Shown piece by piece: positions 1-64,000 of a stretch of DNA of 64,000 nt. The position numbers and the translations under genes are program-made. The notes under the pieces are model-generated. The model searched no databases, was not told where the DNA came from, and saw nothing but the letters and a program-made list of their open reading frames with translations. The DNA is taken from assembly GCA_017549815.1 (NCBI GenBank), contig JAFYNH010000018.1, positions 586 through 64,585 of the forward strand, written 5' to 3'. The DNA comes from Selenomonadaceae bacterium. GTDB lineage: Bacteria > Bacillota > Negativicutes > Selenomonadales > Selenomonadaceae. Numbering within the stretch: the first letter of the stretch is position 1; every line of letters begins with the position of its first letter.

Positions 1-2745
1 TTTGCGCAGGAGGTCGCGAGGCTTAATCAAGCCGCTTTGAATCAGCCGAACAATAAAAGTGCCCGTGCCTGTGAATGGGTCGAGTACGTGAACATTTTCA
101 TCGGAGAGCCGACGCCCGAAATTTTTATAAAGCACATCATCAACCGAACGGAGAATAAAATCAACAACTTCGACGGGCGTATAGACAATGCCGAGTTTTT
201 TAGCAGTCTTTTCAAGCACCTTTTCAAAAAAATTTTCATAAAGGCGAATGATAATGCTTTGACGAGTGGCTGCGTCTCCCATATTGCTACACATATTGCG
301 AACTTGCTCATAAAGGCGGGCAAAAACTTCGCGGTCTTTAGTCATGCCGTCGCCTTCCAGACGCTCCAAAATTTTCTGCATGGCGCGACTGACAGGATTT
401 TGTTCGGAGAAGGAATAATTTTCAAAGAGAGCCTCGAAAACTGGGCGCGTGATTAAATGCTGGGCAAGCATATTAACAGCTTCATCTTCGGTTACGCTCG
501 GATTAAGATCGTGTTGCAGGTCATAGAGAAAGTTATAAAAATCTCTGCGCGGCTCGCCTTCAACGCTGATTAGTTCCCTAATGCGTTGCATGTGGCGTTT
601 AACTATATCTGCAATCTTATGAGTCCATTGAACCCAATAAAGATGATTGCCTACATGTTCAACCATGCGGGCATAAATTTTATTCCGCAAGTCGTCCCAA
701 CGTAACAAGTCTTCCAAAACCAGTTGCGGGTTGTCGCCATTGCCAATGATTACTTTTCTGCCACCGGGCACATTGTCAGAATCATTTTTACCACCCGTCA
801 AAGAGTTGCGAATCCGCTCAATCTCTATGTTCATATTTTCATCGTGAGCACGTAGCGCGTTGATAATTTTCCATACGTCCTTAAAGTCTTCGGAGTTGCT
901 AAGAGCTTCTTCGGGCGATTTATTCATTGGCACGATAACCGGAATGATTATGTATCCGAATTTTTTATGCGGAGCTTTACGCATGACGCGCCCGACAGCT
1001 TGCACAATTTCAACTTGAGATTTCTTTGACGCCATGAAGATAATCGCGTCGAGTGCAGGCACGTCAACTCCTTCCGCAAGGCAACGGACATTATTTAGAA
1101 TTCTGCAAGCGTTGCCGTCAGTCGGCGTTGTCTTCAAGGCGTACAATTTATTTGAGCGTTCAGCCGAAGTCATTGATTCAATCTTCCTGCCGACTTTCCG
1201 CGAACCAAAGACAAAATCGGCGGAGATATTCACGAAGGATTTTCTTTCTTCGGCTGTTATCTCGGCAAAATATTTCTCTTGCACTTTAGAAAAATCATGC
1301 GCAAAGCGTTCAGCGTCCGATATGCTCTTATAAAATGCTACTACGGTATGAATGAACCGATTGGGGTCGTCCGATATGAATTTTCTGGACTTGCTGTCCA
1401 TTTTTTTCGACAAGGCGTTGATACAGCCGATAATTTTTAGTGCGTCGTCTACGGTGAGCGAATCCGATTGACTGTTAATAGAATCTTTCAGCTGTTTAGT
1501 TAAAAAACTTTCGTCAACCGTGAACACAAAAACTTTATACTCGGACAGATAACCGCGAGCGGCGGCTTCCGCAAAACTTATGTTAAAAAACTCTTCGCCG
1601 AAAATTTCAACGTTATCCATAGACCAATCTGCTAGCTTGTTTTCGTCGATAACGTTATCTTTAACGCCCGTCTTAAAAAGTTTCGGCGTTGCTGTCATGT
1701 ACATGCGCTTTTTGCCGTGAATATATTCTTCGCTGTGAACTTTAGTGAAAACTGTTTCCTTACTGCTCAGGCTTGCCGTCCTATGCGCTTCGTCGCAGAT
1801 AATAAGGTCGAAGTTGATATTAAGTTCGTGAACAACGTCGATTGACTGATAAGTCGAGAAAATAACTTTCAACCCTTCATCACTGAACACTGACCACTTA
1901 TCACTGATAACTTTAGCGTCTGTCATAGCGGGTAGCGGTAAATTTACATCAACTATATCCTCATCAAAATTTCCGACCGCTGTAGCGTCTGAACATATAC
2001 AAATTGCGTTCAATGGCTTTTCGGCAAATGTTGCCCATTCTTCGAGTGTTTGACTTAACAGCGAGATTGACGGCACTAAAAATAAAATTTTACCGTCGGG
2101 AAATAATTTTTCGGCGATTTTGAGTGATGTAAAGGTTTTGCCCGTTCCGCATGCCATTATTAGCTTTCCGCGAGTATGATTTTGATAATGAATCTGCGCG
2201 GCGTTAATGGCGTCTTGCTGATAATCGCGGAGCTTGCGAACAACTACTGCCTCTTCATGAGCAAAGCCGTTATCAAGCAGTGACCAATTAACCTGCGCTC
2301 GTCTCAATGTAGCCAAGTCTATGAATTCTACAGCGGGCGATTGATTTTTAAACATTTCGCGAGCGTTATCGGTGAAATTATCTGAAGTAGCAATCCAAAG
2401 CCTGCGCGAGAATTTTTTATCGCCGTTAAAAGTCCGTGAGCTGTTAGAAATGAAAGAATCGACGGCTGATTTAGTGATTGTGGTTGATTCGGCGTAGAAT
2501 TTACATTGAGCCGCCCAAAATTCGTCGTCGTGAGTTTTGACGACCAAATCAATTCCTAAATCCTTGCCGCCTAAATCTACGCGGAAGGGAAAATCTTTCC
2601 AACGCCACACGTCAGAAATTTTTCCGCGCCAAATCGGATAAGTAAGCAAGAAATTTTTCATAAGGCGTTCAAAGCGGTCGCCTTTTTCTGCCTCACTCAT
2701 CGCGAATATTTCTCGATAGCTATTCAGCAATTCGTCAATCGTCAT
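1..2745 (-). CDS. Type ISP restriction-modification enzyme, N-terminal ~915 codons (Mrr-like nuclease + SF2 helicase-type ATPase + start of N6-adenine methyltransferase). The 3' end lies beyond the left edge, so it is not in the ORF track.
   Basis: My own minus-strand translation from the ATG at 2745 (MTIDELLNSYREIF...) stays open to position 1. Motifs in order: GIDLVV...AAQCKFY (PD-(D/E)XK/Mrr type), RDYQQDAI, MACGTGKTF (Walker A), LIICDEAHR (DEAH), MTATPK, LAEGVDVPALD and QAVGRVMR (helicase V/VI), then GIVYTPVEVVDFIL...VLDPFTGTGTF (MTase motifs X/I) at the window edge. Confidence 0.85.
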   Translation of the reverse strand, partial: MTIDELLNSYREIFAMSEAEKGDRFERLMKNFLLTYPIWRGKISDVWRWKDFPFRVDLGGKDLGIDLVVKTHDDEFWAAQCKFYAESTTITKSAVDSFISNSSRTFNGDKKFSRRLWIATSDNFTDNAREMFKNQSPAVEFIDLATLRRAQVNWSLLDNGFAHEEAVVVRKLRDYQQDAINAAQIHYQNHTRGKLIMACGTGKTFTSLKIAEKLFPDGKILFLVPSISLLSQTLEEWATFAEKPLNAICICSDATAVGNFDEDIVDVNLPLPAMTDAKVISDKWSVFSDEGLKVIFSTYQSIDVVHELNINFDLIICDEAHRTASLSSKETVFTKVHSEEYIHGKKRMYMTATPKLFKTGVKDNVIDENKLADWSMDNVEIFGEEFFNISFAEAAARGYLSEYKVFVFTVDESFLTKQLKDSINSQSDSLTVDDALKIIGCINALSKKMDSKSRKFISDDPNRFIHTVVAFYKSISDAERFAHDFSKVQEKYFAEITAEERKSFVNISADFVFGSRKVGRKIESMTSAERSNKLYALKTTPTDGNACRILNNVRCLAEGVDVPALDAIIFMASKKSQVEIVQAVGRVMRKAPHKKFGYIIIPVIVPMNKSPEEALSNSEDFKDVWKIINALRAHDENMNIEIERIRNSLTGGKNDSDNVPGGRKVIIGNGDNPQLVLEDLLRWDDLRNKIYARMVEHVGNHLYWVQWTHKIADIVKRHMQRIRELISVEGEPRRDFYNFLYDLQHDLNPSVTEDEAVNMLAQHLITRPVFEALFENYSFSEQNPVSRAMQKILERLEGDGMTKDREVFARLYEQVRNMCSNMGDAATRQSIIIRLYENFFEKVLEKTAKKLGIVYTPVEVVDFILRSVDDVLYKNFGRRLSDENVHVLDPFTGTGTFIVRLIQSGLIKPRDLLRK

Positions 2746-2875
2746 TTTTCAAACTCCTTACATCCAAAGCCACTTAACATAATTTTTAATTCTTATAAGT
2801 TTAACGGTTTCGCATTTTCTTTTCAACACTCGATGCCGTTGCAACCGCATGACGATAAGGGAAGATTAAAATGGC

Positions 2876-2904
2876 TTGACAGAAATTCTGTGCATTGATA
2901 ATCT
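2876..2904 (+). promoter_or_regulatory. sigma70-type promoter for the 2924 ORF
   Basis: TTGACA (2876-2881), 17-nt spacer, TAATCT (2899-2904) preceded by TGa. GGAGGTGAG lies directly before the ATG at 2924. The ORF-track start at 2876 is the TTG inside the -35 box. Confidence 0.5.
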
Positions 2905-2923
2905 TGAAATAACTGGAGGTGAG

Positions 2924-3991
2924 ATGATGAACGATGAAGATAAAAATCCTTGCGACTTGCAAAAAAATCTTCAGCAAATGATGAAAACTACTAAGCAATC
3001 AGATTTGGAAATAGCTTTGCGACGTATGATGCAGACTACCAAATCAAACGATTTGAAAAATGCCTTCAGGAAAATGATTCACGCAACTCATTCTTTCGAT
3101 AAACAGGTCGAGGAAAAAGAAAAAGAAAGTGAACAAAATATCGCTGACGCCTTCCAGAAAATGATTCGGCTATCGCGCTCCATAGAAATAGAAAATGAAG
3201 AACAAATCGCTCGCGAAGAAGAACGCGCCAAAAAGAACGAGAAAAAAATCGATAAAGTCAAACGAAAAGTGCCGCGCAGAATTAGGAATTTTCCAGCTGC
3301 CTTTAAACGTAATCCAAAAGCCGTCATAAAATATTTTCTGGGAATGATATTCGGGCGCATGTTGGCGATTGTACTTTATATCGTCATGGCTTTTATCCCC
3401 GCGTTGCCGATACCCGACGCCGTCGCTAACATGAGCAAGCCGCCTGCAATTTTCGGCGCGGCTTTCAACTCAATGCGCGGATTCTTTAGCGACTTAAGCC
3501 CGCAAATGATAATCGCAAGTGTCACGGGCATTCCGACGGATATAAATAAATTGCTACAGAAGGTCGGCGAATTTTTTACCTACTACGCAAGACGAGCCGC
3601 CGCCTTCCTTATCCGAGCGATTAGACATCCGCGCCTTGCCTTCGACGATACACGGAAATTAATTCGCCTTAAAGCTCCGCTGTTTATAAGGTTATCGCGG
3701 GCAACAGTCAGCGTAGCATTTTCGTTCCTGCTGATAAAATTGGCGATGATATTCCTGTTGCCGTTGTTCGGCGGTATCGCGCTGACGGTTCTCGGTATAA
3801 AAGTTTCAATAATCCTGTTCGTAATCGCGAGAATGATAGCGGACAAAATCGGCGAGTTGCTGGGGAAATATATCTTCAATGGCGGCTTAAAATTAATTTG
3901 TATAGCCAAAACTATTCAAGAATCACAAATTGTTAAAGCTATCGGCGACTACCTTAAAGAGTGGCTCGACCAAGCAACAAATAAAAAATGA
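2924..3991 (+). CDS. Hypothetical membrane protein with a charged N-terminal domain carrying four ~20-aa repeats and a multi-TM C-terminal half
   Basis: ORF-track ORF trimmed to the ATGATG after a GGAGG RBS. Repeats are LQQMMKTTKQSDL / LRRMMQTTKSNDL / FRKMIHATHSFD / FQKMIRLSRSIE, followed by a KR-rich linker. Hydrophobic stretches follow (FGRMLAIVLYIVMAFIPAL, VSVAFSFLLIKLAMIFLLPLFGGIALTVLGIKVSIILFVIA). No family recognised. Confidence 0.7.
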   Translation: MMNDEDKNPCDLQKNLQQMMKTTKQSDLEIALRRMMQTTKSNDLKNAFRKMIHATHSFDKQVEEKEKESEQNIADAFQKMIRLSRSIEIENEEQIAREEERAKKNEKKIDKVKRKVPRRIRNFPAAFKRNPKAVIKYFLGMIFGRMLAIVLYIVMAFIPALPIPDAVANMSKPPAIFGAAFNSMRGFFSDLSPQMIIASVTGIPTDINKLLQKVGEFFTYYARRAAAFLIRAIRHPRLAFDDTRKLIRLKAPLFIRLSRATVSVAFSFLLIKLAMIFLLPLFGGIALTVLGIKVSIILFVIARMIADKIGELLGKYIFNGGLKLICIAKTIQESQIVKAIGDYLKEWLDQATNKK

Positions 3992-4020
3992 CGCGGTTTA
4001 ATCGCCGCGCCGTTTTATTT
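3992..4020. terminator. Bidirectional hairpin terminator between convergent genes
   Basis: CGCGG-tttaatcg-CCGCG stem-loop followed by a T-run (cgttttattttt), with an A-run on the other side. Confidence 0.5.
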
Positions 4021-4299
4021 TTATCTTAAATATCCGCTGACCATAAAGAAACTCACAGTTAAGAAAATCACGCAACCGACAATCATGATGAGCCAATCGG
4101 GCGTATATCGCCAAATTAAATCGTTAGTCAATTTTTCGAGCGGGAGCTTGGAACTTTTGTGAGCAACCGGCATGTAAAGCAGAAAGCCGAGTGTTACTCC
4201 GAAAATCAGAATGCAAATTAGTCCGATAATGACATCCAAAGGCGGAAAAGAAAATAAGTCCGAAAATAATTCACTGAAAGAATAGTCCGCAACTTCCAT
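4021..4299 (-). CDS. Small two/three-TM membrane protein of unknown function, translationally coupled to nrdG
   Basis: 92-aa ORF. Its ATG lies 7 nt after a GGAGG that forms the last codons of nrdG (..GGAGGTTGACTAATG). Hydrophobic segments are IIGLICILIFGVTLGFLLYM and LIMIVGCVIFLTVSFFMV. Confidence 0.55.
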   Translation of the reverse strand: MEVADYSFSELFSDLFSFPPLDVIIGLICILIFGVTLGFLLYMPVAHKSSKLPLEKLTNDLIWRYTPDWLIMIVGCVIFLTVSFFMVSGYLR

Positions 4300-4302
4300 T
4301 AG

Positions 4303-4797
4303 TCAACCTCCGTTTTCAGTCCAAAGCACGATTTTATTTTGTGTGCGAGTCTTATTTAGGTCGATTATGCGCTGATTACGGGAGCCGCGAAATTGAAGTT
4401 CAAGGTCGCGCAGACTTTCGATAAATGCGCCGTCAATCAGCACGTCGATATTTTGAATCAGAGGCGCGGCTTCGGGCGGAAGTTCTTCATAAATAAATCC
4501 CGTGTAACACCAGACATTGAGTCCGAAACTTTTAACTGCGCGGGCGATTTCATCAGCGGCGTTGATTTGTAGAAAAGGTTCGCCGCCGGTCAGGGTAATT
4601 CCGTCGAGTAGCGGATTTTTTTTTATCTCGGCGAGAATTTCTGCGGTATCGATAAGTCGTCCGCCGTTGAGCGCGTGCGTTTCTGGATTATGACAACCTG
4701 CGCAATTTCTTTGGCAACCTTGCATGAAGATAGCGAAACGAATCCCGTCGCCGTCAACAAAACTTTCTGGTACTAGTCCTGCAATACGAATCTGCAA
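4303..4797 (-). CDS. nrdG: Anaerobic ribonucleoside-triphosphate reductase activating protein (radical SAM)
   Basis: 164 aa with a TTG start after GGAGG. Motifs: VDGDGIRFAIFMQGCQRNCAGCHNPETH (CxxxCxxC radical-SAM cluster), GITLTGGEPF, and FRGSRNQRIIDL near the C-terminus, all typical of NrdG. Confidence 0.85.
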   Translation of the reverse strand: MQIRIAGLVPESFVDGDGIRFAIFMQGCQRNCAGCHNPETHALNGGRLIDTAEILAEIKKNPLLDGITLTGGEPFLQINAADEIARAVKSFGLNVWCYTGFIYEELPPEAAPLIQNIDVLIDGAFIESLRDLELQFRGSRNQRIIDLNKTRTQNKIVLWTENGG

Positions 4798-4818
4798 CTC
4801 AATCAGCCTCCGACGCCG

Positions 4819-4847
4819 ATTATAATTCTTCGACGTGCAAAAGGCAA
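4819..4847 (-). promoter_or_regulatory. Candidate sigma70 promoter for nrdG
   Basis: On the minus strand: TTGCCT (4847-4842), 17-nt spacer, TATAAT (4824-4819), then GGAGG and the TTG start. Confidence 0.4.
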
Positions 4848-4910
4848 TTAGATTTTGTTGTAAGGCGGTGCGTCTACTCGATTAAGCCGACTAATAACTT
4901 TTATTTATTT

Positions 4911-4944
4911 GCAAAACTTTTTCTTTGCGCGCCCAAAGAAAAAG
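4911..4944 (-). terminator. Rho-independent terminator downstream of the DUF1385 gene
   Basis: Perfect 11-bp stem CTTTTTCTTTG / CAAAGAAAAAG with a 6-nt GC loop, followed on the minus strand by TTTT. Confidence 0.55.
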
Positions 4945-5054
4945 TAACAAAAAGAAAGGGCGTTCGACCGGCAAAGAAACATCCATGTTTCTATTGCCGG
5001 CGGCGCACGTCCATGTGCGCCGGGTTTTCGCTCATCGCTGTTATTATTTCGACG

Positions 5055-5909
5055 TTATTTCGGAGTGACGGCTTCCAAAGACTTTATGGCGACTTCAATC
5101 ATTGAATCATCTGGCTCGCGAGTTGTTAAATATTGGAGCCAAAGTCCGGGCAACGTCGCCAACTTGACAAATGAATTTCCAGACCGCGCAGAGAATCTGA
5201 TTATTTCATAGGAAATGCCCGCCACTAACGGCAACAAAATTATTCGCGAAAGAATTCTTTCCAATAAATCTGGCCAGCCCAAAAATGCAAAGACGAAAAT
5301 ACTGACGAGCATGACGATTAATAAAAAAGCAGTTCCGCATCTCGGATGGAGGCGCGGAAATTTTTTTACGTTCTCGACTGTCAGCGGTAAATCGGCTTCG
5401 TAGCAGAAAATTGTTTTATGTTCTGCGCCGTGATATTGGAAGACGCGCTGAATATCTTTCATTTGCGAGATTGCGAACAGGTACGCCAAGAAAATTATCA
5501 GCCGCAAAAATCCTTCCGCCAAATTTAAAATTATTGGGTCGTCAGTCAGCGTATGAAAAAATTTTGCGGCGAAAGTCGGTATCGCGATAAACAACACGCA
5601 AGCCAAGCCGATTGCCAAAATTATTGTGCCGATTAATTCTTTGTCGGTGAGTTGCTCATCTTCTTCGCCCGCCGTCTGCGCGGAAAACGATAAAGACTTC
5701 ATGCCAAGAATCAACGACTCGAAAAGTGTTACCGCGCCGCGCAGAAACGGCAACTTTAAAATCGGAAAACGTTCGGTTATCGAGCTGACTGGTTTGACTT
5801 GTACATTTATATTTCCGTCGGGTTCGCGGACGGCTGTAGCGACTTTACCGAAACCACGCATCATGACGCCTTCGATAACGGCTTGTCCTCCGACCAAAGG
5901 TTTACTCAT
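5055..5909 (-). CDS. DUF1385 (YqhQ-like) membrane protein
   Basis: Motifs GGQAVIEGVMMRG and YHGAEHKTI, plus several TM segments. Start moved to the ATG at 5909 (MSKPLVGG), 7 nt after GGAGGAG. Confidence 0.8.
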   Translation of the reverse strand: MSKPLVGGQAVIEGVMMRGFGKVATAVREPDGNINVQVKPVSSITERFPILKLPFLRGAVTLFESLILGMKSLSFSAQTAGEEDEQLTDKELIGTIILAIGLACVLFIAIPTFAAKFFHTLTDDPIILNLAEGFLRLIIFLAYLFAISQMKDIQRVFQYHGAEHKTIFCYEADLPLTVENVKKFPRLHPRCGTAFLLIVMLVSIFVFAFLGWPDLLERILSRIILLPLVAGISYEIIRFSARSGNSFVKLATLPGLWLQYLTTREPDDSMIEVAIKSLEAVTPK

Positions 5910-6059
5910 AAAAATCTCCTCCAAAATAAATTTAACAACCCTATGAGATTATACACGAGCAACAGGAGTTTTTCCATTATTCAACACGCCCTAAAAAATT
6001 GACAACCTTAGCAGAAAAGTGATAGCCTTTGTCCAAAAAGTGATTGAGCCATTCTATTA

Positions 6060-6087
6060 TTGACAGCGTAAAATATTTCGATAAAAT
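6060..6087 (+). promoter_or_regulatory. Candidate promoter for the giant gene
   Basis: TTGACA (6060-6065), 16-nt spacer, TAAAAT (6082-6087), about 135 nt upstream of the ATG at 6225 (RBS AGGTGA). Confidence 0.4.
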
Positions 6088-6224
6088 TCACAGGTAAATT
6101 CTCAGAAAGGAGCTGATACCGTTGAACAAGGTCGGCGGCATTTGTCGCGATAAAAATTTTAGGAACGGGCTGGAACGTTGTTAAAAAATTCAGCGGATAT
6201 AATTAAAATATTGTAGGTGATAAT

Positions 6225-9200
6225 ATGACTAACACTAATCATACGGATAACATGGTAATTAACGGTAGCGCAGAAGCCGACAATGTCAGCAACGACGCCT
6301 CGAACGTTACGATTAACGCTGAGGACGGCGCAGATATAATAAGTTTGGGCGGCGGCTCGAACATTTCGATTAATCTTGGCGACGGCGCAGATACAATTAT
6401 CGTCGACAAGGCGGTTAAGTCGTTTACGGTTGCGGACTTCAGCTCGGTTGACGTGATTCAATTTGCGGAGTCGGTTAGTGTCGAGAATAACGGCACGAGC
6501 GGCATAATTGCAACCTTTGCTGACGGCAACAAAGTTACAATCGGCGGTTTGAGTGTCGCGGGCATTAGCGATTATGCTACTTGGGTTATTAATAACAACG
6601 TCGCGAGTTACGGGCAAGCCTATTTAGCGGGCAACCAACTTTCGGACGACGGCACGAAAATTGCTTACGGCAACGATAAAATTCTTGCCGCGCAGGTTGA
6701 GATTTCGGGCGTCAAGAGTGCTCCGACTATCGATGAAAATTACTTAATTAATTTGACGACTGAAAATTTGTCGGGCGATGTCAGCGTCGTTAGCAATATC
6801 GGCTACGGTTTCCTCTTGGAAGAAGATATTAGCGGCAAGAAATTCACGGGCACTGACGACGGAAATTACGTTGAAAACTACGCCTCGAACATGACAATTA
6901 ATGGCGGCGCAAGTTCCGACCAAATTGCCAATGCAGGAGTTAATGTTGTCATTAATGCGGGCGCGGGCGATGATGAAGTTGTCAATTACGGCGACGCGGC
7001 GATAATTGATGGCGGCGATGATGCCGACATTGTTCAAAACGTCGGCTCAAATGTCACGATTAATGGCGGTTCTGGCAATGACACCCTTTATAACGAAGGC
7101 GAGAACGCGAGCATAGTCGGCGGTGTTGGCGATGACTCAGTTATCAACTACGGAGACGCGGCGATAATTGACGGCGGCGCAGGCAATGACAAAATTTATA
7201 ACGGCGATACAAATTATCTCGGTGGTAATTCTGTCACGGTAGACGGCGGCGCGGGTAGCGATTACGTTTTCAACAGAGGTTCGAACGTTGTTATTAACAC
7301 GGGCGCAGACGCTGATAAAGTTGTCAACTACACTTCAAACGTGACGATAAGCGGCGGCGATGGTGGTGATTCCATTTACAACGGCGATACAAATTATCTC
7401 GGCGGTAATTCTGTCACAGTAGACGGCGGCGCGGGCATTGATTATGTTTTCAACAGAGGTTCGAACGTTGCTATTAACACGGGCGCAGACGCTGATGAAG
7501 TTATTAACTATAGCGCGAACGTTAATGTTGATTTGGGCGACGGTGCCGACATCATTCAGAACGCTGGAGCAAACGTTACGATTAATGGCGGCTCTGGCAA
7601 TGACACCCTTTATAACTTAGGTGCAAACGCGAGCATAGTTGGCGGCATTGGCGATGATTCGATTCTCAGCTACGGCGCGAATTCCACGATAAACGGCGGT
7701 TCGGGCGCAGATACAATCGCCGTTGATATAGCTGTTCAGTCTTTGACGGTAGAAGATTTCAGCGCAGACGACGTTATTCAGCTCGTTAAGTTCAACGAAG
7801 AAACTAAAGTTTATGACACGCTTGCCGCGACTTTAAGTAAAGACGGCGAAAATCTTATAGCAACGGCGGGCGGACAATCCGTAACCATTAAAGGCGTGAG
7901 TTTGTTTGAAGACAAAAGCGCGTGGACGTTTAATGACAATGTTGCAACTTACACCAGAGAAATTTTGGCGGGCGCGACGCTCGACGCTGAAGGAAATATT
8001 GTTTATCGCGCTGGGTTAAGTAGCACGGAATTAGTCAAGCTTAGCGGCGTTAATGGTAGTCCGATTATTAGCGAAGACGGCATGATTAATTTGACAGCTG
8101 ATAATTTGTCGGGCGACGTAGCAGTCGTGAGCAACGCGGGTGGCTATGCTTTTAATTTGAGCGAAGACATTAGCGGCAAGAGTTTCACGGGCTTTGACGG
8201 CGCAGATATTGTTGAGAATTACGGCGCGAGTATGACGATTAATGGCGGCGCAGGAACCGACCATATTATTAACTGGGGCAACTCGGCGATAATCGACGGC
8301 GGTGACGATAACGACATTATTCAGAATGCTGGAGCAAACGTTTCGATTAATGCGGGCGACGGTATCGACATTATTGATAACTACGGAACTAACGTAACAA
8401 TCAATGCTGACAAAGGCTTGAATACTGTCATAAATTACAGCGACAACGTAACGATTAATAGCGGTGCAGGTGATGATTCGATTGTCAATCATGGCGCGAG
8501 TACAATAATCGACGCGGGCGCGGGCAACGATACGATTACTAACTTAATCTTTGTCCACAAAGACACGCCATTTAAACCTGACAAAACGACGATTATCGGC
8601 GGACTTGGCGACGATTTAATTCAGAACGAAGGCGCAGAGTCGACACTTACGGGCGGCGAAGGCAACGATACCATTGCCAACAAAGCAGCGAATGTCAGTA
8701 TCGACGGCGGCGCAGGACTCAATGTCATAGCCAACAGCGGCGCGAGTACAACAATCGACGCGGGCGATGATGACGATACCATTTGGAATGAATCAGGCGC
8801 AAAAGTTATAATCGACGCGGGCACGGGCGATAACTACATTTACAACAAGGGCGACGAATCCACGCTTAAGAGCGGCGACGGCAACGACAAAATAGATAAC
8901 TGGGGCGCGAACGTCAGCATAGACGCAGTAGCAGGTTTCAACATTATTCAAAACGACGGCAACAACGTTACAATCAACGGCGGCGCGGGTACCGACTCCA
9001 TTAACAACTACAAATCGAACGTAACGATTAACTCGAACGCAGGCTCAGATACCATTTCCAACTTCGCTTCATCGGTTGCGATAAATATGGGCGACGGCAA
9101 CGATAGAATTTTTAACTACTTTACGACTGTCGGCGGCGGCGAGATTGAAAAGACGCCCGATAATGTGACAATCGACGGCGGCGCGGGCACAGACATAATA

Positions 9201-12200
9201 ATCAATCATGGCTCGAACGTCAGCATAAACGCGGGCGATGGATATGACGCTATCGACAGCAATGGCAAAAATGTCACCATAGAAGGCGGCAAAGGTATCG
9301 ATTTAATCAGTCTTGGCTCCGACGCGGCGAACAATTTAATCGTCTACACGGAAGGCGACGGCGAAGATTCAATCGTCGGTTTCAATGAGACTTCGACACT
9401 GCAAATAGGCGACGGCAATGGTAATTACTGGGATTCAATAGTCGGTAATGACAGAGTAGTCTCGGTTGGCAGTGGCGTTATTACTGTCGAAGGCGCGGCG
9501 AGCTTTGAAAATTTCAATATTAAGGGCGTCAAGAAAAATCCGCTGGACATTATCGGAACGGAAGGCGCAGAATCCATTGAAAATAATTTGGCGAGCGCGA
9601 CGATTAAGGCTCTCGGCGGCGATGACACCATTAAAAATTCTGGTGACAAAGTTACGATAAATGCAGGCGCAGGCAACAATTTCGTAAACAATACCGGCAA
9701 TTACACGACGATTCTTGGTGGCGACGATTCCGATACGATTTTAAATATGGGAATTAATGCTAGTATTGACGGCGGCGCGGGCGCGGATTCACTCTTAAAT
9801 GGCGGCTCCGACACTACGATATTCGGCGGCGCGGGCACCGATGTAATTGAAAATATTGGCGACTTTACAACGATATTTGGCGGTGACGATGCCGATACAG
9901 TTATTAGCGAAGGCTTTAATATCAATATCGACGGTGGCGCAGGTAACGATTCACTCTTAAATATTGGCTCTTACACTACGATAAACGGCGACGAGGGCGA
10001 AGACAAAATTTATAATTTTAATGAGAATGTCAATATCGACGGTGGCGAAGATAATGATTATCTCTACAACGAAAGCAAGAATGTCAGCATAAATGGCGGA
10101 GACGGCGACGATTATATTCAAAACTTTGTTCAAGGCGACTATGACGAGAACGACAATATGGTTAGTATCGTGGCGACGCCTGACAATGTCACGATAGACG
10201 GCGGCGCAGGTGCTAATTACTTAGAAAATTACGGCGCAAGTGTCGTGATAAACGGCGGCGAGAGTAGCGATACCATTTACAATGCGATTTTCTTCCTTGA
10301 TGAAAATAATAATTCAACGCCCGACAACGTAACGATTAATAGCGGTGCAGGTGATGATTCGATTGTCAACTGGGGCGCGAACGTCAGCATAAACGCAGGC
10401 GCAGGCGTTGACTACGTTGATAATTGCAGTTCTTCGGTTGCGATAGACGGCGGCGACGATAACGATGTCATTAACAACTTAGCACAGGCTGACGAAGACG
10501 GAAATATCTTAGCGACGCCCGACAATGTCACGATTAACGGCGGCGCGGGCGATGACACGATTTATAACAAATATGGCGCGAAGGTCAGCATAAATGGCGG
10601 CGCAGGCGACGATGAAATCAGTCTTTACAGCGTCGACGATGTTACGATAAACACCGCGCAGGGCAACGATACTATCAAGCTTGGCGAGGCAGTCAGTTCG
10701 TTGACGGTTGAAGATTTCGGCACGGGCGACGCGATTGAACTTGCGGCGGCGGCTACTCTCGAAGCAATTAATGGCGGCATTAAAGCTGGCAATATTTCAA
10801 TCGGCGGACTCAGCTTGGCGAGCGTCGGCAATGAATGGTCTTCTGTTGATGACGGCGTTGTTTATCAAGCTGTTACGATTGCTGGCGCGAAGGTCAACGA
10901 TAAAACGATCACCTTTGACGCGGCAAGTGGCAGAGAGACAATCTTTACGTTGACGGGTGTTGAGATTACCGACGGCATAACGATTGACACGAATGCCAAG
11001 AAAGTTACGTTGACAGAGGCTAACCTCAATAAAGCAAATATGACGGTTGACGGCGGTTATACTCTCGCGCTCGATAAAGATTATGCGTCCAAACAAACGA
11101 AGGCGGCAGGTTTCGACGGCTCCGCTTATAAGGCGGCGACAATGAGCGACGGTTACACTGCGGCAGGCAACACGATAACTTATACGCCTGTAAGCGGTGG
11201 CGAAACTTTATTCACACTCACTAACGTGGCAACCACCGAAGGAATCACTGTTGATACCGCTAATAAGAAAGTTACGTTGACAGAGGCTAACCTTAACGGC
11301 AAAACTATCACAGTCGACGGCGGCTATACTCTCGCACTCGATAAAGATTATGCGGCTAAACAAACTAAGGCGGCGGGTTTCGACGGCAACGCTTATAAGG
11401 CGGCAACAATGAGCGACGGTTACACTGCGTCGGGCAACACGATAACTTATACGCCTGTAAGCGGTGGCGAAACTTTATTCACACTCACCAACGTGGCAAC
11501 CACCGAAGGAATCACTGTTGACACCGCTAACAAGAAAGTCACTTTGATAGAGGCTAACCTTAACGGCAAAACTATCACAGTCGACGGCGGATATACTCTC
11601 GCGCTCGATAAAGATTATGCGTCTAAGCAGACAAAGGCGGCAGGTTTCGACGGTTCCGCTTATAAGACGGCACAACTCAGCGACGGTTACACCGCTTCGG
11701 GCAACACGATAACTTATGTGGCGGCAATCGGCGGCGCAACTTTATTCACACTCACCAACGTGGCAACCACCGAAGGAATCACTGTTGACACCGCTAACAA
11801 GACAGTTACTTTGACAGAGGCTAACCTCAATAAAGCAAATGTGACGGTTGACGGCGATTATACTCTCGCGCTCGATAAAGATTATGCGTCTAAGCAGACA
11901 AAGGCGGCAGGTTTCGACGGCTCCTCTTATAAGACAGCGACAATGAGCGACGGTTACACTGCGGCAGGCAACACAATAAATTATGTTGCGGCAAGTGGCG
12001 GCGATACTTTATTCACACTCACCAACGTGGCAACCACCGAAGGAATCACTGTTGATACCGCTAACAAGAAAGTTACTTTGACAGAGGCTAACCTTAACAA
12101 GCAAACTGTCACAGTCGACGGCGGTTATACTCTAGCTCTCGATAAAGATTATGCGTCTAAGCAGACAAAGGCGGCAGGTTTCGACGGTTCCTCTTATAAG

Positions 12201-15017
12201 ACGGCAACAATGAGCGACGGCTACACCGTTTCAGGCAACACAATAACTTATGTGGCGGCAATCGGCGGCGCAACTTTATTCACACTCACCAACGTGGCAA
12301 CCACCGAAGGAATCACTGTTGACACCGCTAATAAGAAAGTCACTTTGACAGCGGCTAACCTTAACAAGCAAAATGTGACAGTTGACGGTGGTTATACGTT
12401 GGCACTCGATAAAGATTATGCGTCCAAGCAGACAAAGGCGGCAGGGTTCGACGGCAACGCTTATAAGGCGGCAACAATGAGCGACGGCTACACCGTTTCA
12501 GGAAACACGATAACTTACACGGCGGCAAGTGGCGGCGATACTCTCTTTACCTTAAAGAACGCCATAATCACCGATGCTATCACTGTCGACACAGCTAAGA
12601 AGACTGTCACACTGTCCGCTAATAATCTTAACGGCAAAGACGTAACGATTACGGGCGACTACAAATTGAATCTCGCTAAAGACGTTCCGACCGCAACCGT
12701 CAAAACTAACGGCTCCTTTACCAAATTCACTGACGGCACCGCTACTTATAAGACGGCTTCCTATTCCGATTACTACACCCTTAAAAATAATAAAATTACC
12801 TACACGGCGGCAACTAGTAGCAAAGCAATTACAATCGCGGGACTCAACGCAAAAACGAAACTCGCCACGATTAAATCAAACATTGACATCGCCGAGCAAA
12901 ATGACGGCTCTTTAAAAATCACGTTTAACAATGCAAATGTCCTTACCACTAAAGCTCCGACAGTCACGGCAGATAAGGGCGTCAGCTATACTCTCGCAGT
13001 CGCCGACAGCCTCAAACCTTCCGAACTCGCGCCCGATTGGAAAGTCAGTGGCACTAATGCAAGCTTGAAAACCGATACAAGCGCGGGTTACACGGTCTCG
13101 AAAAATAAAATCGTCTACAGCGCGAATAAAACCGGCGCGGCACAAATGGAACTTAGCGGCTTGGTTAAAAATGCCAAACTGGATGCGCCCGCTAAAAAAG
13201 TCGTCACGCTCGATACGGCAATTCTTGGTACAAATGCCGCCCTTAAATCCAATGCGGGAAATTATTCCGTCAAACTTACGGGCAACATGAGCGGCAAAAA
13301 ATTCACAAGTACGGCTAATGACGATACCCTCAATATCGCGGCGAACAATGCGGCTGTAATAGGCGGCGCGGGTAATGATAAAATCACAGTCAGCGGCGCG
13401 AAAGTTACCGTCACGGGTGGCGCAGGTAACGACATTTACACTTTGAGCGGTAAAAACTCCGTCCTGATTTACAATTCGGGCGACGGCAAAGACTCAATCA
13501 AAGGCTTTAGTACGACAAGCACCCTCGACATTGCGGGCAGTTCCTATTCGACTAAAAAGAGCGGTAGCGATATTGTTGTTACAGTCGGCAAAGACAAGGT
13601 AACATTGGTCGGCGCGGCAAGCTTGTCGAAGGTTAATATCAAGGGCACATTGAGCGGGACTATCTTGACTGTCACTGATAAGACGAAATCGCCTGTAACT
13701 GTTGGCTCGGCTATCAAAACTATTGACGCCTCTGAGCGCACGACTGCCGTTAAAATTACTGGCAACAAGCAAGATAATTCAATTATCGGCGGCAAAGCAA
13801 ATGATACGCTCAACGGCGCGGGCGGTAATGATACGCTTACGGGTGGCGACGGCAAAGACATTTTCGTTTTCGGCGCAGGTAACGACGTTATTACTGATTA
13901 TGCGACGGGCGATAAAATTTCTCTTACGGCGGCAATTACAAAGGCAACAGTCAGCGACTCCAACGTTGTCTTTGCGATTGGTGAGAATTCTCTTACCGTT
14001 AAGAACGCCAAAGGTAAATCGCTCAGCTTGATTGATTCGACGGGCACGAGTTTTTCAACGATAGTTAGCGGCTCGACGACCTTAACCGTTACTGATAAGA
14101 CTAAATCGCCCGTGACTGTTGGTTCCGCGATTAAGACAATCGACGCCTCAAAACGTACAAAAGCTGTAAAAATTACGGGCAACGCGCTGAATAATACGAT
14201 TATGGGTGGTGCGAAGAACGATAGCATTTATGGCGGCGAAGGCAACGATTCGATACTCGGTAGCAAGGGCAATGACATATTGTCAGGCGACGCAGGCAAC
14301 GATAAACTCTTCGGCAACGAGGGCAACGACTCCATTTGGGGCGGCGCAGGTAATGATTCCATTTCGGGCTTTAGCGGCAACGATAAACTTTATGGCGACG
14401 CAGGAGATGATTCGATACTCGGAGGCGCAGGAGCTGATACCTTATCGGGCGGCAAAGGCGACGATAAACTTTACGGCGGCTCGGATAATGATTCACTGAG
14501 CGGCGGAGCTGGTAACGACACTTTGTTGGGCGAAGCTGGCAATGATAAACTTTACGGCAACGAAGGCAACGATTCCATTTTGGGCGGCAAAGGTAACGAT
14601 ACTTTGTCTGGTTACAGCGGCAACGATAAACTTTACGGCGGCGACGGCAATGACTCAATACTTGGCGGCGCAGGTAAGGATTATTTAAGCGGCGACGCAG
14701 GTGCTGATAAACTTTATGGCGGCGCGGGTAATGATTCGCTTATCGGCGGCAAAGGTAATGATAGCCTCTGGGGCGACGCGGGTAAAGATACTTTCATCTA
14801 TGCGAGCGGCGACGGACAAGATATTATTTACGGCTTTGACGACGACGACATGTTGAAGATAACGGGCGATTTCACGGCGTCTTACAGCAAGTCGAAGAAA
14901 GAAATTGCGTTCACGGTCGGCAAGACGGAAAGCGCGATTACACTGAAAGATTTCACAGCGACAAGTTTCAATATCAACGGTAAGAATTACAAAATCAGCG
15001 GCAAAACTCTTAAATAA
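6225..15017 (+). CDS. Giant (2930 aa) secreted-type repeat protein. Most of it is RTX-like beta-roll, with seven 89-aa tandem domains and a C-terminal block of classical GGxGxD nonapeptides. It looks like a T1SS-substrate/adhesin.
   Basis: A single uninterrupted ORF. There is no N-terminal signal peptide (MTNTNHTDNMVING). Hundreds of residues follow the pattern NVTINGGAGxDxI(xN). The C-terminal run reads GGEGNDSILGSKGNDILSGDAGNDKLFGNEGNDSIWGGAGND... Antisense ORFs listed in the track are repeat artefacts. Confidence 0.9.
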   Translation: MTNTNHTDNMVINGSAEADNVSNDASNVTINAEDGADIISLGGGSNISINLGDGADTIIVDKAVKSFTVADFSSVDVIQFAESVSVENNGTSGIIATFADGNKVTIGGLSVAGISDYATWVINNNVASYGQAYLAGNQLSDDGTKIAYGNDKILAAQVEISGVKSAPTIDENYLINLTTENLSGDVSVVSNIGYGFLLEEDISGKKFTGTDDGNYVENYASNMTINGGASSDQIANAGVNVVINAGAGDDEVVNYGDAAIIDGGDDADIVQNVGSNVTINGGSGNDTLYNEGENASIVGGVGDDSVINYGDAAIIDGGAGNDKIYNGDTNYLGGNSVTVDGGAGSDYVFNRGSNVVINTGADADKVVNYTSNVTISGGDGGDSIYNGDTNYLGGNSVTVDGGAGIDYVFNRGSNVAINTGADADEVINYSANVNVDLGDGADIIQNAGANVTINGGSGNDTLYNLGANASIVGGIGDDSILSYGANSTINGGSGADTIAVDIAVQSLTVEDFSADDVIQLVKFNEETKVYDTLAATLSKDGENLIATAGGQSVTIKGVSLFEDKSAWTFNDNVATYTREILAGATLDAEGNIVYRAGLSSTELVKLSGVNGSPIISEDGMINLTADNLSGDVAVVSNAGGYAFNLSEDISGKSFTGFDGADIVENYGASMTINGGAGTDHIINWGNSAIIDGGDDNDIIQNAGANVSINAGDGIDIIDNYGTNVTINADKGLNTVINYSDNVTINSGAGDDSIVNHGASTIIDAGAGNDTITNLIFVHKDTPFKPDKTTIIGGLGDDLIQNEGAESTLTGGEGNDTIANKAANVSIDGGAGLNVIANSGASTTIDAGDDDDTIWNESGAKVIIDAGTGDNYIYNKGDESTLKSGDGNDKIDNWGANVSIDAVAGFNIIQNDGNNVTINGGAGTDSINNYKSNVTINSNAGSDTISNFASSVAINMGDGNDRIFNYFTTVGGGEIEKTPDNVTIDGGAGTDIIINHGSNVSINAGDGYDAIDSNGKNVTIEGGKGIDLISLGSDAANNLIVYTEGDGEDSIVGFNETSTLQIGDGNGNYWDSIVGNDRVVSVGSGVITVEGAASFENFNIKGVKKNPLDIIGTEGAESIENNLASATIKALGGDDTIKNSGDKVTINAGAGNNFVNNTGNYTTILGGDDSDTILNMGINASIDGGAGADSLLNGGSDTTIFGGAGTDVIENIGDFTTIFGGDDADTVISEGFNINIDGGAGNDSLLNIGSYTTINGDEGEDKIYNFNENVNIDGGEDNDYLYNESKNVSINGGDGDDYIQNFVQGDYDENDNMVSIVATPDNVTIDGGAGANYLENYGASVVINGGESSDTIYNAIFFLDENNNSTPDNVTINSGAGDDSIVNWGANVSINAGAGVDYVDNCSSSVAIDGGDDNDVINNLAQADEDGNILATPDNVTINGGAGDDTIYNKYGAKVSINGGAGDDEISLYSVDDVTINTAQGNDTIKLGEAVSSLTVEDFGTGDAIELAAAATLEAINGGIKAGNISIGGLSLASVGNEWSSVDDGVVYQAVTIAGAKVNDKTITFDAASGRETIFTLTGVEITDGITIDTNAKKVTLTEANLNKANMTVDGGYTLALDKDYASKQTKAAGFDGSAYKAATMSDGYTAAGNTITYTPVSGGETLFTLTNVATTEGITVDTANKKVTLTEANLNGKTITVDGGYTLALDKDYAAKQTKAAGFDGNAYKAATMSDGYTASGNTITYTPVSGGETLFTLTNVATTEGITVDTANKKVTLIEANLNGKTITVDGGYTLALDKDYASKQTKAAGFDGSAYKTAQLSDGYTASGNTITYVAAIGGATLFTLTNVATTEGITVDTANKTVTLTEANLNKANVTVDGDYTLALDKDYASKQTKAAGFDGSSYKTATMSDGYTAAGNTINYVAASGGDTLFTLTNVATTEGITVDTANKKVTLTEANLNKQTVTVDGGYTLALDKDYASKQTKAAGFDGSSYKTATMSDGYTVSGNTITYVAAIGGATLFTLTNVATTEGITVDTANKKVTLTAANLNKQNVTVDGGYTLALDKDYASKQTKAAGFDGNAYKAATMSDGYTVSGNTITYTAASGGDTLFTLKNAIITDAITVDTAKKTVTLSANNLNGKDVTITGDYKLNLAKDVPTATVKTNGSFTKFTDGTATYKTASYSDYYTLKNNKITYTAATSSKAITIAGLNAKTKLATIKSNIDIAEQNDGSLKITFNNANVLTTKAPTVTADKGVSYTLAVADSLKPSELAPDWKVSGTNASLKTDTSAGYTVSKNKIVYSANKTGAAQMELSGLVKNAKLDAPAKKVVTLDTAILGTNAALKSNAGNYSVKLTGNMSGKKFTSTANDDTLNIAANNAAVIGGAGNDKITVSGAKVTVTGGAGNDIYTLSGKNSVLIYNSGDGKDSIKGFSTTSTLDIAGSSYSTKKSGSDIVVTVGKDKVTLVGAASLSKVNIKGTLSGTILTVTDKTKSPVTVGSAIKTIDASERTTAVKITGNKQDNSIIGGKANDTLNGAGGNDTLTGGDGKDIFVFGAGNDVITDYATGDKISLTAAITKATVSDSNVVFAIGENSLTVKNAKGKSLSLIDSTGTSFSTIVSGSTTLTVTDKTKSPVTVGSAIKTIDASKRTKAVKITGNALNNTIMGGAKNDSIYGGEGNDSILGSKGNDILSGDAGNDKLFGNEGNDSIWGGAGNDSISGFSGNDKLYGDAGDDSILGGAGADTLSGGKGDDKLYGGSDNDSLSGGAGNDTLLGEAGNDKLYGNEGNDSILGGKGNDTLSGYSGNDKLYGGDGNDSILGGAGKDYLSGDAGADKLYGGAGNDSLIGGKGNDSLWGDAGKDTFIYASGDGQDIIYGFDDDDMLKITGDFTASYSKSKKEIAFTVGKTESAITLKDFTATSFNINGKNYKISGKTLK
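10935..12803 (+). repeat. Seven tandem 267-bp (89-aa) coding repeats. The five central copies are near-identical at DNA level.
   Basis: The marker AACGTGGCAACCACCGAAGG recurs at 11223, 11490, 11757, 12024 and 12291, exactly 267 nt apart. The unit is TLFTLTNVATTEGITVDTANKKVTLTEANLN..VTVDGGYTLALDKDYASKQTKAAGFDG.AYK.ATMSDGYT..GNTITY...SGG. The first and last copies are divergent. Confidence 0.9.
14205..14800 (+). repeat. About 20 consecutive RTX nonapeptide (GGxGxDxLx) calcium-binding repeats
   Basis: The translation is a continuous G-(x)-G-N/D-D-x-L/I-x-G periodicity from GGAKNDSIYGGEGNDSILG to GDAGKDTFIY. Confidence 0.85.
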
Positions 15018-15040
15018 AAATTCCGCTAGACAATAAAAAA

Positions 15041-15079
15041 AGCGGTTGCTCCTTAATTGGAGTGACCGCTTTTCGTTTT
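15041..15079 (+). terminator. Rho-independent terminator of the giant gene
   Basis: AGCGGT...ACCGCT stem (with an inner CTCC/GGAG pairing) followed by TTTTCGTTTT, 24 nt after the stop. Confidence 0.7.
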
Positions 15080-15119
15080 GATGACTGATGATTTTGTCTA
15101 AATTTGAATTAAGCAATGC

Positions 15120-15148
15120 TTGACATGAAATAATTTTTTGCATAATAT
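15120..15148 (+). promoter_or_regulatory. sigma70-type promoter for the GT61 gene
   Basis: TTGACA (15120-15125), 17-nt spacer, TAATAT (15143-15148). GGAGG lies 9 nt before the ATG at 15182. Confidence 0.55.
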
Positions 15149-15181
15149 CAGTTGAAATTTTTAACGTGGAGGAATTTGTCT

Positions 15182-17221
15182 ATGGCAGAAGATTTACCAA
15201 AAAGATTTTATGTTGAGGACGTCGAGGCATGGAAAAATGATTTGGCTAAGAAAAAATTCTCGGACAGAAAGCTCGAAGTCAAAACTATTGAACACGGAAT
15301 CATTTTGCCGATGCGCAAAGCCAAAGGCACTTATGAAGGCGGCGTCTGTGACAAAGATTTTAATTTCATTGCAGGTTTTACGCGGACATCACCACCTAAA
15401 AAAACAATGGGCGGATTAAAATGGTGTTGTGTTGAAACTGGCTACACCGTCAACCGCGAAGAAATTATTCAGCTTGATGAGGACGTAATTTATGGCGGCG
15501 CATTCATTGGGCACTTCGGTCACTTTTTTACAGAGTTTTTATGCCGTTTGTGGTATGTCGTACAAAATCCCGACTCAAAATTGAAAGTATTATTTATCGT
15601 AAATAATGAGGTTTGCAAATCTTGGCTAGAAACATTCCTTAAATTTATGGGAATTGATTTGGCGCGAATCATTTACGTCCAAAAACCGACACAGTGCCGC
15701 TCAGTTAAGGTGCCAGATCAATCACAATATTTTTATAATGATTTTACAAAAGAACATGTACTTCCGTATCAAGCTATGAAATTGCGAGTGACACCTAGCA
15801 AAACCAAAAAAATCTATTTGACACGTGCGAATTTCGATGCAACAAGAAGTAATCCATTAGGAGTGCATTGCTTTAACGAAAAATACTTTGAAGATTTTTT
15901 CGCCAAGCACGGTTTTGAGGTAATTGTGCCGGAAAAATTAAGTCTCGAAGAACAAATATCTCTTATAATGGGCGCAGACGAAATCGCGACTACATTGGGA
16001 ACTTTGGCGCATTGGTCAATATTCAAAAAGCCAAGCGCAAAATTTATTATGCTTAGCCGAACAAAAAATACCTTATTAACTGCTCAGACTTTTATTCTTG
16101 AAGCGTTTCATATTGATAATTATTATATCGTCGATGGCTGTCGAGATTTCATGTATTCAAACCATGACATAGGTGTATGTATACTTGGCTCAAATAAACA
16201 TTGGAAAGAATTTGTGACAGATTATTTCGACGAACAGATAGAAGAAGATGACGACATTGAGTATCTTGGAGATTCATTAGATAAATATGTAGACTCTTGG
16301 TATCAAAGATACGCTGATCAAAAAGAAAAAGTAATAAGCTCGTTAAAGGATATGTGTCGGCGCATTGTTAATCTGGAGAGGGAATTAATAAAAAAACGTC
16401 CGTTGCTTACCTATCAAACACATATTGACAGATCTGGTTGGGACTCGTGGAGAAGTGAAAATCAAATTAGCAATGACGTTACGCAACAGCTGGACATTCA
16501 AGCGATTAAGATTAATTTTCCAGAGCACAAGGTTTATTATTCGGTCTACTACAACGACAAAGAAGGCTGGTCGGCGGAAATCTTAGCCCCAGAGATAGCA
16601 GGTACTACCGGACAAGCAAAATCGATTACAGGAATAAAAATTCGGCTCGACGAGACGAGCGCAAAGGAATTTGATATTCTTTATCGCGTTCACAAATTCA
16701 ACGGCGAATGGACTGACTGGGTTAAAAACGGCGGAGAACTTTATTCTAACGGCGTCAAACTCAACGCCATTCAAATTAAATTGGAAAACAAGATTAATCG
16801 TTCGTCGCTCAGCTATCAGACACATGTTGCCAAAGACGGCTGGGGCTCGTGGATAGACGAAAATCAAATCAGCAATGATATTGCGCAACGATTCGATATT
16901 CAAGCGATTAAAATAAATTTTCCAGAACACAACGTTTATTACTCGGTTTATTATAACGAAAAAGAAGGCTGGTCTAAAGAAGTCTCTAATTCCGAGATGG
17001 CAGGTACGACCGGTAAACGTAAACCGATTACGGGCTTAAAAATTCGGCTCGACGAAGCGGGAACAAAGGAATTCGATATTCTCTACCGCGTACATAAATT
17101 TGACGGTGAATGGACAGCTTGGGCTAAAAATGGCGAGGAGCTAATTACTCACGAAAAATTAAATTCGCTTCAGATAAAGTTAAATCCTAAATCCGAAGAA
17201 TCTCATTCATCTCTGAAATAA
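15182..17221 (+). CDS. Glycosyltransferase family 61 (DUF563) domain fused to six ChW (clostridial hydrophobic-W) repeats
   Basis: N-terminal half: GHFGHFFTEFLCRLWY and YLTR..(N)..FEVIVPEKLSLEEQISLIMGADEIATTLGTLAHWSIF (GT61/DUF563 signature). C-terminal half: two ~125-aa modules, each of three ChW-like units (YQTHIDRSGWDSW...IQAIKINF, YSVYYNDKEGWS..AGTTGQAKSITGIKIRL, YRVHKFNGEWTDW...LNAIQIKL). Start moved to the ATG at 15182. Confidence 0.75.
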   Translation: MAEDLPKRFYVEDVEAWKNDLAKKKFSDRKLEVKTIEHGIILPMRKAKGTYEGGVCDKDFNFIAGFTRTSPPKKTMGGLKWCCVETGYTVNREEIIQLDEDVIYGGAFIGHFGHFFTEFLCRLWYVVQNPDSKLKVLFIVNNEVCKSWLETFLKFMGIDLARIIYVQKPTQCRSVKVPDQSQYFYNDFTKEHVLPYQAMKLRVTPSKTKKIYLTRANFDATRSNPLGVHCFNEKYFEDFFAKHGFEVIVPEKLSLEEQISLIMGADEIATTLGTLAHWSIFKKPSAKFIMLSRTKNTLLTAQTFILEAFHIDNYYIVDGCRDFMYSNHDIGVCILGSNKHWKEFVTDYFDEQIEEDDDIEYLGDSLDKYVDSWYQRYADQKEKVISSLKDMCRRIVNLERELIKKRPLLTYQTHIDRSGWDSWRSENQISNDVTQQLDIQAIKINFPEHKVYYSVYYNDKEGWSAEILAPEIAGTTGQAKSITGIKIRLDETSAKEFDILYRVHKFNGEWTDWVKNGGELYSNGVKLNAIQIKLENKINRSSLSYQTHVAKDGWGSWIDENQISNDIAQRFDIQAIKINFPEHNVYYSVYYNEKEGWSKEVSNSEMAGTTGKRKPITGLKIRLDEAGTKEFDILYRVHKFDGEWTAWAKNGEELITHEKLNSLQIKLNPKSEESHSSLK

Positions 17222-20200
17222 TTTCTGCTGGCTTGCCCTTAATCGGCTCCAAAGTCTCGTTAATCGCCCTGTCGAAGTTGCAAAGCGCGGAGTACAGGCA
17301 ATATTTACAGGCGTCATCATCGGCAGAAAATTTAGCGGGCTTAACTTCGATACAGCCATTCAGAATTTTTTCGGCGGTCGTCTCCAAAATCTTTTCCGCG
17401 TAATCAATAATCGTTTGAAAATCTGCGCGGCTGACAAGATTATCCTTTTTAAAATCGACAAAATTTTCGGTGCTGTCGACGGCAGTTTTAATTTCTTCGT
17501 CAACGCGAATCAAGCCGGGCATTTTCAATTCCTTAGCCGCCTCCGTCGCCGCGTCGGAATCGGTTCTGCCGCTCTTGCTCGGAATTTTTAAGAGACAGTA
17601 AAGCATTGCGCCCGCCTCGCGCCCGCCGACTTCCTCAAGACTTTTCGCCGCCCCAAGATAAATCGCCAGTTGAAGATTTAGCCCGTGATAAATTTTCTTC
17701 AAACTGATTGCCGCCTTGCCCGTCTTATAATCCATAATCAGAAAATATTTCCCGTCGCCGCTTAAATCTATTCGGTCAATGCGCCCGTTTAAATTTATCG
17801 CAACGTCGTCAAAATTTTTCTCCTCGTGAAAACCCGCCTCAAAAATCTGCGGATGAAATTCGCTCGCCTTATCCAGCTCGATTAATCGGCTTAAGGATTC
17901 GACGGCGACTTTTTTTATGCGCTCGCGACGGTGCTCCAAAGTTTTCGTGCTTAACAAAATTTTATTGTGCAGACGCGGCGTTATCGTCTCTAAAATTTTT
18001 TCAACGCGCCCTTGAAGTTCAATCGCATTAACCGACGACCATTGACGCCCTTCCTTTTTTAAATCGCGCCCAAATCGGCTCATAACCGCATGAAGAATAT
18101 TTCCTATGTCGGGCGTTTGAATTTTGTATTCGACACGCTCATTTAAGCCCAAACCGAACTTAGCAAAGTATCTGAACGGGCAAGAATTGAAATTTTCAAA
18201 GCGCGTGATTGACGCTTCCATTTTCTTAGCGGGCGCGTAAAGTTTTTTAGCCGTTTCGCCCGATAAAACTTTTTCGTTCGCCGCAAATTCGATTTCACTG
18301 CCTAAATTTTCCAAAACGTCTAGTTCAACTTTAATCGTCGGCACGTTCGGGAAAATTTTTTTTATCTTGCTTAGCAATGACGACGCGGAAATTTTTTTAC
18401 CTTCAGCGTCGGCTAGAGGATATGAAATTTGTAAAAACTCCCGCGCCTCCGTCAGTCCGCGATAAATTAAAAATTTCTCCGCCAACGAATTTTCTTTGCC
18501 GCCTAATGAAATTTCTAAGCCCGATTCGTTCAATCTCAATCTGTCAGCGTCATTGAGTAAATTTTTTTCTCCGACTCTGCGCGGAAAATTCTCATCGTCA
18601 AAGCCTAAGATAAATATTGCCCGCGAATTCTGTAAAGAGTTTTGATCGAATTGCGCGACCGTCACTTCGTCAAGACCGGGCGGAATAAGCGACATTTCCA
18701 AAGCCTCAAGCCCTTCGCCGATTATAGATTCAAATTCGGGGCGCGTGATTGTTTCTTCGCCCAGCGCGTCAACTATTTGCTCAAATAAATTTATAACGTC
18801 GTCCCAGATTTTTAAATGTTCTCGCGAAAGAGCAAGATTCCCGCGCAGTTCCTCTGCTTGCGACCATTCCAATAATTTTTCGTGGACTTTAAGCTCTTCA
18901 AGCAAATTAAATAATGCCGTCGTCAGCAAAATGACTTCTCCCTTTGAATTTTTTACTCGCTCGGCGAAATTTATCATCGGAGCCGCGCAGATTTTTCTGA
19001 CTGAATTAATTTTCTCCAGATATTCTAGCTCATCAACGGCGGCGGGACGTTCGGGCGCGTCTAAAGATTTTACTCGCCGATAATCCCAATCCCGCTGCCA
19101 ATTCGCCGAACCTTTTATCCCAAATTCGATAACATAATTCTCCAAAAGGTCGATTTCCTCTTGCCGCACGTCGAAAAAGCCCGTCTTTAAGCAACGGAAA
19201 ATTGATTCTCGCCGCCAACCGCGCAGAACTTCCAACGCCGAACGAATTAACTCCGCTAATGGGTGTTGCGACGCCGCCCTTTTCCTGTCGATAAAGTAAG
19301 GTATCGCGTGAATCTCGAATATCGGCTTTATTAGAGAAAAATATTTGTCGTCACGTGCCAAAATCCCTATGTCGCGCAGGCGATAATTTTTTTTGACGAG
19401 TTGTAAAATTTCTCTCGCGACTGATTCGACTTCCGCCCGTTTATTGACCGCCTCAACTATTTTTAAGCCCGTCGCTCCGTCAAAACTTTTTGGCGAATAA
19501 TTAAATAGCCTTTGCTCCAAAATTTTCAGCGGCTCATGCTTAAATCTGCGCTGAATATCAAGGCGCGTAATTTTAAAATCAATGTTAAGCTCCGTAGCAA
19601 AATTTTTCAGCGTGTGAAAAGTCTTCGACGAACGATTAAAAATCCCGACCTCTGAAAGATTCTCGCGGCTGTTCAAATCAGTATCCATCGGCAAAGTTAT
19701 ATGGACATTCCTAGCGCAGGTGAATAATTTCTTCAAAAAATTGCGCTGTTGCGGGTCGAAGAAGATAAATCCGTCAATAAAAATTTCCGCATTGCCTATA
19801 GTCGGCGATTGCTCCATAAATTCCGTCGCCCGTTCCAATAAATTTTCGTCATCAGTCAATTTGTCTGCCAACGCCGCCTTAAAATCTTCCGTCAAAAGTT
19901 CCAAGTCGCGCAATTTATCCTTAAGCTCGTCATTGTCGACTTTGTCCGCCGCCTCGTTCAATTTTTCCGCGTCGATTGAATAAGTCCTTAACTCTTTGAG
20001 CTCTTCAGATAAAATTTCGGCGAATCCGTGTTGCTTTGCCGCTCGAACGAAAAATTTTAAATCGCCCGCCTTATCGCGTCTCAAAAGAATTTTCCTAAGC
20101 AAAAGTCGCCGTCCGATTTCCGATATGCGCGGGATTAAGCCGCCGCCGATTTCGTCCAGAATTTGTCTTGCAAATCGATTAAAACTGTTCATGCGCGTAT

Positions 20201-20375
20201 TGAATGCACCGCCCGTTATCGCCGCCAATTCCAATTCTGCGCGATACGTTTGATACGCAGGCAGTAAAAAAATTATTTCCGTCTTAAGCGGCTCCGTCTC
20301 CAAAATTTTCTTCGCGCACTCAAGGCAATGAACAGTTTTGCCGACGCCCGCCCTTCCGATTATCATTTCAATCAT
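17187..20375 (-). CDS. addB: ATP-dependent helicase/deoxyribonuclease subunit B (AddB/RexB type, Fe-S nuclease)
   Basis: N-terminal GRAGVGKT. C-terminal nuclease region has FNSCPFRYF, GRIDRID, IMDYKTGK and CKYCLYSALC (the four-Cys cluster typical of AddB). 1062 aa. Confidence 0.85.
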   Translation of the reverse strand: MIEMIIGRAGVGKTVHCLECAKKILETEPLKTEIIFLLPAYQTYRAELELAAITGGAFNTRMNSFNRFARQILDEIGGGLIPRISEIGRRLLLRKILLRRDKAGDLKFFVRAAKQHGFAEILSEELKELRTYSIDAEKLNEAADKVDNDELKDKLRDLELLTEDFKAALADKLTDDENLLERATEFMEQSPTIGNAEIFIDGFIFFDPQQRNFLKKLFTCARNVHITLPMDTDLNSRENLSEVGIFNRSSKTFHTLKNFATELNIDFKITRLDIQRRFKHEPLKILEQRLFNYSPKSFDGATGLKIVEAVNKRAEVESVAREILQLVKKNYRLRDIGILARDDKYFSLIKPIFEIHAIPYFIDRKRAASQHPLAELIRSALEVLRGWRRESIFRCLKTGFFDVRQEEIDLLENYVIEFGIKGSANWQRDWDYRRVKSLDAPERPAAVDELEYLEKINSVRKICAAPMINFAERVKNSKGEVILLTTALFNLLEELKVHEKLLEWSQAEELRGNLALSREHLKIWDDVINLFEQIVDALGEETITRPEFESIIGEGLEALEMSLIPPGLDEVTVAQFDQNSLQNSRAIFILGFDDENFPRRVGEKNLLNDADRLRLNESGLEISLGGKENSLAEKFLIYRGLTEAREFLQISYPLADAEGKKISASSLLSKIKKIFPNVPTIKVELDVLENLGSEIEFAANEKVLSGETAKKLYAPAKKMEASITRFENFNSCPFRYFAKFGLGLNERVEYKIQTPDIGNILHAVMSRFGRDLKKEGRQWSSVNAIELQGRVEKILETITPRLHNKILLSTKTLEHRRERIKKVAVESLSRLIELDKASEFHPQIFEAGFHEEKNFDDVAINLNGRIDRIDLSGDGKYFLIMDYKTGKAAISLKKIYHGLNLQLAIYLGAAKSLEEVGGREAGAMLYCLLKIPSKSGRTDSDAATEAAKELKMPGLIRVDEEIKTAVDSTENFVDFKKDNLVSRADFQTIIDYAEKILETTAEKILNGCIEVKPAKFSADDDACKYCLYSALCNFDRAINETLEPIKGKPAEIISEMNEILRI

Positions 20376-20448
20376 TTAAATCACTCCCACGCACATTATA
20401 CAAAAAATTCCACGTTGTGATATAATCGCCGTAAAAAATTTTTGGGAA

Positions 20449-21948
20449 GTGATAATGTTGATAAAAATTTCCCCGACGCTCGAAGATTTTCAAACCTTCG
20501 CGCAGAATTCTAACTTAATCGCCGTGAGTGCCAATATCAGTACCGATTTGGATACTCCCGTCTCCATTTTTTATAAAATCGTTGACGGGCGCGGCTTTAT
20601 CCTCGAATCGGTCGATACTACGCAACAATCTTTCGGGCGATTTTCTTTTATCGGTGCCGAACCGTTCGTTGAATTGCAAGTTTTCAAGTCAAAACTCATG
20701 ATTCGCGACGGCGATTTAATGAAATGCATTGACGGCGAACCTGTCGACGCCATTAAAAAGTTCATGGCGCGTTATAAGCCCGCTAATCTCGATAAAAATC
20801 TCCCGCTCGCTAACGGCGGCATGGTCGGCTACTTTAACTTTGAAGTTGCCGCTACTTTCGACAGAATTCGCGGTCTCGAACTCGGCGACGAAGAACTTTT
20901 GGGGCAATTTATGATTTGTCGCGTCCTTATCGTTCTCGACGCTCTTAAAAATTCTGCGCGGCTCATTTATCTCGCCGACATTAAAAATCAAGACAATTTG
21001 CCCGAACTTTACGACGAAATAACTGCGCGGATGAATGAACTTGCCGAAAAAATTTCCGCGCCCGTAAAAGTAATCGCGCCTGAAAAAATTCCTCACAAAC
21101 CTATAAATTTCTTGGAAAAATACGGTGAAGCTCCTACAGAAGTACTTAAAGCTATCGAACGCGCTAAGGAATACATTTTCGCGGGCGATATTTTCCAAGT
21201 CGTGCCGTCTAAGCAATTCAAAGCTAAAATTTCTAAGCCCGCCTTCCTGTTTTATCGCAAACTACGCCAAATTAATCCGTCGCCCTATATGTTCTATCTG
21301 AATTTCGGCAGTGTTAAATTGGTCGGCGCGTCGCCCGAAATGTTGGTTAAAGTCGCCGGCAAAAAAGTTTATACCTACCCGATAGCCGGCACTCGAAGGC
21401 GCGGTAAGGATTTTGAGGAAGATAATTTGCTTGCCGCCGAATTGAAAGCCGATATTAAGGAATGCGCCGAACATTCAATGCTTGTCGACCTTGCGCGTAA
21501 TGATTTGGGCAGAATTTCAGAGGCAGGCACTGTTAAGGTTGAAAAACTCCGCGCCGTCGAATATTTTAGTCACGTTATGCATATGGTTTCGAGTGTTTCG
21601 GGCATTTTGAAGGAAAATTTCAAGGCGATAGACGTTTTGAAGGCAACATTTCCTGCTGGGACGGTCAGTGGTGCGCCTAAACTTCGCGCAATGGAAATTA
21701 TTCATGAATTGGAGCCTGTACGCCGCAAAAGTTATGCCGGAACGGTCGGCTACATGGATTTTTGCGGAAATATGGATATGTGCATAACATTGCGGACGAT
21801 GAGGATAGAAAATGACGTTGAGGCGATAATTCAGACGGGCGCGGGCATAGTAGCTGATTCGATTCCGATTAACGAGTACCGAGAATTCCTGCAAAAGGCT
21901 AAAGCGTTATTTGAAGTGGTCGAGGAGGTGGAGAATAATGAGAAATGA
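20449..21948 (+). CDS. Anthranilate synthase component I family protein (TrpE/PabB)
   Basis: Motifs FILESVD...GRFSFIG, YPIAGTRRRG, MLVDLARNDLGR, GAPK and GTVGY. An alternative start is the ATG at 20455. TrpE versus PabB cannot be decided here. Confidence 0.85.
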   Translation: MIMLIKISPTLEDFQTFAQNSNLIAVSANISTDLDTPVSIFYKIVDGRGFILESVDTTQQSFGRFSFIGAEPFVELQVFKSKLMIRDGDLMKCIDGEPVDAIKKFMARYKPANLDKNLPLANGGMVGYFNFEVAATFDRIRGLELGDEELLGQFMICRVLIVLDALKNSARLIYLADIKNQDNLPELYDEITARMNELAEKISAPVKVIAPEKIPHKPINFLEKYGEAPTEVLKAIERAKEYIFAGDIFQVVPSKQFKAKISKPAFLFYRKLRQINPSPYMFYLNFGSVKLVGASPEMLVKVAGKKVYTYPIAGTRRRGKDFEEDNLLAAELKADIKECAEHSMLVDLARNDLGRISEAGTVKVEKLRAVEYFSHVMHMVSSVSGILKENFKAIDVLKATFPAGTVSGAPKLRAMEIIHELEPVRRKSYAGTVGYMDFCGNMDMCITLRTMRIENDVEAIIQTGAGIVADSIPINEYREFLQKAKALFEVVEEVENNEK

Positions 21949-22531
21949 GGAATTAGGAATGAGGAATGGGAAAATCCTTCTGCTCGATAACTACGATTCG
22001 TTCACATACAACGTCTATCAGCTGATTTCGGAGTTAGGCGGGTCGGTTGAGGTCGTTCGCAATGATAAAATAACGATTGAGGCGGTAAAAAGTTATTCAG
22101 CAGTGATAATTTCGCCGGGACCGGGAATACCGAGCGACTCGGGCATATCAGAGCAAATAATTTCCGAACTCAAAGGCGAGTTGCCGATTTTGGGAATTTG
22201 TTTAGGACATCAAGCGATTGGCGAAGTATTTGGCGGGAAAATCATTCGGGCGGCTGAAATAGTTCACGGGAAGACTTCAAAGCTGATACACAATGGCAAA
22301 GGGCTTTACGACGGGTTAAAACAAGGCGTGGAAGTCGGACGGTATCATTCATTGATAATAGAGCGAGAAACGTTGCCGAAATGCTTAGAAATAACGAGCG
22401 AGCTGGAAGACGGCACGATAATGGGAGTTCGGCACAAGGAATTTGAGATTGAGGGGATACAATTCCACCCCGAATCGATATTAACGCCGAGCGGGCGGCA
22501 AATGATGATAAATTTCTTGAAGCGGCTGTAG
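21938..22531 (+). CDS. Glutamine amidotransferase component II (TrpG/PabA)
   Basis: Motifs ILLLDNYDSFTYN, LGICLGHQAIG (catalytic Cys) and QFHPES. The ATG at 21938 follows GAGGAGGTGGAG and overlaps the upstream stop. Confidence 0.85.
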   Translation: MRNEELGMRNGKILLLDNYDSFTYNVYQLISELGGSVEVVRNDKITIEAVKSYSAVIISPGPGIPSDSGISEQIISELKGELPILGICLGHQAIGEVFGGKIIRAAEIVHGKTSKLIHNGKGLYDGLKQGVEVGRYHSLIIERETLPKCLEITSELEDGTIMGVRHKEFEIEGIQFHPESILTPSGRQMMINFLKRL

Positions 22532-22557
22532 AAGTGATTGACAGAATAAAAAAAGGT

Positions 22558-22588
22558 TCCTGTAGCGATGAGCTGCAGGATTTTTTTT
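22558..22588 (+). terminator. Rho-independent terminator after trpG/pabA
   Basis: TCCTGtAGC...GCTgCAGGA stem followed by eight T residues. Confidence 0.65.
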
Positions 22589-22888
22589 ATCCGTTATGAT
22601 TTTGTTGGTTGAGAGTAAAATTTTTCTGTTGGAGCCAGTGAAAGTAGTTTTGGAGGCTTGAAAGTGATTTTAAATCTTTCGAGAGCTTTTGAGCGTTTAA
22701 AATCGGTTTGAAAGGGCGTTTGAAAGGCTTAAAAACCAAATCCGCCATAGTGGACGATTAAAAGTATATAAATGGCGTGGTGGCGCGGTTTATTAGGAAT
22801 TGGGGTTTTGGAGTGGCAAAAAGGGCACAAAAAATCCGCCATAACGGATTCTATCGTTTAAATGTCCGTCATAGCGGATTTTGAAATT

Positions 22889-23074
22889 TCAGCTTGCGAT
22901 GTTCCGTTTTTGCTTACGAAGTCGCGCAGGTTTCATTTTAGCGAGTTCCTCATCAGTCAATGGCGGAATATCGCTGTAATCAATTTCATCATCTTCAAGG
23001 TCTTTAATTTCTAAAATGCGCTGTTGCTGTTCGGCACTTATTTTCATGCCCTTATATACAACCATACTGCCCAT
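22889..23074 (-). CDS. brnA: BrnA-family antitoxin
   Basis: EDDEIDYSDIPPLTDEELAKMKPA matches the BrnA signature. The ATG at 23074 is preceded by AAGGAG with 8-nt spacing and overlaps the end of brnT. Confidence 0.7.
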   Translation of the reverse strand: MGSMVVYKGMKISAEQQQRILEIKDLEDDEIDYSDIPPLTDEELAKMKPARLRKQKRNIAS

Positions 23075-23354
23075 TATATTTGCTCCTTTCTTTTTTATTA
23101 GCACGTCGAGCCGATATGAGACGATATTTTTCGCCGCGTTCAGTATAAATGACGACAAGAATTTTTCCGACTCGACCTATTACCTTGATTCGGTCTTCGT
23201 CATCACTATGTTCCGCGTCGTAGTCATCAATCAGATTTTCATCAAGAAAGATTAACGCCGCGTCCTCAAAATGAATTCCGTGTTTCTTATAGTTAATTTC
23301 GGCTTTGTTGTCGTCCCACTCGACTATTTGTTTGCCAACTTCAATCTCGCCCAT
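23052..23354 (-). CDS. brnT: BrnT-family (DUF497) ribonuclease toxin
   Basis: VEWDDNKAEINYKKHGIHFEDAALIF...RIKVIGR...LVVIYTERGEKYRLISARRANKKERSKY. RBS is GGAGGTG. Confidence 0.85.
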   Translation of the reverse strand: MGEIEVGKQIVEWDDNKAEINYKKHGIHFEDAALIFLDENLIDDYDAEHSDDEDRIKVIGRVGKILVVIYTERGEKYRLISARRANKKERSKYNGQYGCI

Positions 23355-23473
23355 ATAATCACCTCCGCAAATAGTTTAACAAAAATTTTTCAATGTGTAA
23401 ACGAAAAACCCCTCCGACATTACGCCGAATGGATTTTGGAATTTGTTCGTCTTCAGCAGTTGTATACAAGTTT

Positions 23474-24811
23474 TTACTTGCCAATAGCTTTAAGACAGGC
23501 TTCACGATTATTTTTTGCCTTTGTATGGTTCGGATTAAGTTCAAGAGCCTTTTCAAAGTCTTTAAGTGCTTGTTCATATTTTTTCATACAATAATAAGCC
23601 CAACCGCGATTGTTGTACGCATTGGCGTAATTCGGATTGAGTTCAATAGCTTTGTTGTAATCTTGAATAGCGAGTTCGTTTCGTCTGGTTTCATTATAAG
23701 CAATGCCGCGATTGTTGTACGCCTTATCAAAATTCGGATTCAGCTCGATAGTCTTGTTATAGTCCTGAATGGCTCGCTCGTATTGTCCTAAAGCTTTATA
23801 AGCATTGCCGCGATTATAGTATGCATCTGCATAATTCGGATTAAGCTCGATAGCCTTGTTGTAATCTTGAATAGCTCGCTCGTATTGTTTTAATCCGTCC
23901 ATATAAGCAACGCCGCGATTGTTGTACGCCTCTGCATAATTCGGATTGAGTTCGATTGCCTTGTTGTAATCTTGAATAGCTCGCTCGTTTTGTCCTAAAT
24001 CAGAATAAGCATTGCCGCGATTGTTGTATGCATATGATAAATTTGGATTGAGTTTTAGTTCTATTGCCTTGTCAAAATATTTAATCGCTTGTTCATATTG
24101 CTTTAAGCCGTTACAAGCAGTTCCGCGACCGTAATAAGCTCCTGCATTGTCAGGATTTAATTTAACAGCCTCGTCGAAAAGATTTTTGGCACCATTGAAA
24201 TCTTTTTGTTCCCAAAGTTTCCAGCCGTCCGCAACTTTTTGATTCGACAGGAAGATTTTATCCTCTGCTTCAAATTTTTTGGTTATTTGTTCTCTGTCCT
24301 GAGGTTTGGCGGCAAGTTGACGTTTGAGTTCGGCGATTTGGCGAGCTTGTTCCTCATTAGCCTTGCGAAGAGCTTCCATTTGCGATACGAGAGTAGATTT
24401 TTCTTGTTCGTCCTTATTAAGCCAGCGCGTGATGTCAGAATCGTCGATTTGAGCCTTGACAGTGACGCGAATCAGCAGACCTTCCATGTTATCGATTTGT
24501 TCATATGGTAAAAAATGCGGTTCCTCAACCAATTTGATGATATTTGCGGTTATAGTTTCGATAACGTCTTCTTCAAGTTCAAAATTTCTCTCACGAGAAT
24601 AACTCTTGACGTAAACCCCCGCTTGTTCACAAGCATAACGCATGGCGTCGGCTTTAGCGCGTTCTTTAGCGACTCCGAGATTTTCACCTTCGCTCATACA
24701 GTAAGAACCTTCGCCGATATATATTTCAGCGTGCGAAACGGCGGCGAAAAGCATAATCGAGACTGCAAACAGAATAGAAACGGTTCGTCGAAAGATTTTC
24801 CTCCAGTTCAT
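23474..24811 (-). CDS. Secreted TPR-repeat protein (signal peptide, small N-terminal domain, coiled coil, ~8 TPRs)
   Basis: Start moved to the ATG at 24811 (MNWRKIFRRTVSILFAVSIMLFAAVSHA) after GGGAGG. The recurring unit is NNRG.AY..LGQYERAIQDYNKAIELNPNYA.AY, period 34 aa (102 bp). Confidence 0.8.
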   Translation of the reverse strand: MNWRKIFRRTVSILFAVSIMLFAAVSHAEIYIGEGSYCMSEGENLGVAKERAKADAMRYACEQAGVYVKSYSRERNFELEEDVIETITANIIKLVEEPHFLPYEQIDNMEGLLIRVTVKAQIDDSDITRWLNKDEQEKSTLVSQMEALRKANEEQARQIAELKRQLAAKPQDREQITKKFEAEDKIFLSNQKVADGWKLWEQKDFNGAKNLFDEAVKLNPDNAGAYYGRGTACNGLKQYEQAIKYFDKAIELKLNPNLSYAYNNRGNAYSDLGQNERAIQDYNKAIELNPNYAEAYNNRGVAYMDGLKQYERAIQDYNKAIELNPNYADAYYNRGNAYKALGQYERAIQDYNKTIELNPNFDKAYNNRGIAYNETRRNELAIQDYNKAIELNPNYANAYNNRGWAYYCMKKYEQALKDFEKALELNPNHTKAKNNREACLKAIGK

Positions 24812-24933
24812 GACATTAACCTCCCAAAATGTTTTCTTTATAATAACAAACGGAAAAAGATAAATCAAATTTTTATTGCGCAAAATAATTATGGGCGATA
24901 AAATTACTGCAAAAATTTTGGGGAGCAAATGAA

Positions 24934-25731
24934 ATGACGAAGCTTGACAAGTTAAAAGAATATCTGCGCGGGCTGGGAAGTGTAGCGGTAGCGTTTTCTG
25001 GCGGTGTTGATTCGACATTTTTATTAAAAGTCGCGCAGGAAGTTTTAGGCGATAGTGTTTTGGCGTTGACGGCGGAAAATAAATTCGTTCCGATTAGAGA
25101 ACTTAACGCGGCGAAGAAATTCTGCGAGGAAAATAAAATTCGCCGAGTAATTTTTATATCGGACGTATTAAAGATTGCGGGCGTCAAAGAAAATCCAGTA
25201 AATCGCTGTTATCTGTGCAAGCGCGAACTTTTTAGTAATTTTTTACGAATAGCGGCGGAAAATAACTGCGCGGCGGTAGTTGAAGGCTCAAATATGGACG
25301 ATACAAAGGATTATCGACCGGGCATGAAAGCGATTGCGGAATTGGAAATAAAAAGCCCGCTTATCGCCGCCGGACTGTACAAGGCGGAGATTCGCGAGTT
25401 ATCTAAGGAAATGAATTTGCCGACGTGGGATAAGCCGTCGATGGCGTGTTTAGCGTCGCGATTTGCTTACGGAGAACTTTTAACGGTTCAAAAGCTCGCA
25501 ACGGTCGATATGGCAGAAAATATTTTATTAAAAGCGGGCTTTGGACAACTGCGCGTTCGAGTTCACGGGAAAATTGCGCGGATAGAGCTTTTACCAGAAG
25601 ATTTTCCGAAAATCCTAAGCATTCGGGAAGAAATAACTGCGCGGCTTAAGAATTTAGGGTTTGATTATGTTACTTTGGACTTGCAAGGCTACAGAACGGG
25701 CAGTTTGAACGAAATTATAAATCGCGAATAG
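24934..25731 (+). CDS. larE: ATP-dependent sacrificial sulfur transferase LarE (PP-loop ATPase)
   Basis: VAVAFSGGVDSTFLL PP-loop, CYLCKRELF, and the C-terminal VTLDLQGYRTGSLN typical of LarE/TIGR00268. Confidence 0.8.
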   Translation: MTKLDKLKEYLRGLGSVAVAFSGGVDSTFLLKVAQEVLGDSVLALTAENKFVPIRELNAAKKFCEENKIRRVIFISDVLKIAGVKENPVNRCYLCKRELFSNFLRIAAENNCAAVVEGSNMDDTKDYRPGMKAIAELEIKSPLIAAGLYKAEIRELSKEMNLPTWDKPSMACLASRFAYGELLTVQKLATVDMAENILLKAGFGQLRVRVHGKIARIELLPEDFPKILSIREEITARLKNLGFDYVTLDLQGYRTGSLNEIINRE

Positions 25732-27412
25732 CATAATTGCCTTTTCCGTCAAGATTTAATTCAATGTCATGCAAATTAAAGAGTGTAGAGCGATGTCCGA
25801 CGCTGACGACAGTCATTTTGGGCAGTTGACGGCGCAGGAGTTCATACATTTCGATTTCTCGCGGCTCGTCGAGTGCGGAGGTTGCCTCGTCCAAGAAAAT
25901 ATAATCTGGTAAGGATAAAAGTACTCTTGCGAAGGCGAGCCGTTGTTGTTCGCCCAAAGATAGAATTCTGCTCCAATCTTCTGCCGCGTCGAGCTTATCG
26001 ACAAGAGCCGGAAGGTCTGCGAGTTGCAAAGTTTCTTTTAATTTATCGTCTGGAGGCGAATTTTCTTCTGCTAATGGGTAAATTAAGGCGCGGCGCAGAG
26101 TTCCGAGCGGCAAATAAGGTTTTTGAGGCAAAAACATTACTTTAGAATGGTTAGGCAAGGCGATTTCGCCCGATGCGTAAGCCCAAATTCCTGCTAAAGT
26201 CCTAAGTAGGGTTGATTTTCCGCAACCGCTGGCACCGGTAACTAATAAAGCCTTAGAATTCTGCAGTTCGAGCGATAATTTCTTTAAAAGTTCGCGACCG
26301 TTGGGCAATGACACGTTTAGAGCAGAAATTTTTAATTCTGGAGCCTGCGCGGTCGTAACTTTGCTTTTAATTTGCTGTGCTTCGTCAATATGCTCTGTAA
26401 ATCCGGCTAAACGATTAATTACAGCCGCGAGACTCGCTAAAGTGTCGTATGAATCGACGAAATAGCTTAAAGCGTCCTGAACGCGCCCGAATGCCGATGA
26501 TATTTGCATAAGTCCGCCGAGTTGAATTTCTTTAGAGAAATAACGAGGTGCAGCCATGATTAGAGGCACGATTATAGCTAATTGTCCGTAGCCGTTTACG
26601 TAGAAGTTTAAGTGCTTAGTTTTTTTCATGAGTTGCCAGTAATTTTTTATGACGTTAGAGAATTTTAGGTTAAAACCTTCCATTTCAGCCGCTTCGCCGC
26701 GATAAAAGGCTATGCTTTCCGAATTTTCCCTAACTCTCATCATGCTGAAACGGAAATCTGCCTCATATTTTTGTTGGTCGAAGTTCAAACTGATTAATTT
26801 ACGTCCGACCTTATGGGCAAGGAACGTTCCGACGCCCGAATAGACGAATGAGAACCAAAACATATAGCCGTAAATGATTATTTCGGTTCCGGCGAGATTA
26901 AAAGTAAATGAGCCGCTTAATTCCCAAAGAACTACGCCGAATGCTGCCAAAGTAGTCAGTTGTTTTAGGAATCCGATGATTAAACCGAGCGATAAGTTGA
27001 CGAATTGCCCGATGTCTTCGGAAATACGCTGATCTGGGTTATCAGCCGCGTCCTGAAGTCGATAATAGGTTTGATTACCCATCCACGCGCTTAAATAGTT
27101 ATTGGTCATCCAAGTTCGCCATTTTATCTGCAACATTTGCCGCAAATAGACAGCGTAGACAGCAATAACGATGTAAGTGAAGGCAATCGCGCTGAATTCG
27201 CCGATTAACGACCAAAATTTGTCTGCTTCGTAGTTTTGCAAGGCGTTATAAAAGGTATTGTACCATTCATTGAGTTGGACGAGCAGATAAACCATAGCGA
27301 AGTTGAGTGAAATCACGAAAGCGAGCAAACCGCGAGCCTTCCACTTTTCTTCTGATGACCAATAGCCTTTGAACAGTGTCCAAAAGCCTCGAAATAATTT
27401 TTTAGTATCCAA
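25715..27412 (-). CDS. ABC transporter, fused permease/ATPase of the ABCD/YddA (ABC_membrane_2) type
   Basis: WSSEEKWKARGLL...LNEWYNTFYNALQ N-terminus. Walker A GASGCGKST, signature LSLGEQQRL, Walker B IFLDEATSALD. Start reassigned to the TTG at 27412 after GGGAGG. Confidence 0.8.
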   Translation of the reverse strand: MDTKKLFRGFWTLFKGYWSSEEKWKARGLLAFVISLNFAMVYLLVQLNEWYNTFYNALQNYEADKFWSLIGEFSAIAFTYIVIAVYAVYLRQMLQIKWRTWMTNNYLSAWMGNQTYYRLQDAADNPDQRISEDIGQFVNLSLGLIIGFLKQLTTLAAFGVVLWELSGSFTFNLAGTEIIIYGYMFWFSFVYSGVGTFLAHKVGRKLISLNFDQQKYEADFRFSMMRVRENSESIAFYRGEAAEMEGFNLKFSNVIKNYWQLMKKTKHLNFYVNGYGQLAIIVPLIMAAPRYFSKEIQLGGLMQISSAFGRVQDALSYFVDSYDTLASLAAVINRLAGFTEHIDEAQQIKSKVTTAQAPELKISALNVSLPNGRELLKKLSLELQNSKALLVTGASGCGKSTLLRTLAGIWAYASGEIALPNHSKVMFLPQKPYLPLGTLRRALIYPLAEENSPPDDKLKETLQLADLPALVDKLDAAEDWSRILSLGEQQRLAFARVLLSLPDYIFLDEATSALDEPREIEMYELLRRQLPKMTVVSVGHRSTLFNLHDIELNLDGKGNYAIRDL

Positions 27413-27431
27413 ATTTAAAACCTCCCGCGCA

Positions 27432-27460
27432 AGTATAATTGGCACGGGAAGTTTTTTCAA
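27432..27460 (-). promoter_or_regulatory. sigma70-type promoter for the ABC transporter
   Basis: Minus strand: TTGAAA (27460-27455), 17-nt spacer, TATACT (27437-27432). Confidence 0.5.
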
Positions 27461-27488
27461 CCATAAAAAATGAAAACCGCTTGAAAAT

Positions 27489-27722
27489 GTGTCGGTAGAC
27501 AGTACGATAATCAAAGTGCATCAGGCGGCAGGCTCCAAAGAAGAATCAATAGGCAAAAGTCGCGGTTGTCTTACTACAAAAATTCATGCCGTCGTCGACG
27601 TCTTAGGGAATCCGCTGAAAGTAATGTTAAGCGGCGGGCAAGTCCACGATTCTCGACATTTTACCAGTGGAGAATTTAACAAGAATTTGTTCTGCCATAA
27701 AAACTTCTGTTTTTATCTTTAA
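27489..27722 (+). mobile_element. IS5-family transposase fragment (remnant, ~55 homologous codons)
   Basis: DSTIIKVHQAAGSKEESIGKSRGCLTTKIHAVVDVLGNPLKVMLSGGQVHDS matches the conserved core of IS5/IS1182-type DDE transposases. Both the upstream and downstream parts are missing, and I saw no terminal inverted repeats. Confidence 0.65.
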
Positions 27723-27865
27723 TTCTTGATTCGGATTATATCACACAGCACATAAATGTACGAAGTGTGCAGATACAGAATAATGAACTGTTTTCCATGC
27801 TTGCTTAAAGGATTCCACTAAATTTGGCGTCAATCAATAAACTCAAAAACAAAAACGGATATAAA

Positions 27866-27903
27866 ACGAAAAGCCGCCAAATTTACAGCGGCTCTTTGTT
27901 TCC
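27866..27903. terminator. Bidirectional hairpin terminator
   Basis: AGCCGC-caaatttac-GCGGCT flanked by an A-rich tract on one side and a T-rich tract on the other. Confidence 0.5.
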
Positions 27904-27947
27904 TTATCTTGTCGATTCAATCCGAACAGAAAAAAATAAGTTTACTT

Positions 27948-28798
27948 TCACCATGATGGAAGATATTTTTCTAAAATCTTCAGTAAACCATTGACTTCTG
28001 TCAGCTTGTCAGTAATCCGCTCGCATCGAAACGCCTTCTCGGAAACAATAAGCGTCTGCGGAAATTCTTTCCAGTCTATCGCATTGATGCCTTTAATTTC
28101 GTTGTTGAATAGCTTCAGTTCTTTACCGCTTATAAATTTTTGGAACAAATTCTGTAGCGTCTTGGCTATATCCTGATTCAGCACGTTTCCATACATCTGC
28201 GCCGCCTTGTTGTTGCTCAAAAATGCAGCCAACACATCAACGGTTCATGAACCGAGATTTTCGATAAGCGGTTTTACATCCCAGTAAAGAATATGAACTT
28301 TGTTGCCACTCTCAACCAGTTTTTTCGCATATTGATAAGTACTCAATATGTAGGCTTGCTCAATAACTGTCTTTTTTGCTTCCAAAGCCGAAGTTCGTCT
28401 TGTTTGCTCCTCGATATAGGCATTCATGGCTTTTGCTTCGTCAGGATAGTTGGTTTCAATGTATTTTAGAAAATTATCCGTCTCTCCGGTTACGGCATTT
28501 TCATATTTTTTATTTCCGACAAAGGATTTGTAAACGTGTATTTCGTTGCTTGCAATGTCAACCGGAAATTCAACGCCGGAAGCAATTCCTTTTTGATAAG
28601 CGGCGTAAACGTCTAATGGAATCAATTTTCCATCGCAGGTCGGAGCGGATAAATCTGACATGAGTTTTCGGGCAACGGCTCCGGTGCTTTCCAACGAAGT
28701 TCGCCGACAGGAGGCTTTGCATAGGGAATTCCGCAGAAAAATATAGATTTCTTCAGTTTCTCACCGACAAAGCAACCTGTTGTAAATATTTTCTTCAT
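27948..28798 (-). pseudogene. Degraded type-B carboxylesterase with an internal deletion, a frameshift and an in-frame stop
   Basis: From the ATG at 28798 (after AGGAGGAAACA) the frame gives MKKIFTTGCFVGEKLKKSIFFCGIPYAKPPVGELRWKAP, the canonical esterase N-terminus, and then terminates. A second frame (28694..28245) continues with a late-domain segment (PTCDGKLIPLDVYAAYQKG...). A third piece (28235..27948) follows a stop. The GxSxG catalytic region is absent. Confidence 0.65.
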
Positions 28799-29001
28799 TG
28801 TTTCCTCCTGTTCCGTAGCGGGTTTTTATTATTATCTTATACAGCGTTTCACAAAGCAAGGGGGTTCCAAAATGTCACCCCTGCTTGATTTGGAATAAAA
28901 GATTTGCCTGCAGAATCATCCCGAACTTTTCTAAACTCGTTGCCGCTGTTATAATCAACACGAACACATTTAACTTTATTTAATGTCTGTGAGGGTTTAT
29001 T

Positions 29002-31731
29002 ATGAACGACGTAAAAAAATTTATCGCGCAATGGTCGGGTCGCGGCTACGAGAAAGGCGAAACTCATTCTTTCTGGTTAAGCTTTCTGCGGGACGTTTTG
29101 GGCGTCTCTGAGCCAGAAAAGTTCATTCGCTTTGAAGTGCCAGTAAAACTTAAGCATACCAGTTTCATCGACGCCTTTTTACCTGACACCAAAGTTATCA
29201 TCGAACAAAAATCTATTTCGGAGGACATTACGCAGGGAAAATCACAATCCGACGGCTCGACTCTCACTCCTTACGAACAGGCGCAACGCTACGGCAGTTC
29301 TTTGCCATATTCAATGCGCCCGCGCTGGATTGTCGTTTGTAACTTCGCCGAATTCCTAATCTATGACATGGAAACGTTGGAGCCGCCGATAAAAATTCTT
29401 TTGGAAGAGTTGCCGAGTAAATATCATCTGCTGGACTTCCTTATCGACGAAAACAAAAATAAACTCCGCGTCGAACTAGAATTGAGCTTGAAAGCGGGCG
29501 AAATCGTCGGCAAACTCTACGACGCCCTTCACAGCCAATATATCAACCCAAATAACGAAAATTCCCTTGCAAGCCTTAACAAACTCTGTGTGAGACTTGT
29601 TTTTTGTCTCTATGCCGAATCAGCCGGCATTTTCGGTAAGCATAAAATCTTCCGCGACTGGTTGCAAGGCTCCAGAAATATTCGGCAAGATTTAATTCTG
29701 CTTTTCGACACCCTAAACACCCCGATTGATAAGCGCGACCCCTATTTGGACGACACATTGAAAAAATTCCCCTATGTGAACGGCGGACTGTTCGCGGGAG
29801 CTATCGAAATCCCTAACTTCACGCCCGAAATTAAAACTCTCCTGCTCGAAGAGGCTAGCAGCGGTTTCAACTGGGCTGGTATCTCTCCGACTATCTTCGG
29901 CGCAGTTTTTGAATCAACTATCAACCCCGCTACCCGTCGTGCAGGCGGTATGCACTACACCAGCGTTGAAAATATTCATAAAGTCATCGACCCGCTCTTT
30001 TTGGACGACTTAAAAGCTCAACTTACGAAATTCAGTATAGCGGATTTTGTAAATCGCGGCTCCAAACGCAAGAATTTTTTGCTCCAACTACAAAATAAGC
30101 TCGCTGAAATCAAAATTTTCGACCCCGCGTGCGGTTCAGGCAATTTTTTGACCGAATCTTATATCTCGCTACGCAGAATCGAAAATCAAATACTTAAATC
30201 ACTCTTCGGCTCCCAAATTCAGCTCGGCGAACTCTCTAACCCCATTAAAGTTTCTATCTCCCAGTTCTACGGCATCGAAATTAACGATTTCGCCGTCGCC
30301 GTCGCTCAAACCGCTCTCTGGATCGCCGAACTACAAATGATTCAAGAAACTCAAGCCATTATTCATCACGATTTGGATTTTCTGCCCCTAAAATCCTATT
30401 CAAACATCGTCGAAGGTAATTCTCTCCATCTCGATTGGCAAAATATCTGCCCGCAACCTAATTTCATCATCGGTAACCCGCCCTTCGTCGGTTTCACTTA
30501 TCAATCTGCCGCTCAAAAAGCCGATATGCAAAATATTTTCCCTAAAGTTAAGAATCTCGACTACGTGGCGGGCTGGTTTAAGAAAGCCGCCGATTTTATG
30601 CGCAATTCAACCTGCCGAGCCGCCTTCGTCGCCACTAATTCCATTACGCAGGGCGAAACCGTCACCAGACTTTGGAAAAATCTCTTCGCGGCGGGCAATC
30701 ATATCGACTTCGCTCACAGAACTTTTATTTGGAACTCCGAATCAACTCAAAAGGCGCATGTGCATTGCGTTATCGTCGGTTTCAGCTCCGCTCATAATAT
30801 TAAGCCCAAAATTATCTTCGACGGCGATAAAAAAATCAGCGCGGCTAATATCAACGCCTATTTACTCGACGCGCCCGATATTTTTGTCGATAGCCGACCT
30901 AATCATATTCAAGACTTCGTTACGCAGATGAATAAAGGCAGTACACCCATTGACGGCGGCAATTTTTTATTTAAGCCAGAAGAACTTACCGAATTTCTAA
31001 AGCGTGAACCTGCGGCAGAAAAATATATCCGTCAAATACTCGGCGCGGACGAATTTATCAATGGCAAGCTCCGATATTGTCTGTGGCTGGTCGATTGTTC
31101 GCCTAAAGAATTAAAATCTATGCCATTGGTTTATGAGCGCGTTAAAAATGTTCGTGACGTTCGTTTAGCGAGTAAAAGAGCCGCTACAAGAAAACTTGCC
31201 GATAATCCGACGCGATTCGCCGAAATTCGTCAACCAACGACAAATTATCTTTTAGTTCCGTGTGTAAGTTCTGAACGCCGCCGATATGTGCCGATTGGCT
31301 TTATGACGCCTGATATAATCGTCAGCGATTTAGTTTTAGTCATTCCGAAGGCAACGAAGTATGAATTTGGAGTATTAACGAGTTCGCTACATATGACATG
31401 GCTGCGAACGGTCGGCGGACGGCTTAAATCGGACTATCGCTACTCTAAAGATGTGGTTTACAACAATTTTATCTGGGTAGAGCCGACTGATAATCAGAAA
31501 AATGCAATTGAGGCGAGTGCGCAGTTGATTTTAGACATTCGGGCGAAATTTCCCGATTCTAGCCTTGCTGAGCTGTATGACGAAATAACAATGCCGTATG
31601 AACTACGCGAGGCGCATAAAAAAAACGATTTGGCAGTCGCAAAAGCATATGGCTTGGAAAATATTTTGGACGACGAGCCGAAAATCGCCGTTGAACTGCT
31701 AAAACGTTACGAGGCGTTGACAAAAAGTTGA
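29002..31731 (+). CDS. MmeI-family Type IIL/IIG restriction-modification enzyme (single-chain nuclease + N6-adenine methyltransferase + TRD)
   Basis: 909 aa. The N-terminus reads KKFIAQWSGRGYEKGETHSFWLSFLRDVLGV, with FIDAFLPDTKVIIEQKS (D...ExK nuclease motif). MTase motif I is FDPACGSGNFL and motif IV is IIGNPPFVG. Size and domain order match MmeI. Confidence 0.8.
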   Translation: MNDVKKFIAQWSGRGYEKGETHSFWLSFLRDVLGVSEPEKFIRFEVPVKLKHTSFIDAFLPDTKVIIEQKSISEDITQGKSQSDGSTLTPYEQAQRYGSSLPYSMRPRWIVVCNFAEFLIYDMETLEPPIKILLEELPSKYHLLDFLIDENKNKLRVELELSLKAGEIVGKLYDALHSQYINPNNENSLASLNKLCVRLVFCLYAESAGIFGKHKIFRDWLQGSRNIRQDLILLFDTLNTPIDKRDPYLDDTLKKFPYVNGGLFAGAIEIPNFTPEIKTLLLEEASSGFNWAGISPTIFGAVFESTINPATRRAGGMHYTSVENIHKVIDPLFLDDLKAQLTKFSIADFVNRGSKRKNFLLQLQNKLAEIKIFDPACGSGNFLTESYISLRRIENQILKSLFGSQIQLGELSNPIKVSISQFYGIEINDFAVAVAQTALWIAELQMIQETQAIIHHDLDFLPLKSYSNIVEGNSLHLDWQNICPQPNFIIGNPPFVGFTYQSAAQKADMQNIFPKVKNLDYVAGWFKKAADFMRNSTCRAAFVATNSITQGETVTRLWKNLFAAGNHIDFAHRTFIWNSESTQKAHVHCVIVGFSSAHNIKPKIIFDGDKKISAANINAYLLDAPDIFVDSRPNHIQDFVTQMNKGSTPIDGGNFLFKPEELTEFLKREPAAEKYIRQILGADEFINGKLRYCLWLVDCSPKELKSMPLVYERVKNVRDVRLASKRAATRKLADNPTRFAEIRQPTTNYLLVPCVSSERRRYVPIGFMTPDIIVSDLVLVIPKATKYEFGVLTSSLHMTWLRTVGGRLKSDYRYSKDVVYNNFIWVEPTDNQKNAIEASAQLILDIRAKFPDSSLAELYDEITMPYELREAHKKNDLAVAKAYGLENILDDEPKIAVELLKRYEALTKS

Positions 31732-31818
31732 TTGTGTGGTAGATTTAGCGCGTTGATTTAAGGCAACAACTGCATTGGGTGAGAATCGCAGTTCTAGCAT
31801 ATTATCACAAACGAATAA

Positions 31819-31859
31819 CCCCCGCACAGAGTAGCGAACTGCGCGGGGGCTTCGTTTTT
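31819..31859. terminator. Bidirectional GC-rich terminator
   Basis: CCCCCGC...GCGGGGG stem followed by CTTCGTTTTT on the plus strand and by TTATTCGTTT on the minus strand. Confidence 0.65.
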
Positions 31860-31916
31860 GCCTAATCGGTTAGCGAATCCGATTGTCATGGGCACCTAGA
31901 GTCAGAGATCTGCCGA

Positions 31917-32009
31917 TTAGCGACGTTTGTTGATGATGTAATCGAGGATAAGCCCGCCGACCACGATCGCAACGACGTCTATGCCGATCTGGGTGAGAAT
32001 CTCTAACAT
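31917..32009 (-). CDS. 30-aa hydrophobic peptide (MLEILTQIGIDVVAIVVGGLILDYIINKRR). Candidate type I toxin or small membrane protein, below the ORF-track size cutoff.
   Basis: My own translation. The ATG at 32009 lies 5 nt after GGAGGGAGGTG. There is one TM-length hydrophobic core with an NKRR tail, a dedicated near-consensus promoter and downstream hairpins. Confidence 0.45.
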   Translation of the reverse strand: MLEILTQIGIDVVAIVVGGLILDYIINKRR

Positions 32010-32068
32010 GTTATCACCTCCCTCCTCAAGCGTAAGCTTACCGCCGTCAAGGGAGCGGCATTGAAGAA

Positions 32069-32096
32069 ATTATATCAGAAAAAATTCATGCGTCAA
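32069..32096 (-). promoter_or_regulatory. Near-consensus extended -10 promoter driving the 30-aa ORF
   Basis: Minus strand: TTGACG (32096-32091), 16-nt spacer ending in TGa, TATAAT (32074-32069). The ~60-nt leader contains CTCCC, which could pair with the GGAGGGAGG RBS. Confidence 0.5.
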
Positions 32097-32103
32097 CGTT
32101 AAT

Positions 32104-32146
32104 AAAAAAGCGACTCACTCAATCGAGCGGGTCGCAAATTTTTTTT
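32104..32146. terminator. Bidirectional terminator after the aminotransferase gene
   Basis: GCGAC...GTCGC stem flanked by A6 and T8. Confidence 0.6.
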
Positions 32147-33323
32147 ATAGTTCGATAGTCGCTTTAATCTGCGCGGCAACTTGTTTCATAGTGTCGGCAG
32201 TTTGAACGAGAGCCATTCTTACGAAACCTTCACCGCTTTTGCCGAACGCCGAGCCGGGCGTCACCATGACATTGGCTTTTTCAAGCAAAGTCTTAACGAA
32301 TTCCTCTGACGTGGCAAAGTTTTTCGGGACTGGAGCCCAAACAAACATTGTCGCCTTTGGTCTATCCATATGCCAGCCCGCCGCGTTCAATCCGTCAATC
32401 AGCGCGTCTATGCGTTCGATATAAGCCTTGCGCGTGTTGTCAATAACTTCTTGAGGACTTCGCAAAGCCGCAATCGCCGCCTTTTGAATTGGCAAGAACA
32501 AGCCGTAATCAATATTGCTTTTTAAAAGTTTGACGTGCTTGACAACATCTTTATTGCCTAAGCAAAAGCCTACACGCGCTCCCGCAATACCATAAGTTTT
32601 CGACAGGGAATTGAATTCGATGCCGACATCTTTCGCGCCCTTAAAGCTTAAGAAACTCAAGCCTTGCGAGCCATCAAAAATCAATTCGCTATAGGCGTTA
32701 TCGTGCAGGACGATGATATTATTTTTCTTAGCGAAGTGAACAAGGCGTTCGTAAAAGTCGGCGGGCGCGGTTGCAGTTGTCGGATTGTTAGGATAAGAGA
32801 CGACCATAAATTTTGCACGCTCGGCAACGTCGCGAGGAATTTTGTCAAGCTGAATAATATAATCGTGCTCCTTAAGTTGCGGCATGAAGAAAATCTCCGA
32901 GCCAGCAAGCTTTGCGCCGTCCGCAAAAACTGGATAACACGGGTCGGGCACCAAAGTTAAATCGCCGTCGTCAATTATCGTTAGGGCAATGTGCGACAAT
33001 CCTTCCTGCGAACCCCATAACGAACAAACTTCCGACGCAGGATCAATTTCAACCCCGTAGCGGCGACGATACCAATCTGCGGCTTCGTTCAAAAGTTCGC
33101 GGGTATCGGTTATGGCGTAAACGTAATTTTCGGGCTTAAGAGCCTCTTCTGATAAAACTTTCATGACATGCGCAGGCGGCGGAATATTCGGCGCACCGAT
33201 TGATAAGTCAATGACTTCTGTGCCCGATAAAATTTTTTGCTGTTTCATAGCGGCAAGTCTCGCAAAAATGCCTTCGCCGAAATTCCCCATGCGCTTTGCA
33301 AATTTCAAATTATCAGCCTCCAA
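32145..33323 (-). CDS. Class I/II PLP-dependent aminotransferase
   Basis: Motifs SYPNNPTTA, LHDNAYSEL and FNSLSKTYGIAGARVGF (PLP lysine). 392 aa. Confidence 0.85.
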   Translation of the reverse strand: MEADNLKFAKRMGNFGEGIFARLAAMKQQKILSGTEVIDLSIGAPNIPPPAHVMKVLSEEALKPENYVYAITDTRELLNEAADWYRRRYGVEIDPASEVCSLWGSQEGLSHIALTIIDDGDLTLVPDPCYPVFADGAKLAGSEIFFMPQLKEHDYIIQLDKIPRDVAERAKFMVVSYPNNPTTATAPADFYERLVHFAKKNNIIVLHDNAYSELIFDGSQGLSFLSFKGAKDVGIEFNSLSKTYGIAGARVGFCLGNKDVVKHVKLLKSNIDYGLFLPIQKAAIAALRSPQEVIDNTRKAYIERIDALIDGLNAAGWHMDRPKATMFVWAPVPKNFATSEEFVKTLLEKANVMVTPGSAFGKSGEGFVRMALVQTADTMKQVAAQIKATIEL

Positions 33324-33329
33324 AATTGT

Positions 33330-34334
33330 CTACATAGAAAAAATTCCGTTGTCGAGTGCGGAGATTATTTTAACGTCTGTGTCCCAAAGGTAATCCAGAG
33401 CTTCAAGCGTCGTCATCTCACGTGTCGTAATAAAATGCGTAGCTTTCCTCAATGCGGCGGGCGAAAAATTTTTGTCGTGTTTGAATGTGAGAATATTTTT
33501 GCTGTTGCCAATCGCTTCAGTCACAGCTTGCGAATTTTCTTCCGTCGAATCTTTAGGGAGCCAAATCACGAGTGTAGCATTTTTCAATTTTGCTTTTTGA
33601 AAATCTTGTACGACTTTAAGCCACAGCGGATTCTGCGCCTCAAAGTCGGGAATAAAATGATAAATATTTCCCGCGCAGTTCATAATTTGTTTACTGAAAT
33701 CATCTTCGGGAAATTCTTCAAGTTCGGGCAAATAATGCATCTCCAAAAATTTTTCAACGTCATTCATGAGCGGGAAATTATCGGCGATTTTTTCCAAATC
33801 CCAATTCCACCACTTGACGGCGAGCAATTTCCTAATCGTCTCTTCGTCAAAGCGATACCTAACGACCTGCGCAGGATTTCCGACCGCGATTGCATAAGGC
33901 GGAACATCTTTAGTGACAACGGCATTTGCTCCGATAACCGCACCAGTGCCAATTTTTACACCACCCATAATAGTTGCGCTTTTGGCAATCCAAACATCAT
34001 GTCCGAAAATAATTTGATAGTGTTGTTTACGAACGTTTGGAATTGGTTTGAGTTCAGGGCGAACTTTCCCGAAAATATCTTTGACAACAAAGCCAACATC
34101 GAGTGGAGAAGTTGTGACGCTTTTCATTGAATGGTTGCCGCCCATAGAAAAATAAATTCCATTTGCAAGAGAACAAAAACGTCCGCCAAGAACATTCATT
34201 TTTCCAAATTGAAGAGGAAGGTCAAAAGTACTTGTGCAAGAACCCCTACCAAGCGTGAAAATATTTTCTTCATTGCCATAAATATTATGGAAAAGTTTCT
34301 CGTCGTTCGGCGAGCGTTTCATTGAAAAAGCCAT
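33330..34334 (-). CDS. Hexapeptide-repeat (XAT/CatB-like) O-acetyltransferase with an ~160-aa C-terminal extension of unknown function
   Basis: IGTGAVIGANAVVTKDVPPYAIAVGNPAQVVRYRFDEETIRKLLAVKWWNWDLEKI is the XAT-class signature. The remainder has no motif I recognise. Confidence 0.7.
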   Translation of the reverse strand: MAFSMKRSPNDEKLFHNIYGNEENIFTLGRGSCTSTFDLPLQFGKMNVLGGRFCSLANGIYFSMGGNHSMKSVTTSPLDVGFVVKDIFGKVRPELKPIPNVRKQHYQIIFGHDVWIAKSATIMGGVKIGTGAVIGANAVVTKDVPPYAIAVGNPAQVVRYRFDEETIRKLLAVKWWNWDLEKIADNFPLMNDVEKFLEMHYLPELEEFPEDDFSKQIMNCAGNIYHFIPDFEAQNPLWLKVVQDFQKAKLKNATLVIWLPKDSTEENSQAVTEAIGNSKNILTFKHDKNFSPAALRKATHFITTREMTTLEALDYLWDTDVKIISALDNGIFSM

Positions 34335-34352
34335 AAATTTATTCCTCCAAAA

Positions 34353-35561
34353 TTATTTCTTGACTTTGACGCAAGCCGCGAATTTCTCGTAATTTTCTTT
34401 GACGACTGCATTAGTTGTACTCTGCGCGGCGGCTTTTTGAATGTAATTCCAAGTTTCCTCGTAATTCTTTTGGCGGAAATAGGCTAAGGCAATGTCGTTG
34501 TAAGCGTCGGCGTTAATCGTCTCAATCGCCAGCGAAGATTCATAATCGCTTATCGCGCCCTTAAAGTCGTTTTTGGCAAGTTTCAAACGCCCGCGATTAT
34601 ACCAGCCGTCAACAAATTTTTCGTCAATGGCAAGGAGCGTGTCATAAGTTTTAATGGCGTCGTCGAGCTTATTAATTTTCTCCTGCGCGAGTGCAAGGTC
34701 GAAAAGAGCTTCTTTTAATTCGGACTCAACGTCCAACGCCGCTTGAAAATCGTCCGCCGAACCATAAAAATCTTCGCGCTCAAAGTTTACAATTCCGCGA
34801 TAAACATACGCTGCCGCCTTATCGTCTTCAAGCAAAACTTTCAAGTTCGCCGCGTCCAAAGAGGCGTCGGAACCGTCGGGCATTTGCGCCTGCATCCACA
34901 AATTCAAAATATCTTCGCCGTAATGATTGCCCGGCACCGCCCAAACGCCGTTTAAATCCGTCCACTTAGTCAGCTTGCCGAAAATCTGCGGACGGAATTT
35001 TTTTATTAACTCATAGCGCGGGTCGACGACTTCAACTTTCGGCGGACGCTTTGAAGTGTAAGACAATAAATGTTGAATATGCGCCCTTGCTCCTAGCTGA
35101 GGAGTCGCAAAAAATTCGCCTTTGACGCCGCCGCCCGTCGTACCAAGCCCGCAATAATTATTCTGTTCGGGAATAACATCGCCGCCGTAATTCCAAACGC
35201 CCGTTTCCTTTATCGCTTGGCAAATTGCAATGTCGGGACGGATTCCTTCGCGCTCCGCCTCGACGTAATATAAATGAACAAGCTCTTCGACTGAGCAATT
35301 AAGTTTTGGATTCGGATTGCGTTTGTTGATGTAATTAACCATTTGCGCTTGAGTGGCGACCGCCTCGCCCATTATCGGTACGTCAGAATAATTTTCGCGC
35401 AGAATTATCATCGGCTCCCCGTGCGAAGGTGATTCAACCAGTTCAATCTTCTTGAGTTGTTTCTTGTTGAATTTTATTTTTGATTTCTTCGCCGCGTCCG
35501 CGCAGGCTGTCAGCGATAAAATAAACATTAAGATTAAAACAAGACTTAAAAATTTTTTCAT
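34353..35561 (-). CDS. Lipoprotein with a glucosaminidase (mannosyl-glycoprotein endo-beta-N-acetylglucosaminidase) domain and C-terminal TPRs
   Basis: MKKFLSLVLILMFILSLTAC lipobox. AICQAIKETGVWNYGG...NNYCGLG is the glucosaminidase motif. Start is the ATG at 35561 after AAGGAG. Confidence 0.75.
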   Translation of the reverse strand: MKKFLSLVLILMFILSLTACADAAKKSKIKFNKKQLKKIELVESPSHGEPMIILRENYSDVPIMGEAVATQAQMVNYINKRNPNPKLNCSVEELVHLYYVEAEREGIRPDIAICQAIKETGVWNYGGDVIPEQNNYCGLGTTGGGVKGEFFATPQLGARAHIQHLLSYTSKRPPKVEVVDPRYELIKKFRPQIFGKLTKWTDLNGVWAVPGNHYGEDILNLWMQAQMPDGSDASLDAANLKVLLEDDKAAAYVYRGIVNFEREDFYGSADDFQAALDVESELKEALFDLALAQEKINKLDDAIKTYDTLLAIDEKFVDGWYNRGRLKLAKNDFKGAISDYESSLAIETINADAYNDIALAYFRQKNYEETWNYIQKAAAQSTTNAVVKENYEKFAACVKVKK

Positions 35562-35571
35562 AGAGAACTCC

Positions 35572-36591
35572 TTACACGTTGAAATAATCAATCTTCATAG
35601 CTCTTTTAACTCTGTTCAAAACTTGCGACGCTTTAGCGCGAGCCTTTTTAGTGCCTTCTTTAAGAATATCCATAACTTCATCGGGACGCGCCTCGTATTC
35701 GGCATGACGGCGGCGAATAGGCTCCAAAATTTCTTCCAGAATTTCGCGCAGATATTTTTTAACTGCAACGTCTCCAAGCCCGCCGCGTTGATAATGTTCC
35801 TTAAGCTCGGCGACTTTTTCTTTATCCGTCGCGAAGGCGTCAAGATACGTAAAGACAACGTTGCCCTCAATATGTCCGGGGTCGGAAATTTTAATGTGCG
35901 TCGGATCGGTGTACATGTCCTTAATCTTCGCCGCAACCGTCTTGCTGTCATCGCTCAGATAAATACAGTTGCCCAAAGTCTTACTCATCTTAGCTTTGCC
36001 GTCGACGCCGGGCAGTCTGCAACAAACCTTATTGCTCGGCAAGAAAATTTCTGGCTCAACCAAAATTCCTTCGCCGTAAAGTTCATGCATTTTGCGGACA
36101 ATCTCCCGCGTCTGCTCAAGCATAGGAGCTTGGTCTTCGCCGACTGGTACAACATTCGCGTCGAATGCCGTAATATCTGCCGCTTGACTGACGGGATAAC
36201 ATAAAAAGCCGGCGGGAATACTCGTCTCGAAATTTTTTTGAGCGATTTCAGCCTTAACAGTCGGATTGCGTTCAAGGCGCGAAACGGTGACGATATTCAT
36301 ATAGTACGCCGTCAACTCGAAGAGCTGGGGAATTTGCGACTGGATAAAAATCGTAGACTTCGCAGGGTCAAGCCCGACTGCTAAATAATCCAACGCGACG
36401 TTCAAAATATTTTCGTGAACTTTGGCGGGAGTACCCGCATGGTCGGTTAAAGCTTGCGCGTCGGCTATCATGATATAAATTTCGTCGAACTCGCCCGAAT
36501 TCTGGAGCCTCACACGCTCGCGAAGACTCCCGACGTAATGTCCGAGATGAAGTTTGCCCGTAGGTCTGTCGCCCGTCAAAATAGTTTTCAT
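35572..36591 (-). CDS. trpS: Tryptophan--tRNA ligase
   Basis: TGDRPTGKLHLGHYVG (HIGH) and KMSKT (KMSKS). 339 aa. Confidence 0.95.
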   Translation of the reverse strand: MKTILTGDRPTGKLHLGHYVGSLRERVRLQNSGEFDEIYIMIADAQALTDHAGTPAKVHENILNVALDYLAVGLDPAKSTIFIQSQIPQLFELTAYYMNIVTVSRLERNPTVKAEIAQKNFETSIPAGFLCYPVSQAADITAFDANVVPVGEDQAPMLEQTREIVRKMHELYGEGILVEPEIFLPSNKVCCRLPGVDGKAKMSKTLGNCIYLSDDSKTVAAKIKDMYTDPTHIKISDPGHIEGNVVFTYLDAFATDKEKVAELKEHYQRGGLGDVAVKKYLREILEEILEPIRRRHAEYEARPDEVMDILKEGTKKARAKASQVLNRVKRAMKIDYFNV

Positions 36592-36650
36592 AAAAATTTT
36601 TCCTCCTTATTTGCACTTAACTTGCAGTTTCTTGATATATTTTGAATTCA

Positions 36651-39140
36651 CTAACAGCCACCTTTAATCTTTGCCTCAAGTCGGCGACGTAATTCCTCAT
36701 GAAATTCTTCCGCGCCCGTCTGAAATTTTACTTCGACGCAGATAACGTAAATCGGTATGTTCCAATTTTCCCGCGCCACTTCTTCAGGAATTTTAACGGC
36801 GTCCTTTTCCGTAACGACAATCATCTCCGCCGCGAATGAATCCGCCCGCCGCAAAATATCTTCCATTTCCATAATTGTATAATCGTGGTGGTCGGGATAA
36901 CGCAAGCTCGAAATAATTTCCGCGCCTAAATCTCTTAACGTCCGTTCAAATGACGCGGGATTTCCGATTGCCGAGACAGCCATAACTTTTCTTTTAGAAA
37001 TTACCTCGACGGGAACGCCCTCGCCCGCCAAATCAGTTGCCCAATTCGCAATCGGTATCAGACAACGCGGTCTGTGAATACTCTCTACAATCTGCGCGGA
37101 AGAATTATATCTTGCAACGGTTTCACGAATCAAATCGCAGGAGCCTTCGCGAGCTTGGTCAACCTTCGTCATTAAGCAAACATCTGCGCGGCTTATATGC
37201 GACATAGATTCACGCAAAATCCCACGCGGCAAAAGATAGCCATTGCCGAAAAGGGAAACCGCGTCTATCAGTAAAATATCGAAGTCGCGAATAACTTGCC
37301 AATGTTGATAACCGTCGTCCAGAATCACAACTTCCGCGCCGAATTTTTCTATCGCATATTGTCCAGTAACCGCCCGCCTTGCGCCGATTAATACTGGCAC
37401 GTCCGGCAAATGTTTAGCCAACATATAGGCTTCGTCGCCCGCCTGCGTCGCGTCCATTTTTAAATTTTTCCCGTCCGAGACTATACCGACTTCGCCTTTA
37501 AACTTCGCCCGATAACCGCGATTCAAAATTACGACGCGATAACCCATGTCATGAATTTCTTTAGCCAATCGCTGAGCCGTCGGAGTTTTGCCCGTTCCGC
37601 CGACCGTGATATTTCCTAGACTTATAACAAAGCAATTCAATCGCTCCTTGCCCGAAAAGCCCAGTTCATAGCCGAGCAAGCGCAAATCAACCAACCCACG
37701 ATAAATCAGCGAGCCGAGATATAAAACAAAAATTATCAGCGGCGTAAAGGCTCCGCGAACTTCTTCATCATGAATCAGCTTTAGGAAATATGTTTGAACG
37801 TTTTCAATTTTCTCCGTCGTGCGAAGGCGTCGAGCACTTTCTTTAGCCTCATACTCTGTCAACATTTCCCGCAAAAGTACTGCAGACTTCCTCGACGCGC
37901 CGCGATTTTCATGAACAATTTTAATCGTTTCTTCCTCAAGGCGTTGACGCTCAGCGGGTTCGTCGAAAAGTTTTTTAACCTGCGCGGCAAGCTCATCATC
38001 ATTATTAACCGTGATACAAGCGTTGCGATTTTTAAACAGCGCGTGCAAGTCCTTAAAATTTTCCATGTGGTGTCCAACGATAATCGCCTTGCCGTGCGCC
38101 GCCGGTTCAAGGATATTATGCCCGCCGTGCGAAATCAAACTGCCGCCGACATAAATCACGTTGCCGACGCTGTAAACCTGTCCGAGTTCGCCGATTGTAT
38201 CAAGGATAATAATATCTTCGTTCGCGGGCGGACGTTTTTGTAATTCTGTCCGAGTGCCAACCGTAAAGCCCGCCGCCTTGCATAGCGCGACGACTTCACG
38301 AGTCCGCAAAAGTTCACGCGGAGCAATAATAAGACGCGCCTTCGGGTGATTTTCGCGAATCGCTTTGAACGCCTTAAGTACAAAATTTTCTTCGCCGCGA
38401 TGAGTACTGCCCGCTAAAAAAATTTCCTTAGCGTCCGTCAAGCCCATGTCCGACAGAATTTTTCTGCGCTGTTCGTCAGTCACGTCAGTATAAGTCTGAT
38501 CAAATTTCGTGTTGCCCGTGACAGTCACGAGTTCGGGCGGTGCTCCAAGCTGTTTGACAAAGCCCGCGTCGACCGATGACGCCATTGCGAAAAGTTTCAC
38601 CGTGCCTATCATGTCGCGCAGAATCGAAAACATGTACTTATAACGCTTAACGCTCTTTTCCGAAATGCGCCCGTTTACCATCATGACAGGTACTTGATTT
38701 TCTCGCGCCGCCTTTAAAAAGTTTGGCCAAAGTTCCGTCTCGACGTTCAGAAAAACTCGCGGGAAAATTTTTTTGAACACCGACTCCGATATAAACGGCA
38801 AGTCCAACGGGAAATAAATTATGCTGTCCGCGTCTTTGATGATTCGATTTGCCATTTCGTAGCCGCTTGTCGTCACTACCGAAACTAATATTGGCGACTT
38901 CGGGAACTCGCGGCGGAATTCTTTTATCAGCGGACTTGTCGCCACAATTTCGCCGACCGACGCCGCATGTACCCAGATACAATTTTTTTTCGCCACAGGG
39001 TCGAGTGCGCCCTTCGGGAAAAATCCGAAACTCTGTTTGATTCGCTCCACAAAGCCCCGCTCTCTTATCGAACGAATCATGAACACCGGAATTATTAATA
39101 TCACGACGAGTATCGCCGCAAAGTTGTAAAGTAATTGCAA
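36651..39140 (-). CDS. waaA/lpxK: Bifunctional Kdo transferase (WaaA/KdtA) fused to tetraacyldisaccharide 4'-kinase (LpxK)
   Basis: N-terminal half: WVHAASVGE and GGSL..HGGHN.LEPAA (KdtA). After an internal TM segment comes NITVGGTGKTP (LpxK P-loop) and ILDDGYQH. 829 aa in one frame. Confidence 0.85.
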   Translation of the reverse strand: MQLLYNFAAILVVILIIPVFMIRSIRERGFVERIKQSFGFFPKGALDPVAKKNCIWVHAASVGEIVATSPLIKEFRREFPKSPILVSVVTTSGYEMANRIIKDADSIIYFPLDLPFISESVFKKIFPRVFLNVETELWPNFLKAARENQVPVMMVNGRISEKSVKRYKYMFSILRDMIGTVKLFAMASSVDAGFVKQLGAPPELVTVTGNTKFDQTYTDVTDEQRRKILSDMGLTDAKEIFLAGSTHRGEENFVLKAFKAIRENHPKARLIIAPRELLRTREVVALCKAAGFTVGTRTELQKRPPANEDIIILDTIGELGQVYSVGNVIYVGGSLISHGGHNILEPAAHGKAIIVGHHMENFKDLHALFKNRNACITVNNDDELAAQVKKLFDEPAERQRLEEETIKIVHENRGASRKSAVLLREMLTEYEAKESARRLRTTEKIENVQTYFLKLIHDEEVRGAFTPLIIFVLYLGSLIYRGLVDLRLLGYELGFSGKERLNCFVISLGNITVGGTGKTPTAQRLAKEIHDMGYRVVILNRGYRAKFKGEVGIVSDGKNLKMDATQAGDEAYMLAKHLPDVPVLIGARRAVTGQYAIEKFGAEVVILDDGYQHWQVIRDFDILLIDAVSLFGNGYLLPRGILRESMSHISRADVCLMTKVDQAREGSCDLIRETVARYNSSAQIVESIHRPRCLIPIANWATDLAGEGVPVEVISKRKVMAVSAIGNPASFERTLRDLGAEIISSLRYPDHHDYTIMEMEDILRRADSFAAEMIVVTEKDAVKIPEEVARENWNIPIYVICVEVKFQTGAEEFHEELRRRLEAKIKGGC

Positions 39141-39168
39141 TTAGCGAGCTCCTCTTTGTAAAAATTTT

Positions 39169-40032
39169 TTAAATTAAAGGCGCAAGTTCTCTTTGCATTT
39201 CAAGCGAAATACTTAACGCGCTCATTGCCGCCTCTGCTGTCAAATGAAAATTGACCATCAAGTTACGAATATTTTTAAGTGTGGTTATGCGTTCGCCTTC
39301 AGCCAAACCTTCAGCCAAACCTTCTTCGCGACCTTGAGCTATGTATGACCTTTTGGCGTCTTCCTCATTCCAAATAAGGTTTACCATAAAAAATACCTCC
39401 TTCATATGTGCCGATAAATAATTACGCATAACGTCGTTTTCTATGCACCATTTCATAGCGGAAATAATCGCCTCGTCGCGACTCATACCAATTTTAAGAT
39501 TAAACGCGACCCTGTCAATAAAACAACTGTAATCGTGTACGGAACGACATTCGCGAATCAAATTAAAATTTTTGTTGTAATTAATGTTGTAAACTTTAAC
39601 CGTCAATTCGACGTCGCCCGTCATGGAAAAAGCATCCGAAAGTTTCAAGGTACTCTCTTCCGGACAAGGTTCCTTGCCATTGTAGAAAACAAAAAACTTC
39701 GGCGCAGGTAATTTGATGATCCTTGTCCGATAAATCAAATCCTCTTTAATCGAACCGCGATAAAGCAATGACAGATAGAATAACATTCGGAGCGGCATAT
39801 TAAAATTCCGCGTGCTCTGGTGCTCGAAGAATACAAAACAATTTTCTCCCGCACTAAATGAAACGTCATTACGAAGGTTGCTGAATAAAATATCATCAAC
39901 ATTATTTTCGCTGAGTTGCTCCGCTTTCAAATTCAAACCCGTCACCACATTGCAAAGTTGAACGAAATTTTCTTTATCCCTGAAATAATCTCGGAACAGC
40001 GAATCACGGTAAATCTTTTTCGAGGAGTCCAA
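39169..40032 (-). CDS. Rpn-family recombination-promoting nuclease / putative transposase (PD-(D/E)XK, TIGR01784-like)
   Basis: SLFRDYFRDKENF..., VFFEHQSTRNFNMPLRMLFY, and a C-terminal helical region with the EGLAEGLAEGER repeat typical of this family. Confidence 0.75.
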   Translation of the reverse strand: MDSSKKIYRDSLFRDYFRDKENFVQLCNVVTGLNLKAEQLSENNVDDILFSNLRNDVSFSAGENCFVFFEHQSTRNFNMPLRMLFYLSLLYRGSIKEDLIYRTRIIKLPAPKFFVFYNGKEPCPEESTLKLSDAFSMTGDVELTVKVYNINYNKNFNLIRECRSVHDYSCFIDRVAFNLKIGMSRDEAIISAMKWCIENDVMRNYLSAHMKEVFFMVNLIWNEEDAKRSYIAQGREEGLAEGLAEGERITTLKNIRNLMVNFHLTAEAAMSALSISLEMQRELAPLI

Positions 40033-40099
40033 TAAAATCTCTCCCTCTTTATAAAATTTTCGCGATTATATCATACGCAGGAAATTTTTCATACTTATC

Positions 40100-40138
40100 A
40101 AAAAAAATCTGCCGCCCGCAAGCGACAGAAATTTTTTT
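40100..40138 (-). terminator. Rho-independent terminator after the GGDEF gene
   Basis: Minus strand: TCTGTCGC-ttgcgg-GCGGCAGA followed by T8. Confidence 0.6.
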
Positions 40139-40139
40139 A

Positions 40140-42101
40140 TCAATCGGTTCTCTGGGCTTTCATCGCTAACTTGTTTTGATACATAAGCGCATCCGCCCGC
40201 TTGAATACTTCGTCCGCGCTTTTATCTTTTTCTTTATCATAAAACGCAATGCCGACTGCCGCCGAAATTTTCTCCCAAGGCTCAAGCAACTCATTTGTAT
40301 TCTTGCGATCCATTTCCATTTGAAATTGCTTGACGAAATATCTACAAAGCGAAACCTTATCGCCCGAAATTACAACGACAAATTCATCGCCGCCTATTCT
40401 GTAAACATGCTCCGTGCCGAATACCGAACAAACCAACCTGCAGGCGTTAATCAAATACTCGTTGCCGCGCTCGTGCCCGTAGTTGTCATTGACTTTCTTT
40501 AAAAAGTTTACGTCAACCATAACGATACAAAATTCCGCGTCGCCGTCCTCAATATGCTGGTCAAGCTTGGCAATCGTAGTGGCGTAGGCGGTCTTGTTCC
40601 TTATGCCCGTTAAAGAATCCGTGTTCGCCAATTCGTCCATAGCGTAAACTTTAACCTTCATGTTCTCAACTTGTATCTTGGCAATCTGCAAACTCTCTAA
40701 GTACTTAGAAATATTATCCGAAGATTGAATCAAGGCGGCATATAAATTTTCTATCTCGTCGCCCGTCTTAATTTTTAAGCTCTTAATTCGTTCAATACTT
40801 TTCTTGCGCTCGTCAGGATTGTCGTAGGAAACATTTTTCGCGCAATAAGCCATTGTGTTCAGCGGCATAACTATATTGTTATCGACAAACCACAAGCCGA
40901 GTACGAAAATAAAAACAAAACAGCCCGCGAATAAAATTAGCAACTGCGCGATAAAGCTCTGTGTGTATTCCGTGAGCGTGTCCATTGAGAAATCAACTGC
41001 CGCATAACATTGGCATTTGCCCACATTGTCATAAAGCGGCTTGTAAAGCGTCATCAAATAGCCGTATTTATCATCGGTAATTATCGGCGGAATCGGTCTG
41101 CCTATAATTAAATCGTCTTTGTACTTGAGAACAGAGGGTTCAAAATCAATAAAAGTTCCAGGTTTGTCCCCCGTCAAGTTCGCAGTATTGATGTCAAATA
41201 TAACTTGGCAGCCTTCCTCCGTAAATCTGTACACGTAAAGGAATTTTACTTCAATACTGCTATTTTTTATGCCGTAAAGTTTTTGTTCAACGTCCCTGTA
41301 ATCTTTGGAATCGCGTCCATATTTTATGTAATCGTCGATTTTGGAAGGTTCGAGTTCATTAAGCACGACTGAAACTATTCCGTCAACGGCTTTTATACGG
41401 TCATTTACGGTCGCACTTCTGAAAAGTAAACAGCTGATAACTGCAATCGAGAATGAGACGAAAAACGCACTCAACATTAAGATTAAAAGCATTTTCGTCC
41501 GAAGTGAAGCCGTTAATAAATCATTTTCCTTGTAAACTTCGGCTCGTATTTCGTCGGATAAAGGAGCTTGTCTTTGTCCCAGCAAGCGGAAAGAACGCTT
41601 TATCGGCGCGGGCACCTTTTGCACTAAGGCGAACGCCAACATAATCGAAACTGTTTTGTCTAGGAATTCGTATAAAAGATTTTCGACGAAGTTCAACTGA
41701 AATGTGCCGACCATTTGAAGAAAACTCGTCGTTTCCACAAAAAATTCTATCAATATTGCACAGCCGCCGACCAAAAGCGTCAGCATGGGAACGAGGATTA
41801 ATGCTTTTCGCAAGTCGTTAAAAAAACCTTTGCGGGCAAAATATGTTGTAAGAATTGCAATGAGTACGCTGACAGAACAGAAATACATTTGAATTGGATC
41901 GAAAAAAGATTTAAAAAGATTCGTCAGGAATCCGATTGTAATGCCGGGCATGTAGCCGCCCAATGCCGCGATAAAAATTGTGCCGCTCGTGTCGAGAAAA
42001 ACTGGTAGGTTAAAAATTTTTACCAAAAAAGAGCCGAGCAAGTTCATTAGCAAGCCCATTGAGCATATGAACATAAATTTTCCGACAGACATATAAATCA
42101 C
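40140..42101 (-). CDS. Membrane-bound diguanylate cyclase (multi-TM N-terminus, periplasmic segment, GGDEF domain)
   Basis: RIGGDEFVVV active site, DSLTGIRNK, and several N-terminal TM helices. 653 aa. Confidence 0.85.
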   Translation of the reverse strand: MIYMSVGKFMFICSMGLLMNLLGSFLVKIFNLPVFLDTSGTIFIAALGGYMPGITIGFLTNLFKSFFDPIQMYFCSVSVLIAILTTYFARKGFFNDLRKALILVPMLTLLVGGCAILIEFFVETTSFLQMVGTFQLNFVENLLYEFLDKTVSIMLAFALVQKVPAPIKRSFRLLGQRQAPLSDEIRAEVYKENDLLTASLRTKMLLILMLSAFFVSFSIAVISCLLFRSATVNDRIKAVDGIVSVVLNELEPSKIDDYIKYGRDSKDYRDVEQKLYGIKNSSIEVKFLYVYRFTEEGCQVIFDINTANLTGDKPGTFIDFEPSVLKYKDDLIIGRPIPPIITDDKYGYLMTLYKPLYDNVGKCQCYAAVDFSMDTLTEYTQSFIAQLLILFAGCFVFIFVLGLWFVDNNIVMPLNTMAYCAKNVSYDNPDERKKSIERIKSLKIKTGDEIENLYAALIQSSDNISKYLESLQIAKIQVENMKVKVYAMDELANTDSLTGIRNKTAYATTIAKLDQHIEDGDAEFCIVMVDVNFLKKVNDNYGHERGNEYLINACRLVCSVFGTEHVYRIGGDEFVVVISGDKVSLCRYFVKQFQMEMDRKNTNELLEPWEKISAAVGIAFYDKEKDKSADEVFKRADALMYQNKLAMKAQRTD

Positions 42102-42142
42102 TCCCTTACAAAAAAATTTTTAGCTATTGTACCATATGCACG

Positions 42143-42172
42143 AAAAAAAATCTGCCGCGCTAACGACAGATT
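42143..42172 (-). terminator. Rho-independent terminator ending the long dcw/glycan gene array
   Basis: Minus strand: TCTGTCG-ttagcg-CGGCAGA followed by T8. The first 16 nt (AAAAAAAATCTGCCGC on plus) are identical to the element at 40101. Confidence 0.6.
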
Positions 42173-42194
42173 TAAAATTTTTATGCGGGCTATT

Positions 42195-43781
42195 TTAGCT
42201 TTGAATTTCGTCTTTTGGCGCAACGTAACAGGGCGTCGACGTAAAAATAATTTCATCGGTCTGAAACATTGCGTCGAGAGTAAAAAGGAGTTCCGCGTCC
42301 GCGCCGATTTTTTCGTTAAATCTGATTTTATTTTCCATGAGAAATTTACGTTTGAAAATCATCGTCTCTAAAGGCGGAAAAACTTCGTTATTTGTTAAGA
42401 TTCTTAAAAGCGTCAGCTTATCTAATTTCCCATGAAAAATTCCATCTAGGTTCTGAAACGCAGAAATACGCTCCATGCTGAATTTTTTATCGTTAATGCT
42501 AATGTCGCCTTGTTCATTTTCCTTGAGCCAAGATACGGAATTGAAAACATCCCGTTTCCCTTGCATTAAACAAAAATAAGAGATTGTATTTACAAGAATT
42601 CTGTCGTTCCCTTTTAAAAACAAAATAAAATCACCTTGGGCAACATCAAGGGCTTTGTTCCACGCGGCTTCGTTTTGAACTTTGTCATGAAGTTTTATTA
42701 ATGTGATATTGTCGTATTCTTTAGCGACTTGCTTACAAATTTTGCCACTGTCATCAGTCGAAGCGTTGTCTATTATAATAAGCTCAAAAAATTTATAATC
42801 CTGTCCGATTATGGTGTTCAAACTTTCGACGATTGTATCAATGTTATTGTTCACAACAAGCAAAATGGAAAAATAAGGGTGAATTGTAAAGCTCGCTGAT
42901 TGATTATTTAAGTCAAATGGAATTCTTATCCACCTGTCAGAATCGAACGGGGAATTTTCATTTCTTTCAGCCGAAAAATGACGGTAAGTTTCTTTAGTTC
43001 CTAAGATAGAAGACGGAATTGGCACGAAAACTTTTTTATCAGGATTTTGATTAAGCCATGCACCCCACCAACTGAACGTACTGTTGGCAATAATGTTATG
43101 CTTGCAAAAGCTCATCAAATAAATTTCCTCAACGTCTTGTAAATTTTCTCCCTCAACAAATTCCATTGGTACGCCCGCACGCAGATTTTCTTTAACCCAC
43201 TGCAAATCATTTGAGAAGATAAACAGCGTAAGATTTTTGTACTGTTGTTTCAAAATCTCTATGCATTCATAGTAGTAATCAAGCGGCAGAATCGCGAACA
43301 TTGGAAACTTTGAATTCTGAATAAAATCGCCGTGACGAACATGCAAAGATACCGAGCAATCAGCGGCAAGAATTTTTTCTTTCCAATTTTGAGCTATTGA
43401 GCCGAGCGGTTGTTTTAACGTGAATTCTTGACGCAAAATATCAGCAATGTCAGCAAAGTATCTCTCATTTTCCCAGTAACCGCTAACATAAATATTATCT
43501 GGATAATCCAAAACTTCCGGCATAAATTTTGCGTTCATTACATTTTTTTCTATTCCAATTGAAGTGCCTTCACAATTTTTTTTGAGTTGTTTAATTTCTT
43601 CAGGCGAAGCAAAGCTTGATGTAATATTCAATTTATCTAAGACAAATTGTGGAAATTTACCCTCCACATATCCGAGCTTTTCGATTTTAAATTCTGTGTT
43701 AAGTTTATGTGCCAAACGTCGTCCTGCCGCATATTGAAAAAGTTGATTGCCGATACCGCCGCCTATTTTTGAGATTATCAA
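42195..43781 (-). CDS. Fused glycosyltransferase: GT11 (alpha-1,2-fucosyltransferase-like) N-terminal domain + GT2 C-terminal domain
   Basis: GT11 motifs: GGIGNQLFQYAAGRRLA, SLHVRHGDF, NSTFSWWGAWL. Then FSILLVVNNN...ELIIIDNASTDDS (GT2 DxD-type N-terminus). Confidence 0.8.
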   Translation of the reverse strand: MIISKIGGGIGNQLFQYAAGRRLAHKLNTEFKIEKLGYVEGKFPQFVLDKLNITSSFASPEEIKQLKKNCEGTSIGIEKNVMNAKFMPEVLDYPDNIYVSGYWENERYFADIADILRQEFTLKQPLGSIAQNWKEKILAADCSVSLHVRHGDFIQNSKFPMFAILPLDYYYECIEILKQQYKNLTLFIFSNDLQWVKENLRAGVPMEFVEGENLQDVEEIYLMSFCKHNIIANSTFSWWGAWLNQNPDKKVFVPIPSSILGTKETYRHFSAERNENSPFDSDRWIRIPFDLNNQSASFTIHPYFSILLVVNNNIDTIVESLNTIIGQDYKFFELIIIDNASTDDSGKICKQVAKEYDNITLIKLHDKVQNEAAWNKALDVAQGDFILFLKGNDRILVNTISYFCLMQGKRDVFNSVSWLKENEQGDISINDKKFSMERISAFQNLDGIFHGKLDKLTLLRILTNNEVFPPLETMIFKRKFLMENKIRFNEKIGADAELLFTLDAMFQTDEIIFTSTPCYVAPKDEIQS

Positions 43782-45116
43782 TCAAATCATCTCCTGCCAA
43801 ATAATTTTATCTTCAACAGTTATATCCTCGCCGAATTGAACTTCGATAATTTTCATCAATTCATCGGCAATGACAGTGTGTTTGCAACTGACAGGAATTT
43901 TTACGCTGTCACCTGCGCGGACAAATTTTTCTTCGCCGTCGATTATAATCCTGCCCGAACCCGCTATAAAATTCCAAACCTCGTTGCGCCGCTCGTGACT
44001 ATGATATTTCATGCGACTGCCACGATTTAAAGTTACCTTAATCGTCAAGCTTTTTTCGTCGGCGTCAATGATTTTAAACGTTCCCCAAGACTTTTCGGCA
44101 AAGCGAATTTGCTTGTCCAAATTTTCGACGAACGGTTTAATGAAACTCGACGACACTTTGTCAGAAACTAAAATGCCTTCGGGCGAGGCGGCAACAACGG
44201 CGTCTTTTAAGCCCATGCAGATTATCGGAACGTCGGAGCTATTTATAACGTGTAAATTTCTGCAAGTTTTATCCGATTGAACTTGTCCTATAAAATTTGA
44301 TTCGAGGACTTCAGTTAGCGTGTTCCAAGTGCCAATATCTCTCCACTCGCCGACGTAGCGGACGACTTTAATATTTTTCTCATGCTCGACAACGGCATAG
44401 TCAAAACTGATATTCGGCAGGGCGTCATAATTTTCTTTAAGCTCAGCGTGCGAAGAAGTTCCCAAAAGTTTTTGCGCCTTGTCTAAAATATAACTAAGCT
44501 TGAAAGCGAAAACTCCGCCGTTCCATAAGCCGCCCGCGTCGATAAATTTCTGTGCGTCGATAAGATTCGGTTTCTCTTTGAACATTTTGACGCGACTGAT
44601 TTTATCGTTGGTGTCGGGGATAATGTAGCCGTATTTCTCGCTCGGATAAATCGGTTCGATTCCCATTAAGATTAACGGGGCATTGTCGGAAATTTGTTCG
44701 ACAAGCAATAAAAATTGCGCAAAAAAATTATCGTCAACATAAGGATCGACGGGACAAATTATAATATTTTCGTTCGCGCAGATTCTTTTAATGTCGTGAA
44801 GATAAGCCGCCGCCAAAGCTATTGACGGAAAAGTATTTCGGCGACAAGGCTCAACTGATAAATCAAAGTTATCTCCAAGATATTTTTTTAGGAGTGTCAC
44901 CTGTTTTTTAGCCGTAGCGATTGTAACTATTGCTTCCGCGCAGGTTCGGCGAATTTGTTTCAAGACTCGTTGCAACATGCATTCTTCGTCCTTAAAAATT
45001 TTCAGAAATTGTTTTGAGTAAACGTCATTTGACAACGGCCATAATCTTTGCCCGCTCCCGCCCGATAATAAAATTATTTTCAACGGCATTTCTCCTTCCA
45101 AAAGTCGTGAATACAT
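43782..45116 (-). CDS. manC: Mannose-1-phosphate guanylyltransferase (with C-terminal cupin)
   Basis: KIILLSGGSGQRLWPLS nucleotidyltransferase motif and a C-terminal cupin (YHSHERRNEVW). The start could instead be the ATG at 45089. Confidence 0.85.
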   Translation of the reverse strand: MYSRLLEGEMPLKIILLSGGSGQRLWPLSNDVYSKQFLKIFKDEECMLQRVLKQIRRTCAEAIVTIATAKKQVTLLKKYLGDNFDLSVEPCRRNTFPSIALAAAYLHDIKRICANENIIICPVDPYVDDNFFAQFLLLVEQISDNAPLILMGIEPIYPSEKYGYIIPDTNDKISRVKMFKEKPNLIDAQKFIDAGGLWNGGVFAFKLSYILDKAQKLLGTSSHAELKENYDALPNISFDYAVVEHEKNIKVVRYVGEWRDIGTWNTLTEVLESNFIGQVQSDKTCRNLHVINSSDVPIICMGLKDAVVAASPEGILVSDKVSSSFIKPFVENLDKQIRFAEKSWGTFKIIDADEKSLTIKVTLNRGSRMKYHSHERRNEVWNFIAGSGRIIIDGEEKFVRAGDSVKIPVSCKHTVIADELMKIIEVQFGEDITVEDKIIWQEMI

Positions 45117-47206
45117 CTAATAATTTTGTCTAAATGTTCCCTTTGCAAGCCGTGATGACAGCCCACATAAAATCCGTAATGATTAATCCACTCGGCAACA
45201 GGATAATCTTTTTCCACGTCGCCGAAAAATTTTTTATAAATCGGCTGATTTAAAAGCGGCATCATCGGGCGCGTCTCAATATTATTTTTCTCAAGCCAAG
45301 TCGTAAGCTCCCAACGTGTGAACGGCGCATTTTCTTTAACGACAATAGGATACATCATGAACGAATGCTCGACGTGTTCAGGATACTGCGGCAGTTGCAG
45401 ATAATCCTGCACGTCCTGCAAATTTTCTGTAAGATAAGCCGCATTTGCCTTGCGCGTATTCATTATAAAATCCTTATGCTCCAACTGATCTAAACCAATC
45501 GCGCCTTCAAACTCGCCGATTCGGTAGCTGTAGCCGAGCCGAACAAACGTAAAGCGTTTATCCATTTCCGTTTTTGTTCGTAGCGGACAAACTTTTCTGG
45601 GATTCGAGGCTACGCATTCCTCGCAAGTGCAAGCTCTGCCGTGAGCAATCAACGAACGTACAATTTCCATAATCTCGCGGTCATTAGTCGTAACAACTCC
45701 GCCGACGCCCGTCGTTATCGTGTGTGCAACGTAAGTGCTGAAACCCGCAACTTCGCCGAAACTGCCGACGGGTTTATTTTTATAAGTGGCAAAGTGAGCC
45801 TCCGCGCAGTCTTCAATAATTTTAAGATTATATTTTTCGGCAAGCGCAACTATCGGTTCCATGTCGCAAGGTTGTCCGAAAAGATGAACGGGCATTACCG
45901 CCACCGTGTCGCCGTCAATCTTAGACTCAATCTGCGCGGGGTCGATATTATAAGTTTTTGAATCAACGTCGACAAAGACAGGCTCAAGTCCCGCGTGTAA
46001 ACAGGCATTGGACGAGGCAATAAACGTTACGGCGGGGACAAGTACTTTGGAATTCGTTTTCCAATTAAATTTCTCCTTCAAAGCCTCAAGTCCGACATGT
46101 AAAGCACTCGTGCCGCTGTTTAGCGCGATACCATATTTTTGATCGTGAAGTCTGGCAAATTCCTTCTCAAACTTGCGAACAAAGGTACCTTGCGACAACC
46201 TGTTTGCGTCGAGCATTTCATTGACAAGCCGTTTACCTGTGTCGCTTATAAACGCCCAGCCAATACCAATTTTGTTTTTATTTTTAACGTCGATATGTTC
46301 ACGGTAAAAATCAACCGTTAATTTAATGCCGTCTTCCAAACTTGTCTTCGGACGCCAACCAAATTTCAACATGCGCGTTACGTCGGTTAATTTGCGTTTC
46401 ATGCCGGCGGGTTTAGTTAAATCATGCGTAAACGTACCCTTGTAGCCTACAACCTTCGCAATAGTTTGATAATAATCATCAACGGAATAATCTTCGCCGA
46501 GTCCGACGTTCATAAGGTCAGGCAGTTCGTCAAAGCGTTCGACGGCTTGCCAAATGCAATCAGCCAAATCGCCTGCATACATGAATTCCCTGCGAGCCGT
46601 GCCGTCGCCCCAAATCTCAAGCTCCGTTTTGTCGTCGTCGATTGCTTTAATAATCCTTTGAATGACTGCAGGAATCATATGCGCTCTTTCGCCCGTGAAT
46701 TTATCCCAACGTCCGTAAATGTTGCAAGGAATTAGCGTCTTATATTGGAATTCGGGATTTTCTCGCATAATGTAACTGCACATTCTGGCGCAAGAAATTT
46801 TTGCAAGCGCGTAGCCTTCATTGGTCGGTTCGAGTTCTCCCGCTAAAATCATTTCTTCGGTTAAGGGCGTTTCATGATTGCGCGGATACATACAGGAGGA
46901 GCCGAGATTTATAAATTTCTTGACACCTGCGCGGTAAGCTCCGTAGATGACGTTGCGCCCCATGTCGAGATTTTCAACCAGAAATTTAAGCGGCTGTTGC
47001 ATATTTGCCGCTATGCCGCCTACGACGCCCGCCGCATGTATCACCAAATCAGGACGATTCTTTTCCAGATAATCATAAACCGCGTCTTTATCAATCAAAT
47101 CTAATTCCTTATGGCTCGGCGTGAGGAGTTCATATTTTTTGCTAAAAGGCGACTCTAAAACGTTATGACCGACCAAGCCGCTTGAACCCGTAAGCAAAAT
47201 TTTCAT
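45080..47206 (-). CDS. Fusion of a GDP-fucose-synthase-like epimerase/reductase (ColC-like) with a DegT-family sugar 3-dehydratase (ColD/E1-like, His replacing the PLP lysine)
   Basis: N-terminal ~310 aa: ILLTGSSGLVGHN and PTNEGYALAKI (SDR YxxxK). C-terminal ~390 aa: LNSGTSALHVGL and AGFSTYVAHTITTGVGG, where canonical DegT has FS....K..T.GEGG, followed by HGRACTCEEC...VC. Confidence 0.75.
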   Translation of the reverse strand: MKILLTGSSGLVGHNVLESPFSKKYELLTPSHKELDLIDKDAVYDYLEKNRPDLVIHAAGVVGGIAANMQQPLKFLVENLDMGRNVIYGAYRAGVKKFINLGSSCMYPRNHETPLTEEMILAGELEPTNEGYALAKISCARMCSYIMRENPEFQYKTLIPCNIYGRWDKFTGERAHMIPAVIQRIIKAIDDDKTELEIWGDGTARREFMYAGDLADCIWQAVERFDELPDLMNVGLGEDYSVDDYYQTIAKVVGYKGTFTHDLTKPAGMKRKLTDVTRMLKFGWRPKTSLEDGIKLTVDFYREHIDVKNKNKIGIGWAFISDTGKRLVNEMLDANRLSQGTFVRKFEKEFARLHDQKYGIALNSGTSALHVGLEALKEKFNWKTNSKVLVPAVTFIASSNACLHAGLEPVFVDVDSKTYNIDPAQIESKIDGDTVAVMPVHLFGQPCDMEPIVALAEKYNLKIIEDCAEAHFATYKNKPVGSFGEVAGFSTYVAHTITTGVGGVVTTNDREIMEIVRSLIAHGRACTCEECVASNPRKVCPLRTKTEMDKRFTFVRLGYSYRIGEFEGAIGLDQLEHKDFIMNTRKANAAYLTENLQDVQDYLQLPQYPEHVEHSFMMYPIVVKENAPFTRWELTTWLEKNNIETRPMMPLLNQPIYKKFFGDVEKDYPVAEWINHYGFYVGCHHGLQREHLDKIIRCIHDFWKEKCR

Positions 47207-47246
47207 ATTTAGTTCCTCCTATAACTTCTAATTCTTTTCCATATAT

Positions 47247-48263
47247 TCACCGTCCGTAAAGTTTTAAATCGGCTTGAACCATAATTTTAACCAGCTCGCG
47301 GAAGGAAACTTTGCGTTGCCAACCCAAAATTTTTTGTGCTTTGGAAGGGTCTCCCAAAAGTAAATCGACTTCGGCGGGACGAAAATATTTTGGATTAACA
47401 TCGACCAAAAGTTTTCCCGTTTTCGCGCAGTAACCTTTTTCTTCGACGCCTGTACCTTTCCAAGTAATTTTTATGCCGACCTCTTCAAATGCCGCCTCAA
47501 CAAATTCCCTAACCGTGTGGGTTTCGCCTGTCGCCAAAACAAAATCGTCGGGTTTGTCCTGTTGAAGAATCAACCATTGCCCTTCTACATAGTCTTTCGC
47601 AAAGCCCCAATCGCGTTTAGCGTCCAAATTGCCTAACGATAATTTTTCCTGCAAGCCCGCGCAGATTTTCGCAACCGCGATTGAAATTTTCCGCGTAACA
47701 AAATCTTCGCCGCGTCTCGGAGATTCGTGATTAAATAAAATCCCGTTGCAGGCGAACATACCATAAGCCTCGCGATAATTTACCGTTATCCAATATGAAT
47801 AAAGTTTCGCCGCTCCATACGGACTGCGCGGGTGAAACGGCGTTTTCTCGGATTGCGGCGCGGTTTCGGGCAAGCCTCCGAAAAGTTCAGACGTTGACGC
47901 TTGATAAAACTTCGTGTCAATCTTATTTTGACGAATCGCCTCTAAGATTTTAAGCGTGCCGACGCCCGTCGCCTCCGCTGTGTATTCAGGAACTTCAAAC
48001 GAAATCCCCACATGCGATTGAGCCGCCAAGTTGTAAACTTCGTCAGGCTGTATCTCGCGAATTAAATTGTTTAACCCCGATGAATCCGTCAAGTCGCCAT
48101 AGTGCAAGAAAAAATTTGCGTCGTTGATATGGTCAATTCGTTGTGTGCAAGGCGTGCTATGTCGCCGAATAAGCCCGTGAACTTCGTTGCCCTTCGACAG
48201 CAAAAGCTCCGCCAAATAAGAGCCGTCTTGCCCCGTCACGCCCGTTATCAGTGCTATTTTCAT
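47247..48263 (-). CDS. gmd: GDP-mannose 4,6-dehydratase
   Basis: [28 protein letters not shown] and NHESPRRG. The ATG at 48263 follows AGGAG. Confidence 0.9.
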
Positions 48264-48332
48264 AAATGCTTCTCCTGTTATAACACTTTTTAATCCCAAA
48301 AGCCCGCCGTGTCGTAAAGTTTAATCATAATT

Positions 48333-48599
48333 TTATTTGTCGTCGTAATGACCTTTGCAAGATTTGACCGCAATAATATTTCCGTCTTTGATTTTATAAA
48401 TAAGGCGGTGTTCGTCATTGATTCTGCGCGACCAACCTTCCTCATGCTTAAGCTTTTCGGGTTTACCGATACCTTTAGCCGCGCCATTGCGTTCGATATC
48501 GTTAAGAATAGTGTCTATCTTGTCGAGAATTTTTCTGTCGTTATGCGCCCAATACATGAAGTCATTAAGAGCGTCATTTAAAAATAAAACGTTCGGCAT
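48333..48599 (-). CDS. yoeB: YoeB/Txe-family type II toxin (mRNA interferase)
   Basis: DFMYWAHNDRKILDKIDTILNDIERNG..GIGKPEKLKHEEGWSRRINDEHRLIYKI...CKGHY. The ATG shares one base with the upstream stop (TAATG). Confidence 0.85.
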   Translation of the reverse strand: MPNVLFLNDALNDFMYWAHNDRKILDKIDTILNDIERNGAAKGIGKPEKLKHEEGWSRRINDEHRLIYKIKDGNIIAVKSCKGHYDDK

Positions 48600-48823
48600 T
48601 AAAATTTCCTCAATTCTTCCAACGTAAACATTGTGCCGCAACCTGCCTCAAGTTCCTCTTCAGCGCGGTCGAGCTTGGCAAGAAACTTTGCGTTATTAAT
48701 GCACTGCTCAAATTTTTCTATCCCACGCATTTTGACTTCTTCGATAAAATATTTCCATTCACGCGGCGAGAAAGTAGTATTTTCGTCCGGAATGTCAATT
48801 GGATTTGTTTTATACTTTGCCAT
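48599..48823 (-). CDS. Cognate antitoxin, atypical: only the C-terminal toxin-binding-like tail resembles YefM/Phd
   Basis: 74 aa (MAKYKTNPIDIPDENTTF...LAKLDRAEEELEAGCGTMFTLEELRKF). AAAGGAGGG RBS. Placement and 1-nt overlap with yoeB support the call. The family assignment is weak. Confidence 0.55.
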   Translation of the reverse strand: MAKYKTNPIDIPDENTTFSPREWKYFIEEVKMRGIEKFEQCINNAKFLAKLDRAEEELEAGCGTMFTLEELRKF

Positions 48824-48836
48824 TTTAAACCCTCCT

Positions 48837-51158
48837 TTAAAAATCGGCGAGCGACAAAATTTTTTCACAGAGTTCTGGGAATTCGATACCAGCCGCCCTT
48901 GCCGCGTCGGGCACGAGTGAAGTCTCTGTCATACCGGGGATTGAATTAATCTCTATGACGTAGGGAATATTTTCTTCCGAAAGCATAACGTCAATCCGAG
49001 CGACGCCCGCGCATTTGCAAATTTTGAACGCCGCAATCGCCAACTTTTGAACTTCGGCGGTAACTTCGTCGGGAATCTGCGCGGGTACAATGTGCGTCGA
49101 CAAGCCCTTAGTGTATTTAGTTTTATAATCGTAGCGACCAGTCGTCGTGGTAATTTCAATAACGGGCAGAGCCTCTGCGTCGTCCTCATTACCCATAACC
49201 GCAACCGTCAATTCGCGCCCCTTAATAAATTCCTCAACCAAAATTTCGTCGCCCAAACTGAAAGCGTCTTCAATCGCCTCGTCAAGGTCAAGAGATTTTT
49301 CGACGATACTGACGCCGATACTGGAGCCTTGCGACGACGCCTTGATAACGACGGGCAAGCCGAATTTCTTTTCAATCTCGGCGGCAAGCTCAGTGTTGCG
49401 GTCGACTTCACGATAGACGGCGAATTTAGGCGTAGAAATCTGCGCTGAGTTAAGAAAATGTTTAGTGGCGATTTTATCCATAGTCAACGCGGCGGCAAGC
49501 ACTCCCGAACCCGTGTAAGGAATTTTCATCATTTCGAGCGTACCTTGAATCAGTCCGTCTTCGCCGTATTTTCCGTGAACCGCGTTAAAGACTATGCCGC
49601 AATTTTTTTCGCGAATCGTCTCGGCGAAAGTCTGCGGATTAAGTTCCATAAGTTCGACGTTATAATTTTTAGACTTAAGCGCGTCGGCAATCGCCTTTCC
49701 TGTGCGCCGCGAAACTTCAGCTTCCGTCGAAGTGCCGCCGCATACTACGACAATTTTTTTCTCGTGAAAGTCCTTGAGTAACTCCAAAAGTTCATCTCCC
49801 GTTTTATAAATATCGCCCGCGCCCATTGTGATAACCAAATCGCCCGGTGACAGTTGGTCTTTAATCGCGGCGGCAATGTTTTCACGATTAGGAATGTAGG
49901 AGACGGCTTGATTAGTTGCGCTCAAAACTTCTTGGACAATCGACTCGCCACCGACGCCCGAAATTTTTTCTTCGCCCGCAGAATAAACGTCAGTCAAAAT
50001 CAGATTATCCGCCTCGCGAAATGCCTTGCCGAATTCTTTAAGCAAAAGTTGCGTGCGGCTGTATCTGTGCGGCTGGAAGATACAAAAAATTTTATGGGGC
50101 TTAGTCTCGCGAGCGGCTTTAAGAGTGGCGGCAATTTCAGTCGGGTGATGCGCGTAGTCGTCGACAACCAAAATATTTCTGACGCGCCCTTTTACTTGGA
50201 AACGTCTCTTTGCGCCGTGAAAATTGCTTAAGCCTTCGGCAATCTTATCAAAACTTACGCCGACCTCAAGAGCCGTTGCAATCGTCGCCAGCGCGTTAAG
50301 GACGTTATGCCGCCCGTGAATCGACAAATTTATCTTGCCGAGAGTTTCTCCGCCGCGAACCGCCTCAAAAATAATTCCCTTAGTCGTCGTGCGAATGTTG
50401 CGGGCGGTAAAATCGGCGTCGTTATCAATGGCGTAGGAAATGACTTTACGCTTGATGTCCTTTGCAATGTCGCGCAGATTTTCGTTGTCAAAGCAGAGAA
50501 CTGCAACGCCCGACTCGCGATTGACATTTTCGATAAAAATTTTGAAGGCGGCGCGAATCCTTTCAACAGTGCCGTAATGGTCGAGGTGGTCGTCTTCGAC
50601 GTTGGTAACTACGGCTATCGCGGGCTTGAGCGTCAAAAAGGAGCCGTCACTTTCGTCGGCTTCGGTAACGAGCCAATCGCTTTTGCCTAAAACCGCGCCC
50701 GTGCCCAAGTCGGTTGATTCGCCGCCGATAATGATTGTCGGGTCGACGTCCGCGCTGTGCAAGACGTAACCAATCATTGAAGTCGTAGTAGTTTTGCCGT
50801 GCGAGCCGGAGACCGCGATACCTTTGCGCGAATTCAGCAGGTAAGAGTTAATGTCGGAGCGGTGGAGCTTAGGAATTTTAAATTTGCTAGCCGCAACGAC
50901 TTCTGGGTTATCGGCGGGAATAGCTGACGAGCAAACGATAGCCTCAACAGGATTGCCCTTTTCGTCAAGGATATTTTTAGCCTTATGTCCGACGAAAATT
51001 CTCGCGCCAAGATTTCTGAGCATGTCGAGCGTAGGAGAATCCTTGCTATCGGAGCCGCTGATTTCGCAACCGAGTTCAATCAAAATTTTAGCGAGCGCAC
51101 TCATACCCACGCCGCCAATTCCTATAAAGTGATATTTTTTCAAGCCGTCGAGTTTCAA
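48837..51158 (-). CDS. murC/ddl: Bifunctional UDP-N-acetylmuramate--L-alanine ligase / D-alanine--D-alanine ligase fusion
   Basis: HFIGIGGVGMSALA and GSHGKTTTTSM (MurC). From KIVVVCGGTSTEAEVS onward the sequence is a Ddl ATP-grasp domain ending EINSIPGMTETSLVP. 773 aa. Confidence 0.9.
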   Translation of the reverse strand: MKLDGLKKYHFIGIGGVGMSALAKILIELGCEISGSDSKDSPTLDMLRNLGARIFVGHKAKNILDEKGNPVEAIVCSSAIPADNPEVVAASKFKIPKLHRSDINSYLLNSRKGIAVSGSHGKTTTTSMIGYVLHSADVDPTIIIGGESTDLGTGAVLGKSDWLVTEADESDGSFLTLKPAIAVVTNVEDDHLDHYGTVERIRAAFKIFIENVNRESGVAVLCFDNENLRDIAKDIKRKVISYAIDNDADFTARNIRTTTKGIIFEAVRGGETLGKINLSIHGRHNVLNALATIATALEVGVSFDKIAEGLSNFHGAKRRFQVKGRVRNILVVDDYAHHPTEIAATLKAARETKPHKIFCIFQPHRYSRTQLLLKEFGKAFREADNLILTDVYSAGEEKISGVGGESIVQEVLSATNQAVSYIPNRENIAAAIKDQLSPGDLVITMGAGDIYKTGDELLELLKDFHEKKIVVVCGGTSTEAEVSRRTGKAIADALKSKNYNVELMELNPQTFAETIREKNCGIVFNAVHGKYGEDGLIQGTLEMMKIPYTGSGVLAAALTMDKIATKHFLNSAQISTPKFAVYREVDRNTELAAEIEKKFGLPVVIKASSQGSSIGVSIVEKSLDLDEAIEDAFSLGDEILVEEFIKGRELTVAVMGNEDDAEALPVIEITTTTGRYDYKTKYTKGLSTHIVPAQIPDEVTAEVQKLAIAAFKICKCAGVARIDVMLSEENIPYVIEINSIPGMTETSLVPDAARAAGIEFPELCEKILSLADF

Positions 51159-51159
51159 A

Positions 51160-51534
51160 TTATTTTTCCTCCCGTTTTATAACCTTGTTTAAATCTTTAT
51201 CGAAAGTGAAGACTTCCGCATTTTCCACATCATGATATGCCGCCAATATACAATCAACGAAATCAAGTTTTGTTTCGGCAAAAATTTTTATAGCGCGAAA
51301 TATTACTTCTCTGCGCTCCACTTCGACAAGATTCACAGCCGTAAAAAGTTGTCGAGCGATGTCTTTTCTTTCGACGTTATAAAATGTGCGTAAAACATGA
51401 TCCACTTCTGCCAAAACTTCTGGCAACGTCCAAGCACCGGCTTTTATAATTTCATCGGCTTGTTTAGCCTGTTTTTCATTGTCATGTAAAAGAGCGCGAA
51501 GTATAACATTTGTATCAACCAAGACTTTCGACAT
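51160..51534 (-). CDS. vapC: PIN-domain toxin (VapC family)
   Basis: VLVDTNVILR (Asp), PEVLAEV (Glu), LDFVDCIL and FTFDKD (acidic quartet). The stop is 1 nt from the murC ATG. Confidence 0.85.
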   Translation of the reverse strand: MSKVLVDTNVILRALLHDNEKQAKQADEIIKAGAWTLPEVLAEVDHVLRTFYNVERKDIARQLFTAVNLVEVERREVIFRAIKIFAETKLDFVDCILAAYHDVENAEVFTFDKDLNKVIKREEK

Positions 51535-51796
51535 ATTTTTTCACCACAGCCCTTTCCAATGCACTCTTTTCAAACGGAATTAATGCAGGGTTTGCATACT
51601 TTGCCAACGCGCCGAAAAGTTCTGTGTGTTCAACTTTGGGCTTATTTACAGGAATGCCCTCGCTTTGATTGACGTTGTACTTCACCAAAAGACTGATTGC
51701 TTCTGATAATGTCAAACCGATACTCGTATAAAGTTTCTCTGCCGCTTCCTTCAAATCGGCGTCCAATTCGATTTCAACAGTGATTTTGTCAGCCAT
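51515..51796 (-). CDS. RelB/DinJ-like antitoxin partnered with VapC
   Basis: ITVEIELDADLKEAAEKLYTSIGLTLSEAISLLVKY is an RHH DinJ-like N-terminus. It overlaps vapC by 20 nt. GAGGAGG RBS lies 12 nt after the murG stop. Confidence 0.7.
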   Translation of the reverse strand: MADKITVEIELDADLKEAAEKLYTSIGLTLSEAISLLVKYNVNQSEGIPVNKPKVEHTELFGALAKYANPALIPFEKSALERAVVKKYVESLG

Positions 51797-51808
51797 GATA
51801 AATCCTCC

Positions 51809-52903
51809 TCAAGTCAATTCTAAGATTAAGTCGGCGATTTCGTCTGCCGCATTTGGTTTTCCGAGTGATAAGCTTGCCGCCGCCATAGACTTTAATTTTT
51901 CGGACGAAGATAAAAGTTCGTCGAGATTTTTCTGTAAAAGCTCTGCCGTCAAGTCTTTATTTAAAATCATACGAGCCGCGCCCGCGTCGACAAGTGTACG
52001 CGCATTGAATTCTTGATGATTTTCTGCCGCGTAGGGATAAGGAATTAAAATTGAGGGAATTCCTCGCGCCGTCAATTCCGCTAAACCCGTTGCGCCTGCG
52101 CGGAATATTGCCAAATCAGCCATAGCCATAGCTTGCGGCATGTTGTAGAGGTAAGGCACGACTTTTATATTGGGCGCGTCGAGTACGTCGGTTAATTTAC
52201 TCGTGACAGAATCGAATTCGCCCTTGCCCGTGACGTGAAGAAATTGCGCAGAATTTTTCACAGCCGCCGACTTCAAAACGCCAATCATCGCGTCGTTAAT
52301 ACTTCGTGCTCCGCGACTGCCGCCCGATATTAAAACAATGGGCTTGTCGGTAGTGAATCCGAATTCTTTAAGCCCGTCTTCCCTATTAGCCAGCAAAACT
52401 TCTGCGCGAATCGGATTACCCGTGTAAATCGTCTTATCGGCGGGGAAATTTTTAAGGGCGTCTTGAGTGCCGACCGCGATTTTATTCACGAACTTAGACA
52501 AAATTTTATTCGTGACGCCTGCAACCGCGTTTTGTTCCTGAATCAGCGTGGGAACTTTCATAAGGCTTGCGGCAAGGAGAATCGGACCGCAGACGTAGCC
52601 GCCCGTCCCGACGACCACATTGGGTTTAAAATCTTTAACTATGTCGGAGGCGCGTTTTATACTCCAAATGGCGTTGGCGGCGCGAGAAATATTTTCCAAA
52701 GTGAAATGACGTTCAAGCCCGCCTTCCAACTTCAGCGCAGTAAAATTTATGCCCGCCTTCGGAACAATGTCAGCCTCCAAGCCCTTTTCGGTGCCGACGT
52801 ATAAAAATTCGGCGTCGGGGCGTTTATTTTTAATTGCATTTATGAGCGTCAACGCGGGGTAAATGTGTCCGCCCGTGCCGCCGCCGGATACGATTATCTT
52901 CAT
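51809..52903 (-). CDS. murG: UDP-N-acetylglucosamine--N-acetylmuramyl-(pentapeptide) pyrophosphoryl-undecaprenol GlcNAc transferase
   Basis: IIVSGGGTGGHIYPAL N-terminus. 364 aa with a GT28 layout. Confidence 0.9.
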   Translation of the reverse strand: MKIIVSGGGTGGHIYPALTLINAIKNKRPDAEFLYVGTEKGLEADIVPKAGINFTALKLEGGLERHFTLENISRAANAIWSIKRASDIVKDFKPNVVVGTGGYVCGPILLAASLMKVPTLIQEQNAVAGVTNKILSKFVNKIAVGTQDALKNFPADKTIYTGNPIRAEVLLANREDGLKEFGFTTDKPIVLISGGSRGARSINDAMIGVLKSAAVKNSAQFLHVTGKGEFDSVTSKLTDVLDAPNIKVVPYLYNMPQAMAMADLAIFRAGATGLAELTARGIPSILIPYPYAAENHQEFNARTLVDAGAARMILNKDLTAELLQKNLDELLSSSEKLKSMAAASLSLGKPNAADEIADLILELT

Positions 52904-52938
52904 GCTTTGCTGTTGCCTCGTTTTTTAAGCTTTGAGCT

Positions 52939-53310
52939 TTAAGCTTTAAGCTTTAAGGATAATTTATTAATCATTGAATTCAACATGCTACTAATTTCGG
53001 AAGATAAATTTAATGCCGTTTCAAGCTCAGATTCACTAAGATAATTAAGTCGAAGACAAACCAAAAGTTGAGTTTCAATTTCAGCTCTTGAACCTCTGGC
53101 AATAAACAAAAAACGAAGAAAATCCTTTTCAGAAGAACGCCCTCTCCCTTCGGCAATGTTTGAAGGAATGGAAACAACAGCGCGACGCATTTGGTCTGAC
53201 AGCGCGTAGGTTTCTTCTTTTGGTAATTTTTTGACGAGGTGATAGACTTCAACAAGTAAGTCCATAGATTTTTGCCAAACGATTAAATCTTTATGGTCTT
53301 TAGCAAACAT
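52939..53310 (-). CDS. Four-helix-bundle protein (23S rRNA intervening-sequence protein family, TIGR02436)
   Basis: LIVWQKSMDLLVEVYHLVKKLPKEETYALSDQMRRAVVSIPSNIAEGRGRSS.KDF.RFL.IARGS.AE..TQL is the family signature. Confidence 0.85.
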   Translation of the reverse strand: MFAKDHKDLIVWQKSMDLLVEVYHLVKKLPKEETYALSDQMRRAVVSIPSNIAEGRGRSSEKDFLRFLFIARGSRAEIETQLLVCLRLNYLSESELETALNLSSEISSMLNSMINKLSLKLKA

Positions 53311-53349
53311 AACGAAACTCCTTTTTTCCTGAAAGCTGACAGCTCTAAG

Positions 53350-54699
53350 CTAAAAGCTTTTTAATTTTTGAACAATCCGCTTAAAGTCGCGCCCTCGCTC
53401 CTCAAAATCGCTGTACATGTCGAAACTCGCGCAGGCAGGACTGAGCAACACAACTTGCGGCGGACAAGAAATATTTTTTGCAAGTTCAACGGCTTTTTCC
53501 ATTGAGTAACCCGCCTCAAGAATTTTATCAGCAGGGAAATTATTTTCAACCGCGCAGGTTTTGAATCGAGCCGCCGCATCGCCGACTAAGATTAAATAAT
53601 CGACGCGCTCCTTGACAAGTTTTAAAAAGTCCGTGAGGTCGGTACCCTTATCGTCGCCGCCCGCTATCAAGACAATATGCCCCGCGAAAGTCTCTAATGC
53701 CTTAATCGCCGAATCGGTATTGGTCGCCTTGCTGTCATTGTAGTATTTAACGCCGTCAAGCTCGCGAACAAATTCTATCCTGTGTTCGACGCCTTGAAAA
53801 GTTTTCAGCACGTTGCGAATTTTTTCAGCCTCGACGCCCGCGAGAAAGGCAATAAGCGACGACGCCAAAGCATTTTCGACATTATGCCCGCCCTTGATTC
53901 CGAGTTCGTCAATCGTACAGAGTTCATAAGTTGCGCCGTTGAATCTTACCACGAGCAAATTATTTTTAACAAACGCGCCTTCGTCAAGCGTCACTTTTCG
54001 GCTGAAGTAAAGCACTTTACAAGCGGCGCGGTTAATCATTTCGCGAGTACGTTCATCATCATAGTTAAGAATCAGAAAATCTTCGGCGGTCTCCTGCGCG
54101 AAAATTTTTTCCTTCATCGCCTGATAAACTTCCATAGTCCCATGCCGCTTTAAATGGTCGGGCGTAACGTTCAGTATCGCCGAAATGTGCGGCTTAAAAT
54201 TTTTAGTCGCCTCCATTTGATAGCTGGAAATTTCCGCCGCTAAATAGCCGCCCGCGCCGACTGCCAAAGCAACTTCGCTCAACGGTACGCCGATATTCCC
54301 GCCGACGCCGACTTTAGAATATTTTTCCTTAAGCAAAAGTCCGAGCAAAGTTACGGTTGTCGTCTTGCCGTTAGTGCCTGTCACCGCGCAGATTGGAGAC
54401 TTCGCCAAGTCATAAGCCAATTCGACTTCGCTGATAATTTTAATGCCCTGCGCGGTCGCCGCCTTAAGCAACGGAATTTTAATCGGGACGGCGGGCGAAA
54501 CAACTATTAAATCAACGCCGTTTAAAAGTTCGTCCGTCTGCTTGCCGAGTTTTATTTCCACTCCGCGCAGATTAATGTTGAGATTTTCTTTGCTGTCGCT
54601 CAATACGACTTGTGCGCCGATTTCATTTAAAATTTTCGCCGCCGCTATGCCGCTCCGAGCCGCTCCGATTACCAATACTTTTTTATTTGCCAAATCCAT
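53350..54699 (-). CDS. murD: UDP-N-acetylmuramoylalanine--D-glutamate ligase
   Basis: VLVIGAARSGIAAAKIL and VTGTNGKTTTV. 449 aa. Confidence 0.9.
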   Translation of the reverse strand: MDLANKKVLVIGAARSGIAAAKILNEIGAQVVLSDSKENLNINLRGVEIKLGKQTDELLNGVDLIVVSPAVPIKIPLLKAATAQGIKIISEVELAYDLAKSPICAVTGTNGKTTTVTLLGLLLKEKYSKVGVGGNIGVPLSEVALAVGAGGYLAAEISSYQMEATKNFKPHISAILNVTPDHLKRHGTMEVYQAMKEKIFAQETAEDFLILNYDDERTREMINRAACKVLYFSRKVTLDEGAFVKNNLLVVRFNGATYELCTIDELGIKGGHNVENALASSLIAFLAGVEAEKIRNVLKTFQGVEHRIEFVRELDGVKYYNDSKATNTDSAIKALETFAGHIVLIAGGDDKGTDLTDFLKLVKERVDYLILVGDAAARFKTCAVENNFPADKILEAGYSMEKAVELAKNISCPPQVVLLSPACASFDMYSDFEERGRDFKRIVQKLKSF

Positions 54700-54711
54700 T
54701 TAAAAGACTCC

Positions 54712-55671
54712 TCATAACATTGTTAAGCCCAACACGCCGAAAATCAATCCGACCGTCCAGAATACGAAGACAACTTTTATTTCAGACCAGCCGCCCAGCT
54801 CGAAGTGATGATGTAGCGGACTCATGCGGAATATTCGTTGCCCCGTCGTTTTGAACGAAATGACTTGCAGAATTACCGACAACGCCTCGCAGACGAATAC
54901 GAATCCAACGATTGCCAATAAAATTTCCGTGCGCGTCAAAATGCCGACTGCCGCGAACGCTCCGCCCAATGCAAGCGAACCTGTATCGCCCATGAAAACT
55001 TTCGCGGGGTGGAAGTTGAATTTCAAAAAGCCTATGCAAGCTCCGACTGTCGCCGCGCAGAAGATTGCCAAGTCGTCATGTCCCGTTAAAAGGCAAATCA
55101 CCGCGTAACAACTCGCCGCTATTGCCATGCAACCCGAAGCCAAGCCGTCTAATCCGTCCGTCAAATTAACCGCATTCGATGCGCCAACCATTACTATCAA
55201 CATGAACAATAAATAAAAGCTCCCCGCGTTAATCGTCGTGTTGATTATCGGTATCCAAATTGTCGGGCTGAAGTCCGTTAAAAGTTCGCTCGCTACAAAC
55301 GTCGTCACGATTACGATTAAAATTTGACCCGCCAATTTGTATCGCGCCAAAAGTCCTTGATTATGCTTGCGGACGACTTTTAAATAATCGTCGACGAAAC
55401 CTAAGATAAAGTGTCCGAGCAATATGAACAGCGCAAGGAAAATTTCCGTGTTCCACTCCGCCATTATCAGCGTCGCCGCCACTATCCCAGCAATTAAAAA
55501 TATTCCGCCCATTGTCGGTGTGCCGCTTTTCTTTTGGTGACTCTTCGGACCTTCGGCGCGTATGCTCTGTCCGAATTTCAATCTGTGTAAAATTGGTATG
55601 CAAATCGGCGCGAGTAAAATTACAACGCCCGCCGCGATTGCTCCTGCTATTAAAATTTTTTCCATATTCAA
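54712..55671 (-). CDS. mraY: Phospho-N-acetylmuramoyl-pentapeptide transferase
   Basis: HQKKSGTPTMGG, NLTDGLDGLA and PLHHHFE motifs. About 10 TM helices. Confidence 0.95.
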   Translation of the reverse strand: MNMEKILIAGAIAAGVVILLAPICIPILHRLKFGQSIRAEGPKSHQKKSGTPTMGGIFLIAGIVAATLIMAEWNTEIFLALFILLGHFILGFVDDYLKVVRKHNQGLLARYKLAGQILIVIVTTFVASELLTDFSPTIWIPIINTTINAGSFYLLFMLIVMVGASNAVNLTDGLDGLASGCMAIAASCYAVICLLTGHDDLAIFCAATVGACIGFLKFNFHPAKVFMGDTGSLALGGAFAAVGILTRTEILLAIVGFVFVCEALSVILQVISFKTTGQRIFRMSPLHHHFELGGWSEIKVVFVFWTVGLIFGVLGLTML

Positions 55672-56057
55672 CCCCGCTCGTCAGTTGATTGTTCATTTAT
55701 GCCGCTCGAAATCAAGTAAATAGCAAGCTGATTGAGTTTAACGCCCTCATACTCTGCGCGTTTCGCAAGTTTCCTGTGCAAACTCTTTGGGATTCGCAAT
55801 TTCAATCGCCCGTTGTATTTGTCAAAGTCAGGCTCGTCAATCGATTGCCCCAAATCTAACGCCGTTTCAAGCCAGCAAATTTTTGCGTCCTCTATCATTT
55901 CAAGAACTTCTTCGCGAGTTTCGCCTTGAGTTATGCAACCGGGCAAATCTGGTATTGTTCCGACGTAACCGCCTTCGGGCGAAGGGATTATCACGATTTC
56001 ATAGGGCAACGCCGCATAATATTTTAAATCCTTTTCCGAAGTCATTTTTTCTTCCAT
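55668..56057 (-). CDS. hicB: HicB-family antitoxin (HicB fold + C-terminal RHH)
   Basis: LPYEIVIIPSPEGGYVGTIPDLPGCITQGETREEVLEMIEDA plus LRIPKSLHRKLAKRAEYEGVKLNQ. Its TGA overlaps the mraY ATG (ATGA). Confidence 0.85.
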   Translation of the reverse strand: MEEKMTSEKDLKYYAALPYEIVIIPSPEGGYVGTIPDLPGCITQGETREEVLEMIEDAKICWLETALDLGQSIDEPDFDKYNGRLKLRIPKSLHRKLAKRAEYEGVKLNQLAIYLISSGINEQSTDERG

Positions 56058-56078
56058 AGAAATTTCTCCTCGTTGAGA

Positions 56079-56312
56079 TTATAAATTCAATGCGCGAATA
56101 ACAGCTTGAACGTAAATTTCATTAATGTAAGGTTTATGATAAGGAATCGTTATCGGATCGTTATTCGGTTTCCTGTATGTGTAATGGCTTGAACCGCCGC
56201 GAGGTTGTGATTTTTCATAGCCTGCATTCAAAAGTATTTTATCAAGTTCCTCAAAGCGGACAGTCTTGGGATTATTTTTGATTCGTTGAAGGAGTTTTTC
56301 AAGTTTACTCAT
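56079..56312 (-). CDS. hicA: HicA-family toxin (mRNA interferase)
   Basis: RFEELDKILLNAGYEKSQPRGGSSHYTYRK. The ATG directly abuts the murF TAA. Confidence 0.85.
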   Translation of the reverse strand: MSKLEKLLQRIKNNPKTVRFEELDKILLNAGYEKSQPRGGSSHYTYRKPNNDPITIPYHKPYINEIYVQAVIRALNL

Positions 56313-57680
56313 TTAAATCAGCTCGATAATTTTTTCCATATGCATGACGTGTGACGCCTTGAATAAAATCGTATCGCCGTCGCGAACAAGTTCCAAAATT
56401 TTTTTAGCAGCGTCTTCGTGCGTGTCAAAGCTGTAAATATTTTTTAAGCCCGCGTCACGTGCGCCCGCCGCTATAAATTTTCCAAGCTCGCCAAGAGTTA
56501 CTAACGTGTTAAAGTTATTCTCGGCAAGCTCCGCGCCAATTTCTCTGTGAACGCGCTCCGAAATATCGCCAAGCTCCAACATGTCGCCCAAAACCGCGAT
56601 TAATCGCCCGTCATAAACTTCAGCCGCTGTCTTAATAGCAACACGCATTGAAGCAGGGCTTGCGTTATAAGCGTCGTTAATTATTGTCAAGCCGTCGCGC
56701 CGAATCACCTCGAAACGCATTTTAGTCGTTGTCAACGTAGAAAAGCCGCGCTGAACTTCGGGAACAGTCAAGCCGCAAGCATAACCCGCCGCGATTGCCG
56801 CCAATGCATTTGAAACATTGTGGCGACCGAGCATCGGAATTTCAAAGTCATATTCCTTGCCTCGAAAACTCAAAGTGAATTCCGTCGAAACGCTCCCGAT
56901 TAAAACATTTTTGCCAATAAAATCCGCGTCCTTTTCAAGCGCGTAGGTCAAAACTTTTACGCCGTCGCCCGCAAGATTTTTCATCGCCGCCGTATGGATA
57001 TTATCCGCGTTCAAAATAATCGTGCCGCCCGCTTGAATCGCCTCGACCAATTCGCCCTTTGCCTTAGCAATATTTTCTATCGAGCCTAAAAGTTCAATGT
57101 GCGTTTCGCTGACATTAGTAACAATGCCGATTGTCGGTTTGACGACCTGCGCGAGAATCTCAATCTGTCCAAGCCCGCGCATACCGATTTCGACGACCGC
57201 CGCTTTATGTTTATTGTTAAGCTCAAGCAACGTCATCGGAACGCCGATTTCATTATTAAAATTGCCCGAAGTCTTTTGAACTTGCCCCAAGCTGTTAAGG
57301 GCGGCGGCGGTTAAATCTTTTGTGGTAGTCTTGCCGTTTGAACCCGTCACTGCAACAATCGGAATATTAAAGCGATTTCTCCACGCGCCCGCGATTTGAC
57401 GATAAGCTTTCAATGTGTCGTCGACCTTTAAAACAATGCCGTCGAGATTCTTATTGAAATTTTTGCTGACAAGGACGGCAGACGCTCCTTTTTTAAGCGC
57501 GTCGTCGGCAAAATCTTCGCCGTTGAATTTTTCGCCCTTAAGTGCGACGAATAACACGCCGCTTGTAATTTTCCTGCTGTCGGTCGTGACGCCCTCAAAA
57601 GTGATATTCCCTTTATCCCCGACCCCTAAATCCTTAATCCCTAAAACCTGCGCGACTTCTGCCAAACTTAATTTATTCAT
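56313..57680 (-). CDS. murF: UDP-N-acetylmuramoyl-tripeptide--D-alanyl-D-alanine ligase
   Basis: VTGSNGKTTTKD and a Mur ligase layout. The ATG at 57680 lies 8 nt after GGAGG and overlaps the murE end by 8 nt. Confidence 0.9.
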   Translation of the reverse strand: MNKLSLAEVAQVLGIKDLGVGDKGNITFEGVTTDSRKITSGVLFVALKGEKFNGEDFADDALKKGASAVLVSKNFNKNLDGIVLKVDDTLKAYRQIAGAWRNRFNIPIVAVTGSNGKTTTKDLTAAALNSLGQVQKTSGNFNNEIGVPMTLLELNNKHKAAVVEIGMRGLGQIEILAQVVKPTIGIVTNVSETHIELLGSIENIAKAKGELVEAIQAGGTIILNADNIHTAAMKNLAGDGVKVLTYALEKDADFIGKNVLIGSVSTEFTLSFRGKEYDFEIPMLGRHNVSNALAAIAAGYACGLTVPEVQRGFSTLTTTKMRFEVIRRDGLTIINDAYNASPASMRVAIKTAAEVYDGRLIAVLGDMLELGDISERVHREIGAELAENNFNTLVTLGELGKFIAAGARDAGLKNIYSFDTHEDAAKKILELVRDGDTILFKASHVMHMEKIIELI

Positions 57681-59151
57681 TGTTAATTCCTCCAACATTT
57701 TTTATTGCCTCCAGCGCAACTTCTCTGTCGTCGAAGTGAATCTTCCCTGTATTCAAAATCTGATAAGTTTCATGCCCCTTGCCAAGAATTAAAACTACGT
57801 CGCCCGCCTTTGCAAGTTCAATCGCCCTAAAGATTGCGGCTTGTCTGTCGGCAATGCGCTCGTGATTTTTCTTGCCAATCCCGACTTCAATATCGTCCAA
57901 AATTTTTTCGGGGTCTTCGGTGCGCGGATTGTCGCTCGTGATTATCAGTATGTCGCTAAGCTCGGAGGCGGTTTTACCCATAATCGCCCGCTTGCCGTGA
58001 TCTCTATCGCCGCCGCAACCGACCACCGTTATAATTTTTCCTTTGACAATCTGCGCGGCTGTCTCCAAAACATTTTTAACACCGTCGGGCGTGTGCGCGT
58101 AGTCAACGATAACCTCGAAAGGAGCCGTTGAAAAAATTCGCTCGAAACGTCCGGGCACGCTTTTAAAATTTTCAAGGGCGCGTTTAATAATTTCGGGATT
58201 AATATCTTCAGCCGTCGCCGCCCCGACCGCCGCCAATACATTATAGACGTTAAAAATCCCCGTGATCTTTAGGGAAATAGGGAAATGGGGAATTAGGGAA
58301 ATAGTCATTCCGTCGGAGCGAATATCAAGTTCTGTTCCGCGCAGATTAGCAGGATTTTTTATGCCGTAAGTAATCGTTTCGCAGAGACAATGCTTTAAAA
58401 TTTCCGTGCTTGCCGCGTCGTCAACGTTTATGACGGCGTGTTTATTTTGCTTGCGACCTCTGCGCGATACAGCGTCGAAAAGTTTAGCCTTCGCCCGCAA
58501 ATAATTTTCCATTGTCAAATGAAAATCCAAATGGTCTTGAGTTAAGTTTGTAAAAATCGCCGTGTCGAATTCGACGCCCGCAACTCTGTTTTCTGCCAAT
58601 GCGTGGCTTGAAACTTCCATGACAACTACTTGAATATTTTTATCAAGCATTTCAACGAAAATTTTCTGCAAATCGATAACGTTGGGCGTCGTGTTGCGGA
58701 CGGGAAAACTTTCTTCGCCGATAAGATTTTGAATCGTGCCAATCAATCCGACTTTAAAGCCCGCGCAGGTAAAAATTTCGCGCAAAAGATAACTCGTCGT
58801 CGTCTTGCCGTTCGTGCCCGTGATTCCTATCACTCTCATCTTCCGCGAAGGATAATCATAAAAATACGGGACGATAACCGCCAGCGCGTTCAGCATATCG
58901 GGGACAATCAGCGCGGAAATATTTTCGGGCGGAGTAAAATTTTTTCTCGTCGTCAAGACAGCAACCGCCCCTTTGTCCGTCGCTTGCGGAATAAAATTAT
59001 GCCCGTCAACGTGTGCGCCTTCCATACACACGAACAGATTTTTTGTCGTAACCTTGCGCGAATCGTGTTCAATCCCGCTGACTTCGACATCTTCGCCGAC
59101 AATCTGCGCGTCGGGAATAAGCAATGCAAGTTCGCTCAATTTCTTTATCAA
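57673..59151 (-). CDS. murE: UDP-N-acetylmuramoyl-L-alanyl-D-glutamate--2,6-diaminopimelate ligase
   Basis: GITGTNGKTTTSYL. The DNPR motif (SDNPRTEDP) indicates meso-DAP specificity. Confidence 0.9.
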   Translation of the reverse strand: MIKKLSELALLIPDAQIVGEDVEVSGIEHDSRKVTTKNLFVCMEGAHVDGHNFIPQATDKGAVAVLTTRKNFTPPENISALIVPDMLNALAVIVPYFYDYPSRKMRVIGITGTNGKTTTSYLLREIFTCAGFKVGLIGTIQNLIGEESFPVRNTTPNVIDLQKIFVEMLDKNIQVVVMEVSSHALAENRVAGVEFDTAIFTNLTQDHLDFHLTMENYLRAKAKLFDAVSRRGRKQNKHAVINVDDAASTEILKHCLCETITYGIKNPANLRGTELDIRSDGMTISLIPHFPISLKITGIFNVYNVLAAVGAATAEDINPEIIKRALENFKSVPGRFERIFSTAPFEVIVDYAHTPDGVKNVLETAAQIVKGKIITVVGCGGDRDHGKRAIMGKTASELSDILIITSDNPRTEDPEKILDDIEVGIGKKNHERIADRQAAIFRAIELAKAGDVVLILGKGHETYQILNTGKIHFDDREVALEAIKNVGGINNE

Positions 59152-59420
59152 AACCTCGCCTCCCTCCTGTTTGCCGTCAATTATAATTGAACTTTACATG
59201 AAAAGACAATGCCGAATAAAAATTTTTAACCCAAACTTCTTGAAGATTAATTTTCGACAAGAAAAGTTTTCGCAAATGCTTGACAATTTAGGGGGTGTTT
59301 ATAATGTTAATGTTTAGTATGAATTTGTCTTTTGGTTTTTATGAAAGGATGATTTTATGAACGACAAAGAAGACGACTCGACGCGGATAACTCTTTTATT
59401 ACTTGAAAGGAAGTGACGAC

Positions 59421-62400
59421 ATGGCAGTAATCTCAAATTCTAGCGATAATACACTAATCACAGGAACTGACATGAGTGACAGCATAAAAATTGGCTCTGG
59501 TTATGCGACCTACAGTGATAGGCACTACGGTAAAGTGACAGTAGACGCAGGAGCTGGCAATGATACTATTGTTTCTTTCGCCCGTCAAAGTTCAATCAAT
59601 GCAAGCACAGAGAATGATTTCATTGACAACAGAGGCGCAAGTTCAACAATAGACGGCGGCGCGGGCAACGACACAATCACCAACATCGGCAACTACGTAT
59701 CAATCAATGGTGGCATGGGCGACGATTCCATTTATACCGATAAAAATAAAGTTGTTGGCATATTCTACAATGAAGGCGACGGCAATGACACAGTCGAGGG
59801 CTTTAATTCAAGCTCTATGATTCAAATCGGCGATGGCTCAGGTACTTATGCGACACAACAAAGCGGCAGTGACGTTATTGTCTATGTCGGAGACGGCTCA
59901 ATCGTCCTAACGGGCGCGGCGTCTTTGAGTAGCAAAATATATATCAACGGCGTTGATGGTAGAATTCCCGCTTGGCGAATTAACGGCACGACAGCCACTT
60001 ACGGCACAAGTTCAAACACTTTAATAACAGTCAGCGGCGTTAAATCACTCAATAGCATTTCATTAAACGGAAATGTAGTAACAATTGATGAATCGGCGTT
60101 GAATCAAGGCACGGTGACAATCAGTAACGGTTACGCGCTTTCACTCGGCAACAACGTCACAACTCCGAATTACACGGCGGCGAGTTGGTCACTCAGTGGC
60201 AACACTGCAATTTACAGCGGCGGCGCGAACACGGCGGGCTATGAGCTTTCCAACAACCAAATCAGCTACGTTGCGGCTAAAAGTAGTGATTCTTTCACGG
60301 TAAGCGGCGTTAAATCGACTAACGGGCTTACGGTCGCCGGCAATGTTGTTACGGTCGGCAATTCCGCGCTGAATCAAGAGACGGTGACAATCAGCAATAA
60401 TAATTACACTCTTGCGCTGGGTAATGACGTAACGCAATCGACAACGGCGGAGGCAGGTTGGACGCTCAGCGGCACCAGTGCGACTTATAAGACGGCGGCG
60501 ACTTCGGCAGGCTATAAGCTTGCGAATAATCAGATAAGCTATGTTGCGGCAAGCGGTGGCGAAAGTGTCAAGGTCAGCGGTGTCAAATCTCTCGACGGAC
60601 TTTCAATCAGCGGCAAAACCGTCACAGTCTCGAATGCCTCTTTGAATCAATCGAAGGTCACAGTCAGCGACGGCTACACGCTCAAGCTCGGCAATGATGT
60701 CGCAACTCCTTCAAGCGTCGCGGCGGGCTGGACTGTCAGCAACAACATTGCCACTTACAAAGCCGCGCAGACTACGGCGGGTTATTCTGTTTCTGACAAT
60801 CAAATAACTTACGCGGCGGCAAGCGGCGGCTCGGTTTTGGCGCAACTCAGCGACGTAAAAGGAAAGCCGTCTATAGAAAGTTACTCATACTTAACAGACA
60901 AGGTTATTATCTCAGCCGATAATTTCGTCGGCAACGAGATTTCTGTCGTGAGTAACGCGGGCGATTATATATTCAGTCTGGCAAGCGGCAGTTATGGAAA
61001 TGTCGTATTCAACGGCGGCACCGGCAATGATGTAGTTTGGAATTACGGCTCGAACTTGACGATAAACGGCGGTAACGGTGATGATTATATTAAAAATGAA
61101 TATGAAATTGAGCGGGACGACGCAACCGGCGAATGGATAACGCTGAATTCTAACGATAATGTTTTTATTAACGGTGGTGCAGGCAATGATTCCGTTTATA
61201 ATTTGTCTAGCGACAATTGCACAATCAACACGGGCGACGGTAATGATTTTCTTTACAACGAAGCCAACAACGTTTCAATGAGTGGCGGCGCAGGTAACGA
61301 CTCCATTGAAAACTGGGGCGGCAACGTTACTTTCATATATAAGGAAGGCGACGGCAAAGATACGATTTACGGCATTAATTCAACTTCGACACTGAGCATT
61401 GCGGGCGGAACTTACTCAACGCAAATCAGCAACGCAGATGTCATTGTCGCGGTCGGCGGAGAAAAAATCAACTTGCATAACGTCTTCGCAACGGCGGACA
61501 CTCTCAACATTAACGATGATAAAATTGTCCTCGAACGCCAATTCAAGCTTACCGACGGCGACGATTATGTCTACGGAATTAAAAGAGATTCCATTTCGGT
61601 TGACGCAGACGCAGGCAATGATAGAATTGACAATTATGGCGACAACGTTAAGATCGACGGCGGCGCAGGTAATGACTCGATTTATAACGAATACGGAGAT
61701 AATGTCAGCATAAATGGCGGAGACGGCGACGATTATATTTCCAACAGCGACTATGGCTCCAACGTGAAAATTGACGGCGGCGCGGGTAATGATTCTATTC
61801 AAAGTAACGGAGCAAGCGTAACAATCAACGCAGGTAACGGCAACGATACTATTCATTTGGGTTACTATTCAGAGAATAATCTGATTGTTTATAACGCTGG
61901 CGACGGCAACGATGTTATTTACGGCTTCAAAGCGAATTCAACGCTCTCGATTGGCGGCGGCACCTATTTGAAGTCAACAAGCGGCGATAATGTTATCGTG
62001 ACAGTCGGCACGGGCAAGATAACTTTGAACGGCGCGGCGAGTTTGGCAAGCGTGAACATTGCGGGCGAAGAGAAAAAAACTTGGCAACTCAACGGCACGA
62101 CCGCCACTTATGGCACAAGCACCGATACCCTAATCACTGTGAGCGGCGTTAAATCGCTCAACGGCATTTCTTTAAGCGGCTCGACGGTGACGATTGCCAA
62201 TTCTTCTTTGAATCAATCGCCGGTCACAATAAGCAAAGGATACACTTTGGCTTTGGCAAATGACGTTACGCGCTCGCAGACGACGTCGGCGCATTGGGAA
62301 CTTAAAGGCTCGACTGCTACTTACAAAAATACTTCGACCAGTGCGGGTTATTCTGTCGTTAGTAATCAGATTGTCTACAACGAGGCAAACGGCGGCGAGG

Positions 62401-64000
62401 CTTTAATTACGGTTAATGGTGTTAAGTCTTTGGACGGAATTTCTCAAAGCGGCTCTAATATCACAATCGCGAACTCCTCTTTGAATCAATCAAACGTCAC
62501 GATAAGCAACGGTTATAATTTGAAACTTCAAGGGGTTGCGGCTCCGAAACATACTGCGGCTCATTTCGACGGCATGACTTACAAGTCGGCAAGCAACACG
62601 GCGGGTTATACTTTAGCCGACAATCAAATCACCTACACGCCGGCAGTTGCGGAAAAAGATTTATTTACAATCAGTGGTGTTAAAAACACGAGCGGCATAA
62701 CGATTGACGGCACAACAGTTAAGATTCCGCTGTCCGCGCTGAATAAGGCGAACGTCACAATCAGCAATAAAAATTACAATCTCGCGCTTGCCGACGACGT
62801 GAAACCGCCCGAAACTACGGAGGCAGGCTGGACGCTCAGCGGCACGACTGCTATTTATAAAAATGCCTCGACGACTGCGGGCTATAGTTTGAATGCAAAC
62901 AATCAGATTGTCTATACGCCAGCAAGCGGCGGCGAGACTTTAATTACAGTTAAAGGTGTTAAATCGCTCGACGGACTCTCTTTAAGTGGCAAAGTTGTCA
63001 ATGTTAAAGCATCATCTTTGAATAAGTCGAAGGTCACAATCAGCGGCGATTATAAGCTGGCTCTCGATGATGATGAAGTTCCTAAGCCTAAGACGACCAA
63101 AGCTTGGAGCTTTAACAAGAACGATTCTGTCGCCACTTACAAGCAAAAGACGACGGCAGGTTACACTCTCGCCAAAAACGCCAAATCCATTTCCTATTCA
63201 AATAAGTCGACTAAGAATTTAATAACAGTCAAAGGTGTCAAGTCGGCGAACGGGTTAAAGCTCAACAGCAGAGTCGTCACCGTTCCGAAAGCGGCTCTTA
63301 ATCAAAAGACGGTAACAGTCAGCGACGGCTTTACTTTAAAACTCGGCAATGGTGTTGCGACGCCCGAAACAGCTTCGGCAAATTGGGTTCATAACGGCAC
63401 GACTGCAACCTATAAAAGTTCCTCGACAAGCGCGGGCTATTCCACTTCAAGCGACGGCAAATCAATCACTTATTCGCTGGCAACAGCTTCTTCAACGCTC
63501 GCGACAATCAAGGGCATTAAAGACAACGTTAATCCCACGCCGAAAAGCAAAGTCATCACGCTGAAGAAAGCAAATTTGAGTGGGAGCAAAGTAACAGTCA
63601 GCGGCAGTTACGGCTTCAACTTCGCAAAGGGCAATTACAACGATACTTCGATTGTCGGCAGTAAGAATAAAGATTCGATAACGAGTAATGGTTCCAACCT
63701 TTCTATTAAAGGCGGCAATGGCAATGATGTTATCAGCCTTTCCTCTGCCGCGAAAAACAACGTCATTGTCTATAACAGCGGCGAAGGCAACGATACAATT
63801 TATGGCTTAGATGACAACGATACCCTCAAGATTGCGACAGGCACGACAAGCGTTACAACCAAAGGCAACGACGTTATCTTTACGGTCGGCAATGGCAAAA
63901 TCACGGTCAAGGGTGGCGTCGGCAAAACTATCAATTACGTTGACAAAAACGGCGAGAATACTTATCCCAAATCAAAGAGTGTTACGCTTACTGAAGATTA
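59421..64000 (+). CDS. Second giant beta-roll/repeat protein, paralogue of 6225..15017, at least 1526 codons. It runs off the right edge and so is not in the ORF track.
   Basis: My own translation from the ATG at 59421 (MAVISNSSDNTLITGTDMSDSIKIG...). I spot-checked the frame at 61011 (NGGTGNDVVWNYG) and at the window end (YPKSKSVTLTED). It has the same NxxINGGxGNDxI beta-roll units, the same GDGxDxIxGFxxxSTLxI...GAAS module and the same ~90-aa repeat family. Confidence 0.85.
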   Translation, partial: MAVISNSSDNTLITGTDMSDSIKIGSGYATYSDRHYGKVTVDAGAGNDTIVSFARQSSINASTENDFIDNRGASSTIDGGAGNDTITNIGNYVSINGGMGDDSIYTDKNKVVGIFYNEGDGNDTVEGFNSSSMIQIGDGSGTYATQQSGSDVIVYVGDGSIVLTGAASLSSKIYINGVDGRIPAWRINGTTATYGTSSNTLITVSGVKSLNSISLNGNVVTIDESALNQGTVTISNGYALSLGNNVTTPNYTAASWSLSGNTAIYSGGANTAGYELSNNQISYVAAKSSDSFTVSGVKSTNGLTVAGNVVTVGNSALNQETVTISNNNYTLALGNDVTQSTTAEAGWTLSGTSATYKTAATSAGYKLANNQISYVAASGGESVKVSGVKSLDGLSISGKTVTVSNASLNQSKVTVSDGYTLKLGNDVATPSSVAAGWTVSNNIATYKAAQTTAGYSVSDNQITYAAASGGSVLAQLSDVKGKPSIESYSYLTDKVIISADNFVGNEISVVSNAGDYIFSLASGSYGNVVFNGGTGNDVVWNYGSNLTINGGNGDDYIKNEYEIERDDATGEWITLNSNDNVFINGGAGNDSVYNLSSDNCTINTGDGNDFLYNEANNVSMSGGAGNDSIENWGGNVTFIYKEGDGKDTIYGINSTSTLSIAGGTYSTQISNADVIVAVGGEKINLHNVFATADTLNINDDKIVLERQFKLTDGDDYVYGIKRDSISVDADAGNDRIDNYGDNVKIDGGAGNDSIYNEYGDNVSINGGDGDDYISNSDYGSNVKIDGGAGNDSIQSNGASVTINAGNGNDTIHLGYYSENNLIVYNAGDGNDVIYGFKANSTLSIGGGTYLKSTSGDNVIVTVGTGKITLNGAASLASVNIAGEEKKTWQLNGTTATYGTSTDTLITVSGVKSLNGISLSGSTVTIANSSLNQSPVTISKGYTLALANDVTRSQTTSAHWELKGSTATYKNTSTSAGYSVVSNQIVYNEANGGEALITVNGVKSLDGISQSGSNITIANSSLNQSNVTISNGYNLKLQGVAAPKHTAAHFDGMTYKSASNTAGYTLADNQITYTPAVAEKDLFTISGVKNTSGITIDGTTVKIPLSALNKANVTISNKNYNLALADDVKPPETTEAGWTLSGTTAIYKNASTTAGYSLNANNQIVYTPASGGETLITVKGVKSLDGLSLSGKVVNVKASSLNKSKVTISGDYKLALDDDEVPKPKTTKAWSFNKNDSVATYKQKTTAGYTLAKNAKSISYSNKSTKNLITVKGVKSANGLKLNSRVVTVPKAALNQKTVTVSDGFTLKLGNGVATPETASANWVHNGTTATYKSSSTSAGYSTSSDGKSITYSLATASSTLATIKGIKDNVNPTPKSKVITLKKANLSGSKVTVSGSYGFNFAKGNYNDTSIVGSKNKDSITSNGSNLSIKGGNGNDVISLSSAAKNNVIVYNSGEGNDTIYGLDDNDTLKIATGTTSVTTKGNDVIFTVGNGKITVKGGVGKTINYVDKNGENTYPKSKSVTLTED
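60010..60850 (+). repeat. Three to four divergent ~90-aa tandem domains (first array) in giant protein 2
   Basis: The SGVKS anchor (AGCGGCGTTAAATC and variants) occurs at 60033, 60303 and 60576, with spacings of 270 and 273 nt. Confidence 0.75.
62120..63600 (+). repeat. Six divergent 86-93-aa tandem domains (second array) in giant protein 2
   Basis: The (S/N/K)G(V/I)K anchors occur at 62142, 62415, 62673, 62952, 63231 and 63510, with spacings of 258-279 nt. The unit is ..LITV.GVKSL.G.SL.G..VT.....LNQS.VTIS.GY.L.L..DV........W.L.G.TATYK...T.AGY.L..NQI.Y..A.GGE. Confidence 0.75.

Follow-up and report, generated by a model that had tools for sequence, protein, structure and literature searches.

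The window analysed here, 64,000 nucleotides from a Selenomonadaceae bacterium (GCA_017549815.1 JAFYNH010000018.1:586-64585), contains a four-gene operon that is likely, judged from its sequence, to make GDP-L-colitose (3,6-dideoxy-L-xylo-hexose) and to transfer the sugar to a surface glycan. Its central gene, from an uncultured rumen bacterium, encodes a protein of 708 amino acids in which a reductase domain of the ColC type is fused to a DegT-fold 3-dehydratase domain. Domain identity, the orthology of the N-domain with ColC, a histidine in place of the Schiff-base lysine, the conservation of a cysteine loop and synteny are the observations from which we infer the substrate, product and mechanism of the fused enzyme. 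The features of the locus, in the coordinates of the window, are:

42148..42173, minus strand: intrinsic terminator-like hairpin (11 bp stem and T-run) that ends the four-gene operon
42195..43781, minus strand: GT11::GT2 fused glycosyltransferase (PF01531 and PF00535)
43782..45089, minus strand: manC-type mannose-1-phosphate guanylyltransferase (NTP_transferase and MannoseP_isomer domains)
45080..47206, minus strand: fused ORF of 708 amino acids, SDR (ColC-type) domain plus His-type DegT 3-dehydratase domain
45083..46273, minus strand: C-domain, residues 312-708, DegT/AAT-fold sugar 3-dehydratase with predicted use of PMP (PF01041, 333 bits)
45587..45643, minus strand: cysteine loop HGRACTCEECVASNPRKVC, residues 522-540, with Cys526, Cys528, Cys531 and Cys540; putative Fe-S site
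45722..45724, minus strand: codon of His495, which replaces the Schiff-base lysine in the alignment to ColD, E1 and perosamine synthase
46274..46291, minus strand: linker (about HIDVKNKN, some 6-8 residues), from comparison with S. ruminis
46292..47206, minus strand: N-domain, residues 1-305, GDP-L-colitose synthase (ColC) orthologue by sequence
47247..48299, minus strand: gmd, GDP-mannose 4,6-dehydratase (TIGR01472, 551 bits, cutoff 415)

The gmd, fused, manC and GT11::GT2 genes show tight translational coupling, and the terminator follows the glycosyltransferase gene. The sequence-only reading had placed gmd and manC on either side of the fused gene, and so they lie: gmd, the only one in the genome and with its likely true start at the ATG at 48263, is 40 nt upstream, and the ATG of manC is within a 10-nt overlap with the end (stop codon) of the fused gene. 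The latter has its own ribosome-binding site, AGGAGG, 8 nt before its ATG. The manC product scores 212 bits on TIGR01479, below the equivalog cutoff of 373. In E. coli O55, colC is followed by colD with a 4-nt overlap, a GT11 gene is also present, and the gene order is the same as in this locus. The GT11 protein of that colitose cluster, WbgN, is 32% identical to the GT11::GT2 protein, whose GT11 half is, by sequence, a candidate colitosyltransferase; its gene has a GC content of 36.7%, against 45% for the genome. Of 84 related loci, 70 have gmd and 56 have manC, mostly adjacent and on the same strand. No wzx, wzy or acceptor context was found that would identify the glycan receiving the sugar.

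Pfam assigns residues 3-235 of the fused protein to Epimerase and residues 325-699 to DegT_DnrJ_EryC1. At the position of the linker, S. ruminis has a TGA, then 15 nt with a ribosome-binding site, then an ATG. Since the pair is unfused there, the linker appears to be what was once the stop codon of one gene, the spacer and the start codon of the next, and on this comparison the fusion arose from adjacent genes. An assembly or frameshift artefact is ruled out, because at least 10 independent MAG contigs, with 81-89% identity, have the same fused frame open. In an AlphaFold model of the 708-residue protein, pLDDT is below 50 at linker residues 307-309, and the arrangement of the domains relative to each other is unreliable (pTM 0.53).

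The ColC::dehydratase fusion was found solely in rumen Selenomonadaceae. The unfused gene pair is widespread in gut and rumen anaerobes, so that only the fusion is rare; its cultured carriers include Selenomonas ruminis mPRGC5 and Treponema bryantii NK4A124, which have the two genes separate. A second, independent fusion, Fcl::dehydratase, also exists, and two such independent events argue that the joined domains carry out consecutive pathway steps. Other SDR::His-DegT architectures occur in further clades (P0133, P0144, P0145 and P0205). The RmlC/D fusion and the UDP-rhamnose synthases likewise unite successive steps of a deoxysugar pathway within a single polypeptide (PMC8987622); those proteins combine SDR or cupin domains, whereas here a PMP enzyme is combined with an SDR. 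The literature search found no paper on a ColC::dehydratase fusion of this kind and no GDP-specific dehydratase with a Cys cluster, in line with the earlier remark that neither a ColC::ColD fusion nor an Fe-S ColD was known to have been described.

The N-domain had been read as GDP-fucose-synthase-like, as ColC is, and the comparison with the two enzymes bears this out. It has 55.7% identity with ColC from E. coli O55 over 305 aa, and 37.8% with E. coli Fcl; between ColC and Fcl the identity is 39%. In the tree, the N-domain, ColC and partners of the query type form a clade with 100% support and a stem branch of 0.7, apart from the Fcl-type partners, and the N-domain has 32 positions in common with ColC at which both Fcl types diverge. 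On the NCBIfam equivalog for Fcl, NF047922, the N-domain scores 296 bits, below the cutoff of 500, with Fcl-type neighbours at 457-482 bits. An ordinary Fcl, that is, a GDP-L-fucose synthase, is ruled out by the identity values, the ColC clade and the sub-cutoff score, and by sequence the N-domain is a true ColC orthologue. The Gly-rich NADPH-binding motif GSSGLVG is present, as are the extended-SDR catalytic Ser/Tyr/Lys and the Cys/His epimerisation pair: Ser103, Cys105, Tyr132, Lys136 and His176 correspond to Ser107, Cys109, Tyr136, Lys140 and His179 of GMER, and Cys105 and His176 are presumably the acid-base pair for epimerisation, as in GMER. The fold of the N-domain matches that of GMER with a TM of 0.89. 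The ColC of E. coli O55:H7, like that of Yersinia pseudotuberculosis, has the same SDR triad and Cys/His pair, and shares the gene position directly before a 3-dehydratase; the known ColC proteins are free-standing, whereas the N-domain is covalently joined to its dehydratase. The fold search added nothing to the result from sequence.

The C-domain carries GFSTYVAHTITTGVGGV at residues 488-504 (nt 45695-45745). In HMMER alignments His495 within it is matched to Lys186 in GDP-perosamine synthase, to His220 in E1 (3bcx) and to His188 in ColD (2gms), and it is invariant across the clade of the C-domain. The replacement of the Schiff-base lysine by histidine, which had been noticed at the outset, is thus upheld, with no lysine at the PLP position. 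In 18 sequences compared, about 150 positions of the C-domain never vary, among them His495, Tyr492, Glu469 and those of the Cys loop. Among solved structures, GDP-perosamine synthase gives 5e-57, E1 (3bcx), the best full-length match, 2.8e-56, and ColD 4e-46; identity is 29.6% to ColD and about 31% to E1. GDP-perosamine synthase is the best Lys-type relative and uses the same substrate as is predicted here. The known ColD enzymes of E. coli, Yersinia and C. jejuni are 62-67% identical among themselves (PMC10440746).

The trees place the C-domain outside both characterised groups. His-type enzymes are monophyletic with respect to the Lys type (100/98); within them, ColD lies in a 21-row clade with E1 (100/99) and the query falls on the opposite side (96/91). 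The NCBIfam RfbH model gives the C-domain 261 bits, short of its cutoff of 423. Orthology with ColD or with E1 is ruled out by two trees, and by this placement the C-domain belongs to a separate, large His-type clade, one that is confined to anaerobes. The label ColC::ColD given by the sequence-only reading therefore holds for the predicted function and fails for descent.

With ColD/WbdK (2gms, 3b8x) and the C3-dehydratases of C. jejuni HS:5 and HS:11, the C-domain shares the DegT/AAT fold and the His-for-Lys replacement, as well as the predicted substrate, the Gmd product, and a setting among gmd, manC, colC and GT11 genes. It departs from ColD at Ala494 (Ser187 in ColD) and Tyr492 (a Phe in ColD), and by its four-Cys loop, a region free of cysteine in ColD. 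These differences, together with the separate clade, make it probable that its mechanism is not glutamate-dependent. Compared with E1 (RfbH/DdhC/AscC), Tyr217 and Ala219 have equivalents and the catalytic His220 aligns, Phe345 is Met, the context is one of GDP-mannose rather than CDP-glucose or TDP-glucose, and the dehydratase is fused to its downstream reductase.

The loop has the form C-x-C-x2-C-x8-C, and all four cysteines are invariant in 73 of 73 complete members of the clade. The ligands of the E1 cluster we take to be Cys193, Cys251, Cys253 and Cys261, a spacing that fits the 3bcx numbering; Agnihotri et al. in 2004 reportedly gave the motif as C-X57-C-X1-C-X7-C. Cys251 and Cys253 fall exactly on Cys526 and Cys528, and Cys261 on Cys540 in the multiple alignment, while the position of Cys193 is occupied by Ala468 and there are additional invariant cysteines at 531 and 467. 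Three of the four ligands are thus positionally shared, and the spacing differs from the C-x-C-x7-C plus remote Cys of E1. The claim that a Cys segment lies at the cluster site of E1 and is absent from ColD is confirmed by the alignment, and the homologues keep the cysteines; in one detail, the Cys spacing, the loop departs from the earlier account, since this spacing is not that of E1. The altered spacing and the Ala at the Cys193 position count against a cluster of the E1 type. In the AlphaFold model, which lacks cofactor, the loop is disordered (pLDDT below 50 at residues 523-562), so that the model is no guide to metal geometry, and a PDB search with a Cys-loop member, P0137, returned no solved structure of the class besides E1. 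The nearest relatives of E1 have the same type of loop, C-x-C-x2-C-x8-9-C. The motif is found basally in each of the two major His-type clades and is therefore probably ancestral to the His-type dehydratases and lost in ColD, which replaces the earlier suggestion of a hybrid type.

It is about as likely as not that an Fe-S cluster homologous to that of E1 and SpnQ sits on the four cysteines of the loop. Both of those enzymes bind a [2Fe-2S] cluster through four cysteines and ColD has none, and SpnQ, an E1 variant independent of E3, relies on general ferredoxin or flavodoxin systems (PMC8987622). Here, likewise, no dedicated reductase is encoded: the genome (94% complete) has no E3/AscD-type reductase, no Fer2 domain and one marginal NAD_binding_1 match, and no E3-type gene was found in the neighbourhoods inspected. 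The genome does encode a flavodoxin. Flavodoxin or ferredoxin is proposed as the electron donor because the genome has no E3.

In the pathway envisaged, ManC would make GDP-mannose and Gmd would convert it to GDP-4-keto-6-deoxy-D-mannose, which the C-domain would bind as its PMP ketimine. His495 would then take the C4' proton and the 3-OH would be expelled, leading to GDP-4-keto-3,6-dideoxy-D-mannose. With an Fe-S cluster, the mannoseen intermediate would take up two electrons, one at a time, from flavodoxin or ferredoxin, and there would be neither hydrolysis of the mannoseen nor glutamate-dependent regeneration of PMP as in ColD. The N-domain would epimerise C5 and reduce C4 with NAD(P)H to give GDP-L-colitose, and the GT11 half of the next protein would transfer the colitose. 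The fusion may hand the keto intermediate directly to the ColC domain and may keep that domain off the undehydrated Gmd product.

The same GDP-L-colitose could also be made with a Cys loop that binds structural zinc or nothing, the enamine being hydrolysed as in ColD and PMP being regenerated by transamination of L-glutamate, a possibility that we regard as real and on the doubtful side. Four-Cys loops of such spacing are also typical of Zn sites, and this one could equally bind Zn. The Ala468 at the fourth ligand position of E1, and a Cys-free sister clade showing that the scaffold can function without cysteines, fit such a role, as does the absence of an E3-type reductase from the genome and inspected neighbourhoods. 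Every GDP-specific 3-dehydratase that has been characterised (from E. coli, Yersinia, C. jejuni HS:5 and HS:11) is moreover of the ColD type and glutamate-dependent (PMC8987622, PMC10440746). However, SpnQ is an Fe-S 3-dehydrase with no need of a dedicated E3 (PMC8987622). Three of the cysteines here, Cys526, Cys528 and Cys540, are homologous in position to E1 ligands within a shared GR-x-C-x-C, and the nearest relatives of E1 have the four-Cys loop. Further, Ala494 corresponds to Ala219 of E1, where the Ser187 of ColD is tied to its reaction course, and the restriction of the clade to anaerobes fits an oxygen-sensitive cofactor.

That the product is another GDP-3,6-dideoxyhexose or a derived branched sugar, through a different stereochemistry of the N-domain or diversion of the 4-keto-3,6-dideoxy intermediate, seems unlikely. 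Outside the Selenomonadaceae most clade members pair the dehydratase with an Fcl-type partner, not one of the ColC type, and in some relatives genes for two-subunit ThDP enzymes (transketolase or E1_dh-like) and for extra SDRs lie beside the module, which hints at C-branched sugars. Here, however, the dehydratase is paired with an orthologue of ColC (56% identity) that retains every epimerase and reductase residue, the operon has no ThDP enzyme, methyltransferase or extra SDR, and its sole transferase belongs to GT11, the type present in the E. coli O55 colitose cluster. It is very improbable that the DegT domain is silent or regulatory, leaving the protein a GDP-L-fucose synthase and the GT11 domain a fucosyltransferase. 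No other Fcl is encoded in the genome, GT11 is a family known chiefly for alpha-1,2-fucosyltransferases, and the N-domain does score on the Fcl model; against this stand the strong conservation of the C-domain and the grouping of the N-domain with ColC. In addition, six close relatives keep a separate Fcl-type gene beside the ColC::dehydratase fusion, so the two are not redundant.

Taken at its widest, the colitose reading leads to a proposal that we put forward tentatively from sequence comparison. The C-domain would be a GDP-specific, Fe-S-dependent 3-dehydrase served by general flavodoxin or ferredoxin, and its Cys-loop form would be ancestral to all His-type sugar 3-dehydratases. The glutamate-driven, cluster-free chemistry of ColD and the large 'HGRDSIYLSIDDDD' sister clade would stand for losses that came later and more than once. 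Many gut and rumen anaerobes (Selenomonadaceae, Acidaminococcaceae, Lachnospiraceae, Oscillospiraceae and Treponema) would use this route to colitose, and the fusion would channel the labile keto intermediate.

Deoxygenation of sugars at C-3 is a textbook case of a pair of mechanisms, E1 with E3 and that of ColD, on one scaffold. If the proposal is true, an enzyme of the GDP-mannose pathway with an E1-type Cys loop links the two mechanisms and shows which came first, and the fused protein is a natural two-step catalyst for GDP-colitose. Present annotation gives the Cys-loop proteins no name but 'aminotransferase', and annotation-based inference of pathways therefore misses them; one unfused homologue is found on at least 1000 contigs. 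Colitose, which is immunodominant, has otherwise been recorded in E. coli O55 and O111, Yersinia and Vibrio cholerae O139, and the pathway proposed here predicts that common anaerobes of the rumen and gut carry it on their surface.

Judged from its sequence and surroundings, the fused protein would probably form GDP-L-colitose from the product of Gmd, in two steps on one chain. Its features are as follows.

45080-47206, minus strand: fused ORF of 708 residues (ORF call)
Residues 3-235 of the fused protein: NAD-dependent epimerase/dehydratase domain (Pfam)
Residues 325-699 of the fused protein: DegT/DnrJ/EryC1 domain (Pfam)

Of the NCBIfam models, GDP-L-fucose synthase (296 bits, cutoff 500) and RfbH (261 bits, cutoff 423) score best, and since both scores fall below the cutoffs the fused protein reaches neither equivalog. 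The two peptides quoted in the sequence-only reading lie at residues 488-504 and 522-540. The histidine that was said to replace the Schiff-base lysine is His495, whose counterparts in solved structures are Lys186 in GDP-perosamine synthase, His220 in the CDP-hexulose 3-dehydrase E1 (PDB 3bcx) and His188 in ColD (PDB 2gms), and the cysteine segment pairs, as proposed, with WGRDCYCAPGCDNTC of E1, at a place where ColD is cysteine-free. This confirms the observation.

The N-domain shares 55.7% identity with ColC of E. coli O55:H7 (over 305 residues) and 37.8% with E. coli Fcl; the two reference proteins share 39%. A tree of 76 partner proteins puts ColC together with the query-type partners in one clade (100% support) and the other partners with E. 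coli Fcl; on the Fcl model the ColC type reaches 296-332 bits and the Fcl-grouping partners 457-482. The catalytic residues of GDP-L-fucose synthase (GMER) are matched by Ser103, Tyr132, Lys136, Cys105 and His176. On identity, clade, model scores and catalytic residues, the N-domain is thus assigned as a ColC orthologue. In E. coli O55:H7 CB9615 the O-antigen cluster, which also has a GT11 gene, matches the domain order of the fused protein: colC comes directly before colD and overlaps it by 4 nt. Of the suggestion that ColC and ColD are joined on one polypeptide, the ColC part holds, but the C-domain is only 29.6% identical to ColD and falls in another clade.

A search of 1.84 billion representative proteins with the C-domain gave matches of which the best 150 were taken. 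These are nearly all of the His type (12 are of the Lys type); 34 carry a C-x-C-x2-C-x(6-9)-C loop and 104 lack the loop cysteines, most having an acidic HGRDSIYLSIDDDD loop. The same picture comes from a quick tree (156 rows) and a careful one (68 rows): the His-type enzymes form one group against the Lys type (support 100/98), and E1 and ColD share a clade (100/99). The query lies on the opposite side from these (96/91); it belongs to a clade of its own (100/100), beside a large cysteine-free clade. Lineages with the Cys loop lie at the base of both halves of the His-type tree, and the nearest relatives of E1 share the query's loop, in which Yersinia E1 has a 5-residue deletion. This distribution is most simply explained by an ancestral loop that disappeared several times, ColD being one of the cases. 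The cysteine-free sister clade (proteins P0122-P0271; loci L079-L084) is a very large His-type DegT family with the acidic loop. Some members adjoin gmd, and some have a GT2, GT1, methyltransferase or SDR domain attached (P0126, P0127, P0133, P0144, P0145); all are of putative function.

In a multiple alignment, Cys251, Cys253 and Cys261 of E1 correspond to Cys526, Cys528 and Cys540 of the fused protein. The ligands of E1 were reportedly assigned by Agnihotri and colleagues in 2004 with the spacing C-X57-C-X1-C-X7-C, which fits residues 193, 251, 253 and 261 of the 3bcx sequence. The position of Cys193 is Ala468 in the fused protein; since ColD and the cysteine-free clade also have a cysteine there, the position is not diagnostic. 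Positions 467/468 are without cysteine in at least 15 of the 34 Cys-loop representatives, so the conserved set consists of the four loop cysteines (Cys526, Cys528, Cys531 and Cys540). Conservation among homologues, which had been left as a check, is complete: all four and His495 are invariant in the query's clade (73 complete sequences from named genomes, 54-85% identity).

Whether the dehydratase half would use an Fe-S cluster and external electrons seems to us evenly balanced. In E1 and SpnQ a [2Fe-2S] cluster is bound through four cysteines, as it is not in ColD; E1 requires its reductase partner E3, and SpnQ is served by general ferredoxin or flavodoxin systems (PMC8987622). Neither a Fer2 domain nor an E3-type reductase was found in the genome (94% complete), and a flavodoxin is present. 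A ColD-like dehydratase half, with the metal in a structural role, is possible but rather doubtful. Those GDP-specific enzymes that have been characterised, the ones from C. jejuni HS:5 and HS:11 among them, share 62-67% identity with ColD and need glutamate (PMC10440746). In keeping with the earlier impression, a literature search found no ColC-dehydratase fusion and no Cys-cluster GDP-specific dehydratase. Foldseek matches the N-domain to GMER (TM 0.89) and the C-domain to GDP-perosamine synthase and E1; the AlphaFold model (mean pLDDT 80, pTM 0.53) has pLDDT below 50 at residues 523-562, which hold the Cys loop, and the predicted structure adds nothing about a metal.

The fused gene, preceded by an AGGAGG ribosome-binding site, sits between gmd and manC as had been noted: gmd (TIGR01472, 551 bits) ends 40 nt before it and the manC-type gene starts 10 nt inside its end. 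A GT11::GT2 glycosyltransferase gene follows directly, and then a strong terminator-like hairpin. The 2.77 Mb genome, whose nearest relatives place it with the rumen Selenomonadaceae/Quinella group, holds one gmd, one Fcl/ColC-like domain and one His-type DegT, those of the window only. It has no separate Fcl, so GDP-fucose is possible only if the ColC domain is promiscuous. In six close relatives a separate gene of Fcl type, scoring 482 bits on the Fcl model, does lie between gmd and the fusion (locus L005, 7926-8933; also L006, L007, L010, L014 and L019). At ~37% GC, the GT11::GT2 gene (window 42195-43781) lies below the 45% of the genome, and its product is only 37-59% identical to its counterparts in relatives, although these share >80% identity in the fused gene; exchange of the transferase gene seems to be quicker than that of the genes for sugar synthesis.

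Among 84 related loci, gmd occurs in 70 and manC in 56, usually adjacent and on the same strand, and directly next to the dehydratase gene, on one side or the other, there is nearly always a gene of the Fcl/ColC family. Among the carriers are Selenomonas ruminis, Centipeda and Pelosinus; various Clostridia, Lachnospiraceae and Oscillospiraceae included; and Treponema bryantii and Sphaerochaetaceae. Cultured strains with the pair unfused are Selenomonas ruminis mPRGC5, Centipeda periodontii DSM 2778 and Treponema bryantii NK4A124. An Acidaminococcaceae homologue is found on at least 1000 contigs, in the order gmd, fcl-like gene, dehydratase, manC, PMI. In Acidaminococcaceae and one Selenomonadales MAG, split transketolase-like or E1_dh/Transket_pyr ThDP genes and extra SDRs lie beside the module (locus L001, 4222-5989; L004, 872-2646), which suggests C-branched 3,6-dideoxy sugars in those genomes.

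The single fused ORF is confined to rumen Selenomonadaceae/Quinella MAGs. In S. ruminis a TGA stop, a 15-nt spacer with a ribosome-binding site and an ATG take the place of the window's in-frame linker IDVKNKN. Another set of fusions (locus L012, 7974-10136; L013, 7950-10145; proteins P0024-P0027) has this dehydratase joined to an Fcl-type domain; it nests inside the Fcl clade and is therefore of independent origin. In P0027 the catalytic Tyr and Ser of the SDR half are replaced by Phe and Cys, so this reductase half may be inactive. Within the same 15 kb of the window lie WaaA::LpxK (36651-39140) and MurC::Ddl (48837-51158) fusions, which suggests a tendency of this lineage to join consecutive genes of envelope biosynthesis. 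Between murC::ddl and gmd, where the cell-wall operon meets the glycan operon, lie a YoeB-like toxin and a small antitoxin ORF (48333-48868). The locus itself is patchy, as would be expected of a variable surface-glycan module: of 61 genomes in the family four have it, and it is missing from both of the other species in the genus.

Follow-up and report, generated by a model that had tools for sequence, protein, structure and literature searches.

Organization of the mur operon

The DNA analyzed here, referred to as the window, is a stretch of 64,000 nucleotides from the metagenome-assembled genome of an uncultured Selenomonadaceae bacterium of the rumen, a member of the Quinella clade. Between positions 48333 and 59151 it carries, on the minus strand, the genes murE, murF, hicA-hicB, mraY, murD, a 23S_rRNA_IVP gene and murG, followed by a relB/dinJ-PIN(vapC) pair, a murC::ddl fusion, and an orphan antitoxin gene with yoeB (Table 1). 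Gene order, strand and spacing were borne out as described in an earlier note on this DNA, and the intervals between consecutive genes range from -26 to +39 nt. The promoter-like site in the 268-nt divergent intergenic region upstream of murE is a candidate operon promoter, and the divergent giant gene that had been reported on the other side of this region is indeed present.

Table 1. Features of the mur operon and its immediate context. Gaps are given in nt to the preceding gene of the operon; negative values are overlaps.
Feature	Coordinates	Strand	Gap	Remarks
Divergent giant repeat protein, >1920 aa (context)	59420..64000	+		Weak HemolysinCabind match; runs off window
Promoter-like TTGTCT-18-TATAAT	59180..59209	-		~30 nt 5' of murE start; consensus match only
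murE, UDP-MurNAc-tripeptide synthetase, meso-DAP type	57673..59151	-		TTG start; NF001126 606 bits (cut-off 373)
murF	56313..57698	-	-26	TIGR01143 430 bits (cut-off 288.6)
hicA toxin, 77 aa	56079..56312	-	0	ATG directly after murF stop codon; HicA_toxin 33.3 bits (cut-off 27); GC3 0.31
hicB antitoxin, 129 aa	55668..56057	-	21	HicB_lk_antitox 43.9 and HicB 36 bits
mraY, 317 aa gene call	54712..55665	-	2	Gap counted from hicB to mraY ATG; Glycos_transf_4 and MraY_sig1
murD	53350..54699	-	12	Last codons inside 5' arm of IVP stem
5' stem arm, period-7 array (AGCTTTN units)	53328..53359	-		Overlaps murD stop codon
23S_rRNA_IVP/S23p four-helix-bundle ORF, 123 aa	52939..53310	-	39	PF05635 138.9 bits (cut-off 33.8); TIGR02436 135.5 bits; GC3 0.28
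3' stem arm, (TTAAAGC)n, complementary to 5' arm	52924..52960	-		Overlaps IVP ORF end; ends ~20 nt before murG start
murG	51809..52903	-	35	Glyco_transf_28 and Glyco_tran_28_C
relB/dinJ-family antitoxin, 93 aa	51515..51796	-	12	RelB 24.0 bits (cut-off 22.4)
PIN-domain (VapC-like) toxin, 124 aa	51160..51534	-	-20	PIN 54.7 bits (cut-off 23.6)
murC::ddl fusion, single 773-aa ORF	48837..51158	-	1	Gap counted from vapC stop codon to murC start; profile matches
Orphan putative antitoxin, 74 aa	48599..48823	-	13	Gap counted from ddl; ATGA overlap onto yoeB
yoeB toxin, 88 aa	48333..48599	-	-1	YoeB_toxin 88.9 bits (cut-off 27); TIGR02116 78.7 bits (cut-off 51.8)
GDP-mannose 4,6-dehydratase (context)	47247..48263	-		69 nt downstream of yoeB, same strand

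Toxin-antitoxin cassettes at the gene junctions

Family calls were made on scores above the Pfam gathering cut-offs, plus NCBIfam. Five of the six toxin-antitoxin (TA) proteins exceeded the Pfam gathering scores, in support of the families assigned earlier, and the operon holds three complete type II TA pairs, whose toxins belong to three different families. The pairs are co-oriented with the mur genes and seamlessly inserted at their junctions. The RelB-family protein falls short of the NCBIfam RelB_DinJ cut-off, while in the VapC-like sequence the acidic PIN residues are legible (VDTNV, PEVLAEV, LDFVDC, FDKD). YoeB matches S. aureus YoeB (6l8e, E 1e-21) and conserves the GKPEKLK and C-terminal CKGHY motifs. 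Its 74-aa partner had no match in Pfam, NCBIfam, PHROG or PDB, belongs to a family that was found only in rumen Selenomonadaceae, and is regarded as a putative antitoxin by its position, namely the ATGA overlap with yoeB and co-conservation with it in seven further loci.

As had been proposed, there is no room for promoters belonging to the cassettes, nor is there any for operators, each TA cassette lying 0-13 nt from its upstream gene. No terminator-like site was found in any operon junction. Weak sigma-70-like matches occur within the coding sequences of murD, murG and ddl, at a distance of 145-210 nt ahead of three cassettes. Neither repeats nor att-like sites were found flanking the TA cassettes. 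The cassettes would be passengers on the mur transcript, with translational coupling for part of them, and HicA, the PIN protein and YoeB would be RNases held in check by their partner antitoxins.

An S23p element between murD and murG

The gene between murD and murG, previously described as encoding a four-helix-bundle protein, does encode one; it is an IVS-type S23p element within a long stem of inverted heptamer arrays, which had been missed. The ORF has a GGAG ribosome-binding site, and the duplex of the two arms reaches -33.6 kcal/mol, versus -20.6 +/- 2.5 for the shuffled arm. Inverted heptamer arrays likewise enclose IVP homologues in diverse metagenomes, with a repeat unit that varies by locus. 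RNase III cleavage of the S23p IVS stem of Coxiella has been demonstrated experimentally (PMC4990558) and, by analogy with the 23S IVS of Coxiella and Leptospira, RNase III is likely to act on the ~27 bp stem here, which would cut the transcript between murD and murG.

The same junctions in related genomes

Comparison of the locus among relatives located cassettes at the same junctions, although their presence is patchy and decayed remnants occur. Among 14 species-level relatives, hicAB was found at the matching junction in 6, the IVP gene in 7, relB-PIN in 8, and antitoxin-yoeB in 2, together with one remnant. The loci with hicA between murF and mraY are L004, L006, L009, L012, L027, L172 and L174, and HicB copies of greater divergence (71% and 64% identity) again lie at this junction. 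Cassette content differs between sister taxa. Locus L003 has no cassette at all, the block is unbroken but free of TA pairs in both L003 and L005, and in L174 hicAB is present and the operon is broken after mraY. Remnants comprise the C-terminal part of relB and a fragment of yoeB, both in L011, an internally deleted vapC (L013), an SMR gene that has lost a segment (L008), and a yoeB shortened to 45 aa beside an intact antitoxin in L163-L165. Patchy presence and decay indicate that each cassette is dispensable.

Other cargo uses these junctions as well. An SMR gene lies between murD and murG in five loci (L005 among them), EamA, cupin and OB-fold genes occupy other mur junctions in three more, and the antitoxin-yoeB cassette is also found in-line behind grpE-dnaK in other Selenomonadaceae. 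The coupling is specific neither to TA modules nor to lipid II genes.

TA pairs are locally enriched: the 10.8 kb of this operon contain three, and the remaining 53 kb of the window one (brnT/brnA). Ten related mur operons themselves contain 12 TA pairs, although these counts are phylogenetically non-independent and correspond to about three ancestral insertions rather than twelve. In the 91.5 kb flanking these ten operons no TA genes were detected in a scan of ORFs of 170 aa or fewer, of which the plausible-looking ones only were run against Pfam. The enrichment could reflect selection for position rather than mere retention.

Given that the source is a metagenome contig, that RelB is barely above its Pfam cut-off, and that the sixth TA protein has no family, a chimeric assembly had to be considered, as had the wrong annotation of small chance ORFs as TA genes. 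However, an identical MurG occurs on 8 contigs; two of these places, which come from different samples, agree in layout, and the remaining six were flagged with mostly the same neighbouring genes. The arrangement is common to many species, five of the six TA proteins score as stated above, and the cassettes are real coding sequences because their dN/dS values are 0.04-0.23. Layouts from independent samples, sharing between sister species and dN/dS effectively refute this explanation.

A hicAB pair 69% identical to that of the window lies in a prophage beside the integrase of that prophage, and is a possible source of the cassette. In relatives, GmrSD and McrB-like genes adjoin murE (L013, L014), and MmeI fragments are fused to the yoeB cassette. 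An anti-phage role may be envisaged, in which the cassettes would depend on a housekeeping promoter and a phage that shuts off host transcription would end the antitoxin supply and free the RNase toxins, leading to abortive infection. The presumed dependence on host transcription, these defence-type neighbours and the phage-borne relative of hicAB would agree with it, but PADLOC models gave no match to any of the seven cassette proteins, and a preference for mur junctions over any other constitutive operon would be left unexplained; we consider such a role quite improbable.

Division genes and flanks of the operon

The operon had been described as stripped of its division genes. Homologues of ftsL, ftsQ and ftsZ were indeed absent from the window (tblastn with Selenomonas proteins), as were FtsW, FtsI, MraZ and RsmH domains from the window ORFs scanned, but this is not specific to the locus: wherever murD and murG could both be mapped in a Selenomonadaceae locus, those of cultured Selenomonas and Centipeda among them, the two genes adjoin and ftsW is missing, and upstream of the S. 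noxia operon there is an ftsL-like gene only, with no mraZ, rsmH or ftsI. Loss of the fts neighbours thus characterizes the lineage rather than the window, and the absence of ftsW and ftsI extends to the whole family Selenomonadaceae.

Both flanks are additionally scrambled in the Quinella clade. Among ten relatives, almost every one has a different gene upstream of murE, and ftsQ is found downstream in five relatives but not here, where the GDP-mannose 4,6-dehydratase gene lies at the corresponding place. In three loci (L016, L021, L022) the operon itself is fragmented and reads mutS, M18 peptidase, murD, murG. The murE-to-ddl block is whole in all Quinella-clade loci long enough to show it. 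In a lineage that fragments its dcw cluster, the TA modules might penalize deletions or rearrangements that separate or remove mur genes, in parallel with a proposal made for TA cassettes in superintegrons. The scrambled surroundings of a block that has stayed whole, and the fragmented operon of a neighbouring clade without these TA cassettes, are consistent with such a stabilizing role. Nevertheless, mur genes would need no extra protection from loss because they are essential, L003 and L005 retain the block with no TA pair, and the L174 operon is broken despite its hicAB, which makes this role very unlikely.

Age and selection, and the origin of the arrangement

The cassettes have GC3 values of 0.28-0.46 versus 0.50-0.56 for the mur genes, which points to a foreign composition. 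Their dS is 1.2-1.5 versus 1.0-1.2 for the mur genes, and their dN/dS (hicA 0.14, hicB 0.13, IVP 0.10, relB 0.23, vapC 0.17, antitoxin 0.07, yoeB 0.04) can be set beside the 0.08-0.13 of the mur genes. Junctions shared with sister species, mur-like divergence and purifying selection indicate that the cassettes are old residents, with an age "as old as the clade" that is only approximate because dS near 1 is close to saturation. The sequence data would fit vertical descent with losses as well as an old polymorphism that homologous recombination has reassorted.

Domestication for a host function would likewise be expected to entail strong purifying selection and retention over a dS of ~1, and a checkpoint on wall synthesis can be imagined: TA pairs without a promoter of their own would have their toxin and antitoxin supply slaved to mur-operon transcription, so that, when this falls, labile antitoxins would decay, HicA, the PIN protein and YoeB would cut RNA, translation would stop, and growth would be arrested whenever wall-precursor synthesis lags. 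The lack of space for autoregulatory operators upstream of the cassettes, three toxins of different families each expected to target RNA, the long retention at fixed junctions and the enrichment relative to the flanks all speak for it. Against it stand the patchy presence even between sister taxa, with one species having none, the decay of toxins in some lineages, the unrelated cargo (SMR, EamA, cupin, IVP) in the same junctions, and a yoeB cassette equally at home behind dnaK. We therefore regard a domesticated checkpoint as unlikely.

Of the two explanations put forward in the earlier note, selfish cassettes parked where their loss is counter-selected gave the best fit to the comparative data; the other, a stress-responsive brake on wall synthesis, is conceivable. 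Our preferred explanation, to which we assign a probability of roughly 0.55, is that the cassettes are promoter-less selfish cargo trapped in the essential mur operon. With gene order heavily scrambled, the essential mur block would be among the few stable places, and only co-oriented, junction-precise, non-polar insertions would have survived in it. Exit of such a passenger would need a near-precise deletion or recombination with an empty allele, as sloppy deletions would hit essential neighbours, and for the TA pairs prior loss of the antitoxin would be lethal.

Comparison with known systems

Our literature search retrieved no described case in which lipid II genes are systematically coupled to TA modules. 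Co-transcription of a type II TA module with housekeeping genes occurs in E. coli relA-mazEF and S. aureus mazEF-rsbUVW-sigB, in both cases as a single module at the operon edge with its own promoter; as these TA genes share one transcription unit with host genes, their supply is linked to the host promoter. TA and host genes would probably share one transcription unit here as well but, in contrast to the mazEF cases, a single essential biosynthetic operon encloses three modules that differ in toxin family, each 0-13 nt away from the gene upstream of it and at a position conserved across the clade. TA cassettes of chromosomal (super)integrons are also compact and of one orientation, and have been proposed to be selfish or to stabilize their surroundings. 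The present cassettes share this compactness and single orientation; unlike in superintegrons, no attC-like inverted repeats flank them, no integrase was found among the window ORFs scanned, and the "array" is an essential operon.

With respect to the canonical dcw cluster, the order murE-murF-mraY-murD-murG-murC-ddl is retained, but no mraZ, rsmH, ftsI, ftsW, ftsQ, ftsA or ftsZ is attached. The fusion of murC and ddl, common to oral Selenomonas, is of a chimera type already known from Chlamydiae and Firmicutes (PMC10214165).

The IVP element resembles the 23S IVS with an S23p ORF of Coxiella, Leptospira and Brucella in its PF05635 ORF, in arms that form a ~27-28 bp stem, and in the tandem heptamer repeats adjoining the ORF, but differs in lying between protein-coding genes of an mRNA operon rather than in 23S helix 25 or 45 (PMC4990558). 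Moreover, its ORF is under purifying selection (dN/dS 0.10) and is equipped with a good ribosome-binding site, whereas that of Coxiella has been reported as decaying and probably untranslated (PMC4990558). Paired convergent heptamer arrays, (GGGAATC)n, have been described in Xanthomonas, and heptamer arrays in Nostoc (PMC4692102); like the present ones, these are intergenic tandem heptamers, often in inverted pairs able to form stem-loops. S23p/IVP ORFs are not mentioned in that work, whereas an ORF of this kind lies between the paired arrays here and at many loci from metagenomes.

Organization of the mur operon and its toxin-antitoxin pairs

The mur genes form a tight chain of open reading frames (ORFs) on the minus strand, from 59151 down to 48333, in the order murE-murF-mraY-murD-murG-murC-ddl, which is the conserved dcw order. 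Small foreign genes, here called cassettes, occupy several junctions, and the consecutive spacing from murE to yoeB is -26, 0, 21, 2, 12, 39, 35, 12, -20, 1, 13 and -1 nt. The earlier note had read order, strand and close packing from the sequence alone; the family profiles agree with it, with gaps between -26 and 39 nt, and profiles and gene spacing together indicate that the observation was correct. A promoter and terminator consensus scan found no terminator-like hairpin in any junction. The best minus-strand promoter-like site just upstream of a start codon was TTGTCT-18-TATAAT, approximately 30 nt before the murE start, and weak promoter-like matches were present inside the operon. The cassette genes have a GC3 of 0.28-0.46 versus 0.50-0.56 for the mur genes. 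An identical MurG occurs on eight contigs, the longest of 152 kb; the two inspected come from different samples and agree in layout, and the remaining six were flagged as mostly sharing the neighbouring genes. The nearest relatives of MurD (80-92% identity) belong to rumen MAGs labelled Selenomonadaceae or Quinella.

Profile searches also support the toxin-antitoxin (TA) assignments, with HicA, HicB, RelB, PIN and YoeB all above the Pfam cut-offs (Table). The claim of three complete TA pairs stands as regards the toxins, HicB and RelB, but the 74-aa partner of YoeB is a putative antitoxin by position alone. HicA had no NCBIfam match and gave nothing usable by PDB sequence search, while HicB combines an N-terminal HicB-like fold with a C-terminal DNA-binding part (PF15919 and PF05534). 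The order is toxin-first, with hicA directly upstream of hicB across a 21-nt gap. No promoter or operator of its own precedes the pair, as the murF stop lies directly before the hicA ATG in the window and in five relatives; a promoter for hicAB may lie inside murF. Divergent HicB homologues (71% and 64% identity) likewise sit between murF and mraY. Moreover, a comparison locus from another genome (L176:3758-4399) carries hicA-hicB, with a HicB 69% identical to that of the window, at a prophage end with baseplate and tail genes, adjoining an integrase, and such a prophage-borne pair is a plausible kind of source for the mur cassette.

In the second pair, the acidic residues D7, E43, D94 and D112 of the PIN toxin are visible in the sequence, its score against the NCBIfam VapC equivalog was 22.3, far under the cut-off of 80, and a PDB sequence search gave no usable match. 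The gene directly upstream, overlapping it by 20 nt, is of the RelB/DinJ type, so that the antitoxin of this PIN pair belongs to the RelB/DinJ family and not to the classical VapB type. YoeB aligned with the Staphylococcus aureus YoeB 6l8e (E 1e-21) through the motifs GKPEKLK and SRRI and the catalytic C-terminal His-Tyr, and it has the catalytic Glu, Arg, His and Tyr of the YoeB/Txe family. Its 74-aa partner matched nothing in Pfam, NCBIfam, PHROGs or PDB sequences, and its assignment as a Phd/YefM-family antitoxin was rejected for want of a family match; an AF2 model was helical and of low confidence (pLDDT 63, shallow alignment).

This orphan antitoxin family comprises 105 homologue clusters, all from rumen Selenomonadaceae. 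In other members of that group (loci L163-L171) the antitoxin-yoeB cassette lies in-line directly behind grpE-dnaK and is followed by conserved unknown genes of approximately 1070-1134, 384 and 195 aa, sometimes also by an MmeI TRD fragment, the same as that found after yoeB in the mur locus L010. One further pair was found behind an opposite-strand AAA gene. Free-standing MmeI TRD and C-terminal fragments (approximately 317 aa) occur immediately after the yoeB cassette or ddl in relatives. The window itself has a 909-aa ORF (29002-31731, plus strand) whose C-terminal part matches such a fragment with 48% identity, suggesting from its sequence an MmeI-like enzyme.

Table. Features of the window and of comparison loci (prefix L), with profile evidence
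Feature	Location	Strand	Evidence or remark
MurE		-	NF001126, 606 bits
MurF		-	TIGR01143, 430 bits
HicA toxin, 77 aa	56079-56312	-	PF07927, 33.3 bits vs cut-off 27
HicB antitoxin, 129 aa	55668-56057	-	PF15919, 43.9 bits; PF05534, 36 bits
MraY, MurD, MurG		-	profile search
23S_rRNA_IVP/S23p four-helix-bundle ORF, 123 aa		-	PF05635, 138.9 bits; TIGR02436, 135.5 bits
RelB/DinJ-type antitoxin, 93 aa		-	PF04221, 24.0 vs cut-off 22.4
PIN-domain toxin, 124 aa		-	PF01850, 54.7 bits
MurC::Ddl, one fused ORF, 773 aa		-	profile search
YoeB toxin, 88 aa		-	PF06769, 88.9 bits; TIGR02116, 78.7 vs cut-off 51.8
BrnT toxin	23052-23354 (TA locus 22889-23354)	-	PF04365, E 1.5e-25
SMR genes	L005:11343-11666; L006:7103-7432; L042:8731-9060; L017:11362-11688; L172:6717-7058
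SMR remnant	L008:10151-10309		internal deletion
ORF-less hairpins, murE/murF	L004:6900-7010; L012:3205-3315; L014:7505-7600
ORF-less hairpin, mraY/murD	L013:9885-10005		weaker
MmeI fragments	L010:16480-17433; L005:15559-16506; L169:8491-9450

Division genes and surroundings of the mur block

The dcw-type linkage to mraZ/rsmH/ftsL/ftsI, ftsW and ftsQ/ftsA/ftsZ was not found: the window has no homologue of ftsL, ftsQ or ftsZ, and the subset of its ORFs that was scanned has no FtsW, FtsI, MraZ or RsmH domain. The earlier description of an operon stripped of its division genes thus stands for the window ORFs scanned, but the absence is a lineage trait across Selenomonadaceae and not special to this locus. 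In fact, murG directly follows murD, often with an ATGA overlap, in every Selenomonadaceae locus with both genes mapped, and ftsW lies between them in none; this includes the cultured Selenomonas bovis, S. noxia, S. infelix and Centipeda. In S. noxia, the mur block is preceded by recG, dapB, asd, a gene on the opposite strand and one resembling ftsL, and is followed by ftsQ, an unknown gene and ftsZ; mraZ, rsmH and ftsI are not attached.

Nearly every one of the ten Quinella-clade relatives checked has a different gene upstream of murE, be it that of a sulfatase-type protein, an M18 peptidase, a spermidine-synthase-like protein, PEPCK (L006 and L042), PrmC, an exonuclease, an S49 peptidase, GmrSD or an McrB-like protein. 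Downstream, ftsQ is still found behind ddl in five loci (L003, L005, L010, L012 and L014), and a clear ftsZ after ftsQ is found in none of the Quinella-clade loci, unlike in Selenomonas; a weak FtsZ-like tblastn match (28%) lies approximately 5 kb downstream of one mur operon (L013:20369-21121). In three neighbouring rumen Selenomonadaceae (L016, L021 and L022) the mur operon is broken, reading mutS, M18 aminopeptidase, murD and murG, followed by unrelated genes (dprA-topA or McrBC-like), and in L174 it stops after mraY, where a giant HemolysinCabind gene adjoins. The MurC::Ddl fusion is common to the Quinella clade and oral Selenomonas, and is split in the S. bovis/Mitsuokella group; such chimeras are already known from Chlamydiae and Firmicutes (PMC10214165).

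Elsewhere in the window, we observed a KdtA::LpxK fusion protein of 829 aa (36651-39140, minus strand), a 2930-aa repeat protein with 267-nt tandem repeats (6225-15017, plus strand), a DDE transposase fragment (27489-27722, plus strand) and a YhgA/Rpn-like putative transposase (39169-40032, minus strand).

Distribution, age and decay of the cassettes

A MurD scan of species-representative genomes yielded 43 Selenomonadaceae loci (L003-L045), each taken with as much as 10 kb of flanking sequence per side. Among the 14 species-level loci of the Quinella clade, hicAB occurs between murF and mraY in 6, the gene of the 23S_rRNA_IVP (S23p) family, hereafter IVP, between murD and murG in 7, relB-PIN between murG and murC in 8, and antitoxin-yoeB after ddl in 2, a third locus retaining a remnant of it. 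One locus, L003, is without any cassette, its junctions being 12-14 nt spacers or ATGA overlaps like those of Selenomonas, and none of the four cassettes was found in a Selenomonas, Mitsuokella or Centipeda mur locus. As to whether the cassettes are conserved, variable or absent in relatives, a comparison proposed in the earlier note, their positions are thus conserved but their presence is patchy.

In a concatenated Mur protein tree, the Quinella clade is near-star, and even sister taxa differ in their cassettes, whose distribution is patchy; a mapping of gain versus loss on such a star-like clade cannot separate repeated loss from recombinational shuffling. Pairwise dS was 1.2-1.5 for cassette genes and 1.0-1.2 for mur genes, and dN/dS was low throughout (hicA 0.14, hicB 0.13, IVP 0.10, relB 0.23, PIN 0.17, antitoxin 0.07 and yoeB 0.04, with mur genes at 0.08-0.13). 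A cassette dS at least as high as that of the mur genes, combined with low dN/dS, indicates a residence about as old as the clade and proteins under selection. Decay was also observed: in L011 all that is left is the C-terminal part of relB and a fragment of yoeB, the PIN gene of L013 has an internal deletion, and in the dnaK-borne loci L163-L165 yoeB is shortened to 45 aa beside an intact antitoxin. Toxin decaying before antitoxin is what is expected for an addiction module.

Locus bias and a model for cassette retention

Three TA pairs lie in the 10.8-kb mur operon of the window versus one in its other 53 kb. That pair, brnT and behind it a probable BrnA-type ORF, is separated by 119 nt from a preceding TPR-protein gene and is no part of the mur operon. 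Ten related mur operons hold 12 TA pairs, and no TA family was found in 91.5 kb flanking them, a sample limited to plausible-looking ORFs of up to 170 aa and to a small share of each genome. With a background of one pair per 145 kb, the Poisson probability of three pairs in 10.8 kb is approximately 7e-5, to be read with the limit that the counts represent about three independent insertion events and not twelve. These results support a locus bias for retention; we do not take them as proof of targeted insertion.

The junctions also hold other cargo. An SMR gene lies between murD and murG in L004, L005, L006, L042, L017 and L172, sometimes together with the IVP gene, and its insertion is seamless, the start being overlapped by the murD stop and the stop abutting the murG ATG. 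Further mur junctions are filled in L025 by an EamA transporter plus an unknown gene of 220 aa, in L028 by a cupin, and in L020 by an OB-fold protein plus a 368-aa gene. Embedding is neither TA-specific nor, with the yoeB cassette also found behind dnaK, mur-specific. The TA cassettes were bordered by neither repeats nor att-like sites in an alignment of filled and empty junctions and in an inverted-repeat search; flanking structure was seen only at the IVP cassette. An integron cassette array was rejected, as no attC-type repeats flank the TA cassettes and the scanned subset of window ORFs contains no integrase domain.

These observations fit promoter-less foreign cargo that would be riding an essential, stably arranged operon and would be hard to lose. 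Only co-oriented, non-polar insertions would survive in the mur operon, and getting rid of one would take an exact deletion or an exchange with an empty allele by recombination. Addiction would protect the antitoxins from loss, and gene order around the operon turns over fast. Such a trap would account for the fixed positions, age, purifying selection, patchiness and remnants, as well as for cargo other than TA pairs and for the occurrence of the yoeB cassette behind dnaK too. A different reading starts from the absence of an operator in the cassettes, owing to which three RNase toxins could be released whenever operon transcription stops, making the set a growth checkpoint or an anti-phage sentinel. 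In that case, a stop of mur transcription by starvation, envelope stress or phage shut-off would lead to antitoxin decay and translation arrest, coupling growth to lipid II synthesis. The long retention of the cassettes and the TA enrichment in the operon agree with this second reading; however, the cassettes are dispensable, the cargo at the junctions is mixed, and a PADLOC run on all cassette proteins gave no match. We favour trapped cargo.

The purpose of chromosomal TA modules is the subject of a long-running argument, and this operon offers a natural test bed: three promoter-less modules within one essential operon, long kept at junctions fixed throughout the clade and each dispensable, with sister species with empty junctions as built-in controls that can separate selfish and trapped modules from a domesticated checkpoint. 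More generally, where gene order is scrambled, an essential operon can gather several kinds of small foreign gene, here TA pairs, genes for SMR efflux and elements of the IVS type.

The IVP element and its heptamer stems

Two period-7 arrays lie on either side of the IVP ORF, at 53329-53358 and 52924-52957, within arms spanning 53328-53359 and 52924-52960. On the mRNA strand the upstream one reads (AGCUUUN)n and overlaps the murD stop, and the downstream one reads (UUAAAGC)n and overlaps the end of the IVP ORF. These arms pair around the ORF in both the MFE and centroid folds of 52905-53370, forming a long terminal stem as in S23p elements. In six species the arm duplexes reach -34 to -52 kcal/mol versus -20 to -29 for shuffled arms, and complementarity is maintained although the unit varies by species (AGCUUUN, GGUUUUA, UAUAGCU, GCUUUAA). 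By these sequence features, the four-helix-bundle gene is an element of the type of the 23S rRNA intervening sequence (IVS). Insertion in a 23S rRNA helix was rejected for it: the element lies between murD and murG, and Rfam and tRNA scans of the whole window returned no match. We infer from the stem alone that RNase III may cleave it. In addition, inverted-heptamer hairpins without an ORF occur at the murE/murF junction of L004, L012 and L014 (z -4.8 to -6.2); they may be solo stems after ORF loss or independent elements.

The generality of this arrangement was evaluated in 80 metagenome loci from diverse environments (L083-L162) with IVP homologues of 45-67% identity, 68 of which have both flanks. 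Flank duplexes fell below the 5th percentile of mismatched-flank controls in 17 of the 68 (3.4 expected), and the best were all inverted heptamer arrays with locus-specific units (GGGACTA/CCCTAAT, AGGCACA/TGTGCCT, GAGTTGT/ACAACTC). As the control distribution was broad, owing to similar repeat units across loci, a test of period-7 periodicity was added: strict arrays were found in 28/68 flanks at period 7 and in 0/68 at periods 4, 5, 6, 9 or 10. The homologues usually lie approximately 50 nt behind a co-oriented gene, the upstream neighbour being co-oriented in 34/38 loci and both neighbours in 25/38. The S23p/IVP family has been a puzzle since the 1990s, and these results suggest that, rather than being peculiar to rRNA, its members mostly ride on host transcripts, enclosed by a stem and in the same orientation, which makes RNA processing, and possibly mobility, testable. 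Such a class would consist of widespread promoter-less operon riders marked by inverted heptamer arrays, which may process host RNA. These two more novel readings, a transcription-coupled TA checkpoint and an IVP element belonging to a widespread operon-riding class, we regard as unlikely, at roughly one chance in seven.

A solo heptamer array, (AATGAGG) x 5.3, was also observed at 21937-21972 of the window, exactly where two co-oriented ORFs meet (20449-21948 and 21911-22531, the latter resembling a PabA/TrpG-type amidotransferase on visual inspection); the window contains no array complementary to it.

Comparison with known systems

As such, neither TA modules nor S23p IVS elements nor MurC-Ddl fusions are new. 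What appears to be new is the presence of three promoter-less TA modules inside a mur operon, conserved across a clade, and of an IVS-type element, its heptamer arms covarying, inside an mRNA operon. In a literature search of incomplete coverage, we found no paper on embedded TA modules with Quinella, the dcw cluster or mur genes, nor one that connects S23p genes beyond rRNA with heptamer arrays in pairs; an earlier description of either is possible. In Xanthomonas, 70-75 convergent pairs of GGGAATC arrays have been described, with S23p not mentioned (PMC4692102). The IVP element resembles the 23S rRNA IVS of Coxiella and Leptospira, which has an S23p ORF, a 28-bp terminal stem, cleaved by RNase III in Coxiella, and tandem heptamers beside the ORF (PMC4990558). 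The IVP element shares with it the S23p ORF, the long terminal stem and the adjoining tandem heptamers; unlike it, its host is an mRNA operon, and its ORF is preceded by a GGAG ribosome-binding site and evolves with a dN/dS of 0.10.
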